A stretch of 64,000 nucleotides of DNA from an uncultured Acidobacteriota bacterium (GTDB lineage: Bacteria; Acidobacteriota; Vicinamibacteria; Vicinamibacterales; SCN-69-37). The translations under genes and the position numbers were made by a program. How positions within the stretch are numbered: the stretch's first letter is position 1; each line of letters opens with the position of its first letter. This document shows positions 1 through 64,000 of the stretch, piece by piece. The notes beneath the pieces were generated by a model. It had not been told where the DNA came from. It worked only from the letters and a program-made list of their open reading frames with translations, and ran no database searches. Location: positions 397,472-461,471 of the forward strand of contig CAVRVJ010000005.1 of the NCBI GenBank assembly GCA_963724645.1, given 5' to 3'.

Positions 1-3000
1 CGATCAGTTGGCTGCCCTGACCTCCGGAGGCACCGTTGGGATCGCCGCGACAACCGTCACCGGTGTACGCCCGGCTGTCTGGCGGTCAATACAAGATCCT
101 GGCCTGGAGCGACGGCCCGGCAGAAAACGTCTGGCCGGATCGCCTCGCCGGCGAGGCGTCCGTCTTTGTCGCGCCCGGGAACGCTCGGCCTCAGACTCAT
201 CAGTGTTCAGCCCATTCTCTTCAACGAACACCGGATTGCAGTGGCCGCCGCGGAAACCGTGCTCGCACCGGCGATGGGCGTGGGCGAGCCGCCGGGCACC
301 TATCGGCTCGATACGTCATTCGGCCCCGTGGCCGTCCGGTATCCCGGCGGCATCGAGACCGCCCTCCACCCTGGGGCCTTCGCCATCACGCCGCCCGGCG
401 GCGGTGGCTTTGACGTGCAGGTGTCAGCGGAGGATTTGCGCGACGCCCGATTGACGTTCCGGCGACGTGCGCTCGCCCTCGCGGCCTTGCCGCTCATCGC
501 CGCCCTGCTCCTTTTGACCGGCCCCCTGCTCCGACGCCGCGGACGTAGCCGAGCGGCGCCGGACCTGTTGATATGGTCCGGCGCAGCCGCGCTACTGGTC
601 GGCGCCGCGGCCGCCGCGCTGGTTTGGTTGGCACGGCTGGTCGCCGCACCTGAAGGCGCTTCCGCGGCGATTGAAGGCTCTGGCCGCGCTCGGATTCGTC
701 GCGCTGCTGCCCACGTCGTGGTGGTGGCGCCAGCCGCATCGGCTGCGGGCTGCGCGCGCCCCGATCCGATTCGTGCTGGAACAGATCGCCGGCGGCGCCG
801 GCGCCGCCGGCGCCCTCTGGCTGACCGCGCGATTGTTCCACGCACGAATTACGCCGGCGGCCCTTGCCCAATGGCAGCTTCCGCTGTTCCGGTTGCCGGC
901 CGAGGATCTGTTGTCCGTGATCGGACTGTTGCTGTTGGAGCTCGCGCTGTTCTGGACTGCGGGCATGCTGCTCGCGGTTCTCGCCGGCCGCTGGCGCGTG
1001 GGCCCGGGTTGGTCCGGCCGGACAGCCTGGGCGGCCGTGCTATGGTTCGCCCCGATTGCCGTCCTGATGGTTCGTGGCGGGCCGCGCGCGCCGCAGTTGC
1101 TGGCGGGTGCCGCTCTGGTGATGTTCGGGTTGGTCGCCTCCGCAGTCAGGCGTCGGTATCGCCGGACGACCCAGGCAATGCGCCTGGTCGCCCTGTTTCT
1201 CGCGCTCGTCCTCCCCGTCGCGGCGCTTTATCCCCTTGCCTGGTTCTATGCCGACAGCACCGCCCGGGAGATCGTGGCGCGCGATTACGCCCCGGCGACT
1301 GCGCGCCGCCCCAACGACACGCTCGACGTGCTCACGCGAGTCCGGGCGGAAATCGATCGCATTCCGATCATGCGGCTGCTGCCGCTCGTCGCGCCGATTG
1401 CCCCCGAAGGTGCTCCCGTGCCGACGCTGCCCGCTTTTGAAGTCTGGAGCGAGACGAGCCTCGCGAGCACGCGGCTGACGGCGGCGATTGAGTTGTACAG
1501 CGCCGACGGCGCGCTCGTGAGCCGGTTCGCCCTCAACATGCCCGAGTACCGAAAGCGCTTCTGATACGAGTTTCAAATCGATGCCCACAAGCTGCAGTTG
1601 GGGAGTCTTCGGCGAGGCGGTGCCGTTCGGCGCCGAAGAACGCGACATGCTGCACGCGCGCCGCCAGGTCTGCGATCCGTCGGGAAGACCGCACGGGGCG
1701 ATCCTCGTCCACGTCATCAACGACTACCAGACGCTGCCGTTCGTCTCGACACCCCATCCGTACCGAGACCTGCTCAGGGCGCCTGCCGGCCTGCCGCGAG
1801 GCTCCGTGCTGAACGACCTGCAAGTGGTGGTCTACGGCTGGAGTTTCACGCCGACGTTCACCTCCGGGAACGTCGCCTGGCCGATCACGCCGGATCTGTT
1901 TCGCCGGCTCTACCAGTCGCGCGAGCCCTTCTGGACGCCCCTCGACGCCGAGGGGCGCCGCTACGACGTCTATTTCTCGAACGACTTCCGCTTCGTCTAC
2001 GCGCTTGGCTACCCGTCGGCGACCTGGCTGCAGCACCTGACGCGACTCGCCGAAGCGGCGGCGGTCATGGCCGTGCTCTTTCTGCTGATGCTGCTCGGCG
2101 CCGCGGTGTACTCGCCGTTTGCGCGCCTCGCGTCCGCTCCGCTCCGAACCGTGCTGGACGAAATCCGCACGAGCTTCTACCGCAAGCTGTTTCTCTTCTT
2201 CGTGCTCGCGGCGATCGGTCCGGTGCTCATGTTCGCGCTGGCGTTTGGCGTGTACATGACGGCCAAGTTCCGCGCCGACGTCGAAAGTGAGGCCTCGACC
2301 GTGGTGACCGTGGCCCGCCGCGTGCTCGAGCAGACCTCCAGCTTCGGGGCGCGGTCCGGCGCGTTGAGCGACGACGTGATGGTCTGGGTCGGCCAGGTCG
2401 TGCACCAGGACGTGAATCTGTTCGAGGGTCCCGAACTGCTCGCCACCAGTCAGCGGGATCTGTACGCGTCGGGGCTGCTGCCTACGCGGACACCGGCTCA
2501 GGTCTATCGCGCGATTGCGCTGAACCGGCTGCCGAGTTTCGTCGGAGGCGAATGGCTGGGGCCATCTGCGTACGTCGTCGCCGCCGCCCCCATGCCGACG
2601 GCGGGGCGCGATTTCGTGCTCAGCGTCCCGCTGGCCTCGCGGCAGCGCGAAATCGAGCGCGAAATCGACGAGCTGAATCGGGGCGTGCTGGTAGGCGCGG
2701 TGTTCGTCATTCTCTTCGCCGCGGGATTGGGCGCATCGGTCGCCAGCCGGGTGTCCGATCCCGGTGGCTCGCCTGTCGCGCGCGACAAGACAGATTGCCG
2801 CGGGGAAACTCGACGTGCGTCTGGTCGCCGACACCGCCGACGAGCTCAGCCGCCTCATCGCCGACTTCAACACCATGGCCGCGACCCTCAGCGCGCAGCG
2901 GGCAGAACTGGCTCGCTCGCATCAGCTCCAAGCGTGGGCCGAGATGGCGCGGCAGGTCGCCCACGAAATCAAGAACCCGCTTACGCCCATTCAGCTCGCA

Positions 3001-3631
3001 GCCGAGCATCTCGATCACGTGCACGCAGACCGCGGACGGCCGCTCGGCGCCGTCTTCGATCAATGCGTGACAACGATCCTCCGCCAGGTGCGGCTGCTTA
3101 CGGCAGATCGCGAGCGAATTCTCGATGTTCGCTGGCCAGCCTGCGCCGCGCTTCAGCGCCGTGTCACTGGATGACCTGCTGGAGGAAGTGACGCGTCCCT
3201 ATCGTGTCGGGCTGGGACCCGAGACCACCATCACGATCGAGTTGCCCGCGGCGCTGCCACAGGTCTGGATCGATCGGACCCTGGTCGCGCGGGCGGTGAC
3301 GAATCTTCTCGAAAATGCCGTGCAGGCGATGCCAAACGGTGGGAGGCTCCGTGTCACGGGCGCAGTCGAGGATGGCCAGGTGGTGTTGACGCTCGCCGAC
3401 ACAGGCGTTGGAATGGACGCGGACGCCGCCGCCCGGGCGTTCGAGCCGTACTTCTCGACGAAGACCGCCGGATCGGGCCTGGGACTGGCCAACGCCCGCC
3501 GTAACATCGAGACGTCCGGGGGATCGATTACGCTCATCAGCGCGCCCGGACAGGGTACGTCGGTGATCGTCACTCTGCCGTCGGCTGCGCCGCCCGCCGC
3601 CCGTGAAGCCGGCTCCACGCCAATCCGATGA
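1..3631 (+). pseudogene. NtrY-family sensor histidine kinase (multi-TM sensor region, HAMP, HisKA, HATPase_c); 5' end outside the window; reading frame broken about 6 times
   Basis: H-box 'AHEIKNPLTPIQL' and HAMP 'ADELSRLIADFNTMA' (ORF 2764..3174). N/G boxes 'NLLENAVQAM', 'DTGVGMD', 'GSGLGL' (ORF 3125..3631). TM-rich sensor region in ORFs 671..1564 and 1581..3191. Plausible protein sequence can be followed through frames 2>0>1>2>0>1>2, with junctions near 60, 175, 645, 1570, 2760 and 3115. Confidence 0.7.
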
Positions 3632-4377
3632 AGGCCGACGACAGATAGCCGTACGCGAGCACCAGCAGCGTGAAGCGCGGCGACGCGTAGATGCTGGCCA
3701 CGAGGACGCTGAACACCAGCAGCGGCGTATAGGACGGGCCCCAACCAAAGTTGATGGTCTTGAAACTCCGGAAGCGGATCGTGCTCACCATCAACGCCGC
3801 GGGAACGAGCATGACCAGAACAGCGGCGAGCGCCTGCCATGGCGCGGGCTCGCTGAAGATCAGCCGCAGGTCGACGGGCTGGGTCAACGGAAATGGCCAC
3901 GCGAACACCGTTGCCGCTGCCACCCCGGCCGCTGGCGGACTGGGCATGCCGACGAAGTACCGCTTGTCGGTGGGCGTCGTCGACTGGATGTTGAATCTTG
4001 CGAGCCGCATGGCGGCCGCGCTCACATAGATGAATCCCGCCGCCCATCCGACTCGTCCGAGCTCCGAGAGGCCCCATGCGAATGTCAGGACCGCGGGCGC
4101 CAGACCGAAGGAGATGACGTCGGCGAGCGAATCGAGCTCCAGCCCGAAGGCGCTGGCCGTGCCGGTCATCCGCGCGATGCGTCCGTCGAGCATGTCGAGC
4201 AGGATCGCGATCCCGATGAACGGTGCGGCGGTCTCGAGCTCGCCCGCGCATCGCGTGGACGACGCAGGCATAGCCGCAGAACATGTTGCCGACGGTGAAG
4301 ATGCTGGGCAGCAGGTAGATGCCACGCCGGAACTCGCGGCTCGACGTCCGGCGCGCGGGACGAAACGGCTCGAGCAT
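3570..4377 (-). pseudogene. pssA: CDP-diacylglycerol--serine O-phosphatidyltransferase, one frame slip near 4240
   Basis: N-terminus 'RRGIYLLPSIFTVGNMFCGYACV' (frame of ORF 3199..4377) continues as 'FIGIAILLDMLDGRIARMTG' (CDP-alcohol phosphatidyltransferase motif) in the frame of ORF 3570..4448. ATG at 4377 directly follows the psd stop (4378-4380). Confidence 0.75.
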
Positions 4378-5010
4378 TTATCCCTCAGCCGCGAGGCGGG
4401 CGATGATCGTTTCGCCGCCGCGCACCTTTTGGCGGGCCAGGACCGCAAGCGCGGCGCTCATCGGCACGAAGACGTCCATCCGCGATCCGAACTTCATCAG
4501 GCCCAGCCGGCCGCCGGCCGGTACGACGTCACCGGGGGTGAGCCGGCAGACCACGCGACGGGCAAGGACGCCGACCACCTGCCGGGCGACCACCGTTTGA
4601 CCGTCATGATCGAACCATATCTCGGATTGCTCGTTCTCGTGCGCATCGGCGCGGTAGGCCGGCCGGAACGTCCCCCGGCGATACTCGACCCTCGTGACAC
4701 GCCCGGATACGGGCGCGCGGTTGATGTGCACGTCGAGCGGCGACAGAAAAATCGTGACTTGTTGCCATGCGCCGGGCGGCGTTCGGCCGCGGACGCCAAT
4801 TCCCGCAAAAACGACGGTGCCATCTGCCGGGGACAGCACCAGATTCGGGCCCAGCGGCGGCGTCCGTTCCGGGTCCCGAAAGAAGAGCGCAATCGCGAGC
4901 GGAAGGACGAGCAGCGCCAGGCCCGCAGCCGGCGCGCGCGTCGCAAACATGATCGCGGCCGGCACGGCCGCCACGGCAACAAAGGGCAGACCGGCGCGGT
5001 CAATGGACAA
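4378..5010 (-). CDS. psd: Phosphatidylserine decarboxylase (short, archaetidylserine-decarboxylase-like form)
   Basis: 210-aa ORF with N-terminal TM helices and the pyruvoyl-forming G-S motif 'LMKFGSRMDV'. TTG start at 5010. Tightly coupled to pssA downstream. Confidence 0.8.
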   Translation of the reverse strand: MSIDRAGLPFVAVAAVPAAIMFATRAPAAGLALLVLPLAIALFFRDPERTPPLGPNLVLSPADGTVVFAGIGVRGRTPPGAWQQVTIFLSPLDVHINRAPVSGRVTRVEYRRGTFRPAYRADAHENEQSEIWFDHDGQTVVARQVVGVLARRVVCRLTPGDVVPAGGRLGLMKFGSRMDVFVPMSAALAVLARQKVRGGETIIARLAAEG

Positions 5011-5070
5011 GGAGACCCTTCGCGGGCTTCGCGGCCCTTCCTGGTTCAGAGGGAAATGGTACGCGGGCGC

Positions 5071-5319
5071 TCAGTGCGGCGTTGTGCTGCGCCGCCCACG
5101 CTTCATCGCTTCGATGCGATCTTTGAGCGCAAGCTTCTGCTTCTTCAGTGAGATTTCCTCGTATTGCTGCTGGTCGGTCAGGTGGGCGGAGCTGGAAAGT
5201 TGGCGGATGCGTTCGTCGAGCAGGTGATGCTCCGTAACCAGTTGGTGCAGCGCGTCGTCGGTTCGGAGCAGCACGTCTTTCACGTCGAGTGTCTTGTCCG
5301 GGACCTGAGCATCGGCCAT
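5071..5319 (-). CDS. DUF465 (YdcH-like) small coiled-coil protein
   Basis: 82-aa ORF: 'LVTEHHLLDERIRQL...LTDQQQYEEISLKKQKLALKDRIEAM', the typical DUF465 pattern. Confidence 0.7.
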   Translation of the reverse strand: MADAQVPDKTLDVKDVLLRTDDALHQLVTEHHLLDERIRQLSSSAHLTDQQQYEEISLKKQKLALKDRIEAMKRGRRSTTPH

Positions 5320-5393
5320 GCCCCGCCTCCTTTGTGAGTTAGCTCGCCAATTCGAGATTCAAGGCGCAACATTGGGAAGGTTTCGACCGAACC

Positions 5394-5882
5394 CTAACAC
5401 AAGCGTTCGGGCCGAGCAAGGGATCGATTCCACAAGATGAGGGCGTCTTCACGCGGCTCCTGGTAATAGTCACGCCGCACGCCTTCCACGAGGAAGCCAA
5501 GGCGCTCGTACAGCATGCGCGCCGCGTTGTTCGACTGCCGGACCTCGAGCGTCGCGCTCCGCGCACCGGCGCGCACGGCATCGCGGAAGACCTCCGCCAG
5601 CAGGCGCCGCGCCAGTCCACGCCGCCGCCACGGAACGTCGACCGCCAGACTGTTGATGTGCAGCTCGTCGAACACCATCCAGCATGCGCAATAGCCCACG
5701 AGCGTTCCGCCGGGTGACCGCATCAGATACAGCCGGGCGACGTCCGTATTTTTCAATTCCCACTGCAGTGCCTCCGCGCTCCACGTGTTCGTGAAGGCGC
5801 GGCGCTGGAGCGCCTCGACCTCGGTGAGGTCGTCCTGGGCGGACGCCCGGACGATCGCGAAATCCAGATCGGGAGACGTCAC
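5394..5882 (-). CDS. rimI: Ribosomal-protein-alanine N-acetyltransferase (GNAT)
   Basis: The last 162 codons of ORF 5394..6296 carry 'INSLAVDVPWRRRGLARRLL' (acetyl-CoA motif) and 'RMLYERLGF'. GTG start at 5882 overlaps the tsaB stop (GTGA, 5879-5882). Confidence 0.8.
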   Translation of the reverse strand: MTSPDLDFAIVRASAQDDLTEVEALQRRAFTNTWSAEALQWELKNTDVARLYLMRSPGGTLVGYCACWMVFDELHINSLAVDVPWRRRGLARRLLAEVFRDAVRAGARSATLEVRQSNNAARMLYERLGFLVEGVRRDYYQEPREDALILWNRSLARPERLC

Positions 5883-6625
5883 GGGCGCGCCAGGTCGGCC
5901 CGTTCGCGCGCCAACACTGCGTCGGGGCGACGGATGTACAGCGGCCGCAGCGCGTGCGGCGCGGTTGCCTGCTCCGTACGGCGTGCTGCCATTCGCGCGG
6001 CCGTGGCGGCGAGTGGCGTCGCGCCCTCCTCGATCCGCAGACCAACCGCCGAGAGAGTGGCCGCGTGCCGCGCCACGCCGAGCCCGACCACCACAGCGGA
6101 CGGATCGATCCTCCCCGCCTTCACCAGCCCGGCCAGATCGTCCGGCGATCCCACACTCGGCTCGATGAGCGGCGTCGCGCGTTCGATCGGCTCGTTGAGG
6201 TTCATGATCCAGGCCGCGAAGAAGATGTCGCCACGCTGGCCGTCGAGGCACGACACAGCGATCGTGGAGGGTCCAGAGGCCTGCTGCAGTCTCCACCCCT
6301 CCGCCATCGCCTCGAGCGTCGGAACCGCGACCACGCGGCGTCCGGCGGCCAGCGCGAGACCCTGCACCGCCGCCACGCCGACGCGCAACCCTGTGAATGA
6401 GCCCGGCCCCGCCACGACGGCCAGGAGATCGACGTCGCGCAGCGACAACTGCTGCTCTTCGATGAGCGCGAGCAGTTCACACGGCAGGCGCTCGCCGTGC
6501 GTGCGTGCGGCGTCGCCGACACGCGCGTGGCACGTGTCGCCGATCAACAGCGCGACACTGCCCTGCCGCGTCGCGGTCTCGAGCGCCAGAACCACCATGG
6601 GCGCAATGTTATACTCCGCTTTCAT
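5879..6625 (-). CDS. tsaB: tRNA threonylcarbamoyladenosine biosynthesis protein TsaB
   Basis: 'VLALETATRQGSVALL...LLAVVAGPGSFTGLRVGVAAVQGLA' in ORF 5879..6676. Start is uncertain (ATG 6625 or 6598). Classic tsaB-rimI pair. Confidence 0.8.
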   Translation of the reverse strand: MKAEYNIAPMVVLALETATRQGSVALLIGDTCHARVGDAARTHGERLPCELLALIEEQQLSLRDVDLLAVVAGPGSFTGLRVGVAAVQGLALAAGRRVVAVPTLEAMAEGWRLQQASGPSTIAVSCLDGQRGDIFFAAWIMNLNEPIERATPLIEPSVGSPDDLAGLVKAGRIDPSAVVVGLGVARHAATLSAVGLRIEEGATPLAATAARMAARRTEQATAPHALRPLYIRRPDAVLARERADLARP

Positions 6626-6702
6626 CTCGGCACTCCGATGTTCCGCTCGTTGTGAACTCGTCTTCTTCCCCTCCAACGTCGTCTCCTTCGGTCACGCCCG
6701 CG

Positions 6703-9300
6703 ATGCGCCAGTACCTCGACGTCAAGCGGCAGCACCGCGACGCCATCGTGTTCTTTCGCATGGGCGACTTCTACGAGATGTTCTACGAAGACGCCCTGAC
6801 CGCCTCTCGCGTGCTCGAGTTGACGCTCACCTCCCGTGCGAAAGAGACGACGGGTGCCTCCATTCCGATGTGCGGCGTGCCTTTTCACGCCGTGGACGGC
6901 TACCTCGGCCGGCTGGTGCGCAAGGGCTACCGTGTCGCCATCTGTGACCAGGTGGAAGATGCCCGGAAGGCCAAAGGGCTCGTCAAACGCGAGGTCACGC
7001 GCGTCGTCTCGCCCGGCACGTTCTCCGACGCCTCGTACCTGGAGGCGCGGGAGCCCGCTTTTCTCGCGGCCGTGTGCCGCGCCGGCCTCGCGTCGGCGGG
7101 GTACGGGTTGGCATTTCTGGACGTGTCCACCGGCGAGTTCTGCGCCGCAGAGTTCGCTGGTCCGGACGCTGCGGCGGCATTGGCCGCCGAACTGGCCGTG
7201 CTGCGTCCGAAAGAGCTCCTGGTGTCGGACGCCGACGACCCCGCGGCGATCCTGCCGGCGGCTGGCCCGGATTCGCCGCGCCTCACGCGCGTCGAGGAGT
7301 GGACGTTCGAACCGGCTCGCGCGCGCGCGACGCTCCTCGAGCAATTCCATACGGCGTCGCTCGGCGCGCTACGGCCTCGAGGCGGCGCCTTCAGCGCTCT
7401 CGGCCGCCGGGGCGATCGTCTCGTATCTCCGCGAGACGCAGGGGCGTGAACTCGCGCACGTGCGCGACATTTCGCTGCGTGTGTCCGCCGACGCGCTGAT
7501 CGTGGATCCCGTCACGCTTCGCCATCTCGGGCTCGTCGAGGGGCCGGACGGCGGACGCGATGGCTCGGTGCTGAGTGAGTTGGATCGGACCGTCACGTCA
7601 ATGGGCGCCCGGCTGATGCGCGCCTGGATCGTGCGCCCCTCATCGCGCTGGCGCGAATCCAGGATCGGCTCGATGCCGTGGAGGATCTGGCGTTCCGGCC
7701 GACCGACCGCGCCAGGCTGCGCGACCTGCTGAAAGGCATGCACGATCTCGAGCGCCTGATTTCGCGAGTATCGCTCGGCACCGCGGGGCCCCGCGATCTC
7801 GTGTCGCTTGGCCACTCCCTGGGCCTGCTGCCACGGCTGCTCACCCTCGTCTCGGACTTGCAGGCGCCACTCATTCGCAGTCTCACCGCTGAAATCGATC
7901 CCCTCGCGGACGTGCGCGAGGCGATCGAGACCACGGTCGTGGACGAGCCGCCGGCGGTCGCGCGCGACGGCGGAGTCATTCGCGATGGGGTCGACGCCGA
8001 ACTGGATGGCCTGCGATCGATCAGCCGCGGCGGCAAGACATCGATCGCCGCCATGGAGGATGGCGAACGCTCGCGCACCGGCATTCAGTCGCTGAAGATC
8101 CGCTACAACCGCGTCTTCGGGTACTACATCGAGATCTCCAAGAGCCACCTCGCCAGCGTGCCGTCCGACTACGTCCGCAAGCAGACGATCGCGGGCGGCG
8201 AGCGATACATCACGCCCGCGCTCAAGGAGTACGAGGACAAGGTGATCGGCGCCGATGAACGGATTGCCTCGCGGGAGCTCGAGATCTTCGAGCTGCTCCG
8301 GATCCGCATCAGCGCCGAGGCGCCGCGCGTGCTCGACACCGCACGGGCCGTCGCCGCACTCGACGCCCTGGCCGCCCTGGCCGAAACCGCCTCGGTCTCG
8401 AACTACACCAAGCCGCAGGTTCACGAAGGGGACGAGTTTGCCGCAGCCGATGCACGCCATCCCGTCGTCGAGCGGCGCGTCACGGCTGCGTTCGTCCCGA
8501 ACGATGTGCTCTTGAACGCGGCCGATCGTCAGTTGATGATCCTCACCGGTCCGAACATGGGCGGCAAGTCGACCTACCTCAGGCAGACCGCGCTGCTCGG
8601 CATCCTCGCGCAGATGGGCTCATTCGTGCCCGCCCGCACGGCCAAGCTCGCCCTCGTGGATCGAATCTTTGCGAGAGTGGGCGCGTCGGACAACATCACC
8701 CGCGGACAGTCGACGTTCATGGTCGAGATGCAGGAGACGGCGACCATCCTCCACGCCGCGACGTCGCGCAGCCTGGTCATCCTCGACGAGATCGGCCGCG
8801 GCACCGCGACGTTTGACGGTCTCAGCCTGGCGTGGGCCGTCGCCGAGCATCTCGCCTCGAATGATCGCGCGCGACCGAAGACGATCTTCGCCACGCACTA
8901 CCACGAGCTGACCGATCTGGCCGATGCCCTTCCCGGCGTCGTCAACTGCCACACGGCGGCCCGCGAGTACAAAGATGACATCGTCTTTCTGCACAAGATC
9001 ATCGCGGGGCGCTCGGATCGCAGCTATGGCATTCACGTGGCCAGACTGGCAGGGCTGCCGCCTGGAGTCGTGCGCCGGGCGACGGAGATTCTGCGCTCGC
9101 TCGAGCAAGACGAGCTGCAGCGCGGCGGCCGGCCGAGTCTCAGCGGCAGCGGCGCGCCGGCCCAGCGCCAGCTCGGACTCTTCCAGCCCGCCGCCGACAC
9201 GCATCCGGTGGTCGAGCGCCTGCGCACGATCGATGTCGATCGCCTCACGCCGATCGATGCGCTCAATCTCGTCGCGGACTTGAAGCGCGACGCGGAGTAA
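6703..9300 (+). pseudogene. mutS: DNA mismatch repair protein MutS, two frame slips (near 7365 and 7635)
   Basis: 'MRQYLDVKRQHRDAIVFFRMGDFYEMFYEDA' N-terminus (ATG 6703, possibly GTG 6652). The middle piece 'AIVSYLRETQGRELAHV...SMGARLMRAWIVRP' lies in the frame of ORF 6836..7732. The C-terminal 540 aa (ORF 7678..9300) carry Walker A 'GPNMGGKST' and 'STFMVEMQE'. Confidence 0.85.
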
Positions 9301-9339
9301 GCCTTCTGGATTTGCAAAGTTCAGTACAATGCCGGTCCG

Positions 9340-10071
9340 ATGAGCCGTCGCAAGTCGCGATTCCTTCGCAAGCCCGTTGAACCGTTCGCCGTCACGGCGG
9401 GTCTGTCGGCTGACGATCTGTTGACTCGCATGGAACGGATTTCGTTCCAGGGTCGCAATGTGGCCACCGCCCGGCGTATCTGGGAAAAGATGCTCGCGAG
9501 CGACGCCACCATCTTCATGGGGATCGCCGGCGCGCTCTCGGCCGGCGGCATGCGTCTCATCATCGCGCACCTCATCGAGCACCGCCACATCGACTGTCTG
9601 GTCTCGACGGGTGCGAATGCTACGACGATCTGCACGAGACGAGAGGGCGCCGGCACTTCATCGGATCGCCGACGTTGGACGACGCGGCGCTGGCCGCCGA
9701 ACGGATCGACCGCGTGTACGACACCCTGACGAGCGAGGATGAATTCTGCCGCAACGACGAGTGGATCGCCGCGGACAAAGTGTCCGGGCACAGATACGCC
9801 CTCCAGATCGTCACCGACGTCCCCCATTTCGGCGGCGCCAGCGGCTCCAGCCTCGAGGAGGCCCAGAGCTGGGGCAAGCTCTCGAATCGAGTCTGAAAGG
9901 GTGACCGTGCAGAGCGACGTAACACTGGCCCTCCCGTTGCTTGTGACGGCGCTTGAAACCAGCGGCAAGGAGCTGCTCGCCAGGCGCAAGCGCCCTCACT
10001 TCGATGCTTCGGGCCGCCTCTTGATCCTCGACGGCCAGGCCTTGCCCGACAACCGCTACCAGGAGTCGTGA
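9340..10071 (+). pseudogene. Deoxyhypusine synthase-like protein, frame slips near 9620 and 9880 and an apparent internal deletion
   Basis: 'FQGRNVATA...IFMGIAGALSAGGMR...IDCLVSTGAN' (frame 1). 'YDDLHETRGRRHFIGSPTLDD...IDRVYD...YALQIVTDVPHFGGASGSSLEEAQSWGKL' follows in another frame. 'VTVQSDVTLALPLL' returns to frame 1. About 244 codons in total, whereas characterised family members are (from memory) over 300 aa. Confidence 0.6.
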
Positions 10072-11087
10072 TGGCGAGACGACGACGGGGCGCGAAGCGG
10101 CAGCCGAGAGGCCCCCGCCCCTCGGCACACTCGGGCCGCCTCGAGCGAGTCGAAGCGCGCGAGCGAACGCGCAGTGCGGGCCGCGCGGATGAGCTCCCCC
10201 GAATCGATTACGAACATCCCCAACCGTTTCAATTCGGCGGTGCTCTGTCCGACGCGCCCGCGTTCGAGGAGTCCGCAGCCGTCATCCTTCCGGTGCCATT
10301 CGACCGGACGACGTCGTACGTTCCTGGCACGCGCCACGGGCCGCGCGAACTGCTTATCGCCTCCGCCCAGGTGGAACTATGGGACGAGGAGCTGGGCGTT
10401 GACGTGCACGGGCGTGGCATGGTGACGCTGCCGGAGCTCGACCTGTCGTGCGCGTCGATGCAGGCCGCGATGGCCGAGATCGGCCGCGTCAGCGGCGAGC
10501 TGCTCGATCGGCGTAAGTTTCTGGTGACACTCGGAGGCGAGCACTCGATTACGTCGCCCATCGTCGCGGCTGCCGTGGCGCGGCACGGACATCTCAGCGT
10601 CTTGCAGATCGACGCCCATGCCGATTTGCGGGACACGTATCAGTCCGAAAAGTACAGTCACGCCTGCGCGATGCGCCGCACGATCGACTTCGCGCCGCTC
10701 GTGCAAGTGGGCATTCGCAACATTTCGGCCGAAGAGGTCGCGGCCCTGCCGGCCCTCACGACGACGATCTTCTATGACTGGAACATGCGCGACGACCCGC
10801 GATGGATCGAGCGCGCCGTCGACGCGCTCTCTGAGACGGTCTACATCACCATCGACCTGGACGGTCTCGATCCTGCGACGATGCCCGCGGTCGGCACGCC
10901 GGAGCCGGGCGGACTCACGTGGCGAGAGCTGGTGACGCTGCTGCGCCGTACGTTCTCGAGGAAAAAGGTTATCGCCGCCGATGTCGTCGAGCTCTGCCCG
11001 ATCCCGGGCCTGGTGTCGCCGAACTTCATCGCGGCGAAACTGGTCTACAAGCTGCTGACGTACAAGTTCGGCCTGGGCAGCCCCTGA
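10068..11087 (+). CDS. speB: Agmatinase (ureohydrolase family)
   Basis: 'ILPVPFDRTTSYVPGTRHGPRELL', 'GGEHSIT', 'QIDAHADLRD', 'ITIDLDGLDP' Mn-binding motifs. ATGA overlap with the upstream gene. The first ~40 codons are Arg-rich and atypical. ATG 10189 would give 'MSSPRIDYEHPQPF...' if the C5 run at 10196-10200 were C6, so the start is uncertain. Confidence 0.8.
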   Translation: MMARRRRGAKRQPRGPRPSAHSGRLERVEARERTRSAGRADELPRIDYEHPQPFQFGGALSDAPAFEESAAVILPVPFDRTTSYVPGTRHGPRELLIASAQVELWDEELGVDVHGRGMVTLPELDLSCASMQAAMAEIGRVSGELLDRRKFLVTLGGEHSITSPIVAAAVARHGHLSVLQIDAHADLRDTYQSEKYSHACAMRRTIDFAPLVQVGIRNISAEEVAALPALTTTIFYDWNMRDDPRWIERAVDALSETVYITIDLDGLDPATMPAVGTPEPGGLTWRELVTLLRRTFSRKKVIAADVVELCPIPGLVSPNFIAAKLVYKLLTYKFGLGSP

Positions 11088-11111
11088 GGGTCGTTCCCGC
11101 CCCGGTACCGT

Positions 11112-11834
11112 TCATCCGAGGAGCGTGATCTGCTGGCGCGCCTCGGCGACGTAATTGGAGCTCGGGAACTCGTCGACAACGCGTTTGAATGTCGCGCGGG
11201 CTTCGCTGGTCTTGCCGGCCTTCGCATAGGTACGGGCGAGCTGCACGAGCACGCCGTCCACCGGAAGCACGCCATCGCGCTGGGCGGCCAGGTCGGTGTA
11301 TTCCTTGATCGCGCGGTCGTACTGCCCTTCACTCGCCAGCGTCTCGGCCAATCCCATGTGCGCGGCGGACGCGTAGATGGACGACCCGCCACGCGCGATC
11401 ACGTCCTGATACGCCTTCTCCGCCTCAGCCAGCCGGCCGAGCCCGAAAAGCGCGCCAGCCGCCTGATAGGCCGCCGCGATGCCGTCGGAGGTCGACGGGT
11501 ACGCGTTGGCCACCTGCTGAAACGCCTGCAGCGCCGCTTCCTGCCTGGCCTTCGGCGTCGCGAAGGTGCCGGGCGCCTGCGTGGCCCCAGGCACGGTGGG
11601 CGCCGGCGCGATCTGCGACTCGGTCACGGCCATCGCCGCAGCGAATAACGCACCTGACTGATCGCGCGCGTGTTTGCGCCACAAGTAGTAGCCCGTCCCG
11701 GCACCGATCGCGATCACGGCGATCACGACGACCATCACGGCGCGGTCCCGCTGCTCCCGCACAGTGGTCGTCACCCTCGCCACCGTGGCCGCGAAATCGT
11801 TCTGCTTCAGTTGATGACGCTGTTGCGCTTTCAT
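11112..11834 (-). CDS. Membrane-anchored tetratricopeptide-repeat protein (YfgM-like)
   Basis: 240-aa ORF with one N-terminal TM ('VMVVVIAVIAIGAGTGYYLW') followed by TPR-like Ala/Tyr-rich helices. Confidence 0.65.
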   Translation of the reverse strand: MKAQQRHQLKQNDFAATVARVTTTVREQRDRAVMVVVIAVIAIGAGTGYYLWRKHARDQSGALFAAAMAVTESQIAPAPTVPGATQAPGTFATPKARQEAALQAFQQVANAYPSTSDGIAAAYQAAGALFGLGRLAEAEKAYQDVIARGGSSIYASAAHMGLAETLASEGQYDRAIKEYTDLAAQRDGVLPVDGVLVQLARTYAKAGKTSEARATFKRVVDEFPSSNYVAEARQQITLLG

Positions 11835-11922
11835 TTCACGATCCTGATGACCACCAGCTTACATGATCGGCGCCGCAGCCGGGTCCTGTGGCCGGAAAGG
11901 AGGCGGCAACGGCAGACCGATC

Positions 11923-12864
11923 ATGCCAAGATACGGCGCAGTGCTCGAGCGGTCCGTTATCCAGGTTTCGGGTCTCACCAAACGCTACGGCGCGATGCGG
12001 GCGGTCGATGATGTGACGCTCGAAGTCTTCCACGGCGAGATTTTCGGTCTCATCGGACCAAATGGCGCGGGTAAGACCACGACGATGGAGTGCATCGAGG
12101 GGCTGCGCGTGCCGGATGCCGGCCACATCTCTGTGCTCGGCCTCAATCCATTCGGCGACTCCGCCGCCCTCCAGCGGCGGATCGGCGTGCAGTTGCAGGA
12201 GGCGCAGCTCCAGAAACGCATCAAGGTGCGGGAAGCCATCGCGCTCTGGTCGTCGCTCTACGGCAGGACGCAAGGGGACGGCTATCGTCTGCTCGAGCAG
12301 CTCGGCATCGCCGGCAAGACCAACGCCTGGTTCATGACGCTTTCGGGCGGCCAGAAGCAGCGCCTGTTCATCGCCCTCGCGCTCATCCACGATCCAGAGC
12401 TCGTCTTTCTCGATGAGTTGACGACGGGCCTTGACCCTCAGGCGCGCCGTGCGATCTGGGACCTCGTGCGCGGTATCCGCGATCGCGGCAAGACGGTCCT
12501 TCTCACGACGCATCTGATGGAGGAAGCGCAGCAGCTCTGCGATCGCGTCGCCATCATCGACCACGGTCGCATCGTTGACGTCGACTCACCTGATGGCCTC
12601 GTGCGGCGGCATTGTCCCGAGCGGACGATAGCCATCGAAACGACGAACGAGCACGCGACGGAAGCGCTGGCCCGCGTAACCGGCGTGGAGAGCGCGGCGA
12701 GGGAGGGTGGTCACGTGATCGTGCTGGCAAAGTCGGTGAATGTCATGACCGGCATCATCAATTGCCTGGCGACCCAACGCATCGTGGTTACTGATGTCCG
12801 GACCGTCGTGCCGACGCTCGAGGATGTCTTCCTCAAGCTCACCGGCCATTCGGTGCGCCAATGA
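11923..12864 (+). CDS. ABC transporter ATP-binding protein (ABC-2/DrrA type)
   Basis: Walker A 'GPNGAGKTT', signature 'LSGGQKQR', Walker B 'LVFLDELTTGLD'. Start is uncertain (ORF opens at 11863). Confidence 0.85.
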   Translation: MPRYGAVLERSVIQVSGLTKRYGAMRAVDDVTLEVFHGEIFGLIGPNGAGKTTTMECIEGLRVPDAGHISVLGLNPFGDSAALQRRIGVQLQEAQLQKRIKVREAIALWSSLYGRTQGDGYRLLEQLGIAGKTNAWFMTLSGGQKQRLFIALALIHDPELVFLDELTTGLDPQARRAIWDLVRGIRDRGKTVLLTTHLMEEAQQLCDRVAIIDHGRIVDVDSPDGLVRRHCPERTIAIETTNEHATEALARVTGVESAAREGGHVIVLAKSVNVMTGIINCLATQRIVVTDVRTVVPTLEDVFLKLTGHSVRQ

Positions 12865-13622
12865 ACGCGTTCAGGCCCGGCGACCTGCTTGCTCTGACGT
12901 GGCTGGAGATCAAGATCTTCGTGCGCGAGCCGCTTGGGTTGATCGGCGCCGTGGTCGTGCCGGTCGTCGTGTTCGTCCTGATCGGGCGGACGTTCGGCGG
13001 CGACATCGCCGGCGCCTCCGGGGGCCGGCGCGGCCTGGTCGGTCCGGACCTGGCGGCGTTCGCGGCGCTGCTGATCTCCATCAGCGCCGTGCTTTCGCTG
13101 GTGACGATCATCGCGATTTATCGCGAAGGCGGGATTCTGAAGCGGCTCCGGGCGACGCCGCTGCAACCGCTGACCATTCTCGCGGCGCACGTGCTCGTCA
13201 AGCTATTCTTCACGGTCGCCACGCTTCTGCTGATGCTGCTGCTGGGGAGGCGCTATCTCCCGGTTGACGTTCCAGTTCCATGGCTCGCTTTCGGTGCGGC
13301 GACACTCGTGAGCACATCGAGCATGCTCGCCGTGGGGTTCGTACTGGCGAGCGTCGCGCCGACGGCACGCTTCGCCCAGCCCATCGGCACCCTTGTGCTG
13401 TACCCGATGATTGGCATTTCCGGGTTGTTCGTGCCTATCGACAGGATGCCCGGTCTGATGCGGTTGCTCGCACACCTGACCCCGGCAAGCTACGCCGTGT
13501 CGCTGATGCGCGGTGCGTGGCGCGGCGATTCCTGGCTGACGCACGGCGGCGATCTGCTGGGCCTGGCGGCCATCTTCGCGGCATGCACGGTGCTCGCCGT
13601 CCGCTTGTTCCGCTGGGAGTAG
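12861..13622 (+). CDS. ABC-2 type transporter permease
   Basis: 253-aa ORF with 6 predicted hydrophobic helices. ATGA overlap with the ATPase gene. Confidence 0.8.
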   Translation: MNAFRPGDLLALTWLEIKIFVREPLGLIGAVVVPVVVFVLIGRTFGGDIAGASGGRRGLVGPDLAAFAALLISISAVLSLVTIIAIYREGGILKRLRATPLQPLTILAAHVLVKLFFTVATLLLMLLLGRRYLPVDVPVPWLAFGAATLVSTSSMLAVGFVLASVAPTARFAQPIGTLVLYPMIGISGLFVPIDRMPGLMRLLAHLTPASYAVSLMRGAWRGDSWLTHGGDLLGLAAIFAACTVLAVRLFRWE

Positions 13623-13654
13623 ATCAGCGGGGTTCTGCTGCGCCCGAGGCTGGA

Positions 13655-15103
13655 CTATTTCACTGCGTGCAGCATGACGGCGGCATCCTCGACAGAAATC
13701 TGTCGCGGCTTCATGCTGCATCTCAGCAGTTCCCACGCGTTGTCGCCTCTGTACCCCACCGGCATCTGGCGGAACCCCAGGGCCCGACGCGCCGTGTCGT
13801 CGCTGATGCCAGCCCGGCGGCACGCCGCTTGAATCCGATCCATCTCCTGCATCAGCTCTGTTGCCTCGGCAATGTGGATGTGCGAGCCCGCGGTTCGCGA
13901 GACGTGGCAGAGCGCGAGCAGTCCGATCAGCAGGAGGAGGCCTGCCACCTGGCGGTACGACAGGCGACCGGACGGCCGCAGCACGAATAATCGGTGATTG
14001 AGGGCTGGCAATCCGGCCACGAACGTGAGGGCCAGGCCGAAGTGCGGGAACAGATGGTAGCGGGTCCAGCGATGGATCTGCCGCACGTAGTTCCAGTCCG
14101 CGCGCGCGCTGTAAACAAGCAGGTCGCTGGCCAACCAGATCGCCAGACCGACGAGAACCAGGCGCCGGTAGGGCACGATCTTCCACCAGACGATCGTCGT
14201 GACCAGCAGCACCGCGTCGATCGTACAAACGGCCGGCCACTCGAACGCCACAGGCCTGTAGACGCCGATCGCGCCAATGATCTGGTTGTCGGCAAGCGTT
14301 CGTAGCGTATTTGCTGCACCGGCGACGGGATCGAATGCTTGAAACACGGTCTTGCCCTGATAGTGCTCCGCATGCACGATTGACTGCGCAGTGCGAGGCA
14401 GACTGACCGCAAGAAATGCCACGGTGCCAAGCAGAGGAACGGCTGCTCGGGCCAGACGCGAGCGCCAAGGAGCGGAGCGCGTGACTTGATCGCCCGGCAG
14501 GTTCAACAGATAGAGGGCACACACGGGCCCCCCGAGCACGCCGCCCGCGTACCAGCCCGGTGCCGATGCACAACACGCGGCGCATGCGGTCGCGAGAACC
14601 CAGCCGCCTCCCTCTCGCCAGGCTTGCGCGGCGATCAGTCCCAGGAGGATTGTGTCGAGCGACAACACGAAAAACGACGCCGATTACCAGGCGACGCACT
14701 CGTAGTACGCGCCGGTGACTCCCCAAAGCACCATCGCGAGCAGTCCGTACAGCACGTGGCCCAGCTCTCGGGATACAAAGACATAGATCAACCACATGCC
14801 CAGCAATGTCGCGACCACACCTTGAAGCGCGGCCAGGCGAGGAATCGCCGATGGAGCCCATGCGATTTGCATGAGTACTGCCGAGGCAAATCGCGACAAC
14901 GGCATCGCGTGGTCGTTCATCGGCTGCCAGACGTGCATCCAGAACTCCGGCCACGTCCGCGATTTCGTCAGGAAGTTGAAGTCGTCGTAGCGGAGGAACG
15001 GATCGCGAAGCCAGGGCAGGTACAACAGCACGAGAACTCCGCTGCCCAGGACGGCAAGCAACGTGGCGGCGAATCGAGGGGCTCGGGCGTTCCCCGCACG
15101 CAT
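13655..15103 (-). pseudogene. Polytopic membrane protein (GT-C-like glycosyltransferase suspected) interrupted by one in-frame TAA
   Basis: ORFs 14684..15226 and 13655..14668 are in the same frame and are separated only by TAA (14684-14686) plus 5 codons: '...GAYYECVAW*SASFFVLSLDTILLG...'. Both halves are helix-rich. Likely start is ATG 15103. Confidence 0.55.
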
Positions 15104-15107
15104 CACG

Positions 15108-16493
15108 TCATCGCTCCGGACGTCGGAGTGATCCCGGCTCTGCGAATGAGAAGTTCTGCGGGCTCGGTCCGCGCCTCCAGCAGCGGACAAACTGTGGGTC
15201 ATGCCAGTCCCAGACACGTGCAACATTCTTGTCTACGTCGTCAGGATCCGAGTTCCACTGATCGTTTGGATAGCAGAAGGCGCCGGTCGCAGCGACGGTA
15301 ATTGACCAGGCAAGCGCCAACCCACCGGCCAGGCGCAGCAATCGACGTCGGAAAAGCATGTCGACGCCAAGCGCCGCAGCCGGTGCCATGGGCACGAGTG
15401 TGTCCATCACGTAGCGCGGTCCGTATGTATGTCCGCCCCACCACATCGAATAGAAGCAGTAGCCGCCGAACTGCGCCGCGCCGGCGATTGTCCACCACGC
15501 TTCGCCGGCGGCGAAAGGCTGCCGCCACACGCGCGGCACGCCGAGGATAGCCACGAGCACGACAGGGCTGAACACGAGGAGCCCGCGACTCGGCGAGGCG
15601 AGCAGGCCGTAGGCAGCTGTCCACGGCTCCCTGTTGAAGGTCGTCGTGACGGCGTGCGCGGCGAGACCCTGCTCCTGCAACAACGCCTTGGCGCCGAGGA
15701 GATGGCCGAACCAGACCCAGTGCGCCGACATCATCACTACCGCGACGCTCGCGACAATACCAAGCGCCGGTGCCGCGCGTTTGAGGCCGACGCGGGCAAT
15801 GAGCCCCACGACCAGGATCGCGATTGTCGGAGCAGTTTCCAATCGCGCTGCCCCTGCCAAGGCCAGGCCGGCGGCACCCAGGCAGACCTGCGCGGTCCCA
15901 AGATCTGAAGAGCGACGTAGCCACGCATACATCGCCAGCGCGCACCCGAAACTTACCGTCTCAAACTGCCAGAGCGTGCGACTCGCCAACGGCCAAAGGT
16001 TCGTTCCGAGACCGAGGCCGATCGCGACCAACACGGCCGTGCGAAAGGTGGTCACGCGCGCGATCGAGACGAACACCAGTGTCACGGCGCCGGCCGTGAG
16101 CAAGGAGGCCGTGAGTGCCGCCACGAATCCTGGTGCGAGCGGTGCACGCAGGTTGATGGCGCGCGTGACATGCAGTAACGACGCCACCGCCGCCGCCTCG
16201 ATTGACGGCACTACCGAATACGCCGAGCGCCAGTGGCCGGAGCGGTCGCGCTGGAATGCCATGCGCTCGGCCAATGCCGGCGTGGTGCCGATAACGTAAT
16301 CAAGCGTCAGCGTGCCGCGCAGTGCCAACTCTCGTGCCGCATACTTCGTCGGCTGCGTGTCGTACGACTGAATCTCTCGTCCGTTCGAATTGTAAATGAC
16401 AAGGAGAAGACCGAACAGAGTCCAGCTTGCCGTCCGAAGTCGGCGACCGTCGCTCGGGTCACTGACGGCGCCATTCGTCACATGTATCGGCAT
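15108..16493 (-). CDS. Polytopic membrane protein, GT-C-fold glycosyltransferase-like
   Basis: 461-aa ORF with more than 10 hydrophobic helices. An acidic first-loop motif ('SYDTQPTKYAARELALRGTLTLD') resembles ArnT/PMT-type enzymes. Confidence 0.6.
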   Translation of the reverse strand: MPIHVTNGAVSDPSDGRRLRTASWTLFGLLLVIYNSNGREIQSYDTQPTKYAARELALRGTLTLDYVIGTTPALAERMAFQRDRSGHWRSAYSVVPSIEAAAVASLLHVTRAINLRAPLAPGFVAALTASLLTAGAVTLVFVSIARVTTFRTAVLVAIGLGLGTNLWPLASRTLWQFETVSFGCALAMYAWLRRSSDLGTAQVCLGAAGLALAGAARLETAPTIAILVVGLIARVGLKRAAPALGIVASVAVVMMSAHWVWFGHLLGAKALLQEQGLAAHAVTTTFNREPWTAAYGLLASPSRGLLVFSPVVLVAILGVPRVWRQPFAAGEAWWTIAGAAQFGGYCFYSMWWGGHTYGPRYVMDTLVPMAPAAALGVDMLFRRRLLRLAGGLALAWSITVAATGAFCYPNDQWNSDPDDVDKNVARVWDWHDPQFVRCWRRGPSPQNFSFAEPGSLRRPER

Positions 16494-16513
16494 GCGAGGC
16501 GCATTGTACGAGC

Positions 16514-16548
16514 GAGGCGCCCTTCGACCCTACCCCGCCTTAGGAGGG
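16514..16548 (+). repeat. Degenerate partial copy of the 3' half of tRNA-Arg(CCT); candidate distal att remnant
   Basis: Exact 16-mer 'ccccgccttaggaggg' at 16533-16548 equals 22084-22099 (anticodon stem-loop of the tRNA) in the same orientation. It is preceded by 'gcgccc' (16517-16522), which equals the acceptor 3' strand (22057-22062). The T-arm part is not conserved. Confidence 0.35.
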
Positions 16549-16834
16549 GCTCCTGGTCCGAGAAGGCCGCAAAGAGGCGCTGACGGGATTCAGCAGGAGG
16601 TCACGGCCGCTTTGAAGTGGCAAGGCGAGACAGCGCGCGCCGGACGCCTTCGCGATGACGGTGGCGAGACGGCGGACTGGGCGGCGGTCTCGACGCTCCT
16701 GCGCTAGTCCTATCGCGATCTCCATGCCGCGGTGCAACCCTGACCGGCGCGCGACACTCACATACGCACGCCAGTGGTCATCTCCGCCGGCATGGTCGCT
16801 GGCCTCGAAGCGCCCGGCCTCGGGTCGGCGTCGC

Positions 16835-17689
16835 CTACCGCAGGCCGAGGTCGTCTTCTCCGTGGTGAGCTCGGACGTCATACTGAGGGTGATTGAAATG
16901 GTGGGCGACGTACATCTTCTCGTGCCATTGGGCCGGCAGGCTGCCGAAGGTGTACCGTAGTCCAGCCACGCGCGCGATTTTCCGTTCCCGATGCGCCGCG
17001 TTGAAATCCTTGATAGCCAGGAGTTCCCCGGCAAACTCGTTGTAGCAGAAGTCCGCGCCGCCTGCGACGTCATCGAAATAGCAGAATACCCGTGGCAGAA
17101 GGAACCGGTCCCCGATTCCGAAGATCTCGAAGGCCGCCATCGTCGAGGAATAGTAATCGAGGTCGAACGCCACGAACCCGATGGGCGGCGGATCGTGGTC
17201 GCCGAACCGACGGGTGGTCTGGCGAACGTCGCCGATGACGAGCGAGGCTCGCTTGAGACGCGCTTTCAGTTTCTCGACATCCATGGCATAGAAGCCTGGT
17301 TCCCAGGCGTACGGCATGTCGCGATAGTCGACTGGCGGTGGCAGGCCCGCCCCGGAATCGAAGCCGTAGACGGCGATCTCGACACCGGTGTCACGCGTCA
17401 CGCACAACGCGTGTTCCTCGAGGATCACAAGGCCATTCCCCCCGGCAACGCCGAACTCCAGCGCCGAGATGCGCGGCACACCGAGGCGGGCGGCCTCGCG
17501 CGCAGAATGCAGCAGCCCGAACAGGTACTGGGGCCTGGGAACGGAGCGCACGTTGATTTTGGCCTCGTAGCTGAGAAAATCGAACACCGCGTCCAGCGCC
17601 CTGAGCGTCAATAGGCGCATTGGCGTCGGCTCTCGCAGCGAGAGCATGCCTGCGCGAAGAAGTCCGCTCAGCCTGGCTGTGAACGCCAT
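16835..17689 (-). CDS. TylF/MycF-like class I SAM-dependent methyltransferase-fold protein
   Basis: SAM motif I 'ISALEFGVAGGNGL' and 'FVAFDLDYYSSTMAAFEIF...CYFDDV', resembling the D-x-D-x-Y-x-S-T region of macrocin-O-methyltransferase-like proteins. Confidence 0.5.
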   Translation of the reverse strand: MAFTARLSGLLRAGMLSLREPTPMRLLTLRALDAVFDFLSYEAKINVRSVPRPQYLFGLLHSAREAARLGVPRISALEFGVAGGNGLVILEEHALCVTRDTGVEIAVYGFDSGAGLPPPVDYRDMPYAWEPGFYAMDVEKLKARLKRASLVIGDVRQTTRRFGDHDPPPIGFVAFDLDYYSSTMAAFEIFGIGDRFLLPRVFCYFDDVAGGADFCYNEFAGELLAIKDFNAAHRERKIARVAGLRYTFGSLPAQWHEKMYVAHHFNHPQYDVRAHHGEDDLGLR

Positions 17690-18101
17690 CGTGTTCGTCC
17701 TTGGCTATGGCGCGACTGCGGAAGATCGAAGATCCCACACGCAGTCGTCTTCGGGACTCTGTATAACACGACATCCCGTCCCGGTTGATTGAGGCGCGTC
17801 GAACGATGCGATATCTGTTCCTCGGGGCAGGAATAGTTCGGCCCTTCAGAAGACTCTCACTCAAGCGTCCAGCGGATCAAGCGGTACGATGACTGTTGCC
17901 GTGCCCCTTACCGGCAGGCCTGATGACCACCATGCCCGAAAATCAGTAGTCGTCGCAGCAAACGCGCTGCTGCGTTCCGCAGTCCATCAAGGCAATCCCA
18001 ATGACGATTCCGGCCCTGGTTATGCTGGTCGCCGGAGAGTGGCTCGGGTGTCTGCTCGCGGGCCCGGTGACGCCCTTTCCCGGGTCGAATAGGATCGCCT
18101 C

Positions 18102-19052
18102 ATGGCAACGCCTGAAGACTCGCTGCTCTCCGTCGTTGTGGTCATCGTCAGCGATACCATGGCGGCGCGCGGGAGCGGCGCTCATCTTCGTGAATGTCTC
18201 CGGGCGCTGGCGGAACAGGTCGATCCGCCGCGAATGGAAGTGATCGTTCCGCATCTTGACAACGTGGAGGACATCGACCTCTTGCGGGCCGCGTTTCCGT
18301 GGGTGCGCTGGTTGCTGGTCTCGGACATCGTCGCTCTGATCGGAGGACGCGAGCACCACGACGTGCTGCGAACCCGTGGACTGGCTGTCGCGCGCGGCAC
18401 TATCGTCGGCCTGCTGGAGGACCACGAGAGGCCTCACCCGCGCTGGTGCGCGAATGTGATGGCCGCGCATCGTGAGCCGTACGCGGCGATCGGCGGCGCA
18501 ATTGAAAACGGTGTGGAGCGACCGCTGAACTGGGCCGTGTACTATTGTGACTTCGGCCGGTACCAGAACCCGCTTCCGCCGGGCGAGGCCGCTTTCGCCT
18601 CCGATGCCAACGTGACCTATAAGCGCCGGGCCCTGGAACGAGTGCATGCGTCCTGGTGCGACAGCTTCCGGGAAGTCATCGTGCACGAGGCGATAAAGTC
18701 ACTGGGTGAAACGATTGCGCTCGACCCGCGCATCATCGTGTACCAGAACCGGCAAGGCTTGACGATTCAGACCGCATTGCGTGAGCGATTTGCCTGGGGA
18801 CGATCCTATGCGGCTACTCGCCTGACACTCCTGACGTGGCCGAGACGGCTCGTCTATGCGTGTCTGTCTCCGTTGCTCCCCGCGGTCTTGCTCTTCAGGA
18901 TGGGTTACCGGTCTTGGGGGCGCCGCTCATTTGGCACGTTCGCCAGAGCCGTTCACATCACGTCCCTTCTCACCGCCACGTGGAGTGCCGGGGAAGGAAT
19001 CGGCTATCTGCTCGGAGTGGAGCCGCCGCGTATCCGTCCACAGACGCGATAG
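18102..19052 (+). CDS. Glycosyltransferase family 2-like protein with C-terminal TM helices
   Basis: 'LSVVVVIVSDT...LRECLRALAEQ...MEVIVPH' N-terminal GT-A pattern and 'IVGLLEDH' acidic motif. 316-aa ORF. Confidence 0.65.
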   Translation: MATPEDSLLSVVVVIVSDTMAARGSGAHLRECLRALAEQVDPPRMEVIVPHLDNVEDIDLLRAAFPWVRWLLVSDIVALIGGREHHDVLRTRGLAVARGTIVGLLEDHERPHPRWCANVMAAHREPYAAIGGAIENGVERPLNWAVYYCDFGRYQNPLPPGEAAFASDANVTYKRRALERVHASWCDSFREVIVHEAIKSLGETIALDPRIIVYQNRQGLTIQTALRERFAWGRSYAATRLTLLTWPRRLVYACLSPLLPAVLLFRMGYRSWGRRSFGTFARAVHITSLLTATWSAGEGIGYLLGVEPPRIRPQTR

Positions 19053-19157
19053 CCCAACCTTCGTTCGCGCTCCGCTTGGATCTCCTGTCGCCGCGTGCCT
19101 CGCTCCCGCGAGACGCGCGGCCAGGCTCGATCCGTCCAAGGCCCCGCGCTCCTGATC

Positions 19158-19553
19158 TCACCTCGCCGATGGATCGATCGCCGTCGGAAGCTCGTACCAG
19201 ATCTCCAGTTCGTTGCCGTCAGGGTCCTGACAGAACAGATACGGCTCACCGGGACAGAACTCGCCGTGACTCAGGATTCGGCCGCCCGCGGCTTTGACGG
19301 CGTCGAGCGCCGCCCTGATGTCCTCCGGCTTTGTCAGCCTGAACCCGAAGTGGGCCACACCACCTTTCAGACCGGCGCGGTCGGGCGCGCGCTCAAGAAC
19401 CAGGACGTCACGCGCGCCTGGCGTTTGCGCCTGAACGAAATCTTCTTCCCTGTAGACGGCCTTCATACCGAGGACCGCGGAGTAGAACTCGAACGCGACG
19501 GTCGGATCGCGGACGGCCAGCGCGACGTGCGTGAGACCGTAGGTCTTGACCAT
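19158..19553 (-). CDS. VOC (glyoxalase/bleomycin-resistance/dioxygenase) family protein
   Basis: 'MVKTYGLTHVALAVRDPTVAFEFYSAVLGM...HFGFRL...DPDGNELEIW'. ATG at 19553 within ORF 19158..19607. Confidence 0.8.
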   Translation of the reverse strand: MVKTYGLTHVALAVRDPTVAFEFYSAVLGMKAVYREEDFVQAQTPGARDVLVLERAPDRAGLKGGVAHFGFRLTKPEDIRAALDAVKAAGGRILSHGEFCPGEPYLFCQDPDGNELEIWYELPTAIDPSAR

Positions 19554-19603
19554 GCTCTCGCCTCCCTGTTCCGCGAGCGACGCGCCAAGCGCGAGGGGCC
19601 TCC

Positions 19604-20122
19604 TCACCTGCGTCGCCTTGAAAAGCCGAGGGCCACTCGGCTCTTGCCCGGCCAGCCGCCTGACGGACTGGGCGTGGTTATCCCTCGACGGTCGTTGTGT
19701 TCCTCGCCCTCGTCGTCGCGGCCGGCGTGGACGGCGAGCGTGTACAGCGGGTGCTTCGGCTCCGTTAGCTCCCTGGCGAATTCGGAGGCCAGCACGACCT
19801 GGTCGGCCGGATCGAGCTCGGGCGGGAGCGCGAAATCGGCACTGACGTAGAGCCGGCCGTTCGCGCGCTCATCGAGATCGGCGCCGTCCCAATAGTCGCG
19901 CGGGTCGTCGTCGGCCCACGAGGGCATGTGGCCTGACTCCGTGTAGGTGGCCGGATCGCGATCCGGGCCGTCGTACTCGCCCTCACGCGTGACGTAGTCG
20001 TACGAGGCGCCGGCGCACGCCCCGCCACCGCGCGACCCGGAGCGAAACGACAGGTGGTAGAAACTGCCGCCGCTGCGGGCGTGGCCGCCGCCAGCGTCCT
20101 GTTCTCGATGGTACCTTCCCAT
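19604..20122 (-). pseudogene. MobA/MobL-family relaxase, N-terminal fragment only
   Basis: 'GGSFYHLSFRSGSRGGGACAGASYDYVTREGEY' (catalytic-Tyr region), 'MPSWADDDPRDYWDGADLDERANGRLYVSADFALPPEL' and 'YTLAVHAGRDDEGEEHN' (start of the His motif). The sequence then degenerates and stops after about 170 aa. Confidence 0.6.
19621..19642 (-). terminator. Weak rho-independent terminator candidate
   Basis: Minus strand reads 'agccgag-tggcc-ctcggct' (7-bp stem) followed by 'tttc'. It lies at the end of the relaxase fragment. Confidence 0.3.
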
Positions 20123-20296
20123 CGCGACCTCCAGCCGGCCAGAGGCGCACGCACGACGTTTCGAAGAAACGCCAAAGTGCGCCTCTGGCCGGATTGAATA
20201 GCGTGCTGTCTCCGCGGCCGCGATCCGCTCCGGCCCGAGGCGGCAACGACGGCTCAACGGCAGCGTTCACGGACTGCGACCATTCGCCAGGAAACG

Positions 20297-20583
20297 TCAG
20301 GCGAACTTGCGGGGCGCCAGGTCGAACACCGTGCGGTCATGCGGCCGGCTGAGCTGGGCATCTAACCAGCGCAGGAGGTCCGCGCGCGAGCGAAGGGCGG
20401 GCAGGCCTTCGTGGTCCACGGCGGCCAGCACGGTCCCGCCGATGACGATTTTCTGGCGCGTCTCCCGCGTGCGCTGGGCCTTGCTCGCCCGCGCGACGAT
20501 CTGACCTCGTCTTAGCGCGCAGCCGGGCCAGTTCCTCGTCGATCAGATGCAAGCGCGTGCGGATGGATTCAGGGTGCGACATC
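20297..20583 (-). pseudogene. MobC/TraD-like mobilization accessory protein, one frame slip near 20500
   Basis: Frame 0 reads 'MSHPESIRTRLHLIDEELARLRAKTR'. The +1 frame reads 'RASKAQRTRETRQKIVIGGTVLAAVDHEGLPALRSRADLLRWLDAQLSRPHDRTVFDL', with stop TGA at 20297-20299. This is the typical 'DTRRKI..GA......L...L.R..DR.LF' pattern. Confidence 0.55.
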
Positions 20584-20657
20584 GTGACCTCCGGGTGGAA
20601 GGCAATCAGAAATGCGGAAGGGCGATTCAAGCCTTGGTTGCGGTGAGAAGGCCGAGC

Positions 20658-20895
20658 TCAGAGCTCCCCGTACTCGAGCGCCAGCGCGTCCCAGGCGCGC
20701 GTCACCTCGGACATGCTCCAGGCGCGGCCGAACAGCCTGTGGACAGTGGTCCACTCTTCAATTGAGAATCCGAAGGTGATGCCGTTGTCGTGGGCCCGGA
20801 ACCAGATCTCCGAGGACTGCTGCTGGTCAGGGGCAATGAGGTCGGCGAAGAAGTAGGCACCCGTCCAATCTCGGCTCCAGCTCTTCCCCTTCCTG
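20658..20895 (-). pseudogene. 5'-truncated fragment of an unknown protein
   Basis: The C-terminal 77 codons of ORF 20658..21338, 'SWSRDWTGAYFFADLIAPDQQQSSEIWFRAHDNGITFGFSIEEWTTVHRLFGRAWSMSEVTRAWDALALEYGEL', look coding. There is no usable start codon, and the upstream part is antisense to the HTH gene. Confidence 0.35.
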
Positions 20896-20909
20896 TCCGG
20901 GCGCCGCGC

Positions 20910-21092
20910 GTGCTCCGAGAGCGCGAGGCCGCCGCGTACATCGGTATGTCGGCCGCCTTCCTCCGTGCCGCACGGCTCGGTCGCGGCACTCCTGGTCCGC
21001 CGTTCGTGCGGATCGGCCGGTCCGTGCGTTACGCTGTGGCCGATCTCGACGCGTGGCTCGCGACGAAGCGCGTCACCGCTGCTCAACGGTAG
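20910..21092 (+). CDS. Excisionase/AlpA-like helix-turn-helix DNA-binding protein
   Basis: 'VLREREAAAYIGMSAAFLRAARLGRGTPGPPFVRIGRSVRYAVADLDAWL'. GTG start at 20910 inside ORF 20790..21092. Confidence 0.6.
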   Translation: MLREREAAAYIGMSAAFLRAARLGRGTPGPPFVRIGRSVRYAVADLDAWLATKRVTAAQR

Positions 21093-21113
21093 ACCGTTGC
21101 GGGCGTCCGAGGC

Positions 21114-21365
21114 GTGGGCAATCGTCAGCAGAATGAGCGAAAATTCGGGAACTGGCGCGAGCTCCCAGCTGGGGGCCGACTCTATTCGTATGAGTTTGCG
21201 GGCCGCTCGGGCTGGCGCGCACGATATGTGAAGGAAGTTGACGCCGAAGAGACCACGGCGAGGTTCTACCAGGAGGTCTACGACGCGAACGGGACCCTCC
21301 GGGAAGTGCATCACAAGTTCCCGGCCGACCTCGGGCATGAATCGGCAGCAGGTGGCGAGCGATGA
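21114..21365 (+). CDS. Hypothetical protein (83 aa)
   Basis: Composition is not GC-skew junk ('FGNWRELPAGGRLYSYEFAGRSGWRARYVKEVDAEETTARFYQEVYDANGTLREVHHKFP'). ATGA overlap with the next ORF. Confidence 0.5.
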   Translation: MGNRQQNERKFGNWRELPAGGRLYSYEFAGRSGWRARYVKEVDAEETTARFYQEVYDANGTLREVHHKFPADLGHESAAGGER

Positions 21366-21622
21366 TCACACGAGACATTCTGGCTTCTCGGCTTCGCGAT
21401 TACCTTCAGCACCGCATCAGCCGTTCAACGCTGGTGGACTGGGCCGAACGCGCAATGATGGATGACGAATTCGACGGCCGTGACCTCGAGACCATCCGGG
21501 ACATCACGAGTCGGCTCGGTCTGGCCGACGTGCGCGACTTCGGTCTGACGTGGGAGGACTGTGAGGGCTATCTGTCCCGGCTTGGATACCGAACGAGCGT
21601 CGACGTCGTCCAGGCGAAATGA
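21362..21622 (+). CDS. Hypothetical protein (86 aa)
   Basis: 'MITRDILASRLRDYLQHRISRSTLVDWAERAMMDDEFDGRDLETIRDITSRLGLADVRDFGLTWEDCEGYLSRLGY'. Translationally coupled to 21114..21365. Confidence 0.5.
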   Translation: MITRDILASRLRDYLQHRISRSTLVDWAERAMMDDEFDGRDLETIRDITSRLGLADVRDFGLTWEDCEGYLSRLGYRTSVDVVQAK

Positions 21623-21745
21623 GACCCGCCTGGGACTCGATCTCGACGATCGGTCCTTTCCGACGGAGACGATCGGATCGACGAATAGCTGCACCAACAA
21701 CACAGGACCGCATTCGAGGAAGCCATTGAGAAACCTCCGGACGCA

Positions 21746-21865
21746 ATGTACGACGATGCGATCGAACGCCTCATTCTTCTCGCCAAGATTGAAGCCGGAC
21801 TTGCAGAGCTCGACGCCGGCAATGGCTTCCCTCACGAACAGGTCAAGCGACGTTTTGGGTTGTGA
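21746..21865 (+). CDS. Small antitoxin-like ORF (ParD/RelB-type C-terminus), possibly a relic
   Basis: My own translation (below the ORF-track cutoff): 'MYDDAIERLILLAKIEAGLAELDAGNGFPHEQVKRRFGL*'. The frame is open from 21689. Confidence 0.3.
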   Translation: MYDDAIERLILLAKIEAGLAELDAGNGFPHEQVKRRFGL

Positions 21866-22052
21866 CGCGGCTGATTTGAGCCCCAGAGGCTGAGCGGAAC
21901 CTCCAAGGCATTCGATGCAGATCTGGTCGTGCGCCGGATTCTCGCCGGCGTCGCTACTGCACCCCTGCTGGACCCCTGGAACGGTTTCCGGCCTTCAGAC
22001 GATTCCCAGGACGATCCCGTAACTACTTTCCCAACAGTCATTTAGCTTAGGT

Positions 22053-22129
22053 TGGTGCGCCCGGCCCGATTTGAACGGGCGGCCCCCGCCTTAGGAGGGC
22101 GGTGCTCTATCCAGCTGAGCTACGGGCGC
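22053..22129 (-). tRNA. tRNA-Arg (anticodon CCT), CCA encoded
   Basis: Reverse complement reads GCGCCCG-TA-GCTC-AGCTGGATA-GAGC-A-CCGCC-CTCCTAA-GGCGG-GGGCC-GCCCG-TTCAAAT-CGGGC-CGGGCGC-A-CCA. This is a full cloverleaf, with anticodon CCT at 22093-22095. Confidence 0.95.
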
Positions 22130-22214
22130 ACGAGAAAACTTCGAGCATCGAACTCAGCCTTCAGCCTTTCATTCTCGCGCTCCTGGCTCGAAGGTCGCAC
22201 GTCGACGCGCGAAA

Positions 22215-22778
22215 TCAGTAACTTAACACCGCCCCGACGTTCTCGCCCTCCAGGCGCGCGCGACCGCGGAGGCCGACGAGTTCGATCAGAAACTGCACCC
22301 CGACGACGTCGGCGCCAAGGCCGCGCAGCAGGCCGATCGTAGCCGCCGCCGTGCCACCCGTCGCCAACAGGTCGTCCACGACCAGGACCCTGTTTCCCGG
22401 CCGGACGGCGTCCTCATGGATCTCGAGGGAATCGGTGCCGTACTCCAGGGCGTACGACGCGCGGCGCGTCTTGGACGGCAGCTTGCCGAGCTTCCGCACG
22501 GGCGCGAATCCGGCCTTGAGCCGATCGGCGACGGCGGCACCGAAAATAAACCCGCGGCTTTCGATCCCGACGATCACATCGACCGGCTGCCCGCGATGCG
22601 GCGCCGTCATCGCGTCGACCGCCATCTGAAACCCGTCAGAGTCTTTCAACAGCGTCGTCACGTCGTAAAAAAGAATGCCAGGCTTCGGAAAATCCGGCAC
22701 GTGGCGAATGCGTTCCTTCAGCGCGTCCGTCAGCACTTGTTCCTCTCTCCTGTTCAGCACGGTTGCCCCGGAGCGCAC
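22215..22778 (-). CDS. apt: Adenine phosphoribosyltransferase
   Basis: 'IRHVPDFPKPGILFYDVTTLL' and PRPP motif 'VLVVDDLLATGGTA'. Start is uncertain (ATG 22778 or GTG 22736). Confidence 0.9.
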   Translation of the reverse strand: MRSGATVLNRREEQVLTDALKERIRHVPDFPKPGILFYDVTTLLKDSDGFQMAVDAMTAPHRGQPVDVIVGIESRGFIFGAAVADRLKAGFAPVRKLGKLPSKTRRASYALEYGTDSLEIHEDAVRPGNRVLVVDDLLATGGTAAATIGLLRGLGADVVGVQFLIELVGLRGRARLEGENVGAVLSY

Positions 22779-22810
22779 GAAGGCCGCGACAACCTTCCAG
22801 GGCGCGAGCG

Positions 22811-23083
22811 TCAGCGGATCTCGAAATCCTTCACGTCGCCAGCGGGCATCTCCGGCTGCACGTCGACGTGGTCCACGCGCGCGGCCGGCGGCCCCCGGCG
22901 GATCTGTCGCTCGAGCCGATCGACCGACTCCTCGTCGCCTTCCGCCAGCATTTCCACGCGCCCATCGGGCAGATTGCGCACCCAGCCGCGCACACCTTCG
23001 CGCCGGGCCGCCTCCTCCACAAAAAAGCGGAACCCGACGCCGTGTACCCGGCCGCTCACCACGATTCGTCGAGCTGTCAACAC
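22811..23083 (-). CDS. acyP: Acylphosphatase
   Basis: The last 90 codons of ORF 22811..23395: 'VVSGRVHGVGFRFFVEEAARREGVRGWVRNLPDGRVEMLAEG'. GTG start at 23083. Confidence 0.8.
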   Translation of the reverse strand: MLTARRIVVSGRVHGVGFRFFVEEAARREGVRGWVRNLPDGRVEMLAEGDEESVDRLERQIRRGPPAARVDHVDVQPEMPAGDVKDFEIR

Positions 23084-23117
23084 AGAGACAGTATAAGAAG
23101 ACGAACTGTCAATGTCC

Positions 23118-24578
23118 TCACGGCCATTCGATCGGGGCCTCGTCCGCGTTGAGATACACCTGTTTGGTCTCGAGGTATGCGTCCACTCCGTTTCGGCCCA
23201 GTTCCCGGCCGATCCCGCTCTGCTTGAAGCCTCCCCACGGCGCCTCAACGAGCGCCGGCTGCGTGTGATTGACCCAGATGATGCCGCTGCGCAGCCGCCG
23301 TACGAGGCGCATCGCCCGGAAGATGTCGCGCGTCCAGACCGCGGCCGCCAGACCGAACGGCGAATCGTTCGCAATCCGGATCGCCGCGTCTTCATTGTCG
23401 AATGGGATGACGGACGCGACCGGACCGAAGATCTCTTCCTGGGCGATCCGCGACCGGTTATCGACGTCGCTGAAGATCGTCGGCTGAACGAAATACCCGG
23501 CGTCGAGCCCGGGCCCGCTGGCCCGATCGCCGCCGAGCGCCAGCGTCGCTTCGCGCTTGCCGATTTCCTGATATTGCCGCACGCGATCGAAGTGCCGCCG
23601 GCTGACGAGGGGGCCCATGCGGGTGTCGCGATCGAGTCCCGGGCCGAGCTTGATGGTGCGAGCGCGCTCGACCATCGCTTCGAGCACGCGATGGTAGATC
23701 GACCGCTCTACCAGAATGCGGCTGCCAGCCGAGCACACTTCGCCCTGATTCACGAAGATACCGAACAAGGCGCCTTGAATCGCGGCCTCGAAGTCCGCAT
23801 CCGCGAAAATCACATTGGGAGACTTCCCGCCAAGCTCGAGGGTCACGCGTTTGAGAGTTTTGGCGGCGGCCTGCATGATGGTGCGGCCCACCTCGACGCT
23901 TCCGGTAAACGCAATCTTGTCCACTCCGGGATGATTGACGAGCGCCGCGCCGGTGGATTCGCCCCTGCCGGTCAGGATATTGACGACGCCAGGTGGCAAT
24001 CCCGCGTCCGAAAAGTGCCGCGCCAGCTCCAGGATCGACAACGGCGTTTCTTCCGCCGGCTTCAGAACGACCGTGCATCCCGCACAGATGGCAGGCGCGA
24101 GCTTCCAGGCCGCCATCAGCAGCGGGTAATTCCAGGGAATGATCTGGGCGGCGACGCCAACCGGTTCACGCAGCACGAAAACGAGCGCATCGTCGGCGGC
24201 AGGCACGACGTCGCCCTGAATCTTCGTCGCTAACCCCGCGTAGTACTCGAAACAGGTCGCCGTGTCATCGATATCGCCCTCGGCTTCCACGATCGGCTTG
24301 CCGCTGTTGCGTGACTCAATCTCGGCGAACAGGTCTGCGTGCGACCGCAGGGCCTCGGCAATGCGAAACAGGATCCGGCCTCGCTCCTGGGGTGAGATCT
24401 TTCGCCACGGGCCGTCGAAGGCCCGGCGCGCCGCCTCAACGGCCCGATCGACGTCTGCCGGGGAGGCGTCCGGCACCGTTGCGATGACCGTCGCGGTCGA
24501 CGGGTCCATGACCTCCAGCCGCACAGATCCAACAGAATCCATGAACTGGCCGTCTAAGAAAAGTGAGTACGGTGTCAT
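23118..24578 (-). CDS. NAD(P)-dependent aldehyde dehydrogenase
   Basis: Intact 486-aa ORF with 'ELGGKSP' and 'FVNQGEVCSAGSR' (catalytic Glu/Cys motifs) and 'PWNYPLLMAAWK'. Confidence 0.9.
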   Translation of the reverse strand: MTPYSLFLDGQFMDSVGSVRLEVMDPSTATVIATVPDASPADVDRAVEAARRAFDGPWRKISPQERGRILFRIAEALRSHADLFAEIESRNSGKPIVEAEGDIDDTATCFEYYAGLATKIQGDVVPAADDALVFVLREPVGVAAQIIPWNYPLLMAAWKLAPAICAGCTVVLKPAEETPLSILELARHFSDAGLPPGVVNILTGRGESTGAALVNHPGVDKIAFTGSVEVGRTIMQAAAKTLKRVTLELGGKSPNVIFADADFEAAIQGALFGIFVNQGEVCSAGSRILVERSIYHRVLEAMVERARTIKLGPGLDRDTRMGPLVSRRHFDRVRQYQEIGKREATLALGGDRASGPGLDAGYFVQPTIFSDVDNRSRIAQEEIFGPVASVIPFDNEDAAIRIANDSPFGLAAAVWTRDIFRAMRLVRRLRSGIIWVNHTQPALVEAPWGGFKQSGIGRELGRNGVDAYLETKQVYLNADEAPIEWP

Positions 24579-24800
24579 GAACGTGCCCGGGGCCAGCCCA
24601 TGAGCGTACCTGACTCCTTCCAGTCATCGCAACTGGGGCCTGGGTTGCGGGTCAACGCGGCTCACCCGCACGATCAACACGGTGGCGATCGAAGTGAAGT
24701 GAAACGCGTCTTGGCTGTGACGCGGGCGACTGCATCCGAGCGTGGCCTTGTCCGTGTCGAGCGAGCGGGCTATTCTGGGCTATACTCCCCGGCGACCCCA

Positions 24801-25391
24801 GTGCCCTCCATCAGGCCGTTGACCGCCCGCTCGACGCGTTGGATTCTTTCGGGCCTGTTTGTCCTTGCCGCGCTGGCGTCGCTGCCCGGCAGGGCGTTGG
24901 CCGAAACGTTTTACGCCGACCTCGACCGGGACGGCCAGCGGGACATCATCACGATCCAGGTCGTCCCGGTTCCGGCTCTCCGCGTCTGGCTGTCGGGCTC
25001 CAACTCGTCGCTGCTGTTGCCGACGCGGCGGCCGATCGCGCATGTCGCGGCGTCGGATATCGACGGCGATGGCCACATCGATTTGATCGCGTCCGACACG
25101 TCGTCGCGAGTGCACGTCTGGCACCGCACGCATCGTGGGGGGCTCCGGCCCACCCGGCCGCGGCATGTGCCACGCACTTCGGGCGTGTCGCGCAGCCAGA
25201 CTCTGGGCAATCCGTCCGGCGATCTGCCCGGGGCCGTCCTCGATGAGGGAACTTCTACGCCGGTTGATGCTTCTCATCCTGCAGGTCCGGCGCTGCTCGA
25301 TGCATTGCGTCTGACCATTGCCGCCTCGAGCCTTGCGACCGCCTCGTTCAATTCCTGTCCGCCCCAGCCGCGCGGTCCACCGCTGGGTTGA
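24801..25391 (+). CDS. Secreted FG-GAP/VCBS-like repeat protein
   Basis: Signal-like 'WILSGLFVLAALASLPGRALA', then 'DLDRDGQRDI' and 'DIDGDGHIDL' Ca-binding-type repeats. Start is GTG 24801 or TTG 24819 within ORF 24600..25391. Confidence 0.5.
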   Translation: MPSIRPLTARSTRWILSGLFVLAALASLPGRALAETFYADLDRDGQRDIITIQVVPVPALRVWLSGSNSSLLLPTRRPIAHVAASDIDGDGHIDLIASDTSSRVHVWHRTHRGGLRPTRPRHVPRTSGVSRSQTLGNPSGDLPGAVLDEGTSTPVDASHPAGPALLDALRLTIAASSLATASFNSCPPQPRGPPLG

Positions 25392-25515
25392 CATTGCTGT
25401 TGTGGCGAGGCGCCGGGTCTTCGGTCCCAACTTGACGCCGATTCCTCGCTCCGGTTCTTGAATACTCAATTCGTGGCCGCCGGCAAGCTGGTTACGGTGG
25501 CCGGTTCGGGGTTTC

Positions 25516-26913
25516 ATGCGTATTGTCATGGCGGATTTGAAGGCGGACGACGGGTTCGTGAGCAAGGACACGGTCGCCGGCGGGTACGGCTCGCGTCTTC
25601 GGCCCTTTTCCAAGGTCACGACCGTCATTTGCAAATTGAAACGGCGCTTCCACGATCTGAACAGCATTCATCTCGCCTATCTGGCGGCGATTGCGGCGCG
25701 CGCCGGCCACGACGTCGTCCCATCAACGGGCGAGGTCGTCGACGGCGACGTGGCGCTCGTGCTGTCGTCGTTGGTGGATTACCGGCGCGAAGTCGGGTGG
25801 GCCGAGAAGATGCGCGCGCGCGGCGTGCGGGTCGGTTTCATCGGTCTGGCCGCGTCGAAGATGCCCGAGCTCTTCAAGCACGCGGCTGACTTCATCGTCA
25901 ACGGCGAGCCCGAGCACGCGATGCACCGGCTGGTTGCGGGCGAGGCGCTCGAAGGGAGTGTCGAGAGCCCTGCCGTTCCCGATCTCGACGTGCTGCCCTT
26001 CCCGCGCTGGGATCTGCTCACGGGGCCCAAGCGGCGATTCACCGTCCCGTTCGCCGGCCGGCCGATCGGCGGCGCGTTCGCCCTGCTCGCAAGCCGCGGG
26101 ATGCCCGGAGTTCTGCACATATTGCCCGCATAGGATTCTGGCCGGGTACCGTAGTCGGTCGGTCGGCAACATCCTGGACGAGATGTCGCATCTGGCGGGC
26201 GAGCTATCCGCGCCCCTATGTCGTGTTCCGCGACCCGCTGTTCACCGAAAGCCGCGAACGGGTGCTCGGCCTGTGCGAGGGCATCCAGAGCCGAGGCCTG
26301 GACCTCACTTTCGAGTGCGAGACCAGACTCGATCGGCTGGACCCGGAACTGCTGACGATCATGCACGGCGCCGGTCTTCGCGCGATCAGCTTCGGCGTCG
26401 AAGCGATGTCGCCGGCCATTCTCAAGAAGGTCGGCCGCCGGCCTATTCCCGAGGCGCATCAGAAATTGATCGTCGATCACTGCCGCAAGCTCGGCATCGT
26501 GACAGCCGCGTTTCTACGTGCTCGGGTTCCTCGAGGACGACTGGAATTCGGTGAGCGCCACCATAGAATACGCTGTGGAACTGGGGTCGACCGTCGCGCA
26601 GTTCAAGATCCTGACGCCATATCCGGGGACACCGCTCTGGAAAAAGATGGCGCCGCTGGTTACTGAAACGGATTGGGAGCGCTTCGACGGGTTCACGCCC
26701 AACTTCAACCATCCGAATCTGACGCGCGCGCAGTTGCAGTACCTGCTGGGCGCCGCGTACACGCACTTCTACATGCGGCCGTCGTATCTGGCGAACTACC
26801 TCAGGATCTCGGCGCCTCGGATCCGCGAGATGGTCGCGCGGCTCGACGCGCGCGTCTCGCGCCATCACGCGCGGCGCGAGTCCGAGGTAATGTCTCGGGC
26901 CGTCTCATGCTGA
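25516..26913 (+). pseudogene. B12-binding-domain radical SAM protein, three +1 frame slips (near 26098, 26215, 26515)
   Basis: N-terminal B12-binding-like domain (ORF 25516..26133). 'GCPEFCTYCPHRILAGYRSRS' CxxxCxxC cluster (frame of ORF 25691..). 'VVFRDPLFTESRERVLGLCEGIQSRGLDLTFECETRLDRLD...ISFGVEAM' (ORF 26223..). 'VLGFLEDDWNSVSATIEYAVELG' to the stop (ORF 26518..26913). Confidence 0.7.
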
Positions 26914-28190
26914 AGTGGGCCATCCCGCGATACGGCGCGCGTGTGCTGCCGAACACCGAGCAGCTGATCAGCGCCGTCCGCAAGGCCGGCCAGTTCCTCG
27001 AAGGCCCGCACGTGCGGGAGTTCGAATCGGCGTTCGAGAAGCGGCTCGGCGGCGTTCACGCCGTCTCCACGTCGTACGGCCGCATGGCCTTCTCTTACAT
27101 CCTCAAAGCGCTCGACCTCCGTCCGGGCGGCGAGATCGTGCTGCCTGCGCTGACCTTCTGGGTCATTCCTGAAATCGCCCGGGTCGCGGGATTCACTCCC
27201 GTGTTCGCGGACGTCGATCCAGACACCTTCGCGATGACCTCCGAGACGCTCGCGCGCGCCGTGGGCCCGAAGACCGTCGCCGTCGTCCCGACACACCTGT
27301 GGGGGCTGCCGTGCGACATGGACGGCATCATGGACATCGCGCGCGCACACGGGCTGGCGGTGATCGAGGACTGCGCGCACGCGCTCGGCGCGACCTATAA
27401 GGGCCGCCAGGTCGGCACGATCGGCGACGCGGCGCTCTTCAGTTTTCAGACGCTGAAGCCGCTCAACACCTACGGCGGCGGAATGGCCGTCGCGCGGGAT
27501 GCAGGGCTCGCCGATCGAATCGCCCGTCTGGCGCAAGCCGAGCCGTGGCCCACCGAGGAATCCGTGCGCAAGAAACTGTGGCACGGACGGGTGCAGCGCA
27601 TCAGCGTTCGACCGGGCGTTTTCACGTTCTCGCTCTTCCCGATTCTGTGGGCGTCCGCGTACTTGAACACCAACCCCGACGTCTTTCTCTGGGAGAAGAT
27701 CCGGCCGCTCGATCCACTGCCGGCCGGTTACTGCGAGCGGTATTCAAATGTCCAGGCGGCGCTTGGGCTGGAAGCGCTGAAGCACCTCGACAGGTGGACC
27801 GCCGACACCCAGACGCACGCCGCCGAGGTCACGCGGCGTCTGGCGGACGTGCCTGGCGCGCGCCTGCCGCGCGTGCCGCCGGATCGCACGCATGTCTTCT
27901 ACCAGTACTGCGCGTACTTCCCGGATCGCGACGCGACCGTGCTCAACAGTCTGAAGCGCGGCGTCGATCTCGAGACACTGCACGTCGATGTCTGCGCGAC
28001 GCTCCCTCTGTTCGAGGCGTTCGCCTCCCCGACACCGGGCGCCGAAGCGACCGAACGGGCGGTCCAGATTCCGGTGTACGAGTCGCTGAATCCGGAGGAG
28101 ATCGCGCGCGTCGCCTCCGTCGTCCACGACGCCGCCATGCCCAAACAGACGGCTTCCCCCGCTCGAAAGGCGCACGAACGAAACGCCTGA
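26907..28190 (+). CDS. DegT/DnrJ/EryC1/StrS family PLP-dependent aminotransferase
   Basis: ATG 26907 (7-nt overlap with the radical SAM stop). 'GPHVREFESAFEKRLGGVHAVSTSYGRMAF', 'VIEDCAHALGATYKGRQVG...FSFQTLKPLN' (Lys-containing PLP region). Confidence 0.85.
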   Translation: MLKWAIPRYGARVLPNTEQLISAVRKAGQFLEGPHVREFESAFEKRLGGVHAVSTSYGRMAFSYILKALDLRPGGEIVLPALTFWVIPEIARVAGFTPVFADVDPDTFAMTSETLARAVGPKTVAVVPTHLWGLPCDMDGIMDIARAHGLAVIEDCAHALGATYKGRQVGTIGDAALFSFQTLKPLNTYGGGMAVARDAGLADRIARLAQAEPWPTEESVRKKLWHGRVQRISVRPGVFTFSLFPILWASAYLNTNPDVFLWEKIRPLDPLPAGYCERYSNVQAALGLEALKHLDRWTADTQTHAAEVTRRLADVPGARLPRVPPDRTHVFYQYCAYFPDRDATVLNSLKRGVDLETLHVDVCATLPLFEAFASPTPGAEATERAVQIPVYESLNPEEIARVASVVHDAAMPKQTASPARKAHERNA

Positions 28191-28202
28191 GATGATCGTC
28201 GA

Positions 28203-28763
28203 ATGCATCTCACCGAGACCCAGGGCCTGCTCGCCTATTTCGTGGTCCTCTTCGGCGCCATGCTCGAGGGCGAAATTGTCTTCGTCACCGCGGCCGCTCT
28301 TGTCAGCCGCGGAGAGCTGGATCCAGTCGGCGTCGCGCTCGCGGGCGCCATGGGCGCGGCGGTCGGGGACCAGTTCTACTTCTACGCGCTGCGCGGCCGC
28401 TTGAATCGCTGGATCGATCGTTTTCCCGCGGTTGCCCGCCGCGGCGGGAAACTGGCCCGCCGCGTGCGCCGCAACGAGACCTTAACAGTGCTGATGATCC
28501 GGTTTTCGCCCGGTCTCCGAATTGCGATGTCCGCGGCCTGCGCTTATGCCAACGTCTCCGCACTTAAGTTCAGCATGCTGAACGCCTTCAGCTGCCTGAT
28601 CTGGGCAAGCAGCCTGCTGGGACTTGTGGCCTGGTTCGGCCCAACGGTCCTCGGCCGCCTCGGTATTTCCGGCTGGTGGGCCGCCCTTCTTCCCGCCGTC
28701 CTCATCGTGATCGTGTTCCGGTGGATCGGGCACGAGGAAAAGGAAGAACTGGAACAAGCGTGA
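28203..28763 (+). CDS. DedA family (SNARE-associated) membrane protein
   Basis: 'FVVLFGAMLEGEIVFVTAAAL...GAAVGDQFYFYALRG...IRFSPGLR'. 186-aa ORF. Confidence 0.8.
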   Translation: MHLTETQGLLAYFVVLFGAMLEGEIVFVTAAALVSRGELDPVGVALAGAMGAAVGDQFYFYALRGRLNRWIDRFPAVARRGGKLARRVRRNETLTVLMIRFSPGLRIAMSAACAYANVSALKFSMLNAFSCLIWASSLLGLVAWFGPTVLGRLGISGWWAALLPAVLIVIVFRWIGHEEKEELEQA

Positions 28764-28799
28764 GCAGTTCGGTACGGCACGGAAATGTATTCCTCCTCC

Positions 28800-28977
28800 A
28801 ATCTTTTGGATTCTCCGGTGTTTACCAGGCCAGAACTACCACATTATCTATAATTTACAGCCAGCACACCATGGCATGCTGTTGGCTGAAGTGCGCTCAG
28901 AACAGTCCTGCATTTAGCTTGCGTTAGAGATTCGCCGTTTCCAAGCCTCCCCGGCTTTCCAATGACGGAGGAGATAA
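28800..28977 (+). promoter_or_regulatory. AT-enriched leader/promoter region of the TonB-dependent receptor gene
   Basis: Visibly lower GC than the surroundings. TATAAT at 28849-28854, imperfect inverted repeat 'gccagcacaccatggcatgctgttggc' (28861-28887) and RBS 'ggaggag' 4 nt before ATG 28978. No convincing -35 at canonical spacing. Confidence 0.25.
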
Positions 28978-31900
28978 ATGCGCGGGCGAACCATCGTTTG
29001 GTCCCTCATCGTGCTTGCCCTTCTTGCCTCGACGGCATGGGCTCAGACGGAAACCGGCCGCATCACCGGCACGGTCACTGATCCGCAGGACCGAGTCGTG
29101 CCGGGGGTGGCCGTCACCGCCACGTCGACGTCGAGCGGGAGTGTCCGATCGACAGTAACCGACAGTGACGGCAAGTACGTGCTCGCCAACCTGCAGCCCG
29201 CGACCTACGACGTCAAGTTCGAGTTGACGGGTTTCAAGGCCACCACGTCGCGCCGCATCATTCAGGTGGGTCAGGCCATGAATATCGACACGAAGCTCGA
29301 GGTCGGCGGCATGACAGAGATGGTCTCGGTCACGGCCACCGCGGAGACGATTAACACCGCCAACGCCGAAGTGGCGACCATCGTCCGTGAGAGCGAGATT
29401 CGCGAGATGCCGAACCTGGAGCGCGATCCGTACTCGCTGGTCCAGTTGTCCGGCAACGCGCAGGACGCGCCCCACGAAGAGCTCCTCCGCAACAACGCGT
29501 ACCGCGGCGTCGGATTCAACATCAACGGCGGCCGTGCAGCTGGCACGCACGTGCTCCTGGACGGCGCGTCGAACAACTTCGAGTTCGACACGACGGTCGG
29601 ACAGCACGTACCGCTCGATGCGGTGCAGGAATTCTCCGTGGTCACCAACAACTTCTCGGCGCAGTATGGTCGCGCAACCGGCGGCGTCGTTAACGTGGTC
29701 ACGAAGTCGGGCAGCAACACGTACGAGGGCACCGCCTACGAGTTCTGGCGCACCCAGAGTCTGTCGGCCAACTCGCCGGACAATATCGCCAACAACGTGC
29801 CGAAGGGCCAGTTCACCCGCAATCAACCGGGGTTCAGCCTGGGCGGTCCGATCGCTGAAGAACAAGGTGCACTTCTTTTCCAGTCTTGAAGTGATCGACA
29901 TCAAGAGCACCGACACGCAATTCTCGTGGATCCCGACACCGGAGCTGCTCGCGGCGAGCTCGCCGGAGACCACGAGCGTACTTCGCGGCCTATGACAAGG
30001 GCGCGGTGATCAATGGCCCGCTCCTCACGCGTGGCGCGGTCTCCGGCATCCTGGACCCCACGGGGAGCGGCACCGGCGCGTTCAGCTCAGCTCCCGGCGA
30101 GTCTTCCAGTGTTCGGCAGGGTCGACAAGGTGCTGCCGATCGACGCCGGCGGCGGGACACCCGAAAAGGACTATCAGTTCGTTGGCAAGGTCGACTGGAA
30201 CATGGGGAACGTGACGCAAGCGTATGTCCGCTACGCGTTCGAGAATGTGCAGACCGACGCCGGCACGAACTCCTCCAGCCCGTATCCCGGCTTCGACACC
30301 GGCCAGCACAACAGGAACCAGCATCTCCTCGGCTCGGTGACGCACGTGTACTCACCGACGATGACCAGCCAGACGAAGGCGGTCTACAGCCGCGTCAATA
30401 ACCAGCAGCCGACCAACGGCGGGTCCCCCGACGCCGCGGCTCATGATGAACCCGAATGGCCCCATTTCGCTGCAGGGCTATAACATCACGTTCCCGGGTT
30501 ACCTGCCGTGGAGCCCGTCGAACGACATTCCCGCGGGCGGACCGCAGAACACGATTCAGCTCTACCACGACGTGACCTGGCTGAGAGGCAACCACGACTT
30601 CCGGTTCGGCGGCTCGTACATTCACATGGCCGACGACCACACGTTCAGCGCATATTCGAACGCGGTCGAGGCGCTGAACTCCCAACAACGCCAGCCTGCC
30701 CTCCCTGGACAATCTCGTCACCGGTAACGTCTTGAGATTCCAGGCGGCCATCAACCCGAACGGGTATCCCGGCGGCACGTTCACGACGCCCGTCAGCCAA
30801 CCGAGCTTCCTGAGCCACAACCGGTACAACGAGTTCTCGTTCTACGCCCAGGACAACTGGAGCGCGACGAGCCGGATCAGGGCGAATCTCGGCTGCGGTA
30901 CGACTACTTCGGTCCGCAGTCGAAGAGCGATCCGAAGTACGACTCGAACTTCTACTATGGCGATCCGAATCTGAACATCACGACGGCCACGCCGGCGCAA
31001 ATCATCGACGCCGTGCGCACGGGCGCGACCAAGCCGTCGAACGAGGGTCCGACCGGCACGCTGTGGAAGAACGACTGGAACAACTTCGCGCCGCGCCTCG
31101 GATTTGCCTGGGACGTGAACGGCGACGGCAAGACGAGCGTTCGCGGCGGCTACGGCATGTCGTACGAGCGGAACTTCGGCAACGTCACGTTCAACGTGTT
31201 GTTCAATCCTCCGCTCTACCTCGTGTCGACGATCGACACAGGCACGAACCCCGGCCAGCTGCCGTCGCAGCCCATTTACGTCGACAACGGCGGTCCGTTC
31301 GCCGGCTCGGGCGTGACGAAGACGATTCCGCCCGGCAGTCTTCGCCATGTCGACCAGAACATCCAGACGGCCTACATGCACCAGTACGGCGTCTCGTGCC
31401 AGCGCGAGGTCAGGCCCGGATGGGTCGCCTCCGTCGAATACAACGGATCGACCGGCCGCAAGCTGTACGATCTCGCCGACATCAACAAGCGCGGCGCGCC
31501 GCTCGTCTATGAGGGTGCGGCAAGTTGCGTCGCCGCGTTGGGGCGGCGTGAACGCGGACGACCGGCCCAACAACCTGTATACCGCGTTCAACACGCGCGG
31601 CAACCGCGGGCAGTCGCAGTTCAACGGCATGACGGCGTCGCTGGACGCTCGAGCTTCGGGCAACCGGGCTGACGTTCTCGTCGAAGTACACGCTGAGCCA
31701 GCCAAGGACAACCTGAGCAGCACGTTCAGCGACGGCAACAACGGGTATTTCAACCTCGGCTACATGAATCCGTTCGATCCCATGCTGGATTACGGCTATG
31801 CCGAGTACGACGTGCGGCACCGTTTCCTGCTGTCGGCCGATCTGGAATGTGCCGTTCCTACACGACGCGACCGGGCGTGAAGCGGACGCTGCTCGGCGGC

Positions 31901-32398
31901 TGGACCGTGAGCTGGATTTTCACGGCGCAGGACCGGCTATCCGTTCACTATCTATGACTGCACGAACGGACGGTCGACAACTGCATGCGCGCGCCATCGA
32001 CACCGTCGAGCGTCAGCCGAGACGCGCAATGGCAGCAAGGCGACCGGCAATCCCAACGAGTACCAGCTGCTGGATCTGACGCCGAAACTGGCGCTGTGCG
32101 GCTCGTACGCCAATCCGCTGACCGGCACGTCGGACTTCGGCCCGTTTCCGGTCGAGCATGACCAACGCGTAATGACTTCCGCGGACCGGGAGCCTGGTTC
32201 CTCGACATGGGCCTGGGCAAGCGGTTCCGGTTCGGGTCGCGTCAAGCCTTCCAATTCCGGATCGAGACCTTCAACCTGCTGAATCACGCCAACATGCTCG
32301 TGCACACGGAGAACGCCGACGTCAGCAGCTTCTCGCAGATCACCGGGTACAAGGATGGCAATCGCCGCGCCCAGATCGGCGTCAAGTTCGAGTTCTAG
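28978..32398 (+). pseudogene. TonB-dependent outer-membrane receptor with N-terminal carboxypeptidase-regulatory-like domain; at least 12 frame slips
   Basis: Signal peptide plus 'GRITGTVTDPQDRVVPGVAVTAT...DGKYVLANLQPATYDV' (CarboxypepD_reg), plug-like 'INGGRAAGTHVLLDG' and a terminal beta-strand '...RRAQIGVKFEF*'. Barrel sequence can be followed across ORFs 28978.., 29387.., 30006.., 30013.., 30443.., 30732.., 31013.., 31347.., 31798.. and 32207..32398. Confidence 0.75.
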
Positions 32399-32422
32399 TC
32401 AGCGGGATCTCAGCCGACTCGC

Positions 32423-32458
32423 GAGGGGAAACCGCCGAGGTTTCCCCTCTTCTTCTAT
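32423..32458 (+). terminator. Rho-independent terminator
   Basis: Perfect 11-bp stem 'gaggggaaacc' / 'ggtttcccctc' (32423-32433 and 32439-32449), 5-nt loop, then 'ttcttctat'. It lies 25 nt after the receptor stop. Confidence 0.7.
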
Positions 32459-32491
32459 AAGGACGCCTTTGCGGAAGACGTACGACCGGTA

Positions 32492-33037
32492 TTGACGTCG
32501 CACGGGTCCGGATTCACCGTTTTCTTTACGGGCCTGCCGGCGTCCGGAAAGTCCACGCTCGCAGCGGCCGTGCAGCGCCGCCTCGAAGGACTCACCGGAC
32601 GGACCGTCACGCTGTTCGATGGCGACGCCGTTCGGCAGACGGTCTCTGCCGGCCTGGGCTATTCGAGAGAGGATCGTTTGGCGCATCTCCAACGAGTCGG
32701 CCGGTTGTCGGCGGAAATCACCCGCCGCGGCGGCATCGCTTTATGCGCCATGATCGCTCCGTACGACGCGGCCCGCCGGGACGCGCGCGCCCTTATCCAA
32801 CCGCTGGGCGGATTCGTGCTCGTCTATCTCTCGACCCCGCTGGCGACATGCGAGGCGCGCGATCCCAAGGGTTTGTATGCGAAAGCGCGCGCTGGACGCA
32901 TCGAGCACTTCACGGGCGTCTCCGATCCTTACGAACCCCCGGTCGACGCGGAGGTCGAGATCGACACGAGCACCGGCAGTCCCGAGGACGCGGCGGCGCG
33001 TGTCGTCGCATATCTACGCGAGGCGAAGTTGGTGTGA
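32492..33037 (+). CDS. cysC: Adenylyl-sulfate (APS) kinase
   Basis: P-loop 'FTGLPASGKSTLA', 'DGDAVRQ', 'GYSREDRLAHLQRVG', 'RDPKGLYAKARAGRIEHFTGVSDPYEPP'. Confidence 0.85.
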   Translation: MTSHGSGFTVFFTGLPASGKSTLAAAVQRRLEGLTGRTVTLFDGDAVRQTVSAGLGYSREDRLAHLQRVGRLSAEITRRGGIALCAMIAPYDAARRDARALIQPLGGFVLVYLSTPLATCEARDPKGLYAKARAGRIEHFTGVSDPYEPPVDAEVEIDTSTGSPEDAAARVVAYLREAKLV

Positions 33038-33062
33038 CGCCCGAGCTGCCCTGAGTTTGAAG

Positions 33063-34263
33063 TCAATTGGTGCAGTGCCGGCTTGCGATGTCGTCGCGTT
33101 TCTTCTTGAACGCTGCGACCCAGTCTTCCACGGTGACGCGATTCTCACCCAAGAATGCCTGGTCGGTAGATCGCAACGGGAACCGGGCGACCTCAAAGAG
33201 ATCGTGAATCTGACTGTCTGAGAGCTTCGCGAGCAGATCGGACAAGAACTGACGCCCGGCCTCGCTGATCACGGGATCGTGCATCGAGCCGGAGAACGAC
33301 CTCGGCAGGTTGCCGATGCACGCCTCGTCCTTCTTCCAGATCGGCGTTTGCGACCACCGATCGAAGTTGACGCTCTCGAGGCTGCCCCGATTCAGGATGT
33401 CGACGCGGCCGAATGTGAGGCCGAGATCGTTGATGAGCATGAAGGGATGGAGGCACAATTCGCCGCCCTCGGGCTCGGGCTCCTGGCTCCAGGCGTCGTC
33501 TGGCTGCCGGCTCTGCGCCTCCCCTGCCGTCTGTGCTTCATCCTTCACGCTTTTCTCGTGCTTTTCCTTGTCTTTTTCCTTGTCCAGGCAGACGAGCCGC
33601 TGCTGTTCAGGCTTGTTGTCGCCGTGCTGCATGAGAACGGCGAGCAGTTTCAGGGCATCGCGGTGCGCCTGTGGCGCCCCGCCCGCTGCCTCCTGGACGA
33701 GATCCAGTTCCCTCCACGACCACCCCTCATCGGAATGGGTTTCGACAGTCTTGCCGCTCGCCTTGCGCTCGATCGACGCCGCCTCGAAGACAGATTCATC
33801 CGCGCGTTCGCCTCGCAACCCGCCCAGTTTGGTTGGACACCCCCGGCAGATCACCGTGACCGGGTACATGCGGTCGGCTCCGAATCCGAGGGCCCACAAC
33901 AGCCGCGTGCCGGCCACCTCGCCGTAGACTTCGCCGTTCTTCTGGCCGTACCTTCACCTTCACCTCGTCGTCTGGCGATACCGCGCACGAGAATTTCGGG
34001 GACCCCCCGCGCAGCTTCCTGTCGACGTAATCGCACGCAACGGCTTCACCCGGCGCGACAGCACCGGGCCCGGCCGGACCTGCTTTCAAATCACGCGAGG
34101 CAATATCGACGGGAGTCCAGACTTGCGATCGCCGCAGGATCGCCATGCGGTCTTCCGCTGTCAGTGGCCTGGCGGTCCGACGATCCTGGGCCGCCGATGA
34201 AATGCCCATGGCAGCCATCAGCGTCGAAAAAACCAGGGCTGAGGCGAGCTTCGATGCTCTCAT
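33063..34263 (-). pseudogene. Secreted protein of unknown function, one frame slip near 33945
   Basis: Signal peptide 'MRASKLASALVFSTLMAAMGISSAAQD' (ORF 33796..34317). It continues as '...YGQKNGEVYGEVAGTRLLWALGFGADRMYPVTVICRGCP...' (ORF 33063..33917). Internal Lys/Glu/Asp-rich insert 'DKEKDKEKHEKSVKDE'. Confidence 0.55.
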
Positions 34264-34387
34264 GCCTGAGAGTGTTGCAAGAAGCCATCCAGCGGCGTGG
34301 CTCTCGCGGGCGCACAAGAACCATCAGTGAAAGTGACCGGTTTCAAGTCACGCGCGCGGGCTGGCCAGGAGTCGGATCGTGGCCGCC

Positions 34388-37005
34388 TTACGCCGTCGGA
34401 ACTGTCCGGCCGGGAAGTGCCGCCAGCGTGGCGACGGTGACGATCAGTTCGGCGGGATCGACCGGTTTGGCGACGTGCATCTGGAAACCGCCAGCCAAGA
34501 CGCTGATGCGATCCTGTGAACGCGCGTAGGCGGTCAGAGCTGCGGCCGGAACCTCGCGCGCCGAGGGCACTCGTCCGCGCCGCAGTTCCCTCATGAATTC
34601 GAGTCCGTCCATCGCGGGCATCCCGATATCCGCGATGATCACGTGCGGGAGACTCTGCGCGAGCAGTTCGAGCGCGCACGCCGCCGACGAGGCCGTCCAC
34701 ACCTGCGCTCCGGCGGCCTCGAGGATTTCCCGCATCAGGCTCAGCGCATCGTCCTCGTCGTCTATCGCCAGGACCTTGATGCCATCGAGACGATGCGGCA
34801 CAGGCACTTCGGCGGGCCGTTCCTCCCGCGGGTGGACACGCGGGATCTCGGACCGGGGATCGGGATGCACGATCATGAGCGGCAGCCCGACCGTGAACGT
34901 CGCACCAGTCCCGGGCCCCTCGCTCGAGGCGTGAACCGTGCCGCCGTGCAACTCCACGAGCTCGCGGACGATAGCCAGTCCCAGCCCAAGGCCGCCGTGG
35001 TCGCGAGCGAACGCGCTGTCGGCCTGACGAAATCTCTCGAAGAGGTGCGGCACGAACTCGGGTGAGATGCCCCGGCCCGTGTCGCTGACGACGATCTCGA
35101 TATGCGAGTGGATCCGCTGCACCTTGATCTGAATGCGGCCACCCCTGGGCGTGAATTTCACGGCATTGGCCAGAAGGTTCCAGACGACCTGCTGAAGCCG
35201 GTCGGGATCGCCGGACACCGGCGGCAGCTGCGGGTCGAGCACGCTGTAAAGTCGGAGGCCTTTGGCGTCGGCGGCAGGCGTCACCGTCGCGACCGCGAGC
35301 TTGACAACCTCGGCGACATCGACCGGCTGCACGTTCAATCGAAGCTTTCCCGACACGATACGCGAGACGTCCAGGACGTCCTCGATGATCTGTTTCAGCG
35401 AGTTGGCGTTGCGTTCGATCACAGTGATGGCGTGCGCCTGTTTCGGCGCGTCAAGCACGTTCATCCCGAGCATCTTGGCGTAACCGAGGACGGCGTTCAG
35501 CGGCGTCCGCAATTCGTGGGAGAGCGTGGCGAGAAAATCGTCCTTGAGCCGGTTGGCGTCGCTCGCCTGCTGATAGATGCGGGCGTTGTCGATCGCCACG
35601 GCCGCGCGTGTGGCCAGATCCTGTGCGAACTGAAGGTCTGCGGCCGTATAGTGCCGGCCGGACTCGGCCGTCACCAGCGTGATGGCCCCAAGCGTCTGGC
35701 CGCGCGCAACCAGCGGCACGCACATGTAAGAGGCCAGCGCCAGCTCGTCGATCAGCCGGAGATGCTCCACGTCGCCAGCCGTGGCGACGAGCATCTCCCG
35801 CGGAATCGTCGCCATCATCGTCGGTTGACCCGTTCGAATGACCTGGCGTACGCCGCCGAAAGCGTTGGGATCCTCCGGGTAGAGCTCCTGAAGGAGGCGT
35901 GCCAGCTCGACTTTCAACGGGTCCACGTGCGCGACGGCGAGCCGCTTGATCTGGCCGGCCTCGTGGACAATGTCGACCGCGCACCAGTCGGCGACATAGG
36001 GAACCGCCAGATCGGCGACCGCCGCAAGCGTCTTCTCGTAGTCGAGCGAGCTGGCCAGCAGAACACCAGCTTTGGCCAGGAAGGCCGCCTGCTGCGTGCC
36101 GCGTTCGGAGGCGCTGTACAGGTCCGCCATGGACATCGCAGCCGCCGCCAGGTTCGCGAGGGCCTGCCCTGTCCGCGTTTCAACGGTTGTGAACCGGTGC
36201 GGCGTCCGGTAGTAGAAGACCAGCATGCGCGAACGCACCCCCCGATCGTCAGTGGAAACACCTGCATCGATCGGACACCTTCCGATCGATAGGCCTCCTG
36301 CTGGCGGTGCAGCAACGGCTGCGTCTGCACATCCTCGACTAAAAACGGCTCGCCGAGTGTCACGGTCGGCGAAGAGGATTCGAACTCCGACGTGAGCAAG
36401 CGGCTGGAGAATTCGCGCGAGAGTCCATCCGACCCGACGACGCGCCAGACGCCCGAGGCCGGCTCGATCCCCCACAAGGCGTACGCGTCGGCAGCGACCA
36501 GATCGTGCGCGGTCGCGATCGTTGCCGCCTGAACGTCCTCGATGTTGGGCGAGTGCAGCATCGCAGACGACGCGGAGACCAGCGCGAGCAGCCGGCGCTG
36601 CAGGTCGGTCAGTTCGGCTTCGGATCGCTTCCGCTCACTGATGTCCCTGACGATGGTCGAGGCGCCGATGACGGCGCCCTGCCGGTCTCGAATAGGCGAG
36701 ATACTAATTGAAACGTCAACGAGGGTTCCGTCCTTGCGCCGGCGCACGGTCTCGAAGGGCTTGATTGGGTCGTTGTTGAGGATCCGCCGAAGGACGCTGG
36801 CTTCCTCCTCGTGACGATCTTCTGGAATGATGAGGGTGACAGGGCGGCCGAGCACTTCTGCCGCCGTGTAGGCGAACATCCGCTCGGCCGCGTCGTTCCA
36901 GGACGTGATGTTTCCATCGAGATCCTTGCTGAGAATCGGATCCTCGGAGGACTCGACGATTGCCGAGAGTCGCAACGCGGCAAAATCGTCCAGGTCTTCG
37001 GACAT
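34388..37005 (-). pseudogene. PAS-GAF-GAF hybrid sensor histidine kinase with C-terminal receiver domain, one frame slip near 36240
   Basis: PAS 'ITSWNDAAERMFAYTAAEVLGRPVTLIIPED' (ORF 35914..37005). GAF regions, H-box 'LSHELRTPLNAV', 'DTGRGI', 'GGLGLGLAIV' and receiver 'VLAIDDEDD...ADIGMPAMDG...K' (ORF 34388..36475). Confidence 0.8.
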
Positions 37006-37159
37006 ATGGAAGACGATTTTAAGCCCGAGTCCACCGGCTCCGAAGAGCGGCTCGTGGAAAAGGGAGAACGCGGTGGAACGGTGTCGATTCGGACCGCGGC
37101 CGTTCGTTTAGATGATGAGCAGCCGGCATGGCGCCGGCGGCAGCCCGAAGGAGGCATCG

Positions 37160-37519
37160 ATGAACCATTACCTGCTCAGCATCTACCAGCCCGACGGCGA
37201 AGCTCCACCACCCGAAATCCTGCAGCCCATCATGAAGAACGTCAACCTGGTGCGCGAGGAGATGAAGGCGGCCGGCGTCTGGGTGTTCGCAGCCGGACTC
37301 CATCCACCGAGCACGGCCACTGTCGTGCGAATGAAGGACGGCGAATTGCTGACCACCGATGGCCCGTTTACTGAAGGCAAGGAGCACATTGGAGGCTTTT
37401 CGATCGTCAAGGCGGCCGATCTCGATGCCGCCCTCGAGTGGGGGAGCAAGCTCGCCCGTGCGACGACGCTTCCGATCGAGGTCCGGCCCCTCCGGCCGCA
37501 CGGCAGCCAGGATGCCTGA
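37160..37519 (+). CDS. YCII-related (DGPF) domain protein
   Basis: '[16 protein letters not shown]...[29 protein letters not shown]'. ATG 37160 within ORF 37112..37519. Confidence 0.75.
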
Positions 37520-38741
37520 CGGGCCGGTCGGATCGCCGTCGGAGATCGAACGGGTCTTCCGTCAGGAGTACGGCCGCGCGGTTGCGTCCCTGGTGCGTGT
37601 CTTCCATGACATCACCCTCGCCGAGGAGGCGGTGCAGGACGCGTTCACGACGGCCGTGCAGCGGTGGCCTTCGACCGGGCTGCCGCCGAGCCCGGTTGGG
37701 TGGATTATCACGACGGCCCGCAATCGGGCCGTCGATCGCCTCCGCCGCGAGGCCTCCCGAGATGACCGCCACGCCCAGGCCGCGCTCATGCACGAGAGCA
37801 GTCAGGTTGAGGAGGATGTTGTGGAGGACGATCGACTGCGCCTGATCTTCACGTGCTGTCATCCGGCGCTCGCGCCGAGCGCGCAGGTCGCCCTGACCCT
37901 CCGGCTCCTCGGCGGGCTCACAACACCGGAAATCGCACGAGCCTTCCTGGTGCCTGAGGCGACGATGGCCCAACGGCTGGTCCGAGCCAAAGGGAAGATC
38001 CGGGATGCGGGCATTCCCTACAGGGTGCCGGCGGACGTCAATCTGCCCTTCCGCCTTCGATCCGTGTTGGCCGTCGTCTACTTGATCTTCAACGAAGGCT
38101 ACACGCCGAGTTCGGGCGAACGGCCGGTCCGCCAGGAACTCTGCGCGGAAGCCATCCGCCTTGGACGATTACTCGCGGAGCTGATGCCCAGGGAACCGGA
38201 AGTGATCGGGCTGCTCGCGTTGATGCTGCTCATCGAATCGCGCCGCGGAGCGCGGTTTGGATTGAACGGCGGGCTGATTCTGCTGGCCGATCAGGATCGC
38301 CGCACATGGGATCGCACCCTGATTGCCGAAGGTCAGATGCTCGTGCGGCGGTGCCTTCGGCGCAACCGGCCTGGCCCCTATCAGATTCAGGCGGCAATCA
38401 ATGCCGTGCACAGCGACGCGCGCACCGCTGCCGACACAGACTGGCGTCAGGTCCTGCAGTTGTACGATCAGCTCCTGGCGCTGGCGCCAAGTCCGGTCGT
38501 CGCTCTCAATCGCGCGGTCGCGGTCGCCGAAGTCGAGGGACCTCACGCGGGACTGACGCTCATCGATGAGCTCGACCTCGCTCATTACCACTTGTTCCAT
38601 GCCATCCGCGCCGAGCTGCTCCGGCGATTGGGCCGCCCCCTCGAAGCGATTGCGGCGTACGACGCGGCAATTGCGCGAAGTGAGAACGCGGTCGAGCGCG
38701 CCTTCCTTCAGAGCAAACGCGCGGCGGTCGCGCGAGTGTGA
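37512..38741 (+). CDS. ECF-type sigma-70 family RNA polymerase sigma factor with long C-terminal TPR-like extension
   Basis: ATG 37512 (8-nt overlap with the YCII gene). Region 2 '[16 protein letters not shown]...[18 protein letters not shown]', region 4 '[28 protein letters not shown]'. A YCII + sigma pairing is a known arrangement. Confidence 0.8.
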
Positions 38742-38753
38742 TGGGCGAGGTGC

Positions 38754-41195
38754 CTAATCGTTGCGCAGCACGATTAGCGGATTCGTCCGAGTCGCCAGCC
38801 GCGTCGGTGGAAGCGTGGCTATCACGGTCGAGCCGACCAGCGCCGCCGCCGTACCGAGCAGCACGAGCGGGTCGGTGGGTGCCACTTCGAACAAGAGCGG
38901 TTGGACGAGGCGACCGGCGGCAAGAGCGGCTGCCACGCCGAGTCCTGCGCCCAGAAACCCGATGATCAGTGCCTGCCGCAACACGAGGGTGCGAACGCTC
39001 GAGGGCGCCGCGCCGAGCGCCATCCGGATACCAATCTCGCGACGGCGCTGTCGTACGAAGAATGCCATGACGCCGTACGTGCCGATCACCGAGAGCACGA
39101 AACCGAGCGTGGCGAAGGCCACGACGAGCGCGGACTGAAAGCGGGGCCGGGCAAGCGGGGCCGCGAGCATGCTCGGCAGAGGCGTGACACTCGTGACCGC
39201 CGCATCAGGCTCCGCCGTCTTCACAGCCTGCCGAAGCACGCCGGCGATTGACGTCGGGTGCGCCGTACGCACGGCCAGGAATGACACGCCCACGGGAAGG
39301 CCCTGGAGGTAGGGCACGTAAATACTCGGACGCAACGTTCTCAAGTCGCGGTAGCGCGTGTCAGCCACCAGACCAACGACGGTCCGCCACTTCCCCGCCG
39401 ATCGTTCGTGCGCAAACTCGACCCGCCGGCCGATCGGATCCTGACCACGCCAGAACAGACGCGCGAAACTCTCGTTAACCACCAGAACGAGTTGGCTGCC
39501 CGCACGGTCCTGGGCCTCGATCCCACGGCCCCTGAGGATCGGCAGGCCCAGCGTCGCGAAGTAATAAGGATCGGCGCCTTCGTAGTTGACGAATGGGTTG
39601 GTGGATTCGTCGAGGCGCTGGCCTTCGGCGTACACAATCGCATCGACGCCTTGAGTACCGGCGAAAGGTTGGGTCGCCAGCGCGCTGGCATGGGAGACAC
39701 CCGGCAGCGTCGACACATACTCCGCCAACCGCACCATGGCGCGTTGGAGGTCCGCGGGGCTTGGATAGCGCGACGAAGGCAAGGCAACTTCCGCGAGCGC
39801 AACGTCCGCAGGGGCGAATCCGAGCGGCAGCCGCTGCATCCGATCGAAGCTCCTGAGGAGCAGCCCCGCCGTCGACAGGATGAGCGTGGCGATCGCGACC
39901 TGCGCGACCACAAGCCCGTGCCGAAGCCAATACTGGCGCGTGCCACGGGCGGTGGTCTGGTCGGACATGCGCAGGGCGTCCGCCGGTTCGCCGCGCGCCG
40001 TGTGCAGAGCCGGGAGGACGCCGAACAGCAAGGCCGTCACGATCGCGGCGACGCTGGCGAACCAGAGGGCTCGGCCATCAATCGCAATGGACGCAAGCCG
40101 AGGCAACTCCGGTGGTGCGAGAGAAAGAAGGCCAATGAGCGCCAACCGGGCCGCGAACACGGCCAGCCCGGCGCCCGCCGCCGAGAGCACCAATGCCTCA
40201 ATGACGAGTTGGCGCACAAGCCGACCACGACTCGCGCCGATGGCTGTGCGCACGGCGAATTCCCGCCGGCGGGCAAGGCCGCGCAGGAGCAGCAGGTTGG
40301 CCACGTTCACTCCAGCCACGATCAACATGAGCAAGACGACGACGCCGAGCACCAGTAGCCCTGGCCTGACGTCGCCGACCACGGCGTGGGCGAAGGGCAT
40401 CGCGACGATGCGCTGGTTGCCGCTCACGCCGGATTCTGTCTTGAGCGAGATCATCACCGACTGCAGATCCGCTCGGGCCTGATCGATCGTGAATCCCGGC
40501 GCTATACGCGCCATCAAGTTCCAGTCAACGTAATGAGAGTCACGAAACGGCGCGGCCGGCATCCACGCCTCCGACCCGCGCGGATACTCGAAGCCTGCCG
40601 GAGTCACGCCGACGACCCTGCACGAGCCTTCGTCCACGCGGAGAGTACGGCCGAGCGCATTTCGAACGTTGCCGAACAAGCGCTCGGCGAGACCGCTCGC
40701 GAGCACGATGACAGGCTCCGCACCATCGCGGTCGTCAGAGGGCGTCAACAAGCGGCCAACCCGAGGTTGAACGCCGACCACGTCAAACCATTCGCCGGTC
40801 ACGGCCGTGCGCTGCAACGACTCAGCCGATCCATCATCACGGTGCAGGACGGCCGTCAGAGTGTCCGCATATGGGTGCGCTGCGAGGCTGCTGACTGCGT
40901 GCAGCCGCTCGCGCATGGCCTCATAGGTTCGGTACTTGAAGGGCCAGTTCTCCATTCCGCGATCCGGCGCCGACTTCCAGACCACGAGCAGGCGCTGCTG
41001 ATCCTTGACTGGAAATGGCTTGAGCAACACCCCATCGACGACCCCGAATACCGCCGTCGCCGCACCGATGCCCAGCGCCAGCGTCAACGCAGCCGCTGCC
41101 GCAAAGCCGGGATGCGCGAGAAACAGGCGGAGCGCGTATCGAACGTCGCCGCTGAGGTCTTCCATGTCGCGCATCCACGCCGATCGATTCACCAT
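38754..41195 (-). CDS. ADOP-family duplicated FtsX/MacB-type ABC transporter permease
   Basis: Intact 813-aa ORF. N-terminus '...DVRYALRLFLAHPGFAAAAALTLALGIGAATAVF' and two FtsX-like 4-TM modules. The start may be one of the internal Met codons (MRDMEDL). Confidence 0.85.
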   Translation of the reverse strand: MVNRSAWMRDMEDLSGDVRYALRLFLAHPGFAAAAALTLALGIGAATAVFGVVDGVLLKPFPVKDQQRLLVVWKSAPDRGMENWPFKYRTYEAMRERLHAVSSLAAHPYADTLTAVLHRDDGSAESLQRTAVTGEWFDVVGVQPRVGRLLTPSDDRDGAEPVIVLASGLAERLFGNVRNALGRTLRVDEGSCRVVGVTPAGFEYPRGSEAWMPAAPFRDSHYVDWNLMARIAPGFTIDQARADLQSVMISLKTESGVSGNQRIVAMPFAHAVVGDVRPGLLVLGVVVLLMLIVAGVNVANLLLLRGLARRREFAVRTAIGASRGRLVRQLVIEALVLSAAGAGLAVFAARLALIGLLSLAPPELPRLASIAIDGRALWFASVAAIVTALLFGVLPALHTARGEPADALRMSDQTTARGTRQYWLRHGLVVAQVAIATLILSTAGLLLRSFDRMQRLPLGFAPADVALAEVALPSSRYPSPADLQRAMVRLAEYVSTLPGVSHASALATQPFAGTQGVDAIVYAEGQRLDESTNPFVNYEGADPYYFATLGLPILRGRGIEAQDRAGSQLVLVVNESFARLFWRGQDPIGRRVEFAHERSAGKWRTVVGLVADTRYRDLRTLRPSIYVPYLQGLPVGVSFLAVRTAHPTSIAGVLRQAVKTAEPDAAVTSVTPLPSMLAAPLARPRFQSALVVAFATLGFVLSVIGTYGVMAFFVRQRRREIGIRMALGAAPSSVRTLVLRQALIIGFLGAGLGVAAALAAGRLVQPLLFEVAPTDPLVLLGTAAALVGSTVIATLPPTRLATRTNPLIVLRND

Positions 41196-41364
41196 CCTGC
41201 GGACTCCTTGATTCGGCGCCGAACCTCAGCGCTGAATGCCGACCCTGTTGTGGGCCTTCTGAGCGGCCAAGTCAAGCCCGGCCACCTGTTCGCGCTTGCT
41301 CCCAAAACGCGCTCGGATTGGTCTCCGCATACGGTGAGGCTGGAAAGACACCGAGCCTGGAGGC

Positions 41365-43332
41365 TCATGGGCGGTTGCCGTCAGTCGTCCAATGCCACGT
41401 GCCGAGCGCAAATGAGAGGCGGCGCGGATCGCGGTTGTCGCGGCGACCGCCATCCGGCGACGGAGGTTCCGCCGGGTGAAACGTGAGCTCGTGTTCTCCG
41501 GGAGTGAGGGTCAGCGAGCCGAGGTGATAGACCTGACGTGATGGTTCCACCTGCAGCGACGGCCTCGGCCGGCCGTCGAGCCGCAAATCCAACTGCCGCG
41601 AGTGCCTGAACGCCCAGAGCTCCACATCGAGGGCGGCCACGACCACATTGTGGCTTCGATTGATGACCGTCCAGGCCGCGTCCGCACCCATCCAACGCCA
41701 GCTCATCCGCTCATCGTGTTCGCGCACGAAGAAACCAGTCAGGACCGCGGTATATGCGGAAGGGGGAGACGCCGTGATCGTGAACAGATCCGCGAGACGG
41801 AAAGGGCGCTCCAGACGCAATCCGCCTGCCAATGGTGCCCGCGCGAACCAGTGTGCTTCGTCGGTGCCATGTCGGACGAGCAGATGGGTGAAGCCGGCGG
41901 CCGACAGCCGTTCGGCAAAGTTCGGCTCGAGGCAGTCATCGAGCGTTCCGCCGCGCAGGACAATTCGACCGCCTGTGAGCCATTGGATCGACGCCGACTC
42001 CTCATCAAGGGGGCTGCAGTCGAACGCTCTGGCACCTGCGTGCTGGACAACCCATCGATGCGCGGGCGTCGGCAGCACGTCACGCCACAATGCACCCGGC
42101 CAGATGGTGTACTCGCCGGCAGTGAGCGCCAGAAGCGTGACGCACGCGATGCTCGCACCTCGTGTTCCGGCGCGCCAAAGACGTTCCGCGCCGATCGCCG
42201 CCAGGAGCGCCGTCAGGAGCTGGACGACAACACCGAAGCGCGCATAGGAGCGGAACATCGGCAATGCATCGTAGAGGACGGCGGATGGCCACTTGACGCT
42301 GAATCGACCGATCGTGCTTTCGGGCGGGAGCGAGCAGACGAATGCGACGAGTGCGGTGATCAGCAACACCGGCACGGCCGCCAGCCGTTTCTCATCCCGG
42401 CCGTGGATCAGCCACGAAAATACCGCGACGGATCCCAAAGCGACCAGCCCCCAACCAAGGCTGACCTGCTGTTCGAGCAGCCCTTCGCGCGTGCCGGCCG
42501 CGGCCCATACCGCGCCCGCGACGCCGCCAAGAAATGGGTTCGCGACCGGAGGCACCAGATAGCTCCACCAGGTCGCGCTATATCGGAACAGATCGCTTCG
42601 GCCGAATGCAAATATCGCGGGATTGATCACCACGTCGTGGGCGGCGTGCCAGGCATAAGCGATTCCGGCGCCCGCAATGACAATAAGGCTGCCAATCGTG
42701 ACGGCGAGTCGTCGAGCCGAATGGGCCTGGCGTCGCGAGATGACGATCCAGTAGCTGACGATCGCCACCGGGGTGATGGCCGCTGCGATCAATCCGCCGT
42801 AAAAATTTGAGAGCACCACCGCCGCGCACGCAACCGCGAGGAGTCCGACCGCCGCGGCCGTGGGTGTGTCGAGACACCGCCAGAGCACGAGGATGTAGAG
42901 CGCCACCCATTGGGTCTGCGCAATGTGGGGGTGGTACGCCGCGTGTGCGAGGTGGAAGGGTGAAAAGGCGAACGCCATCGCGGCGAAGGCTGCGCCTGGA
43001 GGTGAGACCGCGAGGTGGCGCGCGAGCAGATACGACGTTGCGGCGGAGAGCGGGAACGTCAAGAGGACAAGCCAGTTGTACGCGGCCACTGGACCAGCCA
43101 TCCGCGCGAACAGCCTGCCCGGCAGATCGGTGAATGGCTGAAAGTACACGCCGCCCAGGACGGGGCGCGAGAACTGCTCCATCACGGTGAACGGATCGTG
43201 GTGGCGCCCGACGATTTCCATTCCGAAGATTCGGTCCGATGGCGCGAGGAGCACTGGAGCCGCGACGACGAGCGTGATGATGACGGCGAGCGCCACGACC
43301 GCGCTCACCTCAACGACACGACCGGTGGTCAT
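41365..43332 (-). CDS. Large polytopic membrane protein (GT-C/YfhO-like fold suspected) with a C-terminal extracytoplasmic domain
   Basis: About 13 hydrophobic helices followed by a ~250-aa soluble region. ATG 43332 overlaps the stop of the upstream exosortase-fusion gene (ATGA, 43329-43332). Confidence 0.6.
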   Translation of the reverse strand: MTTGRVVEVSAVVALAVIITLVVAAPVLLAPSDRIFGMEIVGRHHDPFTVMEQFSRPVLGGVYFQPFTDLPGRLFARMAGPVAAYNWLVLLTFPLSAATSYLLARHLAVSPPGAAFAAMAFAFSPFHLAHAAYHPHIAQTQWVALYILVLWRCLDTPTAAAVGLLAVACAAVVLSNFYGGLIAAAITPVAIVSYWIVISRRQAHSARRLAVTIGSLIVIAGAGIAYAWHAAHDVVINPAIFAFGRSDLFRYSATWWSYLVPPVANPFLGGVAGAVWAAAGTREGLLEQQVSLGWGLVALGSVAVFSWLIHGRDEKRLAAVPVLLITALVAFVCSLPPESTIGRFSVKWPSAVLYDALPMFRSYARFGVVVQLLTALLAAIGAERLWRAGTRGASIACVTLLALTAGEYTIWPGALWRDVLPTPAHRWVVQHAGARAFDCSPLDEESASIQWLTGGRIVLRGGTLDDCLEPNFAERLSAAGFTHLLVRHGTDEAHWFARAPLAGGLRLERPFRLADLFTITASPPSAYTAVLTGFFVREHDERMSWRWMGADAAWTVINRSHNVVVAALDVELWAFRHSRQLDLRLDGRPRPSLQVEPSRQVYHLGSLTLTPGEHELTFHPAEPPSPDGGRRDNRDPRRLSFALGTWHWTTDGNRP

Positions 43333-45125
43333 CCTCTTGGAATCACTCTCACGTCCACGTCCCGAGCGCCAAGCGCCGAGGCGAGTTTCTCCTTCCACGG
43401 CCACTCGGCGTGGGGCCGACAGCAGTACAGATCGAACGCGGCGAAAGCCTGTTCAGGGTACGTGTGTACGCTCAGGTGCGACTCCGACAGCATGGTGATG
43501 CCGGTGATGCCACCCTCGCCGGGAAACGCGTGCCACATCGGCGCGCCGACCGGCGTCAGGCCGAGCGACTCGACGACGTCGCGCAACAGTGCCTGCAAGA
43601 TAGCGGGCGACCGCAGGGCGTCCGGGTCGCACCCGGACGCGTCGACGACGTAGACGACGCCGGTCGATCGAACAGCCGCCCGTGCCGCTGCCGCCGGCGA
43701 CGTCCTCGGTGTGTCGAAGACGTCGACGCCCTGATAGCCGCGCCCGCGCGGGCCAGCCGCTGAGGTCCAGAAAAGCGCGACGATAGCCGGGACGCCGAGC
43801 GCCCAGCCCCGCACGATAACTGCGTGGGGCATGACACCCCACTGCGCATGCACGGCGGCGGCTCCTACGATGAAGCCGATCTGGGATCCGAGAAGCCAGC
43901 CGAGCCCGACAGCGAGTGCGCGCCACGCCCGTCCGCCAGTGAGGGCCAGCCACAGACCGCACGCGAGGGCGAGTTGGTAGCCGGGCATCAGCGCGAGCGC
44001 GCCCTGCTGATCGCCGGCGCTCGCGAGCGGAAGCGGCGCGATGTGGAAGCGGTTGGCCACGCCGCCCGCGACCCACTCGACGACGCTCCGCCAAGGCGTC
44101 GCCGCGACCACACCAACGGCGAGCGCTGCCCCCAGGACCGAAACGGAGGTCCACGACGATCGGGCCGTCGGGCCGTGCCGCGTCGCCCAGTGCGCAGCAC
44201 CGACGAGAACAACGGCGCCGGCAACGAACTGATAAAACCCGTGCGCCAGGTGCATCGGCGATTCGGCGACAAACGGCGGAAGGGCGACGACCAGCAGGCG
44301 CGCGACACTCAGCCCGAAAAACAGCGGCACGCCAAGAAACAGCCAGCCGATCCGTCGGTCACGGGGCATCGGCAGCGCGCACAGCGCCGCCGCATACAGG
44401 GGGATCATGGGCGTGAAGAGACACTCTGGCGTGACTTGGAAGCTGCCGCGCCCGCTGAACAGCACGTTGCCCGTCGTTTGAACGCTGACGCCGAGCGTGG
44501 AGAGCACCAGGCCTCCCACGCTCGTAGTCAAGGCCCCCACGCCGACGAGGGTCGAGCTCTGGAATGCCCACGGCAGCGAGGCGGCGTACGCGGCGAGCGC
44601 CACGGCCGCGAACAGGCCGAAGCGTAGCAATCGGCGATCGACCACGACCGATCGGCGATCACTCCACCGGATCCACGCCATCACGTATCCAACGGCCGCC
44701 AGGACGAGCGCAACCGGCCACACATACAGGTGCAGCAGGTCGAACCGCGCTGGATCGGACACGACCAGATACAGCGATTCGATACGCATCATATTCAAGG
44801 CAAGGATCAGGGCGAGTCCGCCGGCTGCGCCGGCGATGCGCCGGGGCCAAACGGCCGGATAGGCGAGCGTGACGCCCACGCATAAGGCCATCACGTCGGC
44901 GCCGCTGCAACTGGAGTTGACGACGATCCCCTTGTGTTCGGCGATCCCGTACCACATGACCACGGACTTCTGAAACTCGATGAGCGCCGTGATCACGTGT
45001 GCCTGGATCCACTCCAGTCGAAGGAGCCCGAAGAGCGCGACGTTCCAGACGAGCGCGCGGAGCAGGAAGCGGCCGGCGTGGTCGGGTACCGCCCGGTTCG
45101 CGATGGCGTGGGCGTGCGCCGTCAT
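43329..45125 (-). CDS. Exosortase-like membrane protein (two tandem exosortase-like modules) fused to a C-terminal S-adenosylmethionine decarboxylase (SpeH/SpeD class 1) domain
   Basis: Module 1 has 'VVNSSCSGADV' (Cys), 'LALNMMRIESL' (Asn/Arg) and 'FDLLHLYVWP' (His). Module 2 has 'FQVTPECLFTP', 'LSVARLLVV' and 'MHLAHGFYQ'. The C-terminus reads 'VVYVVDASGCDP...GITGITMLSESHLSVHTYPEQAFAAFDLYCC...RVIPRG'. RBS 'gaggaag' precedes ATG 45125. Confidence 0.7.
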   Translation of the reverse strand: MTAHAHAIANRAVPDHAGRFLLRALVWNVALFGLLRLEWIQAHVITALIEFQKSVVMWYGIAEHKGIVVNSSCSGADVMALCVGVTLAYPAVWPRRIAGAAGGLALILALNMMRIESLYLVVSDPARFDLLHLYVWPVALVLAAVGYVMAWIRWSDRRSVVVDRRLLRFGLFAAVALAAYAASLPWAFQSSTLVGVGALTTSVGGLVLSTLGVSVQTTGNVLFSGRGSFQVTPECLFTPMIPLYAAALCALPMPRDRRIGWLFLGVPLFFGLSVARLLVVALPPFVAESPMHLAHGFYQFVAGAVVLVGAAHWATRHGPTARSSWTSVSVLGAALAVGVVAATPWRSVVEWVAGGVANRFHIAPLPLASAGDQQGALALMPGYQLALACGLWLALTGGRAWRALAVGLGWLLGSQIGFIVGAAAVHAQWGVMPHAVIVRGWALGVPAIVALFWTSAAGPRGRGYQGVDVFDTPRTSPAAAARAAVRSTGVVYVVDASGCDPDALRSPAILQALLRDVVESLGLTPVGAPMWHAFPGEGGITGITMLSESHLSVHTYPEQAFAAFDLYCCRPHAEWPWKEKLASALGARDVDVRVIPRG

Positions 45126-45182
45126 CGGCGAGCCGCTTCCTCACCCGTCATCAAGGGTCTGCGAAGGGAAACCCTCTTCACA

Positions 45183-45791
45183 TCATGCCGTCAAGATGCG
45201 CCGTCGCAGCGCGATGTACGCGCCCGCCATCATCAGCAGCGCACACACTCCGAGCATCCAGACCGGAAGCGTGGGAACGGCGCTCCCGACCGCGGGGAGG
45301 AAGCCGCGAATTTCACCGCCCGGGTTGTTGGCCGTGTGGATGTTGACGTAGGCCCGCCCCGCCGTGATCCCCGCCACCAACGCCGCTTCGGCGCTGGCCG
45401 GCGTGCCGCCGTTGGCGGTAATGAATGCTGGGTTCCAGCTGCCCGCCTGCGTCATGTCGTATGTCTGGTCCATGCTGCCGCTCGTGACGCCCAGAGGAAA
45501 GCCCACGAACGAAGGCGTTGTTGTCGCGACGCCGGCATTTCCTGGCGGCACCACGCAGCAGTGGATATGAGAAGCCGTCGTGTTCGACGTCAGTCCGGAG
45601 AATGTGGTCGTGACGCGTACCGTATGTCCAGGTGCGTTCACGATGACGGTCGTGAAGCCCGTTCCCGGCGATGAAACAGCCGGGTTCTCGTTGGCGCCCG
45701 CGAGCGAGGCCTGAAAAACCTGCGCTTGAGCCACCGAAGCCAAGATCAGAAACACGAAGCTTGCCGCCAGTCGTTCGCATGTGCGTCGCAC
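45183..45791 (-). CDS. CHRD domain protein with IPTLxxW-type (IPTL/PEP-CTERM-like) C-terminal sorting signal
   Basis: GTG 45791 preceded by 'aggaga'. Signal peptide 'LAASFVFLILASVAQAQ'. CHRD motifs 'LAGANENPAVSSPGTG', 'ASHIHCC', 'YVNIHTANNPGGEIRGFL'. The C-terminus is 'VPTLPVWMLGVCALLMMAGAYIALRRRILTA'. Confidence 0.75.
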   Translation of the reverse strand: MRRTCERLAASFVFLILASVAQAQVFQASLAGANENPAVSSPGTGFTTVIVNAPGHTVRVTTTFSGLTSNTTASHIHCCVVPPGNAGVATTTPSFVGFPLGVTSGSMDQTYDMTQAGSWNPAFITANGGTPASAEAALVAGITAGRAYVNIHTANNPGGEIRGFLPAVGSAVPTLPVWMLGVCALLMMAGAYIALRRRILTA

Positions 45792-45948
45792 GTGTATCTC
45801 CTGCCCCGGCCTGGAACCTATCAAGCGGGATGTCCGTCTGGGCCGACCGGGATTCGCACATTTATACACGAAGCGACGCCGGCGTGCGGGTCAGATTTTC
45901 TGCCGCAAATTGCCCTGGCCCGAGGCCGCCTGCGGACCCCGACCCTTC

Positions 45949-46320
45949 TTATTCCTTCACGTCAACGCGTGTCGTCTGCACTTTCGACTGTTTTCCCTTT
46001 GTCACGCGCGTTTGCAGATTCCAAGAGCCGACCATGAAGAAATTGGCCTTGCCCTCATACACGCCCGGAGCGGTCATTCTCGCCGGCCACTTGTGTTCGC
46101 CGTGGTCCATGTCGATCATCGTCACGACCAACTCCACGGCCGCGCCTGACACCGGCTTGCGTTTTCCGTCATTCACGGTGACCTTCATCGGCGTGTCGTA
46201 GTTCGCGATGATCTTTTTTTGAGCCTCCGTGGTGATCGTCCAATCGGGAGCCATTTGGGCGGAGGCGCTGACGGCGAAGGTCAGCCACAACAGGTGGGCC
46301 ATGAATCTCATAGGGCTCAT
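45949..46320 (-). CDS. Secreted FixH/YtkA-like Ig-fold protein
   Basis: 123-aa ORF with signal peptide 'MAHLLWLTFAVSASAQ', then 'PVSGAAVELVVTMIDMDHGEHKWPARMTAPGVYEGKANFFMVGSWNL'. Confidence 0.45.
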   Translation of the reverse strand: MSPMRFMAHLLWLTFAVSASAQMAPDWTITTEAQKKIIANYDTPMKVTVNDGKRKPVSGAAVELVVTMIDMDHGEHKWPARMTAPGVYEGKANFFMVGSWNLQTRVTKGKQSKVQTTRVDVKE

Positions 46321-46512
46321 TTCTTCACCGCCGCCACCCAGATGTTACCGCGGCGCTCGGCCATCGCGCCGGCATGACGCGTGCCAGATCGCGCGTCTCG
46401 AAGGGAATCCTACGTGCGCTCGCCTCAACGACCGGCGATGAGTTCGACGCGGGCGAATGGACGCGACAAGTCTTTTGCTCTTTCCCACACGTTCCCATAG
46501 ACTCGCCTGCGT

Positions 46513-46956
46513 GTGAGCCGCATCGTGGAGGATTCACGCGCGCCTGACGACCCCCCACGCTTACCGGTGGTCAGGACGCCTCCTGGCGAGGCATCGGACC
46601 CGGTCGATCGAGCCGTGCTCGCGACGCTGGTTCTTGCGTTCGCGCCCGTGCACAAGGCCGCGCTTGGCGGTGCGGTCGGTATCACGCTCGGCGCGCTCGT
46701 CCTGACGCTGACGGCGTACCATCTGCTCGCGCAGCCGGAGCCCGCCCCTGATCTGCGGCTGCTGAACCAGTACTTCTTTGGCTACGCCGTCTCGTGGCCG
46801 GGCGCGTTCATTGGCGGTTTCTGGGCCGCCGTCGTGGGGTACGTCGCCGGCTGGTTCCTGGCGTTCCTGCGCAACCTCAGCGCCGCCACGATCCTGTTCA
46901 TGATTCGGACGCGCGCCGAATTGGAGCAGACCCGGGACTTCCTCGATCACATTTGA
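46513..46956 (+). CDS. Small membrane protein, paralog 1 of a three-member family
   Basis: 'ALGGAVGITLGALVLTLTAYHLL...LRLLNQYFFGYAVSWPGAFIGGFWAAVVGYVAGWFLAF'. Start is uncertain. Confidence 0.55.
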   Translation: MSRIVEDSRAPDDPPRLPVVRTPPGEASDPVDRAVLATLVLAFAPVHKAALGGAVGITLGALVLTLTAYHLLAQPEPAPDLRLLNQYFFGYAVSWPGAFIGGFWAAVVGYVAGWFLAFLRNLSAATILFMIRTRAELEQTRDFLDHI

Positions 46957-46964
46957 TCTCTCCC

Positions 46965-47273
46965 ATGACCGAGCATCTTTCACCCGACGAGGCCCGGGCC
47001 ATTCAACGGCAGGTGCGCCGCGTCAACGAGCAGGCGTGGGGCGTCGCCCTGGGAGCCTTGTCCGGTCTGGGCTTGTTCGCCGCGACCAACGTGCTGGTCC
47101 TGCGCGGCGGGTGGAACGTGGGAGCGCACCTGAGTTTGCTCCAGGTCTTCTTCCCGGGATACCGCGTGACATTCGTCGGGAGTCTGATCGGCTTCGTGTA
47201 CGCTTTCGTCCTGGGCTATGGCATCGGGTGGGCGATCGGGGCCCTGCTGGCGCGCTTCAATCGCGCGACGTGA
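46965..47273 (+). CDS. Small 2-TM membrane protein, paralog 2
   Basis: 'RRVNEQAWGVALGALSGLGLFAATNVLVLRGGWNVGAHLSLLQVFFPGYRVTFVGSLIGFVYAFVLGYGIGWAIG'. ATG 46965. Confidence 0.6.
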   Translation: MTEHLSPDEARAIQRQVRRVNEQAWGVALGALSGLGLFAATNVLVLRGGWNVGAHLSLLQVFFPGYRVTFVGSLIGFVYAFVLGYGIGWAIGALLARFNRAT

Positions 47274-47284
47274 CCCCACCGCCC

Positions 47285-48742
47285 ATGGCGCCTCGCACCG
47301 TCGATCAATTGCAACCAGGCGATCGTGTCATCGTGGTGGGCGCGGGTCCTGCCGGCCTGACGGCCGCCTATTTCCTACGCGATCGAGGCGTCCGCGTCAC
47401 TGTCCTCGAGGCCGACGACGTCGTCGGCGGCATCTCGCGCACGGCCCAGTACCGCGGCTTCCGGTTCGACATCGGGGGTCACCGCTTCTTCACCAAGATT
47501 GAAGCTGTCAATGCCATGTGGCAGGAGATTCTTGGGAACGAGCTCATCACCGTCCCGCGACTGTCGCGCATCTATTACCAGGGCAAGTATTTCGATTACC
47601 CGCTGAAGGCGGGCAAGACGCTCCGGCAGCTCGGCCCCTTCTCGGCCGCCGCCATCGTCCTCAGCTACTTCAAGTGGCGCCTCCGCCCCTATCCGGTTGA
47701 AGAGAACTTCGAGCAATGGGTGACCAACCGATTCGGGAAGCGGCTCTTCGAGATCTTCTTCAAGACTTACACGGAAAAAGTCTGGGGCATCCCGTGCCGT
47801 GAAATCAGAGCGGAGTGGGCCGCGCAACGCATTCAGGGATTGTCGCTGGCCAAGGCGGTCCTTGCGGCCACGCCGCTGAACAAGCGTGGCGCGGCGATCA
47901 AGACGCTCATCCACGAATTTCGGTACCCCCGACTCGGCCCGGGCCAGATGTGGGAGCGGTGCCAGGACCAGGTCGTGGCGGCCGGCCACGACGTGCTGCT
48001 GCGCCACCGGGTCCATCGCATCGAGCGTCGTGGCGACCGGATCGTGGCGGTCCACGCGTGCACGCCCGAAGGCGAACGCCGGTTCGAAGGGAACCACTTC
48101 TTTTTCACCATGCCGCTTCGATCCCTCGTCCGCGCGATGGATCCGGCCGTCCCGGCTGAGATCCGGGCCGCCGGCGAGGGGCTCGCGTACCGCGACTTCA
48201 TCCTCGTCGCCCTCGTCCTCGGACGACCGCGGCTGTTTCCCGACAACTGGATTTACATCCACAGTGCCAGCGTGAAGGTCGGGCGCATCCAGAACTTCAA
48301 CAACTGGAGCGCGGCGATGGTTCCCGTCGAGGGAAAAACGTGCCTGGGCCTCGAGTACTTCTGCTTCAAGGGCGACGCCCTGTGGGAGGCGTCCGATGAC
48401 GAACTGGTCCGGCTGGCCTCGCAGGAACTCGAGGTACTGAAGCTGGGACGCCGCGTCGATGTCGAAGACGGTACCGTCATCCGCATGCCCAAGGCGTATC
48501 CCATCTACGATTCCAGCTACCGCGCGAATCTCGCCGTCATCCGGTCGCTCGTCGACTCCATCGGCAATCTGCACACGATCGGCCGCAACGGCATGCACAA
48601 ATACAACAATCAGGATCATTCGATGCTGACAGCCATGCTCGCCGTGGAGAACCTGCACGGCGGCACCCACGATCTGTGGGAGATCAATAGCGATTTTGAT
48701 TACCATGAAGAGCAGCGCATCCAGCCGCAAGCCAGCCTATGA
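47285..48742 (+). CDS. NAD(P)/FAD-dependent oxidoreductase (amine-oxidase / protoporphyrinogen-oxidase / UDP-galactopyranose-mutase-like)
   Basis: ATG 47285. Dinucleotide fold 'VIVVGAGPAGLTAAYFLRDRGVRVTVLEADDVVGG'. 'GGHRFFTK', 'YPRLGPGQMWE', 'GRNGMHKYNNQDHSM'. Confidence 0.8.
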   Translation: MAPRTVDQLQPGDRVIVVGAGPAGLTAAYFLRDRGVRVTVLEADDVVGGISRTAQYRGFRFDIGGHRFFTKIEAVNAMWQEILGNELITVPRLSRIYYQGKYFDYPLKAGKTLRQLGPFSAAAIVLSYFKWRLRPYPVEENFEQWVTNRFGKRLFEIFFKTYTEKVWGIPCREIRAEWAAQRIQGLSLAKAVLAATPLNKRGAAIKTLIHEFRYPRLGPGQMWERCQDQVVAAGHDVLLRHRVHRIERRGDRIVAVHACTPEGERRFEGNHFFFTMPLRSLVRAMDPAVPAEIRAAGEGLAYRDFILVALVLGRPRLFPDNWIYIHSASVKVGRIQNFNNWSAAMVPVEGKTCLGLEYFCFKGDALWEASDDELVRLASQELEVLKLGRRVDVEDGTVIRMPKAYPIYDSSYRANLAVIRSLVDSIGNLHTIGRNGMHKYNNQDHSMLTAMLAVENLHGGTHDLWEINSDFDYHEEQRIQPQASL

Positions 48743-49038
48743 GCAGTGATGACGAGCGGCGTCTTCGGAAGAGGTACCTTCGGTTCAACGAACACGCCTG
48801 GGGGATTGGTTTGGCGCTCATCGTCGGCGGCGTCCTCTGGCTGGTCACAATCGCGCTCGTTTTGAGGGGCGGTTATCCCATCGGACCGCACCTCGGACTG
48901 CTTGCCGCGTATTTCCCCGGCTATCGCGTCACGGTGCCGGGCGCCTTCCTCGGCGCCGCGTATGGATTGATCGTCGGCTATGCGATCGGGCGAGTGATCA
49001 GCGGCCTCTACAACCGGCTGAGCGGGCCCGGCGCCTAG
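48739..49038 (+). CDS. Small 2-TM membrane protein, paralog 3
   Basis: 'LRFNEHAWGIGLALIVGGVLWLVTIALVLRGGYPIGPHLGLLAAYFPGYRVTVPGAFLGAAYGLIVGYAIGRVI'. ATGA overlap with the oxidoreductase stop. Confidence 0.6.
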   Translation: MSSDDERRLRKRYLRFNEHAWGIGLALIVGGVLWLVTIALVLRGGYPIGPHLGLLAAYFPGYRVTVPGAFLGAAYGLIVGYAIGRVISGLYNRLSGPGA

Positions 49039-49047
49039 CGGGCAGAA

Positions 49048-50505
49048 ATGGCAGGCGCACGCGGGCTTCGGGGCAGGTTCGTTTTCCTCCGCGACTTCGG
49101 CATTCTCGCCGGCGGACAGGTGATCAGCCGGATCGTCGCGTTCCTCGCATTTGCCCGTCTCGCGCGGACGCTTGGCCCCCAGAACTACGGGCTCGTCGAG
49201 TATGTCGTCGGACTGGCCATGCTCTTCGGGGCGGCGGTCGAAACCGGCCTCGGCACGGTCGGCATCCGGCGCATCGCGCTGCGGCCGGAGCAACTGCCCG
49301 CGGTGGCCGCTCAGATTCCAACTGCCCGGTTCGTCATGGCCCTGGTGAGCGTGCCTGTCATGCTGTTGATTGCGCGCCCGCCGACGCACGGCACCGGCGC
49401 CCAGGGCCTCGTGTGGCTGTACGCTCTCAGCCTCCTGGTCGCTCCGTGGCGGCAGGACTGGCTGCTGCAGGCAACAGAGCGGATGACGGAGGCGGCCGTG
49501 GCGCAGATCCTGCGCACAACGGTCTTCGCCTTCGTCGTCATCACTCTGGTTGCCTCGCCGGACGATCTGCTGTGGGTGGGATGGGCCGAAGTGGCGGCGG
49601 TCTCAGCGATGAGCCTGTTCTGCTTCGCCGTCCAGCACGCCAGGATCACTCCCTGGCGGTTCCATGCATCCATCACGGGGCTGCCCGATCTGGCCACGGA
49701 GGGAGGCTTGATCGGTCTCGGGAGCATCGCGTGGTCGGCCAACCAATATGCGCCGCTCCTGCTGATGGCCTACTTCGCCGGCGGAGAGGAGACGGCGTGG
49801 TTCGCCGCCGCGAACCGCGTGATGGGATCGCTGCTGGCGTTCTCTAACCTTTATTACTTCAACCTCTATCCCGCCATCGCCCGCGCGACGGCGGCCGATC
49901 AGGACGAACTCGCGGCCATTCTGGCGGCGTCGTACCGGGTGCTCGCGTGGAGCGGCACGCTGGCGGCGCTGTGCCTGACGTTGCTCGCGGAGCCGCTGGC
50001 GACGCTCGCGTTCGGCGCGCAGTTCAGCCACGCGGCCTCCGTGCTGGCAATCATGGCCTGGGCGTTGCCCGTGGCGCTGCTCTCCGGGCATGCGCGCTGG
50101 TCTCTCGTCGCCGCGGGGGCGCAGGCGCGCGTGGTGTCCGCGCAGCTCGTCGGCTCAATCGCCGTTGTCGCCGTCGGAGTGCCCGCGATCCTGCTCCTGG
50201 GCGGACGCGGCGCCGCGCTCGCGGCGATTGCGGCACCGCTGGCCGTGTGGCTGGTCTCGCACGCGTTTGCCTCGCGCGTCGGCGTCAGGCTTCCTTTGTT
50301 CCGGCTCGGCTTCCGCCCCGCGTTGCTTGCGCTCGTCGCCGTGGCGGCCGTCAAGGCCCTGCATCTGACGTCGTGGTCCGCGGCGGCCGGCGTCGCGTTG
50401 TTTGCCGGCGCAGCGCCGTTTGTCGATCGGCAGCTTCTGCGGGACCTGCTCAGACTTGGCGAGATTCGCCGCAGCGCGCCGGTTCAGAGCACCGGCGCAG
50501 TCTGA
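49048..50505 (+). CDS. Polysaccharide biosynthesis protein / oligosaccharide flippase (Wzx-like, MOP superfamily)
   Basis: 485-aa ORF with about 12-14 helices and an N-terminal 'ILAGGQVISRIVAFLAFARLARTLGPQNYG' pattern. Confidence 0.75.
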   Translation: MAGARGLRGRFVFLRDFGILAGGQVISRIVAFLAFARLARTLGPQNYGLVEYVVGLAMLFGAAVETGLGTVGIRRIALRPEQLPAVAAQIPTARFVMALVSVPVMLLIARPPTHGTGAQGLVWLYALSLLVAPWRQDWLLQATERMTEAAVAQILRTTVFAFVVITLVASPDDLLWVGWAEVAAVSAMSLFCFAVQHARITPWRFHASITGLPDLATEGGLIGLGSIAWSANQYAPLLLMAYFAGGEETAWFAAANRVMGSLLAFSNLYYFNLYPAIARATAADQDELAAILAASYRVLAWSGTLAALCLTLLAEPLATLAFGAQFSHAASVLAIMAWALPVALLSGHARWSLVAAGAQARVVSAQLVGSIAVVAVGVPAILLLGGRGAALAAIAAPLAVWLVSHAFASRVGVRLPLFRLGFRPALLALVAVAAVKALHLTSWSAAAGVALFAGAAPFVDRQLLRDLLRLGEIRRSAPVQSTGAV

Positions 50506-50516
50506 GTCGCCGCTCG

Positions 50517-51278
50517 ATGCCATCCACCGTTCCGATCCTGACGTTCCACGCGATCGACGATCGCCCGTCGGTGATCTCCTGCACGCCCAAAGTCTTCCGG
50601 GGAGGCATGGCCCTCCTGCATCAAGCCGGCTATCGCACCATGGGACTTCTGGAAGCCGTCGACTGCCTCCATCACGGAGGCGGGTTTCCCAAGCGGGCCT
50701 TCGTGCTCACGTTCGACGATGGGTTTCAGAGCGTGTATCGTGAAGCCTTTCCCGTGATGCGGGAGCTCGGGATGCGCGCGACGGTTTTTCTCACGGTCGG
50801 AGCGGCCCGCGGCGCGTCGACAGATCGACTGCCCTCATTCGAGGGTCGGACGATGCTGAGCTGGCGTGAGGTGCGGGAGATGCAGGCGGCCGGCGTCGAG
50901 GCCGGCGCCCACACACTTACCCACCCGGATCTCACGCGCCTGCCGGCCGCGCGGATTGCGGTGGAGATGCGCGAGTCGCGCGAGGTCATCGAGGACGCCG
51001 TCGGAGCCGCCGTGCGGACCTTCGCGTACCCGTTCGGGCGTTACCATCCGGACAGCCAGCGGATCGCGCGTGAATACTTCAGCTGCGCGTGCGCCGATAC
51101 GCTCGGGCTGGCATCCCGGCGCAGCGATCCCTACGCACTCGAGCGAGTGGACACCTACTACCTCCGTCATCGGCGCGTGTTCGCCCTGACGACGACGCCG
51201 CTGTTTCCCTGGTATGTTGCAGCGCGCAGTCTGCCGCGCCGGCTGCGGCGCGCGTTCGAACGACGCCGGTCCGCCTGA
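50517..51278 (+). CDS. Polysaccharide deacetylase (NodB/CE4 family)
   Basis: ATG 50517. 'VLTFDDGFQSVY', 'ATVFLTVG', 'GAHTLTHPDL', 'FAYPFGRY' CE4 motifs. Confidence 0.85.
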   Translation: MPSTVPILTFHAIDDRPSVISCTPKVFRGGMALLHQAGYRTMGLLEAVDCLHHGGGFPKRAFVLTFDDGFQSVYREAFPVMRELGMRATVFLTVGAARGASTDRLPSFEGRTMLSWREVREMQAAGVEAGAHTLTHPDLTRLPAARIAVEMRESREVIEDAVGAAVRTFAYPFGRYHPDSQRIAREYFSCACADTLGLASRRSDPYALERVDTYYLRHRRVFALTTTPLFPWYVAARSLPRRLRRAFERRRSA

Positions 51279-51289
51279 ACAGGGCACTC

Positions 51290-52561
51290 TTATTTGCCAG
51301 GCGGCGCGAGGGCCTCGGACAGGCTGACCAGTCCGCGCCGAGCCGCGACCGATCGAATGAGATCGAGATACGCAGCCAACGCGGCCGTCTCGCTCCATCT
51401 CGCGCGAAACGCGCGCTCGCCGGCCTCGCCCATCGCTTGTCTCCTGGCCGCGTCGATCGTGAAGGAGCTGATGGCGGCGTCGAGCTCCGCTTCGTTCTGG
51501 AACAGCAGCCCGCCGGCGCTGGCCTCGATGATCTCCGGGTACGGCCCGATGCGCCTGGCAATGACCGGCGTTCCGTGCCGGAAGGCTTCGAGCACGACCA
51601 GCGGAAACACCTCGTAGCCCACCGAGGGGGCGATCAGCGCACGGGCGCCGCCGTACAAAGCATGCAGGCGCTCCGGCGGAACGTGCCCCAGGAATTGCAC
51701 GTTGGGACTTCCACGCGCGAGCGCCCGCAGCTCCGCTTCGGCCGTTCCGGTCCCGGCGATCCGGAGATCGGCCGGGCGATGTTGGTCGAACAAAGGGATG
51801 ACCGCCTGCAGCCCTTTGATTCGCTCGAGCCTCCCGACGAACAGGAAATACGGCCGCGACGACTCGGGCGCGACCGGCACATCGGATGGGAGGTCGGGAA
51901 GGAATGACCCCATCACCGTCATTGCCGGTGTAAAGCCGAATTCGGCGTGCTTGTCGGCGCTGAACCGGCTGAGCGCGACGAAGGCGTCGATGTGGCGCGC
52001 CTCGCGGGGAAGCAGGCGGCTGGCACGCCACAGTTGCGGCGGCCGTCGGTAGGCGATCGCGCAGCGTACACACTGTCGGCTGGTGCACACCTCCCGGTTG
52101 TGCCGCCAGAGCGTGTGGGTCGGGCAGACGAGCCAGTGTTCATGTGCGGTATAGAGCTTCACGCCGGTGCCGCACTCGAGGACGCCGGGCCCGCCGATGA
52201 GCGACACATTGTGGAAATGGATGACATCGAACGGATCGGCCAGCAGCCGGCGGAGGCGGCGGCCGTGAACGATCCGGCGGCCGAGCTGGTGGGTCGCCAG
52301 AGACGACAGCGCGGGCAGCGCGCTCCGCAGGGCATGAACGGTCACGCCCGGCGACGGCGGCGGCACGGGGACCTTGCGGTGGCCGCCCAGAACGGCATAG
52401 GCGTCTGCATCGCAGATCACGTCGATGATGTGCCCGCGTCGCGCGAGCGCGTGGGCCAGGTTCCGGACGTACTCGCCATCTCCGCCGAAGCTGTATGGCG
52501 GGTAGAACGTGGTCACCATCGCGATGCGCAGAGGCCGTCGCGTGGGAATGACACCGGACAT
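51290..52561 (-). CDS. Glycosyltransferase family 4 (GT-B) with inserted Cys-rich segment
   Basis: 'RIAMVTTFYPPYSFGGDGEYV', 'FVGRLERIKG', 'PSVGYEVFPLVVLEAFRHGTPVI'. Cys cluster 'CPTHTLWRHNREVCTSRQCVRC'. Confidence 0.85.
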   Translation of the reverse strand: MSGVIPTRRPLRIAMVTTFYPPYSFGGDGEYVRNLAHALARRGHIIDVICDADAYAVLGGHRKVPVPPPSPGVTVHALRSALPALSSLATHQLGRRIVHGRRLRRLLADPFDVIHFHNVSLIGGPGVLECGTGVKLYTAHEHWLVCPTHTLWRHNREVCTSRQCVRCAIAYRRPPQLWRASRLLPREARHIDAFVALSRFSADKHAEFGFTPAMTVMGSFLPDLPSDVPVAPESSRPYFLFVGRLERIKGLQAVIPLFDQHRPADLRIAGTGTAEAELRALARGSPNVQFLGHVPPERLHALYGGARALIAPSVGYEVFPLVVLEAFRHGTPVIARRIGPYPEIIEASAGGLLFQNEAELDAAISSFTIDAARRQAMGEAGERAFRARWSETAALAAYLDLIRSVAARRGLVSLSEALAPPGK

Positions 52562-52630
52562 CGCGGCCTAGTGTAGCGTCGGCCGGGAACCGCCAGGCAT
52601 CGTTCACGCGGAGTCCTCGGCCGCGAGCCG

Positions 52631-54232
52631 ATGTATGGTAAAAAATCGTCCACTGTGGCGCGGTGGCTCCCCGGCGAGGCTCGCGAGGGCGGCAGGTCAA
52701 GGACGTGGGTCTACCTTCTGATTCTGACCGGCATCAGTGTGGCCGCGCGCCTTCCGCAACTGCTCAGCCCCAATCTGCTGCTCGATGGCGACGAAAGCCT
52801 CATCGGTCTGATGGCGAAGCACGTCGCCGAAGGGCGGTCGCTCGCGATCTTCGTGTACGGCCAGCACTACGGGCTGTCGATAATCGAAACGGCCGCGGGC
52901 GCGCTCAGCTTTCTCCTGTTTGGCATGGGCGCGATCCCGTTGAAGGTCGCCATGTTGGCGCTGTGGACACTGGGCGTGCTGTTCATGTTTCTGGCGCTGT
53001 CACGAATGATCGGGGCCTGGCGCAGCTTCTGGATCATGGCGGTGTTTCTCGTCACGCCCGCCTGGGCCGCGACGTCGATGACCGCCTGGGGAGGCTACAC
53101 GACGGCCTTTACCGTCACCTCCGTGCTGGTCTGGCTGCTGGTCAGCGGCCTGCCGCACGACGGGATCGTGCGATGGCTCATCGCCGGGGCGTTGACGTCG
53201 GTGATCTATCTGGCGCGGCCGCTCTGGCTGCCGGGTCTCCTGCCGATCGTGGCCGTTGTCCTCTTCGCATCGCAGAGACGGCTGTCATTGGGCATCAGCT
53301 ATGTCGGCGGGGCCGCCGCGGTCATGGCGGTCATCAAACTGCTGACCGTCGACAGCCTCAACGTGTGGGAAGGACCCGCGCTGGGCAACTGGGCACTGCT
53401 CGAGACGCTGCCCGGCGCCGCACGCCAGGTCTATGTGAACCTGACCGGCGCCTATTTCCTTGGTGGAATGCGCGAACCGCCAGGGCCGGCGAGCGAACTG
53501 CTCGCGCGGCTCTGGTGTGTCCTGCTCCTGTTGGTGGTTCCGGCACAGGTGTATCGCATAGTCACCAGGCGATACTGTGTTCTCTCACATTTGCTGTTCC
53601 TGGCTGTCTGCGCATCGCTGATCACGCCGTGGCTACTGTTCTTCGTCCGCGACGCGCGATATCTTCTGCCGCTCGGCGCGCCGCTTGTCGTCCTCGCCGG
53701 CGTCGAGCTACTCGATTTCGTCGACCGGGGAATCGTCCCCAGGCGGGTGGCCATCGCCGCGACCACGGCGGCGCTCGTGCTGGGATCCATGTCGATGTAC
53801 AAATTCCGGAAGTTCAACCATTTGTGGGTGAATCCGCCGAACGCCCTGGCCGAAGCCGAGAGAATGCACCGCGTGATCTTCTACCTGCAGGCGAAAGGCA
53901 TCAGGCACGTGTTCTCGATGAACGGACTGCTCGACTCCCAGCTCGTCTTCTACAGCGAAGAGCGTGTGCTCGCTCGATGGACTCCCTGGAGGGTCCGCTA
54001 TCCGCCGTACACCCACTCGGTCAATCGAGCGCTGGATCGTGGGATGACGGTCGCCCTCGTGGGCTATACCGACACGAGCGGCGCACCTGGCTGCTCGAAC
54101 GCGCAAGTCTGCACCGGCGGGATTGCCAGGCTCGTGCCGCATCCGGAATCCATCGTCACTGTGGATGACAAGTACTTCATCGTCGCCGGCGTCACCAAGC
54201 CAGTGCTGAAGCGGCTGGGGTTCAGGTTCTGA
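52631..54232 (+). CDS. GT-C-fold membrane glycosyltransferase-like protein (ArnT/PMT-like)
   Basis: 533-aa ORF. The first loop 'LLLDGDESLIGLMAKHVAEG' contains an acidic motif. More than 10 helices and a C-terminal soluble domain. Confidence 0.65.
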   Translation: MYGKKSSTVARWLPGEAREGGRSRTWVYLLILTGISVAARLPQLLSPNLLLDGDESLIGLMAKHVAEGRSLAIFVYGQHYGLSIIETAAGALSFLLFGMGAIPLKVAMLALWTLGVLFMFLALSRMIGAWRSFWIMAVFLVTPAWAATSMTAWGGYTTAFTVTSVLVWLLVSGLPHDGIVRWLIAGALTSVIYLARPLWLPGLLPIVAVVLFASQRRLSLGISYVGGAAAVMAVIKLLTVDSLNVWEGPALGNWALLETLPGAARQVYVNLTGAYFLGGMREPPGPASELLARLWCVLLLLVVPAQVYRIVTRRYCVLSHLLFLAVCASLITPWLLFFVRDARYLLPLGAPLVVLAGVELLDFVDRGIVPRRVAIAATTAALVLGSMSMYKFRKFNHLWVNPPNALAEAERMHRVIFYLQAKGIRHVFSMNGLLDSQLVFYSEERVLARWTPWRVRYPPYTHSVNRALDRGMTVALVGYTDTSGAPGCSNAQVCTGGIARLVPHPESIVTVDDKYFIVAGVTKPVLKRLGFRF

Positions 54233-54337
54233 AAGCGAAGTCGAAGGCAGGGCCCAGCGTGCCTGGCGGGCTCGACGGTCCGGCCTGCGTGCATAGCCAC
54301 TTGGGCTCTGGGATAAAGATTCAGGTGATGCCCCGGC

Positions 54338-55927
54338 ATGATTGTTGACATCCGGTCGCTGCCGAGCGGCACGGTCGTGGAATCGGATCTCTGCATCATC
54401 GGCGCTGGCGCCGCGGGCGTCGCGATGGCGATGCAGTTGGCAGGCGCCACAGTGCGCGTCTCGCTCCTGGAGAGTGGCGGCCTCGAACCCGACGCCGCGA
54501 CCCAAGCGCTCGCAGCCGGCGAGCAGTCGGGCGTACCGTACTTCGACCTTGCGACGACGCGCTATCGCTTGCTGGGCGGCAGCACACTCCATTGGGGCGC
54601 ACGCAGCGCCCCGTTGAAGTCCATTGATTTCGCGCGCCGGGCCTGGGTGCCCCACAGCGGGTGGCCGCTGGCGGCCGATGCTCTCGATCCGTACTTCGAC
54701 CGGGTCTTCGATTTGATAGGGCTCCACCGCCCGTTCGCGTTCGACGCCGAGGTATGGAAGCTGTTCGACCATTTGCCTCCCGCGCTGGACGCGAACCTCG
54801 TGGAATACTCGGCGTTTCAATTCGGCAAGAACCTGCTGCTCGGGAAGACCCTTCGCAAGCAGTTACGGCCATCCGGGAACGTCACCGCCTATCTGCACGC
54901 GAACGCGCTCGGCCTTCAGGCCACTCCGCGAGGGGATCACGTGACTGGCGTGGACGTGGCCGCGCTGACGGGGCAGCGGTACCTGTTCAAGGCCCGCCGC
55001 TACGTCCTGGCGTGCGGCGGCATCGAGAATGCGCGCCTGCTGCTCCTCTCCAACGCGATCCATCCAGCCGGCTTGTGCAACGAACGCGATCTGGTCGGAC
55101 GCTATTTCATGGAGCATCCGACCGTCCCCGCCGGAACGATGGCAGCAGAAGAGTGGCGGAGGCTCCAGCCGGTCTTTTCTCCAGGCCTGGTCGGCGGTCA
55201 TCTCGTCGAGATCGGCATGGCGCTGTCACCGCGCCTGCAGGAAGCGCGACGGTGCCTGAACGCCGTCGCGCGCGCGGTCCCCGTCCTCGCCGCGGACTCG
55301 ACGCAGGCGTTGCGAGAGCTGCTGTGGAGCCTTCGGCGCCGGAGCCTCCCTCCCCGTCTCGTGGAGCACGAGAAACGCGAATGGCTGCTGCAGCGGCTCG
55401 GCGCAGTGGCACGGGATCCGCTCGGAATCGCCATGAACGCGCTGCGCCACGCGTCAGGCCGGGCGAATCGGTTCAACGTGGACCGCGTGCTGCTGGAGAT
55501 CCGCACGGAGCAGGCGCCCAATCCGGACAGCCGCGTCACCCTGTCGGACCGTACAGATGCCCTGGGCCAGCGGTGCGCCCACCTGCACTGGGCGCTGACC
55601 CGAGAGGACAAGCGCACCATGCAGACCGCGGCGGAAGCATTTGCCGGAGAGATGCGTCGCCTGGGCTGGGGCGCCGTTCAGATCATGCCGTGGCTCGAGA
55701 CGGACGATCCGGTCTGGCCGCCGGACATGGTTGGCGGTCACCATCACATGGGCACTACGCGCATGTCGGCGGATCCGCACACCGGCGTTGTCGACGAGAG
55801 CTGCAAGGCCCACACGATGGACAATCTCTACATTGCCGGCAGTTCGGTCTTCCCCACCGCCGGCTACGCCAACCCGACACTGACGATATTGGCCCTGGCG
55901 ATCAGGCTGGCGGATCACCTCCGTTGA
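54338..55927 (+). CDS. GMC family FAD-dependent oxidoreductase
   Basis: 'DLCIIGAGAAGVAMAMQL...LLESGG', 'GGSTLHWGA' and a C-terminal 'GGHHHMGTTRMS...VVDESCKAHTMDNLYIAGSSVFPT'. Confidence 0.85.
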   Translation: MIVDIRSLPSGTVVESDLCIIGAGAAGVAMAMQLAGATVRVSLLESGGLEPDAATQALAAGEQSGVPYFDLATTRYRLLGGSTLHWGARSAPLKSIDFARRAWVPHSGWPLAADALDPYFDRVFDLIGLHRPFAFDAEVWKLFDHLPPALDANLVEYSAFQFGKNLLLGKTLRKQLRPSGNVTAYLHANALGLQATPRGDHVTGVDVAALTGQRYLFKARRYVLACGGIENARLLLLSNAIHPAGLCNERDLVGRYFMEHPTVPAGTMAAEEWRRLQPVFSPGLVGGHLVEIGMALSPRLQEARRCLNAVARAVPVLAADSTQALRELLWSLRRRSLPPRLVEHEKREWLLQRLGAVARDPLGIAMNALRHASGRANRFNVDRVLLEIRTEQAPNPDSRVTLSDRTDALGQRCAHLHWALTREDKRTMQTAAEAFAGEMRRLGWGAVQIMPWLETDDPVWPPDMVGGHHHMGTTRMSADPHTGVVDESCKAHTMDNLYIAGSSVFPTAGYANPTLTILALAIRLADHLR

Positions 55928-56001
55928 CGCCGCGCCGCACCGCATGACGGTGGGCTACCGGCGGATCTCGCCTTGAACAGAAACATTTCCCTCGCGCGCA
56001 G

Positions 56002-57019
56002 TCAGCGATCGGTGCGGAACTGATCTCTCCATCGGCGGATGGCGGCGTCTGGCGTTCTGATGGACAGCTCGAGGGGCGCCAGAATCATCTGCTCGAGCCG
56101 CTGAAACTCCGTGCGGCCGACGGTCGGGAGACCGAAATCCGCGCCCATCTCGCGGGCCCTGTTGTCGATTTCCACGATGATCGTCCGGCGTCCGTGCTGC
56201 AGCGCACGCAGCCCGGCGTGGAGCCGGTTGCCCACATAGTCCAGGTCCAGGTCGGACGCCAGCACGCCGTCAAGGGCGCGCACGCTCGGATTGATGACGA
56301 CCATGCCGTCCTGCAACGATCGCGCGTATTCGTAGTCCGTGTGTGTCTGAATCCACAGATAGACGGTGCGATAGTGGCGCTGCAGAATTTCGAGCAGCCG
56401 CCGATCCGCTGAAGCATCTTGCAGACCCGCATAACTGTTGACGGTGGTCACGACGGCATTCGCCTTCTCACGCGGCACGCGCGCGCACCTGTCGGCGGTC
56501 ACATTCCACATGGTGGGACAGCCGGTGTTGACCGCGTTGGTGATGCCGATCGACGCCAGCATCCGAAGCGTGTAGCTGTCCCGGACGGAATGAAGATGAT
56601 CGCGGCTCAGCAGGCGCCTGAGCATCCAGCGGGAGTACAGGATCCGGCGCATGCTGGTATTGGTGCCAGCCGGCGCCGAGGAGCACGATATCGAGTCCGG
56701 CCAGGGCATCGATCGGCGAGACACGCCAACTCGGCCGGAACCACATCCGCGAGCTCAGAAGACTCGTCCCGCCGGAAATCGCCCAGTCGGCTTGCCGGAT
56801 CAGGTGGCGGCTGTGCGCTCCCATCCTTTCATGGCTCGTGAGCGTGAACACCATGGACTCGGGAAAGAGGTCATCGATCTCATGGCGCACGGCCTCCATG
56901 ATGATCTGGTCACCGAGGTTGGTCGAGGCGGCTGCGGTGTCGAGCAGCGCGATCGTCCCCGTGGACGGCGCGGAGGCGTGGGCCCGCCGACAGTATTGCG
57001 CGATCGGTTCAGGCACCAT
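56002..57019 (-). pseudogene. Polysaccharide pyruvyl transferase family protein, one frame slip near 56655
   Basis: N-terminal 'TIALLDTAAASTNLGDQIIMEAV...ISGGTSLL...IVLLGAG' (ORF 56468..57121). It continues 'LLSRDHLHSVRDSYTLRMLASIGITNAVNTGCPTMW' (ORF 56002..56724). Confidence 0.7.
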
Positions 57020-58397
57020 CCGCGCCGCCGGCCTGGACGTGCACGAACCCGTCGCGCTCGAACGCCGTGACGGCGCGTAGCCGAAAGGCGGCGCAGCGGG
57101 AGGAGCCGTCGGCCCAGGCAAACGTCAGTCCATGCCCAGGGCAATAGGCCTTCTCGGCGTCATGGTAGCCATCAGCGAGGTCGAGGCCGAGATGCGGGCA
57201 CAGTCGCCGGTATGCGCGAATCGCTCCGTCCACTCTCCAGAGCAGGAGCTTCGCATTCTCGAGGTCGAGCACCAGCTTGTGTCCCGTCGGGAAACTCGAC
57301 GCGCTGCATACCCGCGTGGACGCGTCCGCGCCCAGGCGCGCGGGAAGCGCGAGCCGGATGGTCGGCGGCTCGGCGAGCGGCGCGCGCATCTGGACCGAGG
57401 GCTCGCCGCGAAACATCTGCGTCGGAAACACCTTGAGCGCGCCGAAGCGCCGTCGCTCCAGGTCCGTGGACGCAAACCAATACTGGGAGCCGAACGGCGC
57501 GTCCTCGTTGAAGCGCGGCTGCGCCGGATTGAGCCTCGTCGTGAGCACGACGCGTGTGTCGTTCGAGATGTTGACCTGCGTGCCGTGCAGCATTTCCGGG
57601 TTGAAGACCAGGAGGTCGCCGCGGCCCAGCTCGACGTGGTGCGGCTTCGACGTCCGCGCGCCCGCGGCCAGGTACATGCTCCTGGGATCGTAGTTGACGG
57701 CGCGCCCGAACATGTCGGGATAGAGAATGACCGTGTTGTCGACGTTCACACCGTCGATCGACCACCATAGGTTGATCCCGTCGTACGAATGCCCGTCCCA
57801 GGTGTCGATGTGCGCGCCATGGGCGCGGGCGGGTGCGGGGAGCGTCCCGTGATAGCCGGCTGGATCGAAGGCCGCCTGCGGCGCGTGGCCGGCCCCGCGC
57901 TTCTTCATGCCGGCCTGGATCTGGCGGCCAAGCATCCGCGGGCTCCTGAGCGACGCAGCTGCGAGCCGGAGCTTCTCCTTCAGTGGGAACGGCGCCTTGC
58001 CGTCGCGCTGCGGTTTGGCGACGAAATACGGGTAGTTGATCCGCACGACGATGAGGTAATCAACGTAAAAGGGATCCGGCAGCCGCAGCGTCTCGCGCCC
58101 CACCGCGAACGACCAGTAGTAGAGATCCTCGCGAAGGCGCTTCAGCACGAAGTCTTCGAGCCGCCGAACCTTGGCGACCGGGAAACACTCGTGCAGCCGG
58201 CGCAGTCCCCCCTGCTCGACGGCGCGCCGGCTCTCCTGCGATTCCAGGGCCTCTACGCCGTCCAGAAACGCCGCAACGACCTTCGCGTGCATCTGCTCGC
58301 GCAGGGCAAAGTCCTGGAGGACGTAGAACGCTCCATCGCGGATGATTGAGGATGCGTCAAGTGGGGGCCGGGGCGTATCAACCAGCAGCGACATCAA
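57009..58397 (-). CDS. PhyH-like Fe(II)/2-oxoglutarate dioxygenase fused to a C-terminal Rieske [2Fe-2S] domain
   Basis: 'GAHIDTWDGH' (H-x-D) ... 'MLHGTQVNISNDTRVVLTTRL' (distal His/Arg). The C-terminus 'CPHLGLDLADGYHDAEKAYCPGHG' is the Rieske C-x-H...C-x-x-H motif. Confidence 0.7.
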   Translation of the reverse strand: MMSLLVDTPRPPLDASSIIRDGAFYVLQDFALREQMHAKVVAAFLDGVEALESQESRRAVEQGGLRRLHECFPVAKVRRLEDFVLKRLREDLYYWSFAVGRETLRLPDPFYVDYLIVVRINYPYFVAKPQRDGKAPFPLKEKLRLAAASLRSPRMLGRQIQAGMKKRGAGHAPQAAFDPAGYHGTLPAPARAHGAHIDTWDGHSYDGINLWWSIDGVNVDNTVILYPDMFGRAVNYDPRSMYLAAGARTSKPHHVELGRGDLLVFNPEMLHGTQVNISNDTRVVLTTRLNPAQPRFNEDAPFGSQYWFASTDLERRRFGALKVFPTQMFRGEPSVQMRAPLAEPPTIRLALPARLGADASTRVCSASSFPTGHKLVLDLENAKLLLWRVDGAIRAYRRLCPHLGLDLADGYHDAEKAYCPGHGLTFAWADGSSRCAAFRLRAVTAFERDGFVHVQAGGADGA

Positions 58398-58459
58398 CCG
58401 AGTACCCTTATGTTGCGGGCAACAATCTCACACCGCACGAGGCGTCCGCGAGGTTAACA

Positions 58460-59948
58460 TTGTCGCGTGCCCCCAGCAAGGCACGGAGCGCGTTGGGACC
58501 TCTGGGGCCGTGCTGATCCTCACGCTGGCAGGCGGCGCGCTCCGCGCTCACGCGCTCGACAGCGGCCTGTGGTACGACGGAATCACATCGCTCGTCGACT
58601 CGGTCCGCGTGCCGCTTCACACGACGGTCACGCACTTCCCGGGCAATAGCGAGCACCCGTTCTACTCGGTCCTCGCGCACGCGTCCGTCGCGCTGTTCGG
58701 CGGAGCACCCTTGGAGCCTGCGCCTGCCGGCCGCCGTGTTCGGCATCGCCACAATCCCGCTCCTGTACATCTTCGGCAGGACGGTGACGACCCGCGCCGA
58801 GGCGCTGTCGGCGACGTTGCTCCTGACGGTGTCTTACCATCACGTGTGGTTCTCGCAGGACGCGCGCGGCTACACGATGCTTCTGTTCGGCACTTTGCTC
58901 ACGACCCTCCTGCTCCTCGCTGGCCTACGCACTGGCCGCACATCGATCTACCTCGCGTACACCGTGGTCTCGGCTCTGGCCGCGTACACGCACCTGACGA
59001 TGGCGCTGATCGCGGTCGGCCAGGCAGGCGTGGTCTTCGGCCACCTCTGGCTGCGGCGCCACGACCGCCTCGCGCTCCGCGACGTCGCCGGACCAGCTCT
59101 GGCGTTCGGACTCGCGGGCGTCCTGACGCTTCGGGTTGTACACGCCGATGCTGTTCGAGGTCCAGACCTTTTACGCGCAGCGGACGGACTGGGCGCGCGC
59201 GGCCACCGTCGCATGGGCGGCCACCGAAGCCCTGCGAGGACTGCGAATCGGCTATTCGGCGACGGGTATCCTGGTCGCAGGCGGCCTCCTCTTTCTGACC
59301 GGATGCTGGAGCTACGCGCAGCAGCGTGCGACCGTCCTGGCGCTGTTTGTGATCCCCCCCGGGGTGCTGCTCGCGGTCGCCGTACTGGCCGGGCGGCCGA
59401 TCTTTCCCGCTTCTTCTTCTTTCTGGCAGGGTTCGGCCTGCTGGTGCTCGTCCGCGGCGTGTTCGGTACTGGCCGGGGCCATCGGTCGGCGCCTGCCCAT
59501 GGCCCTGAACGGCCCCCGCACGGCCCGGTGGGCGGCCGGCGTGATGATTGGTTCCGCCGCGCTCGTTTCCATGCTCGCGCTTCCCGCGCTGTACCGCTAC
59601 CCGAAGCAGGATTACGAAGGCGCGCTGCGATACGTGGACGCGACCGCCGGCCCTGACGACGCAGTGCTCTCGGCGGGTGTCGGGACGGCGGTGCCCTATC
59701 AGCGGTATTACGGGCGATCCTGGAGGCGGCTGCAAGGCGCAGCGGACCTCGCGCACGTGCGCGAGCAGGGCAAGGTCACCTGGGTGCTCTTCACCCTGCG
59801 GCAGTACCTCGACGCGCTCGAGCCGGATTTGATCGCCGAGATCACGGCCCGCTGTACGCCGGTCAAGACGTTCCCCGCGACGGTGGGCGGCGGTCAGATC
59901 GTCGTCACGCGCTGCGGTCCCTCGGCCTCGTTCTCATTGCGCCGCTGA
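58460..59948 (+). pseudogene. GT-C-fold membrane glycosyltransferase (ArnT/GT39/83-like), at least 4 frame slips
   Basis: 'VLILTLAGGALRAHALDSGLWYDGITSLV...HPFYSVLAH' (ORF 58342..). 'LRLPAAVFGIATIPLLYIFGR...VSYHHVWFSQDARGYTMLLF' (ORF 58736..). 'YTPMLFEVQTFY...YPKQDYEGALRYV' (ORF 59136..59948). There is a further double slip near 59410-59470. The 5' end is uncertain. Confidence 0.6.
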
Positions 59949-60892
59949 GAGGGGCCGCCCGACAGAAGCACGGTCGCTGCCAACCCGACCGCCCCACCTG
60001 CCAGCAGGATGGTCTGCCAGAGCAGGCCCGTCGCAACCACCGCCGTGGGCGATGCGCCAAAAGGCGCGAGGAAGCCCGCCAAACTTGCCTCCCGCACGCC
60101 GATTCCGCCCAGACTGATGGGCAGCATCGCAATGATTTTCGACAGCGGCCATGCGAAGAACCAGGCCGCAAGGGGCGCGTTCACGCCGGCGCCTTCCGCC
60201 AGGATGACGTTCGCAAAGACGAAGGCCGCCTGCACAACCATCGATAGCGTCAGACACATCACCAGTCGAACGGGGCGGCGCGCCAGGAGGACGACACCAG
60301 AACTGATCCCCTCTCCAAGCCGACGTCCTCTGCTGTCCGGTGACAAGCGACTGAGCAGCGCCGGAAAGAACCGAGGCGCCGCGATCGCGCTGAAGAAGAG
60401 CACGGCAAACGCCGCCGCGATCCCGAGAAGCCAGCGGCCGCCCCACGGCACGCTGCGAAACGTGAATGCCAGGCCCGCCGCGGCGGCCAGCAGGAGTCCG
60501 ACGGTATCGACCAGCCGGTCCGCGACTGACCCGACCGCCAGGCGCGTCTTGTCAGCGACGCGGCGGTGGAGCACCGCAGCGCGAACGAGGTCTCCGCTCG
60601 CGAGTCCCGGCAGCCAGAGGTTCGCGGCAAGTCCGGCGAAATGCGCGCGAAGCACGGCGCCGAATCCGGCTTCCTCGCCAACGAGCAGTCGCCACTTCGC
60701 GGCTGAGACGATGTGCCCCGCGATGAAGATCAGAAGCGTCGCGATCCATCGGCTGGCGTCGGTACGCCGAATGGTTGAGAAGACCGCTTGCATGGGCAGG
60801 ACCGAGAAGATCGCGGCGAGCACGAGAGCGGAGACCGCCACTCGCAGGCCGCGATGGAACCACAGACGCCTTCGTCCGATTGGAGAGGTCAT
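59894..60892 (-). CDS. UPF0104 / lysylphosphatidylglycerol-synthase-TM-region-like (flippase-like) membrane protein
   Basis: 332-aa ORF: 'IAGHIVSAAKWRLLV', 'PGLASGDLVRA', 'LSKIIAMLPISLGGIGVREA'. Confidence 0.7.
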   Translation of the reverse strand: MTSPIGRRRLWFHRGLRVAVSALVLAAIFSVLPMQAVFSTIRRTDASRWIATLLIFIAGHIVSAAKWRLLVGEEAGFGAVLRAHFAGLAANLWLPGLASGDLVRAAVLHRRVADKTRLAVGSVADRLVDTVGLLLAAAAGLAFTFRSVPWGGRWLLGIAAAFAVLFFSAIAAPRFFPALLSRLSPDSRGRRLGEGISSGVVLLARRPVRLVMCLTLSMVVQAAFVFANVILAEGAGVNAPLAAWFFAWPLSKIIAMLPISLGGIGVREASLAGFLAPFGASPTAVVATGLLWQTILLAGGAVGLAATVLLSGGPSQRRNENEAEGPQRVTTI

Positions 60893-60912
60893 GGACGAAC
60901 CGGCATCATATT

Positions 60913-62135
60913 ATGCTTATCGGCGAGATCGTGCTGCACGTCGGCGTCGACGCCACAAGCTGGGACAACAATCGCGGATTCGGGCGCTTCACGCGGGAGA
61001 TGATGTGCGCGCTCGTGGACCGGACAGCCGGATTCCGCTACACGCTGCTGTTCGACCGGCTGCCAGCGAGCCCTCTGCCGCCCGGCGCCGGCGTGCTGTG
61101 CGCCGACACCCGTCGCACGGTCAATGAATCGGCGGTGGGCACGAGCTCGCGGTCGCTTGGGTACTCTGGAAGATGGCGCGACTGGCCCGTCATGAACGGT
61201 TCGACCTGTTCTTCTTCCCGACCCTCTATTCGTATTTTCCGATTCTCACGCGCCGGCCACTCGTCGTCTGCTATCACGACGCGACTGCCGAGCGCCTGCC
61301 GCACCTGTTGTTCGAGACCCGGCTGAACCATCAGCTCTGGGTGTTGAAGACCAAACTCGCACGATGGCAGACGACGCGGGCGATGACCGTCTCGCGTGCC
61401 TCGGCCGTCGACCTCGAGGCGTTCCTCCACATTCCTGACGCGTCCATCGACGTCGTCACCGAGGCGGCGGGTTCCGCGTTTCGTGCGATCGATGCCGCTG
61501 CGAGGGTGCACGTGCGTTCGCAGCACGAGATCCCCGCCGACGCCACGCTGCTCGTCCACCTCGGCGGTATGAACCGTCACAAGAACCTGATCGGGCTCCT
61601 GGAAGCCGTCCGGCAGATCGTCGCGGCGCGGCCGGACGTTTGGCTGGCGATCATCGGCGATATCTCGGGAACGGGCTTCTCCGACAACGTGCCCGAGCTC
61701 TTGGACTTCGTGAAGGCCCATCCGCCACTGGATCGGCACGTCCGTTTCACAGGCTACCTTCCCGACCCGCAGGCGGCGGAGCTGCTCAACGAGGCGGCGG
61801 CCCTGGTGTTTCCGTCCTTCTGGGAAGGCTTCGGTCTTCCCGCGGTCGAGGCGATGGCATGCGGGGTGCCGGTGCTCGCCAGCTCTCGCGGCAGCCTGCC
61901 GGAAATCGTCGGTCAGGCGGGCCTGTTCTTCGATCCGGCCAGCCCCACGGCGATTGCCGAGTGCGTCCTGCGATTCCTGGGCGACCCGCAGCTCCGCAGG
62001 GATCTTGGGAACGAGGCGCTGAAGCGCTCGGCGCTGTTCAACTGGGATCGTGCGGCGGCGCTAGCCGAAGCCAGCTTCCAGCGCTGCTACGAGGACTGGC
62101 GAGGGCGCGGATCCGCGCAGACCGCCGGCCCATGA
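60913..62135 (+). pseudogene. Glycosyltransferase family 4 (GT-B), one frame slip near 61160
   Basis: N-terminal 'VLHVGVDATSWDNNRGFGRFTREM' (frame of ORF 60775..61326). It continues in ORF 61173..62135 with 'GGMNRHKNL', 'FPSFWEGFGLPAVEAMACGVPVLAS'. Confidence 0.75.
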
Positions 62136-62144
62136 CGGGCGAAG

Positions 62145-63353
62145 TCATGTGCGCCGTGTGTCGGCGGGCAGGCGGCTCGCGGCGTCACGGTAGTCGGCCC
62201 GATCTTCGTCTTGCAACGCGCCGGGCTGCTTCCAGGCGCGCGACCCAATCAGGTTCCTGACAAGCTGGCCTGGCTGGAACACGATGCTGGGCCACATGAA
62301 GATCTCATTCGTGCAGTAGCACTCCTTGCGGGCGATCGACCGGCGGATCTCGGCGGCCGCGTGCGAGTGCCAGATGTCCATGAACGGCCGCTCGCGCAGG
62401 TTGCCGATCGGCGGCCGCTGCTCGCAGACCGCGACGTCGCCGTTGGCGTGAACGACTGCGGTCAGGATTCCGGCCCGGCACGGGACGAACTGCGCTTCCC
62501 GCCGCGCCGCCTCCAGCTTGGCGTGCTGCAGCATCGGCTCGACGACCGATCCGTATCGGGCGCGCTCCCGCGGCCGCCACAGCCGGCGCATGTATTCGTA
62601 GAGATCTCGGTACTCCTGCAGCGCCGGACCTTTGAGCGTCGGGTTCTTCCGATCACCTCGAATGATCGCGAGGTTGTGATGGCTCAGCTTCGGGCACCGG
62701 TCGTACAGGAACGTCGTCAGCATGCGGATCTCCCGCATGTTCCAGTCGGTCGCGGTCGAGTTCGCGTGAATCTGAACGCGCGGATCGTCGGCCTGCAGCG
62801 CGACAAGCGCCTCGTACGTCTCCATCGCCTTTTGGAAGGCGCCTTTCGCCTTCCGGAATTCATCGTGGAAGGCCGGCATACCGTCCAGCGACAGCTCGGC
62901 CACGAAGAGGCGGAGGTCCTTTTCGTCCAGCACGGTGCGAACCGCCTCGACCGTCCGGTCAGTGAAGTACCCGTTGGTCGGGACGTAGATTTCCTTCACC
63001 CCGTTCCGCCGGATGAACTGACGGCAGATCGCCGCAAATTCCTTGCGCAGGAAAGGCTCGCCGCCGGACAGATTCAGGTTCTCGATCGGACCAAGCTGCT
63101 CGCTGAGCGACACGATCTCGTCGAACGACAAGTCGGTGGGTTGATTGAGCTGCTGCCAGTAGAAGCAGTGCTCGCATTTCATGTTGCAGAGCGAGTTGAT
63201 GAAAAAGACGAGGAATGGCGGACTCGACACGCGCGGGACCGAGAGATTCAGCCAGGTCAGGCGCGCGTGCCGGGCAAAGCGTCGAAGGAGACTGGGACTC
63301 ACAGATCGTTCACTATACGGAAAGTCACTTCCGGGCTTAGTCCTCCACGACAT
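62145..63353 (-). CDS. Radical SAM protein with C-terminal SPASM/twitch-like Cys-rich domain
   Basis: '[16 protein letters not shown]' CxxxCxxC, 'NLSGGEPFL' and C-terminal Cys residues 'FVPCRAG...VAVCEQ...KECYCTNE'. Confidence 0.8.
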
Positions 63354-64000
63354 GCGTCGAGAACACCTCGCGAAACTGCTGCCATCGGGCCCGGTCGAAT
63401 GAGCCGCCGGCGTCGAGGCAAGCCGCCGCAGCGTAGCCCATGAACAGCGTATGGTGCGTGTTGTCGTGCACGAAGAGTCCCTGGCGGCCGAAGGTCACCA
63501 GATTCTCGAACCGCTCGAGGTACCGGTCGATGGCCGTCAGGTGTGCGTCGTAACCGACCCGGTAGATCGGATACACCTGGCGAAGGCGCCGCACGACGAC
63601 CTCCTTTGGGCGCACACCAACTGGAAGTCCCGCACACTCGAGATCCTCGCACACCAGCGCACCCAGTTCGTCGTTGGTCAACTGCCACTCTGGATCCTGG
63701 GCCGAGCAGGGCAACTCGGCGCACAGGACCGTCCGGCCCGGCGGTCCGGCAAGGCCGTAGTTCTTGGGCTCCGAGAGACGGCCGATCCGGATGTGCGGCT
63801 CCGGAAAGTAGTGGGCGTCGAACTCGGTGAACCGGTCGCGCTCCAGAACCAGATACACCAGGAGCATGGCCCGAAACTCGAGCCGCCGCGCGGCGTCGAT
63901 CACGCCCGAGGGCGCGGCGGGCTCGAGCGCCGCGATGAGCGCCGAGACAGGAATGGTCGACCAGACGTGGTCCGCCTCGATCCGGCGGTGCCCTCCCTGG
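63337..64000 (-). CDS. NAD(P)/FAD-dependent oxidoreductase, paralog of 47285..48742; 5' end outside the window
   Basis: The ORF stays open to the window edge ('...[44 protein letters not shown]...'). C-terminal 'YPIYRVGYD...[20 protein letters not shown]' parallels 'YPIYDSSYR...TIGRNGMHKYNNQDHSM' of the first copy. Confidence 0.7.

Follow-up and report, generated by a model that had tools for sequence, protein, structure and literature searches.

The locus described here is closest to the IPTL-CTERM/exosortase H system, in which the sorting signal lies at the extreme C-terminus of the substrate and comprises a motif with the signature IPTLxxWG, a transmembrane helix and a basic cluster. The tail models TIGR04174 and PF18203 are paired with the exosortase model TIGR04177 (XrtH), which by the TIGRFAMs definition we take to be 'IPTLxxWG-CTERM-specific'. 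Exosortase H is a single-domain enzyme of about 158 aa, and CHRD proteins are common cargo of this class. The PEP-CTERM/XrtA (EpsH) system has an enzyme of the same superfamily, the same logic of motif, transmembrane helix and arginine residues, and an association with polysaccharide genes; such systems typically serve many substrates per genome. Most exosortase systems are hard to dissect, since they serve numerous substrates and are embedded in complex polysaccharide loci. To our knowledge the acceptor of bacterial exosortase substrates has not been identified to date.

A homologous enzyme with a Cys active site, archaeosortase A (ArtA), belongs to the PGF-CTERM system of Haloferax volcanii, with PssA and PssD (PMC7157517). 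In the model proposed for ArtA a Cys thioester (i.e. an acyl-enzyme) is resolved by archaetidylethanolamine, a lipid amine generated by PssA and the decarboxylase PssD (PMC7157517). The artA gene is linked in some genomes to that for PssD, the source of the proposed primary-amine acceptor, and in Methanosarcina it is flanked by the PssA/PssD genes (PMC7157517).

We have analysed a stretch of DNA of 64,000 nucleotides (termed the window) from an uncultured bacterium of the Vicinamibacteria (Acidobacteriota). The genes of interest all lie on the minus strand:

45949-46320, minus strand: upstream gene for a YtkA/FixH-like periplasmic protein of 123 aa (PF13115, 44.3 bits).
45183-45791, minus strand: cargo gene, encoding a predicted secreted CHRD-domain protein of 202 aa with a C-terminal sorting tail (open reading frame and translation; identical public protein).
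45126-45182, minus strand: intergenic spacer of 57 nt, with GAGGAAG before the exosortase ATG (sequence; terminator scan).
43329-45125, minus strand: gene for a 598-aa tandem exosortase fused to AdoMetDC, the putative cognate sortase (TIGR04178, XrtH, XrtX and AdoMet_dc profiles).
41365-43332, minus strand: gene for a 655-aa polytopic membrane protein, DUF6311, weakly related to YfhO/PTPS_related and GT-C-like, a conserved partner (identical to protein P0221, with a precomputed PF19830 match).

Our preferred reading, to which we give a probability of roughly three in four, is that the cargo gene and its cognate sortase gene form an operon of the exosortase class, and that its type is a diverged IPTL-CTERM/XrtH-like one confined to Vicinamibacteria.

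The cargo gene begins with a GTG codon at 45791, with AGGAGA 6 nt upstream, and ends with TGA at 45183-45185; its GC3 is 0.76. It lies upstream of the exosortase gene on the same strand, and the gap is exactly 57 nt, in agreement with the adjacency described in the original prediction. A scan of this gap (45126-45182) revealed no terminator-like site, and the two genes are probably co-transcribed. The start of the DUF6311 gene overlaps the stop codon of the exosortase gene by 4 nt, and a terminator-like hairpin is located at 41367-41352, just past the DUF6311 gene. Searches of Pfam, NCBIfam and the PDB with the 655-aa protein of the window itself gave no family; near-threshold scores for YfhO/PTPS_related were obtained only with its relatives (e.g. 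YfhO, 27.1 bits against 28.5). The YtkA/FixH-like gene is possibly part of the same transcription unit as the cargo, although this is uncertain. It is not conserved in related loci, and a CusF-like gene takes its place in the sister contig described below. No sigma-70-like site was found in a promoter scan of 41-47 kb. An Rfam search returned only a distant tRNA. Flippase and GT4 genes are found near the exosortase gene in the window.

The 598-aa protein belongs to the exosortase/archaeosortase superfamily, scoring 44.7 bits with the TIGR04178 signature (cutoff 23). It contains three membrane modules ahead of the AdoMetDC domain:

44655-45071, minus strand: exosortase domain 1, residues 19-157, XrtH-like, with C73, R114 and H132 (XrtH model positions 2-157 of 158, 57.9 bits).
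44166-44618, minus strand: exosortase domain 2, residues about 170-320, diverged, with E234-C235, R276 and H295 (XrtX 24, XrtH 22.5 and TIGR04178 20.7 bits).
43716-44153, minus strand: third membrane module, residues about 325-470 (conservation and hydropathy).

Across 30 aligned homologues (alignment A1) no variation is seen at R114, H132, C235, R276 or H295, and C73 is conserved in 90% or more; both domains keep the catalytic set of Cys, Arg and His. The third module carries the conserved residues D372-x-Q374-G-A (DxQGA), P381 and Q384; it has no match in NCBIfam and corresponds to no known family.

The original prediction pointed to exosortase H as the enzyme paired with the IPTLxxWG variant; the neighbour of the cargo is not exosortase H. 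Its first domain matches the XrtH model over essentially the whole length, and XrtH (TIGR04177) is the best specific model for the whole protein; however, the score of 65.9 bits lies below the cutoff of 86, and XrtX scores almost as high (63.7 bits, against a cutoff of 170). No specific exosortase model reaches its cutoff on this protein. For the closest homologue, P0001, XrtX scores above XrtH. Among the relatives the XrtH scores range from 43 to 75 bits, and every member tested falls below the cutoff. Unlike the single domain described by the 158 positions of the XrtH model, the window enzyme accommodates a tandem pair of exosortase domains, another membrane module and AdoMetDC in its 598 aa; it comes from the Vicinamibacteria, and its cargo gene is adjacent. 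The lead of XrtH over XrtX is narrow and our main explanation gives no role to the second exosortase domain; both points count against it. We found nothing relevant in the literature on XrtX or XrtY.

Homologues of the tandem exosortase come almost only from Vicinamibacteria/Acidobacteriota, and the family is of modest size, a search of 1.84 billion representatives giving 133 clusters (50% identity, E<=1e-30). It occurs in several architectures, i.e. the core alone (~450 aa), the core with AdoMetDC (~595 aa), the core with a methyltransferase (~720 aa) and the core with both methyltransferase and AdoMetDC (~850 aa). The predicted partner of the CHRD cargo is thus not canonical XrtH; it is a member of an uncurated family of Vicinamibacteria (Acidobacteriota) with two tandem exosortase domains.

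The cargo protein is 100% identical by exact look-up to P0095, found in public assemblies on a 478-kb contig. Three parts can be distinguished in it, as had been predicted:

45720-45791, minus strand: signal peptide, residues 1-24, MRRTCERLAASFVFLILASVAQA/Q (sequence reading, homologue alignment and an AF2 helix at residues 2-20).
45297-45716, minus strand: CHRD domain, residues 26-165, a predicted SOD-like beta-barrel (PF07452, 82.2 bits; alignment of 46 sequences; AF2).
45186-45278, minus strand: sorting tail, residues 172-202, with the VPTLP motif, a transmembrane helix and RRR, a diverged IPTL-CTERM (profiles and shuffles).

At the N-terminus, MRRTCERLAASFVFLILASVAQA/QV has the appearance of a Sec signal peptide, and in the homologue alignment a hydrophobic core followed by A-x-A is kept. 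A lipoprotein signal and a Tat signal were each rejected from sequence alone, the first for want of a lipobox Cys and the second since the RR lies outside the Tat consensus.

The central domain belongs to the CHRD family, matching all 117 positions of PF07452 with 82.2 bits against a gathering threshold of 24.1. The family of ~200-aa CHRD proteins to which the cargo belongs is very large, with 7937 matches. The residues H75, H77, C78, C79 and H152 are invariant in the alignment of 46 homologues. The AF2 model of the cargo has a pLDDT of 89.7, and its best fold matches in the PDB (Foldseek) are all Cu,Zn-SOD, although these are weak (E about 0.03). They agree with the 2026 crystal structures of the CHRD domains of chordin; these domains bind heparan sulfate and fold as SOD-like Greek-key barrels (PMC13382577). 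A sequence search of the PDB with the CHRD protein gave no matches. Comparison of the CHRD alignment with human SOD1 by hhalign was not significant (E 0.71), and for this reason a correspondence with the copper ligands of SOD stays only a lead. That the barrel may bind metal, possibly copper, is suggested by the invariance of HxHCC...H, by neighbours that are YtkA-like (window) or CusF-like (sister contig) and by a homologue (P0103) in which CHRD is fused to Sod_Cu. As a secondary reading, the displayed CHRD barrel might be a copper-binding SOD-like module.

The last 31 residues of the cargo, VPTLPVWMLGVCALLMMAGAYIALRRRILTA, comprise the VPTLP motif, a hydrophobic helix and RRR placed 5 residues from the end of the protein. 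The helix has a mean Kyte-Doolittle hydropathy of 2.21 and is modelled by AF2 at residues 177-201. Motif, helix and basic cluster are at the extreme C-terminus (residues 172-202 of 202), as in the IPTL-CTERM class. The PTL core and the Trp two residues on are also shared with that class, and with respect to the signature IPTLxxWG the window motif VPTLPVWM keeps P, T, L and W but has V for I and M for G.

The curated models nevertheless reject this tail. The original prediction held that rejection of the tail by the sorting-domain profile would count against it, and formally this is what was found. The TIGR04174 score is 16.6-17.5 bits against a cutoff of 20.5, with an alignment that spans model positions 1-27 of 27, and PF18203 gave no match even at E<=10 to the window tail or to those of four close homologues. 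The tail and the enzyme are thus both below their curated cutoffs. Three independent observations place the tail clearly within the IPTL class, as a diverged variant with the motif VPTLPxWM in place of IPTLxxWG. Firstly, the tail lies where hundreds of ~200-aa CHRD proteins have genuine IPTL-CTERM tails; the distant homologues carry canonical IPTLSEW(G/A) at this place, many with PF18203 matches, and the farther homologues of the window protein grade into canonical IPTLSEWG. Secondly, a profile built exclusively from the canonical IPTL tails of distant CHRD homologues, i.e. with the subclade of the window excluded, scores 28.9 bits on the window tail. This was not reached by any of 2000 full shuffles (maximum 12.9 bits) or 2000 architecture-preserving shuffles (maximum 15.8 bits), and the tail is the sole match of this profile among 597 open reading frames of the window (E 2.4e-6; next best E 2.9). 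Thirdly, the signal region of the 'midcut_by_XrtH' model scores 22 bits on the tail. On these grounds we regard it as a diverged IPTL-type signal.

The tail differs from those of the PEP-CTERM system in that P-E-P is absent, and the matches listed at E<=10 include no PEP-CTERM model. Among the CHRD homologues P0169, P0202 and P0212 carry PEP-CTERM tails instead.

The relationship between the exosortase family and such tails was examined in 78 related loci with flanks of up to 10 kb, in 77 of which the exosortase open reading frame was located. The pattern used required G[AGT]F; the window has GSF, so that its own genome is absent from the matches of the scan. A gene whose product has a tail of the form [VI]P[TAS][LMVW][PSTA] followed by a transmembrane helix and basic residues is found within 1.5 kb of the exosortase in 54 of the 77 loci. 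Expressed by open reading frame, the pattern occurs in 55 of 3224 near the exosortase against 6 of 7875 that are distant. There is a single tail-bearing gene in the ±10-kb flanks of related loci, rarely two. The 64 kb of the window hold one such tail, and that the system serves one substrate, as proposed originally, is a possibility. The core of the motif across the family is VP[TAS]LP, which the VPTLP of the window fits exactly, and in 58 of the 78 loci the exosortase gene is followed immediately by that for the DUF6311 membrane protein. The linkage of the exosortase family with the VP[TAS]LP tail is statistically strong and phylogenetically recurrent.

Most of the tail-bearing proteins detected by profile in these loci (39 of 45) are ice-binding-like (PF11999), often with He_PIG domains, and those tested pass both PF18203 (25-42 bits) and TIGR04174 (36-39 bits). 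The vicinamibacterial loci that encode them share with the window an exosortase of the same family (35-52% identity, with the same invariant residues), the downstream DUF6311 gene and one adjoining gene with a VP[TAS]LP tail. They differ in that the cargo is PF11999, with or without He_PIG, and is usually divergently oriented, and in that most of the enzymes have no AdoMetDC domain, while the cargo of the window is a co-directional CHRD protein. We found no paper describing vicinamibacterial loci with an ice-binding-like protein, tandem exosortase and DUF6311.

The arrangement of CHRD gene followed by exosortase gene on the same strand is conserved in six diverged contigs. These are the window, a sister contig from JGI (P0100 and P0001, with identities of 79 and 71% respectively) and the contigs L082, L084, L088 and L089. 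Three of them (L082, L084 and L088) were recovered by a metagenome-wide scan for VPTLPxWMLG, which gave seven matches; all three that are genuine C-terminal tails belong to CHRD proteins followed by this exosortase. In L089 the gene upstream of the exosortase ends ...VPAVPGLLMALTALLMIVGGYVALRRRQLTA. By contrast, no adjoining exosortase was found for the canonical CHRD-IPTL genes of other bacteria. Given its recurrence in six diverged contigs, the CHRD version is a lineage-specific swap of cargo.

The adjacency of cargo and exosortase is not obligatory. Most loci that have no nearby tail gene come from contigs cut short or from the clade with methyltransferase fusions, and the nearest relatives with a methyltransferase fusion (e.g. 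loci L003-L009) mostly have no adjoining cargo. Other substrates may therefore exist elsewhere in the genome of the window.

The scarcity of adjoining cargo among the methyltransferase-fusion relatives would fit another explanation, namely that the protein belongs to the canonical IPTL-CTERM/XrtH system in the ordinary way, as one of many scattered substrates, with an exosortase that is merely a divergent XrtH and an adjacency that is incidental. The combination of CHRD domain and IPTL-CTERM tail is already a known and common architecture, with thousands of ~200-aa homologues. It is annotated elsewhere, one CHRD homologue being named 'IPTL-CTERM sorting domain-containing protein' (NCBI) and another 'CHRD domain/IPTL-CTERM motif' (JGI). 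Moreover the gene is dispersed in the canonical relatives, and XrtH is the top specific model for the enzyme of the window. Against this, the exosortase has three modules, two of them in tandem, and a length of at least 450 aa, all members tested score under the XrtH cutoff, the cargo adjoins it in most of the related loci as well as in the six CHRD-type contigs, and the VPTLPxWMLG variant was found only on CHRD proteins that precede this exosortase. We consider the ordinary canonical explanation unlikely.

It is less likely still that the C-terminal helix is a permanent anchor, such that a bitopic periplasmic CHRD protein is never cleaved and the exosortase acts elsewhere. In favour of this, the curated sorting-signal profiles reject the tail, and our search of the literature found nothing on XrtH/IPTL processing, i.e. 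no processing data for this class of signal. However, a plain anchor has no need of a conserved VPTLP at a fixed distance from the helix and RRR. The motif is kept across 46 homologues, with P173 invariant, and scores far above shuffles that preserve the architecture. The class of motif also follows the exosortase over unrelated cargo domains (ice-binding-like, DUF7507 and CHRD). That the tail is served by a different enzyme encoded elsewhere (a sortase-like LAVTG system, rhombosortase or myxosortase-type protease) is very improbable, since the Microco_LAVTG sorting-signal match that would point to it is weak and below its cutoff (17 bits against 27) and covers only the generic transmembrane and arginine part, no such enzyme is encoded nearby and the linkage to the exosortase is strong.

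Returning to the cognate cargo-sortase operon, the exosortase ends in a domain of a different kind:

43332-43664, minus strand: AdoMetDC domain (SpeH-type, pyruvoyl), residues 488-598 (PF02675, TIGR03330 and alignment to 1TLU).

This region belongs to PF02675 (AdoMet_dc), with 86.7 bits against a cutoff of 25, and its score of 74.5 bits with the equivalog model TIGR03330 is just below the cutoff of 75.65. On alignment with the Thermotoga maritima AdoMetDC (1TLU) the segment SESHLSVHTYPE is aligned to SESHLTIHTWPE, and DLYCC to DLFTC. The SESH self-processing site and the catalytic Cys of a SpeH-type AdoMetDC are retained. In the related loci L090 and L091 extra genes for methyltransferase plus AdoMetDC, or for stand-alone AdoMetDC, follow the DUF6311 gene; the exosortase is therefore found repeatedly with SAM-using enzymes, the fusion being no isolated case. 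Using the profile of alignment A1 (that includes relatives with the methyltransferase fusion), the best methyltransferase match in the PDB is phosphatidylethanolamine N-methyltransferase (8ys9). We found nothing relevant in the literature on an exosortase with AdoMetDC.

The following course of events is suggested by analogy with the ArtA model. The CHRD protein would be exported by Sec via its N-terminal signal peptide, and held in the inner membrane by the C-terminal helix with the RRR in the cytoplasm and VPTLP at the outer face. The adjoining tandem exosortase would recognise VPTLP and cleave by way of a Cys thioester, assisted by Arg and His. The new C-terminus would then be handed to an acceptor, so that the SOD-like CHRD barrel of ~150 aa would lose its helix and become attached to the envelope. 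Synthesis or tailoring of the acceptor would probably fall to the conserved GT-C-like protein encoded downstream and to the AdoMetDC domain that the sortase carries in the cytoplasm; in relatives there is a methyltransferase domain as well.

The nature of such an acceptor can be the subject of tentative speculation. The sortase of the window is fused to a pyruvoyl decarboxylase of a type that produces a primary amine, which recalls the linkage of artA to the PssD decarboxylase (PMC7157517). The two systems differ in several respects; the decarboxylase of the window is of another fold and substrate class (AdoMetDC, not phosphatidylserine decarboxylase), the host is diderm and the motif is different. 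It is conceivable, though we think it rather doubtful, that the SAM-using domains (AdoMetDC, or methyltransferase plus AdoMetDC in relatives, either fused or as separate genes after DUF6311) build an amine-bearing acceptor for the new C-terminus of the cargo. Such an acceptor could be an aminopropylated or otherwise modified head group of a lipid or glycan, assembled with the GT-C-like partner. If this were true then the three-gene operon, in which the one cargo is small and soluble, would offer the first genetic access to the chemistry of exosortase acceptors in bacteria.

The system is near-minimal, with one small cargo that folds well, a sortase that offers two candidate active sites and is fused to a pyruvoyl decarboxylase, and one partner protein of GT-C-like type. 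The operon is thus a compact and transferable model for exosortase chemistry that may be moved into a heterologous host with intact-mass spectrometry as the readout, and as a unit of cargo plus sortase it could help to identify the acceptor of exosortase substrates. A further outcome is the definition of an uncurated family of tandem exosortases, mostly in Vicinamibacteria, with VP[TAS]LP as the putative recognition motif. Because current profiles miss VP[TAS]LP in part, the cargo proteins of this family are under-annotated in the abundant Acidobacteriota of soil.

The cargo encoded beside the exosortase in most related loci (L011-L076, each carrying a relative of the exosortase in the window) is an ice-binding-like protein (PF11999/DUF3494) with an IPTL-type tail. 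Its gene lies on the upstream side and is usually transcribed divergently. In the window lineage the ice-binding-like cargo is exchanged for CHRD. A few close CHRD homologues (P0169, P0202 and P0212) carry a PEP-CTERM-type tail (VPEPxTYAL...) in place of the IPTL type, and the CHRD cargo domain is therefore re-targeted between exosortase classes.

An ice-binding-like protein at locus L051 (917-1780, minus strand) has no sorting tail; a long repeat of His and Asp (DDHHDGDDHHDDHHDDHH...) forms its C-terminus instead.

The CHRD family, represented in the window by the domain at 45297-45716 (minus strand), has an invariant HxHCC motif plus a third histidine. The gene upstream of CHRD (45949-46320, minus strand) encodes a YtkA/FixH-like protein with an MxDMDHGEH stretch, and its position is taken by a CusF-like gene in the sister contig, which carries a diverged copy of the CHRD-exosortase arrangement. 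Among the CHRD homologues there is one fusion with Cu,Zn-SOD (P0103). Taken together, these conserved residues, the two kinds of neighbor and the fusion hint at a copper connection.

Just downstream of the operon there are a sigma-factor gene and a permease gene (37359-41195), and a polysaccharide-type cluster occupies 47036-55927 on the opposite side. The features of the window are:

22056-22129, minus strand: a single tRNA gene, the sole Rfam match within the window
37359-38741, plus strand: sigma factor of the ECF type, carrying DUF6596 and a TPR tail
38754-41195, minus strand: MacB/FtsX-type permease
41365-43332, minus strand: polytopic membrane protein of 655 aa, DUF6311, GT-C-like and weakly YfhO/PTPS_related
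46513-46956, about 46965-47273 and 48739-49038, plus strand: three small paralogous membrane proteins
47036-48742: FAD oxidoreductase, FAD-dependent amine-oxidase-like (cluster)
49048-50505: Polysacc_synt flippase (cluster)
Frame of 49947-51278: deacetylase-like ORF, from reading of the sequence only (cluster)
51290-52561, minus strand: GT4 (cluster)
54338-55927: GMC oxidoreductase (cluster)

MacB-like genes are also present in six related loci. The three small proteins, which flank the amine-oxidase-like gene, have a motif resembling (F/Y)FPGYRVT..GAF(I/L)G in common; none of the three matched a known family.

The gene for the DUF6311 protein is directly downstream of that for the exosortase in 58 of the 78 loci, and this membrane protein is probably the third component of the sorting system. 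Within the exosortase family (43329-45125 of the window, minus strand; L002-L009, L090 and L091) there are fusions to AdoMetDC, to a class-I methyltransferase, or to both. L090 and L091 have in addition an extra gene 3′ to that of DUF6311, encoding either a methyltransferase plus AdoMetDC (405 aa) or a stand-alone AdoMetDC (120 aa). The association of SAM-using enzymes with the exosortase sorting system is therefore recurrent.

Follow-up and report, generated by a model that had tools for sequence, protein, structure and literature searches.

In a 64,000-nucleotide stretch of DNA from an uncultured Acidobacteriota bacterium (contig CAVRVJ010000005.1; hereafter the window), we found that three small genes, A, B and C, encode paralogous two-helix membrane proteins (hairpins) and surround the gene of a flavoenzyme that resembles UDP-galactopyranose mutases (UGMs). 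Relatives of A and B recur as a gene pair near relatives of this enzyme in other genomes, and some are fused to it. The reading that we prefer, for which we see about as much reason for belief as for disbelief, is that the hairpins would assemble into a hetero-oligomer that tethers the mutase-like enzyme to the membrane, or serves as its scaffold there, in a glycan-assembly complex.

Paralogous hairpin genes in the window

The three small open reading frames described in the earlier note are present on the + strand where it had placed them (Table 1), and the paralogy that it claimed, with a two-helix core and a conserved inter-helix motif, is well above chance: B and C share 43% identity over 95 aa (E=6e-27), and A matches C with E=4e-9 and B with E=2e-6. 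The motif strings had been listed in an order that differs from that of the reading frames: 'LRLLNQYFFGY...' belongs to A, 'HLSLLQVFFPGY...' to B and 'HLGLLAAYFPGY...' to C. In the core common to the three proteins, a conserved loop (GG..VG.HL.LL..YFPGY.VT..G) links the first transmembrane helix (TM1) to a second (TM2) that is rich in glycine, and the nearly invariant residues assigned to the outer-face loop include W25, G26, T41, G48, G49, G53, H55, P64, G65 and Y66. In the A protein a variable N-terminus precedes the two TM helices and a C-terminal helix, predicted to be cytoplasmic, follows them; A-types end in ...TRDFLDHI, with F-L-D invariant and T-R-D and H conserved to at least 90% among 23 of them. 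The B-type is the best-conserved subfamily (mean column identity 62% over 30 diverse members), and the tree places C beside P0031 and the C-terminal halves of B-C fusions. Against their orthologues in a related genome (L005), A, B and C have dN/dS values of 0.22, 0.16 and 0.34, respectively, and homologues are found in the thousands; we conclude that the three are real genes under purifying selection.

Table 1. Features of the hairpin locus, in window coordinates
Feature	Position	Strand	Remarks
Gene A, A-type hairpin protein	46513..46956	+	147 aa from GTG 46513
Gene B, B-type hairpin protein	46965..47273	+	102 aa, P0004
PRK07208-type FAD enzyme, UDP-galactopyranose-mutase-like	47270..48742	+	start GTG 47270 or ATG 47285
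Gene C, C-type hairpin protein	48739..49038	+	99 aa, P0012
Wzx-like flippase (Polysacc_synt family)	49048..50505	+	same operon as C, 9 nt between the two genes; weak NCBIfam Wzx_EPS match
Polysaccharide deacetylase (PF01522 type)	50517..51278	+	11 nt 3' of flippase gene
GT4 glycosyltransferase	51290..52561	-	convergent with the operon

The genes are tightly packed, with 8 nt between the stop of A and the start of B, an overlap of the TGA stop of B with the possible GTG start of the enzyme (GTGA, 47270-47273; the alternative ATG lies 11 nt on) and, as had been noted earlier, an ATGA overlap of the enzyme stop with the start of C (48739-48742). The public gene call starts A at GTG 46525 (143 aa, P0023). 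Further along, the L002 orthologue of the Wzx-like gene is assigned to PF01943, and the GT4 gene is orthologous to the one found near A and B in other genomes (median identity 52%). A membrane GT2 of the kind that accompanies A and B is absent from the window.

The hairpin family

The hairpin family comprises 1175 clusters at 50% identity and is found in Acidobacteriota, Gemmatimonadota, Planctomycetota and Verrucomicrobiota. It had gone unrecognised in the earlier note; it indeed has no Pfam model (a Pfam search with A, B and C returned only noise at E<=1), but it is large. Its members are annotated only as "hypothetical". The widespread unit is the A-B gene pair; C, mostly found fused to B, represents a true third subfamily. 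Three hairpin genes around one enzyme, to which the earlier note had drawn attention, are present in the window, but this triplication is lineage-specific. A literature search on PRK07208, small two-TM accessory proteins and membrane-anchored UGM yielded nothing relevant.

The only curated model with a consistent family-wide match is NCBIfam NF037947 ('holin_4, bacteriophage holin'), which A, B and C all match over its full 75 positions, as do 23 of 23 A-type relatives (best E=7e-13), and which the hairpins resemble in size and in their two TM helices with a glycine-zipper-like TM2. That they are phage-type holins is nevertheless extremely improbable. All scores (34.0 bits for A, 26.5 for B and 20.2 for C) fall far under the curated cut-off of 70 bits, neither A nor B has a tblastn match at E<=1 among 50,697 phage genomes, and PHROGs gave no meaningful match. 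Moreover, most genes in the surveyed loci serve glycan biosynthesis, those loci whose genes were annotated showed none for lysis or of phage type, and hairpins occur fused to the flavoenzyme, to GT2 and to a Wzy-like protein, a context that essentially refutes a holin or phage origin.

The flavoenzyme of the locus

The enzyme had been described as a soluble-looking FAD/NAD(P) oxidoreductase. Soluble-looking it is, as we found no TM segment in it, but it looks like a UGM-type enzyme rather than a generic oxidoreductase. It belongs to NCBIfam NF005548 (PRK07208.1-4; 686.1 bits against a cut-off of 389), with residues 16-483 aligned to positions 4-474 of the 488-position profile; NCBIfam names this family 'hypothetical protein'. 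In Pfam it matches Amino_oxidase and NAD_binding_8, and its closest PDB relatives are eukaryote-type UGMs (A. fumigatus, T. cruzi; 1e-18). The UGM motifs GGH, AAQR and GRNGxHKYNNQDHS are conserved; in the alignment with 4u8l, DIGGHRFF stands against DVGGHVIF, AAQRI against LGERV and GRNGMHKYNNQDHS against GRFGSWRYEVGNQDHS. Taking the functional sites of the A. fumigatus enzyme to be H63 (flavin-loop His), R182 (diphosphate-binding Arg) and R447/Y453/N457 (C-terminal motif), we found these active-site residues retained in the window enzyme (R327 and Y419 could not be aligned) and the same positions invariant in 60 fused enzyme-hairpin relatives. Scores stay below the cut-offs of the UGM models themselves (TIGR00031, 36.1 bits against 303.75; Pfam GLF PF03275, 15.9 bits against 26.3), and a precomputed PF03275 match exists for a few fused relatives. 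GGH in the flavin loop, the arginine of AAQR and a GR..(Y)..NQDHS motif at the C-terminal end are thus common to the enzyme and UGM/Glf, but the enzyme sits in a separate NCBIfam family. A fold search with an AF2 model of an enzyme-hairpin fusion (a poor model, pLDDT 63) assigned the enzyme only to the superfamily of UGMs, amine oxidases and protoporphyrinogen oxidases, with 3ukh as the top Foldseek match. The enzyme is thus a putative pyranose-furanose mutase.

The second oxidoreductase paralog that had been reported at the end of the window does exist, on the minus strand, with its stop near 63350 and its N-terminus past 64000, and is much more distant.

Fusions and membrane topology

Natural fusions between hairpins give comparative support to the hetero-oligomer that had been proposed earlier. 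B-C fusions (about 190 aa) are numerous and lead the top matches, an A-B fusion occurs (P0020), and a triple hairpin fusion (P0160) has 25 members. The linker geometry of these fusions implies that the subunits would be parallel in one complex.

Hairpins are also fused to the flavoenzyme. P0298 (602 aa, 7 members from several independent assemblies) consists of the FAD enzyme followed by a C-terminal A-type hairpin, and its best 120 relatives are all 587-630 aa long, with 96-100% coverage and 61-78% identity, defining a fusion clade of at least 120 clusters; in an alignment of fused relatives the hairpin glycines are invariant. The pattern resembles that of membrane-anchor subunits of peripheral enzymes (DPM2/3 and Alg14, for example): the enzyme is separate and has no TM segment in the window and bears the hairpin C-terminally in this clade. 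In two of its loci (L168 and L169) a GT2 gene is followed by the enzyme-A fusion and a separate B gene. The opposite order, hairpin-hairpin-enzyme, was found in a singleton (P0194). Because both fusion orders exist, the enzyme is placed in the cytoplasm and the hairpin has both its N-terminus and its C-terminus inside.

Fusions to other partners were found as well: P0183 (GT2-hairpin-hairpin) has 7 members, and in P0175 a hairpin is joined, once, to a Wzy-like polymerase (Wzy_C). Two GT2-A fusions came from open reading frame calls, of which L058 looks real and L074, with a 117-aa spacer, may be read-through; since P0183 has 7 members, the case for GT2 fusion rests on it rather than on these two. 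In the searches made, flavoenzyme fusions were far commoner than GT2 fusions.

Gene neighbourhoods across genomes

We surveyed 82 loci seeded with B, 41 of them with full 10-kb flanks. An A-type gene lies directly 5' of the B-type gene in nearly all 82, the exceptions being truncated contigs, one frameshifted A and L036, where A is about 1.3 kb upstream. Within 10 kb of A-B, the full-flank loci encode the flavoenzyme in 37 of 41 cases (mostly scoring above 500 bits), a membrane GT2 likewise in 37, GT4 in 34 and a deacetylase in 31; hairpins and flavoenzyme, whose co-occurrence the earlier note had proposed to test, are thus strongly associated as neighbours. Across the 82 loci, a Wzx-like gene occurs within 10 kb of A-B in 21. 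Identity to the homologues across phyla is 67% for the enzyme, 59% for B (median over 80 other loci), 54% for A and 52% for GT4, and lower for the deacetylase (31%) and Wzx (26%).

A survey seeded with the enzyme showed the order enzyme-A-B in about 11 contigs and A-enzyme-B bracketing in about 10 independent metagenome contigs. A and B accompany 12 of the 14 enzyme orthologues with at least 64% identity and enough flank, and many homologues at 52-55% identity are solitary, with no hairpin genes within 10 kb. In four loci with B-C fusions (L004, L085-L087) the flavoenzyme is absent from the stretch seen (about 4-9 kb of flank). These loci have the order GT4-GT4-deacetylase-A-BC, without GT2 and with a Wzx-like flippase, and in place of the flavoenzyme carry a conserved membrane protein, polytopic and some 510-560 aa long; the 533-aa polytopic protein of the window (52631..54232) proved unrelated to it.

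The suggestion that the hairpins anchor the oxidoreductase gains comparative support from this proximity and from the fused clade, but the hairpins are not simply 'anchor of the oxidoreductase', because they are also fused to GT2 and Wzy-like proteins and because the four B-C-fusion loci lack a nearby flavoenzyme. The B-C-fusion loci, the solitary enzyme homologues, P0183, P0175 and GT2 as the usual neighbour of A all count against the tether reading.

The commonest gene order is deacetylase-GT2-A-B, usually with A-B at the 3' end of the operon; the gene directly upstream of A is GT2 in 45 of the 82 loci and the flavoenzyme in 6. This order, together with P0183, would suit a translocator, in which A and B (with or without C) form a bundle of four to six helices, or a larger oligomer, to flip a lipid-linked sugar or pass a nascent chain; the hairpins would take the slot held by GtrA, ArnE/ArnF or PgaD/IcaD in other GT2-based systems, with the flavoenzyme link secondary. 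We consider this reading somewhat unlikely. The partner GT2 itself, with its C-terminal TM helices, contributes only about 2-4 TM segments, about 21 of the 82 loci have PMT_2-like GT-C genes, and two loci (L061, GT2-A-B-enzyme-GT-C (PMT_2); L047, PMT_2-GT2-A-B) show a three-component order like that of GtrB/GtrA/GtrC. The near-invariance of the outer-face loop and the small-xxx-small motifs in which TM2 is rich also fit a translocator. However, the conserved TM residues are mainly glycines, which fit packing, with T41-N42 as the single polar pair; the window and the B-C-fusion loci have a Wzx-like flippase and no GT2; and a translocator leaves the large enzyme-hairpin fusion clade unexplained.

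The same GT2 adjacency and GT2 fusion could mean that the hairpins assist or stabilise a glycosyltransferase (GT2 or GT4) as its subunits, the flavoenzyme being merely co-regulated in the operon. The frequency of GT4 and its 52% identity across phyla are in keeping with this, as is the retention of GT4 genes beside A-BC where the flavoenzyme is missing. We nonetheless judge it distinctly unlikely: fusion to the flavoenzyme is far commoner in our searches than fusion to GT2, and one locus (L117) shows A-enzyme-B bracketing with neither GT2 nor GT4 detected by phmmer within 10 kb. Several candidate pathways were rejected because scores against the models of their glycosyltransferases fell far below the cut-offs: hopanoid (HpnI/K/J), carotenoid glycoside (CruG), PNAG, holdfast and mycofactocin. 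Against PgaC_IcaA (TIGR03937), the partner GT2 scores 46-52 bits, with a cut-off of 422.

Comparison with known systems

Small non-catalytic membrane partners that tether or stabilise soluble sugar-pathway enzymes at the membrane include DPM2/DPM3 with DPM1 (the eukaryotic dolichol-phosphate-mannose synthase), Alg14 with Alg13, and PIG-P/PIG-Y with PIG-A; DPM2, DPM3, PIG-P and PIG-Y each have two TM helices. These cases are like ours in that the same enzyme bears its own TM segment in other lineages, as in the enzyme-hairpin fusions. They differ in that the partner here is a UGM-like flavoenzyme and not only a glycosyltransferase, and in that the hairpin subunits are mutually paralogous and have a very strongly conserved outer-face loop; the hairpins have no detectable sequence similarity to DPM2, DPM3, PIG-P or PIG-Y, which also counts against a glycosyltransferase subunit.

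PgaD with PgaC and IcaD with IcaA (poly-N-acetylglucosamine synthases) are pairs in which a two-TM protein is thought to complete the membrane part of the synthase. A similar layout, with a small two-TM gene beside a membrane GT2 and a PF01522-type deacetylase, is seen in the surveyed loci and not in the window, but the Pga and Ica systems have a single such protein where we find two or three paralogues, nothing in them corresponds to the flavoenzyme link, and the hairpins match no PgaD or IcaD model. The small flippases of the GtrA, ArnE/ArnF and Rv3789 types have four TM helices each and GtrA or DMT/SMR folds; ArnE/ArnF is a heterodimer of paralogues, and Rv3789 adjoins the FAD enzyme DprE1. 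They too are small membrane proteins with genes lying between those of a GT2 and a GT-C transferase, whereas the hairpins have two helices per protein and are dissimilar in sequence, with no match to GtrA (PF04138), EamA/SMR, PgaD or IcaD in Pfam at E<=1, which speaks against a translocator, as does the fact that we know of no flippase built from two-helix subunits. An AF2 model of a B-C fusion (pLDDT 79) with four long helices has no PDB match in Foldseek (best E=1.1). To our knowledge, no UGM has a membrane partner or a TM fusion, and our literature search found none.

Proposed role

On the tether or scaffold reading, A, B and C would be two-helix hairpin subunits of one hetero-oligomeric membrane module, with both ends of each subunit in the cytoplasm and the conserved loop at the outer face. 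We infer that this module binds the soluble UGM-like flavoenzyme when the two are encoded separately, and it would keep the enzyme at the inner membrane face, adjoining a membrane-embedded glycan assembly (GT2 in most genomes; a Wzx/Wzy-type route with GT4s in the window). A furanose (ring-contracted) donor would then be produced at its site of use, where a surface glycan would be built. Textbooks describe UGMs as soluble enzymes. Since the equilibrium disfavours furanose donors, making the donor on site would help, and such channelling is a presumed benefit.

That two or three paralogues are conserved, and that the loop at the outer face hardly varies, speaks against a plain tether and hints at a further function. 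Rather unlikely, in our estimate, is a combined scheme in which the hairpins and the few TM helices of GT2 (or a Wzy-like or polytopic partner) would make up a split membrane machine that couples ring contraction to transfer and translocation of a furanose glycan or glycolipid, the outer-face loop handling the lipid-linked product. As a variant drawn by analogy with DprE1, the flavoenzyme may act on a lipid-linked sugar at the membrane rather than on a UDP-sugar.

Small membrane proteins are easily overlooked in annotation, and a Pfam-type model built from the hairpin alignments would be useful by itself. The conserved gene set (mutase-like enzyme, GT4, deacetylase, membrane GT2, A and B) presumably makes a glycan or glycolipid, and the hairpin proteins are common in abundant, little-studied soil phyla (Acidobacteriota, Gemmatimonadota). 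If the tether or scaffold reading is true, more than 1000 'hypothetical' small membrane proteins would gain a name and a role that can be tested, and a dedicated, conserved membrane partner of a UGM-like enzyme, joined to it covalently in a large clade, would be a new way to couple donor synthesis to use.

Organisation of the operon and its surroundings

We listed the window ORFs over 44-52 kb and recovered, with identical coordinates, the three small plus-strand ORFs described earlier (A, B and C), although the order of the three motif strings quoted for them differs from the ORF order. The A stop and the B start are 8 nt apart, the B stop overlaps the enzyme start (GTGA, or else the enzyme begins at an ATG 11 nt further on), and the enzyme stop overlaps the C start (ATGA), so that the coupling of C to the enzyme was correctly noted. 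The genes for A, B, the enzyme, C, the Wzx-like flippase and the deacetylase form a single tightly packed operon. In a close relative (long-read MAG, L002/L005), the flavoenzyme gene is split into several frames while the neighboring hairpin genes are intact, probably through an assembly indel error and not as a pseudogene.

Coordinates of features in the window (unless another locus is named)
Feature	Position	Strand	Remarks
Polytopic membrane protein	41365..43404	-	679 aa, ~7 hydrophobic segments
Exosortase-AdoMetDC fusion	43329..45125	-	598 aa
CHRD-domain protein (PF07452)	45183..45869	-	adjoins exosortase fusion
A	46513..46956	+	147 aa; public gene call P0023 from GTG 46525, 143 aa
A-type tail TRDFLDHI	46930..46953		alignment A4
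B	46965..47273	+	102 aa, identical to P0004
Flavoenzyme	47270..48742	+	~485 aa; Pfam Amino_oxidase + NAD_binding_8
C	48739..49038	+	99 aa, identical to P0012
Wzx-like flippase	49048..50505		9 nt after C
Polysaccharide deacetylase	50517..51278		11 nt after flippase gene
GT4	51290..52561	-	convergent with operon
Polytopic membrane protein	52631..54232	+	533 aa, ~9 hydrophobic segments
GMC-family FAD oxidoreductase	54338..55927	+
Rieske-domain protein	57009..58397	-
Flippase-like membrane protein	59894..60892	-	TIGR00374, 43.9 bits vs 43.2
Radical-SAM/SPASM protein	62145..63353	-
Second, distant UGM/amine-oxidase-like gene	~63350..>64000	-	16-residue C-terminal motif
Split flavoenzyme gene	L002 6300..7800
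Polytopic protein of B-C loci	L004 6727..8409	-
Polytopic protein of B-C loci	L085 7559..9097	-
Polytopic protein of B-C loci	L086 9614..11173	-
Polytopic protein of B-C loci	L087 9491..11017	-
Sulfate-activation, prenyltransferase or sulfatase-type genes	L030 11516..14868; L014 10069..11157; L062 16667..18529

Neither the 533-aa nor the 679-aa polytopic protein has a Pfam or NCBIfam match; the former follows the glycan operon and is a candidate Wzy-like polymerase or GT-C. The GMC-family, Rieske-domain and flippase-like genes lie further 3' of the operon. On the other side, the 598-aa protein joins an N-terminal membrane part with the exosortase/archaeosortase signature TIGR04178 (44.7 bits, cut-off 23; closest to XrtH and XrtX) to a C-terminal 110-aa S-adenosylmethionine decarboxylase (PF02675, 86.7 bits; TIGR03330, 74.5 vs 75.65), an unusual fusion. 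The adjoining CHRD-domain protein ends in a hydrophobic helix and RRR, which resembles a sorting signal of the PEP-CTERM type in which VPTLP replaces PEP, and it is probably a substrate of this fusion.

Definition of the hairpin family

A, B and C are paralogous, as claimed earlier, with pairwise E-values of 6e-27 (B/C, 43% identity), 4e-9 (A/C) and 2e-6 (A/B), and dN/dS against orthologues in the related Acidobacteriota genome L005 is 0.22 (A), 0.16 (B) and 0.34 (C). Pfam at E<=1 returned only noise and PHROG gave no match for the three proteins. The profile built on A+B+C, a check proposed in the earlier note, retrieved 3208 proteins at E<=1e-3 among 8000 candidates scored, all unnamed or "hypothetical", without a Pfam domain and mostly of 97-110 aa. 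When 1.84 billion representatives were searched exhaustively with HMMER, 1175 clusters defined at 50% identity passed E<=1e-3 and 480 passed E<=1e-10, and two exact peptide patterns alone matched 324 species genomes (Acidobacteriota, Gemmatimonadota, Planctomycetota, Verrucomicrobiota). The sole database match, consistent family-wide and far under its cut-off, was NCBIfam "holin_4"; a holin identity is contradicted by the glycan context and by the lack of phage homologues of A and B in a tblastn search of 50,697 phage genomes (E<=1).

Across 30 diverse members, B-type proteins have a mean column identity of 62%, with invariant positions including W25, G26, T41, G48, G49, G53, H55, P64, G65, Y66, G72, G76, Y79, G84, Y85 and G88. 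A-type proteins have a variable N-terminus, the common hairpin and an additional C-terminal helix ending in TRDFLDHI, in which F-L-D shows no variation and T-R-D and H reach at least 90% conservation; these last eight residues are near-invariant despite 44-69% overall identity to window A. A neighbor-joining tree of the hairpins resolved three clades; naturally occurring B-C fusions contribute their N-terminal halves to the clade of window B and their C-terminal halves, along with the free-standing protein P0031, to that of window C. C is therefore a genuine third subfamily and not a recent local duplicate.

Identification of the flavoenzyme

The flavoenzyme scores 686 bits against NCBIfam NF005548 ("PRK07208.1-4, hypothetical protein"; cut-off 389). 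Among solved structures it is closest to eukaryote-type UDP-galactopyranose mutases (UGMs; A. fumigatus, T. cruzi; E ~1e-18), compared with ~1e-7 to 1e-8 for bacterial UGMs and protoporphyrinogen oxidase. The alignment keeps the flavin-loop GGH (AfUGM His63), the AAQR arginine, which aligns with R182, and a C-terminal motif GR-x4-(K/R)Y-x-N-QDHS (R447, Y453 and N457); all these positions are invariant in 60 fused relatives. We call the enzyme UGM-like on the basis of these relatives and motifs, but it scores under the curated UGM thresholds, and a low-confidence AF2 model (top match 3ukh) assigns it no more closely than to the UGM / amine-oxidase superfamily. The earlier label, FAD oxidoreductase, needs correcting, as the protein looks mutase-like and not like a generic oxidoreductase. 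The second oxidoreductase paralog reported at the window end is indeed present, on the minus strand, and reads leftwards into the radical-SAM/SPASM gene; the genes 5' of it fall beyond the window end.

Genomic neighborhoods of the hairpins and of the enzyme

Our survey of 82 loci comprised L004, the window and 80 species genomes. In nearly all of these, the gene directly 5' of the B-type gene, on the same strand, is of A type; the exceptions are a few contigs that are truncated, one A gene with a frameshift and L036 (A ~1.3 kb upstream). The A-B pair is therefore the general unit. C was seen as a separate gene in no locus other than the window and its close relative, and fused to B in L004 and L085-L087; triplication around one enzyme, as first described, is accurate for the window but not a general rule. 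In Gemmatimonadota the gene order is typically flavoenzyme, GT4, (GT4), deacetylase, membrane GT2, A, B. Where the +-10 kb flanks were complete (41 loci), A-B was accompanied by the flavoenzyme in 37 (mostly >500 bits), by GT2 in 37, GT4 in 34, deacetylase in 31 and all four in 27. The gene immediately upstream of A encodes GT2 in 45/82 loci, deacetylase in 10, flavoenzyme in 6 and GT4 in 3. The partner GT2 carries ~2-4 hydrophobic segments C-terminal to its catalytic domain and matched no named GT2 equivalog above cut-off. Median identities of window proteins to homologues in other loci are 67% (flavoenzyme), 59% (B), 54% (A), 52% (GT4), 47% (C), 31% (deacetylase) and 26% (Wzx); an unusually conserved core thus comprises the enzyme and hairpins plus one GT4.

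Rarer neighbors, out of 82 loci, are PMT_2-like GT-C proteins (~21), Wzx-like flippases (21) and radical-SAM/SPASM proteins (14, also present in the window; directly 3' of B in L030 and L035), together with UbiA-family prenyltransferases, sugar epimerases/dehydratases and sulfate-activation genes. Some loci contain CysN/APS kinase fusions, a UbiA-family gene directly 3' of B or a sulfatase-family protein, a hint of sulfated products or of products on a polyprenyl-phosphate carrier.

Using the window enzyme as a query, we retrieved 80 metagenome loci. The enzyme is directly followed by A and then B in ~11 contigs, and the bracketing reported earlier recurs as A-enzyme-B in ~10 independent contigs (L115, L117, L123, L127, L128, L135, L141, L144, L148, L154); L117 encodes, in this order, a 121-aa A, a 501-aa enzyme and a 121-aa B, then a soluble protein of 524 aa without TM segment and a 433-aa polytopic Wzx-like membrane protein. 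In L119, L125 and L145 an A-type hairpin is fused to the enzyme C-terminus and B follows. A/B were present in 12/14 enzyme orthologues at >=64% identity with sufficient flank, and none were found near many 52-55% homologues with full flanks. From both surveys, hairpins nearly always accompany the enzyme, yet the wider enzyme family has free-standing members. Most flavoenzymes of the bracketing loci end in ...(A/S)(S/T)QP.VP.R, a tail absent from the window enzyme and the >=64% orthologues and also seen in a few 52-55% homologues without nearby hairpin genes (L140, L161).

Fusions and predicted topology

Long proteins from the exhaustive search were scanned with Pfam and their clusters inspected, yielding flavoenzyme plus C-terminal A-type hairpin (P0298, 602 aa; 7 members, several independent assemblies), hairpin-hairpin-flavoenzyme (P0194, 706 aa; singleton), GT2 plus two hairpins (P0183, 520 aa; 7 members in NCBI genomes, ~17 contigs), three hairpins plus a Wzy_C domain (P0175, 780 aa; singleton) and three hairpins (P0160, 344 aa; 25 members). 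The best 120 relatives of P0298 are all 587-630 aa, covering 96-100% at 61-78% identity, and the hairpin glycines are invariant across 60 aligned relatives. In this clade (L168, L169) a GT2 scoring 293 bits against that of the other loci comes first, followed by the enzyme-A fusion and then a separate 109-aa B-type protein. Since the enzyme is fused before or after the hairpins and needs cytoplasmic FAD and nucleotide sugars, both hairpin ends are predicted to be cytoplasmic, the subunits parallel and the conserved loop outward. The enzyme-A fusions end in ...RRAEL..LR.LLEY, related to the TRDFLDHI end of A-type proteins, whose tail would be cytoplasmic.

Proposed role of the hairpin module

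All mechanistic claims for A/B/C come from comparative genomics. On the best-supported reading, A and B, joined by C in this lineage, would assemble as a hetero-oligomeric membrane module binding the soluble mutase-like enzyme, which would thereby be placed beside membrane glycan-assembly proteins; in other lineages the link is made covalently. The hetero-oligomeric membrane anchor proposed in the earlier note is essentially this module and is partly supported by the neighborhood, the enzyme fusions and the hairpin-hairpin fusions, but the enzyme is not the lone partner, GT2 and a Wzy-like protein being others.

A serious rival, compatible with a tether, is that the hairpins form a translocator or complete a channel. 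More than tethering is suggested by the number of paralogues, by the near-invariant outer-face loop, by the commonest hairpin position directly 3' of a GT2 with few TM helices of its own, by loci ordered GT2, A-B, GT-C, and by the B-C-fusion loci, which lack the flavoenzyme within roughly 4-9 kb of flank and encode a conserved polytopic membrane protein (510-560 aa) instead. This polytopic protein (508-560 aa in the individual loci) lies directly after the B-C gene on the opposite strand in 4/4 fused loci, is strongly conserved (pairwise E 1e-115 to 1e-148), has no Pfam domain and showed no relatedness to the window 533-aa protein; a partnership with the three-hairpin form is possible.

No curated family or publication on the hairpin proteins or on a membrane-tethered UGM-like enzyme was found in the libraries and literature searched, which is not proof of absence. 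Small membrane subunits that hold soluble sugar-pathway enzymes at the membrane are known (DPM2/3, Alg14, PIG-P/Y), and the tethering proposed for A/B/C would resemble them; relative to these systems, what appears novel is the hairpin family together with its paralogous architecture and partner enzyme.
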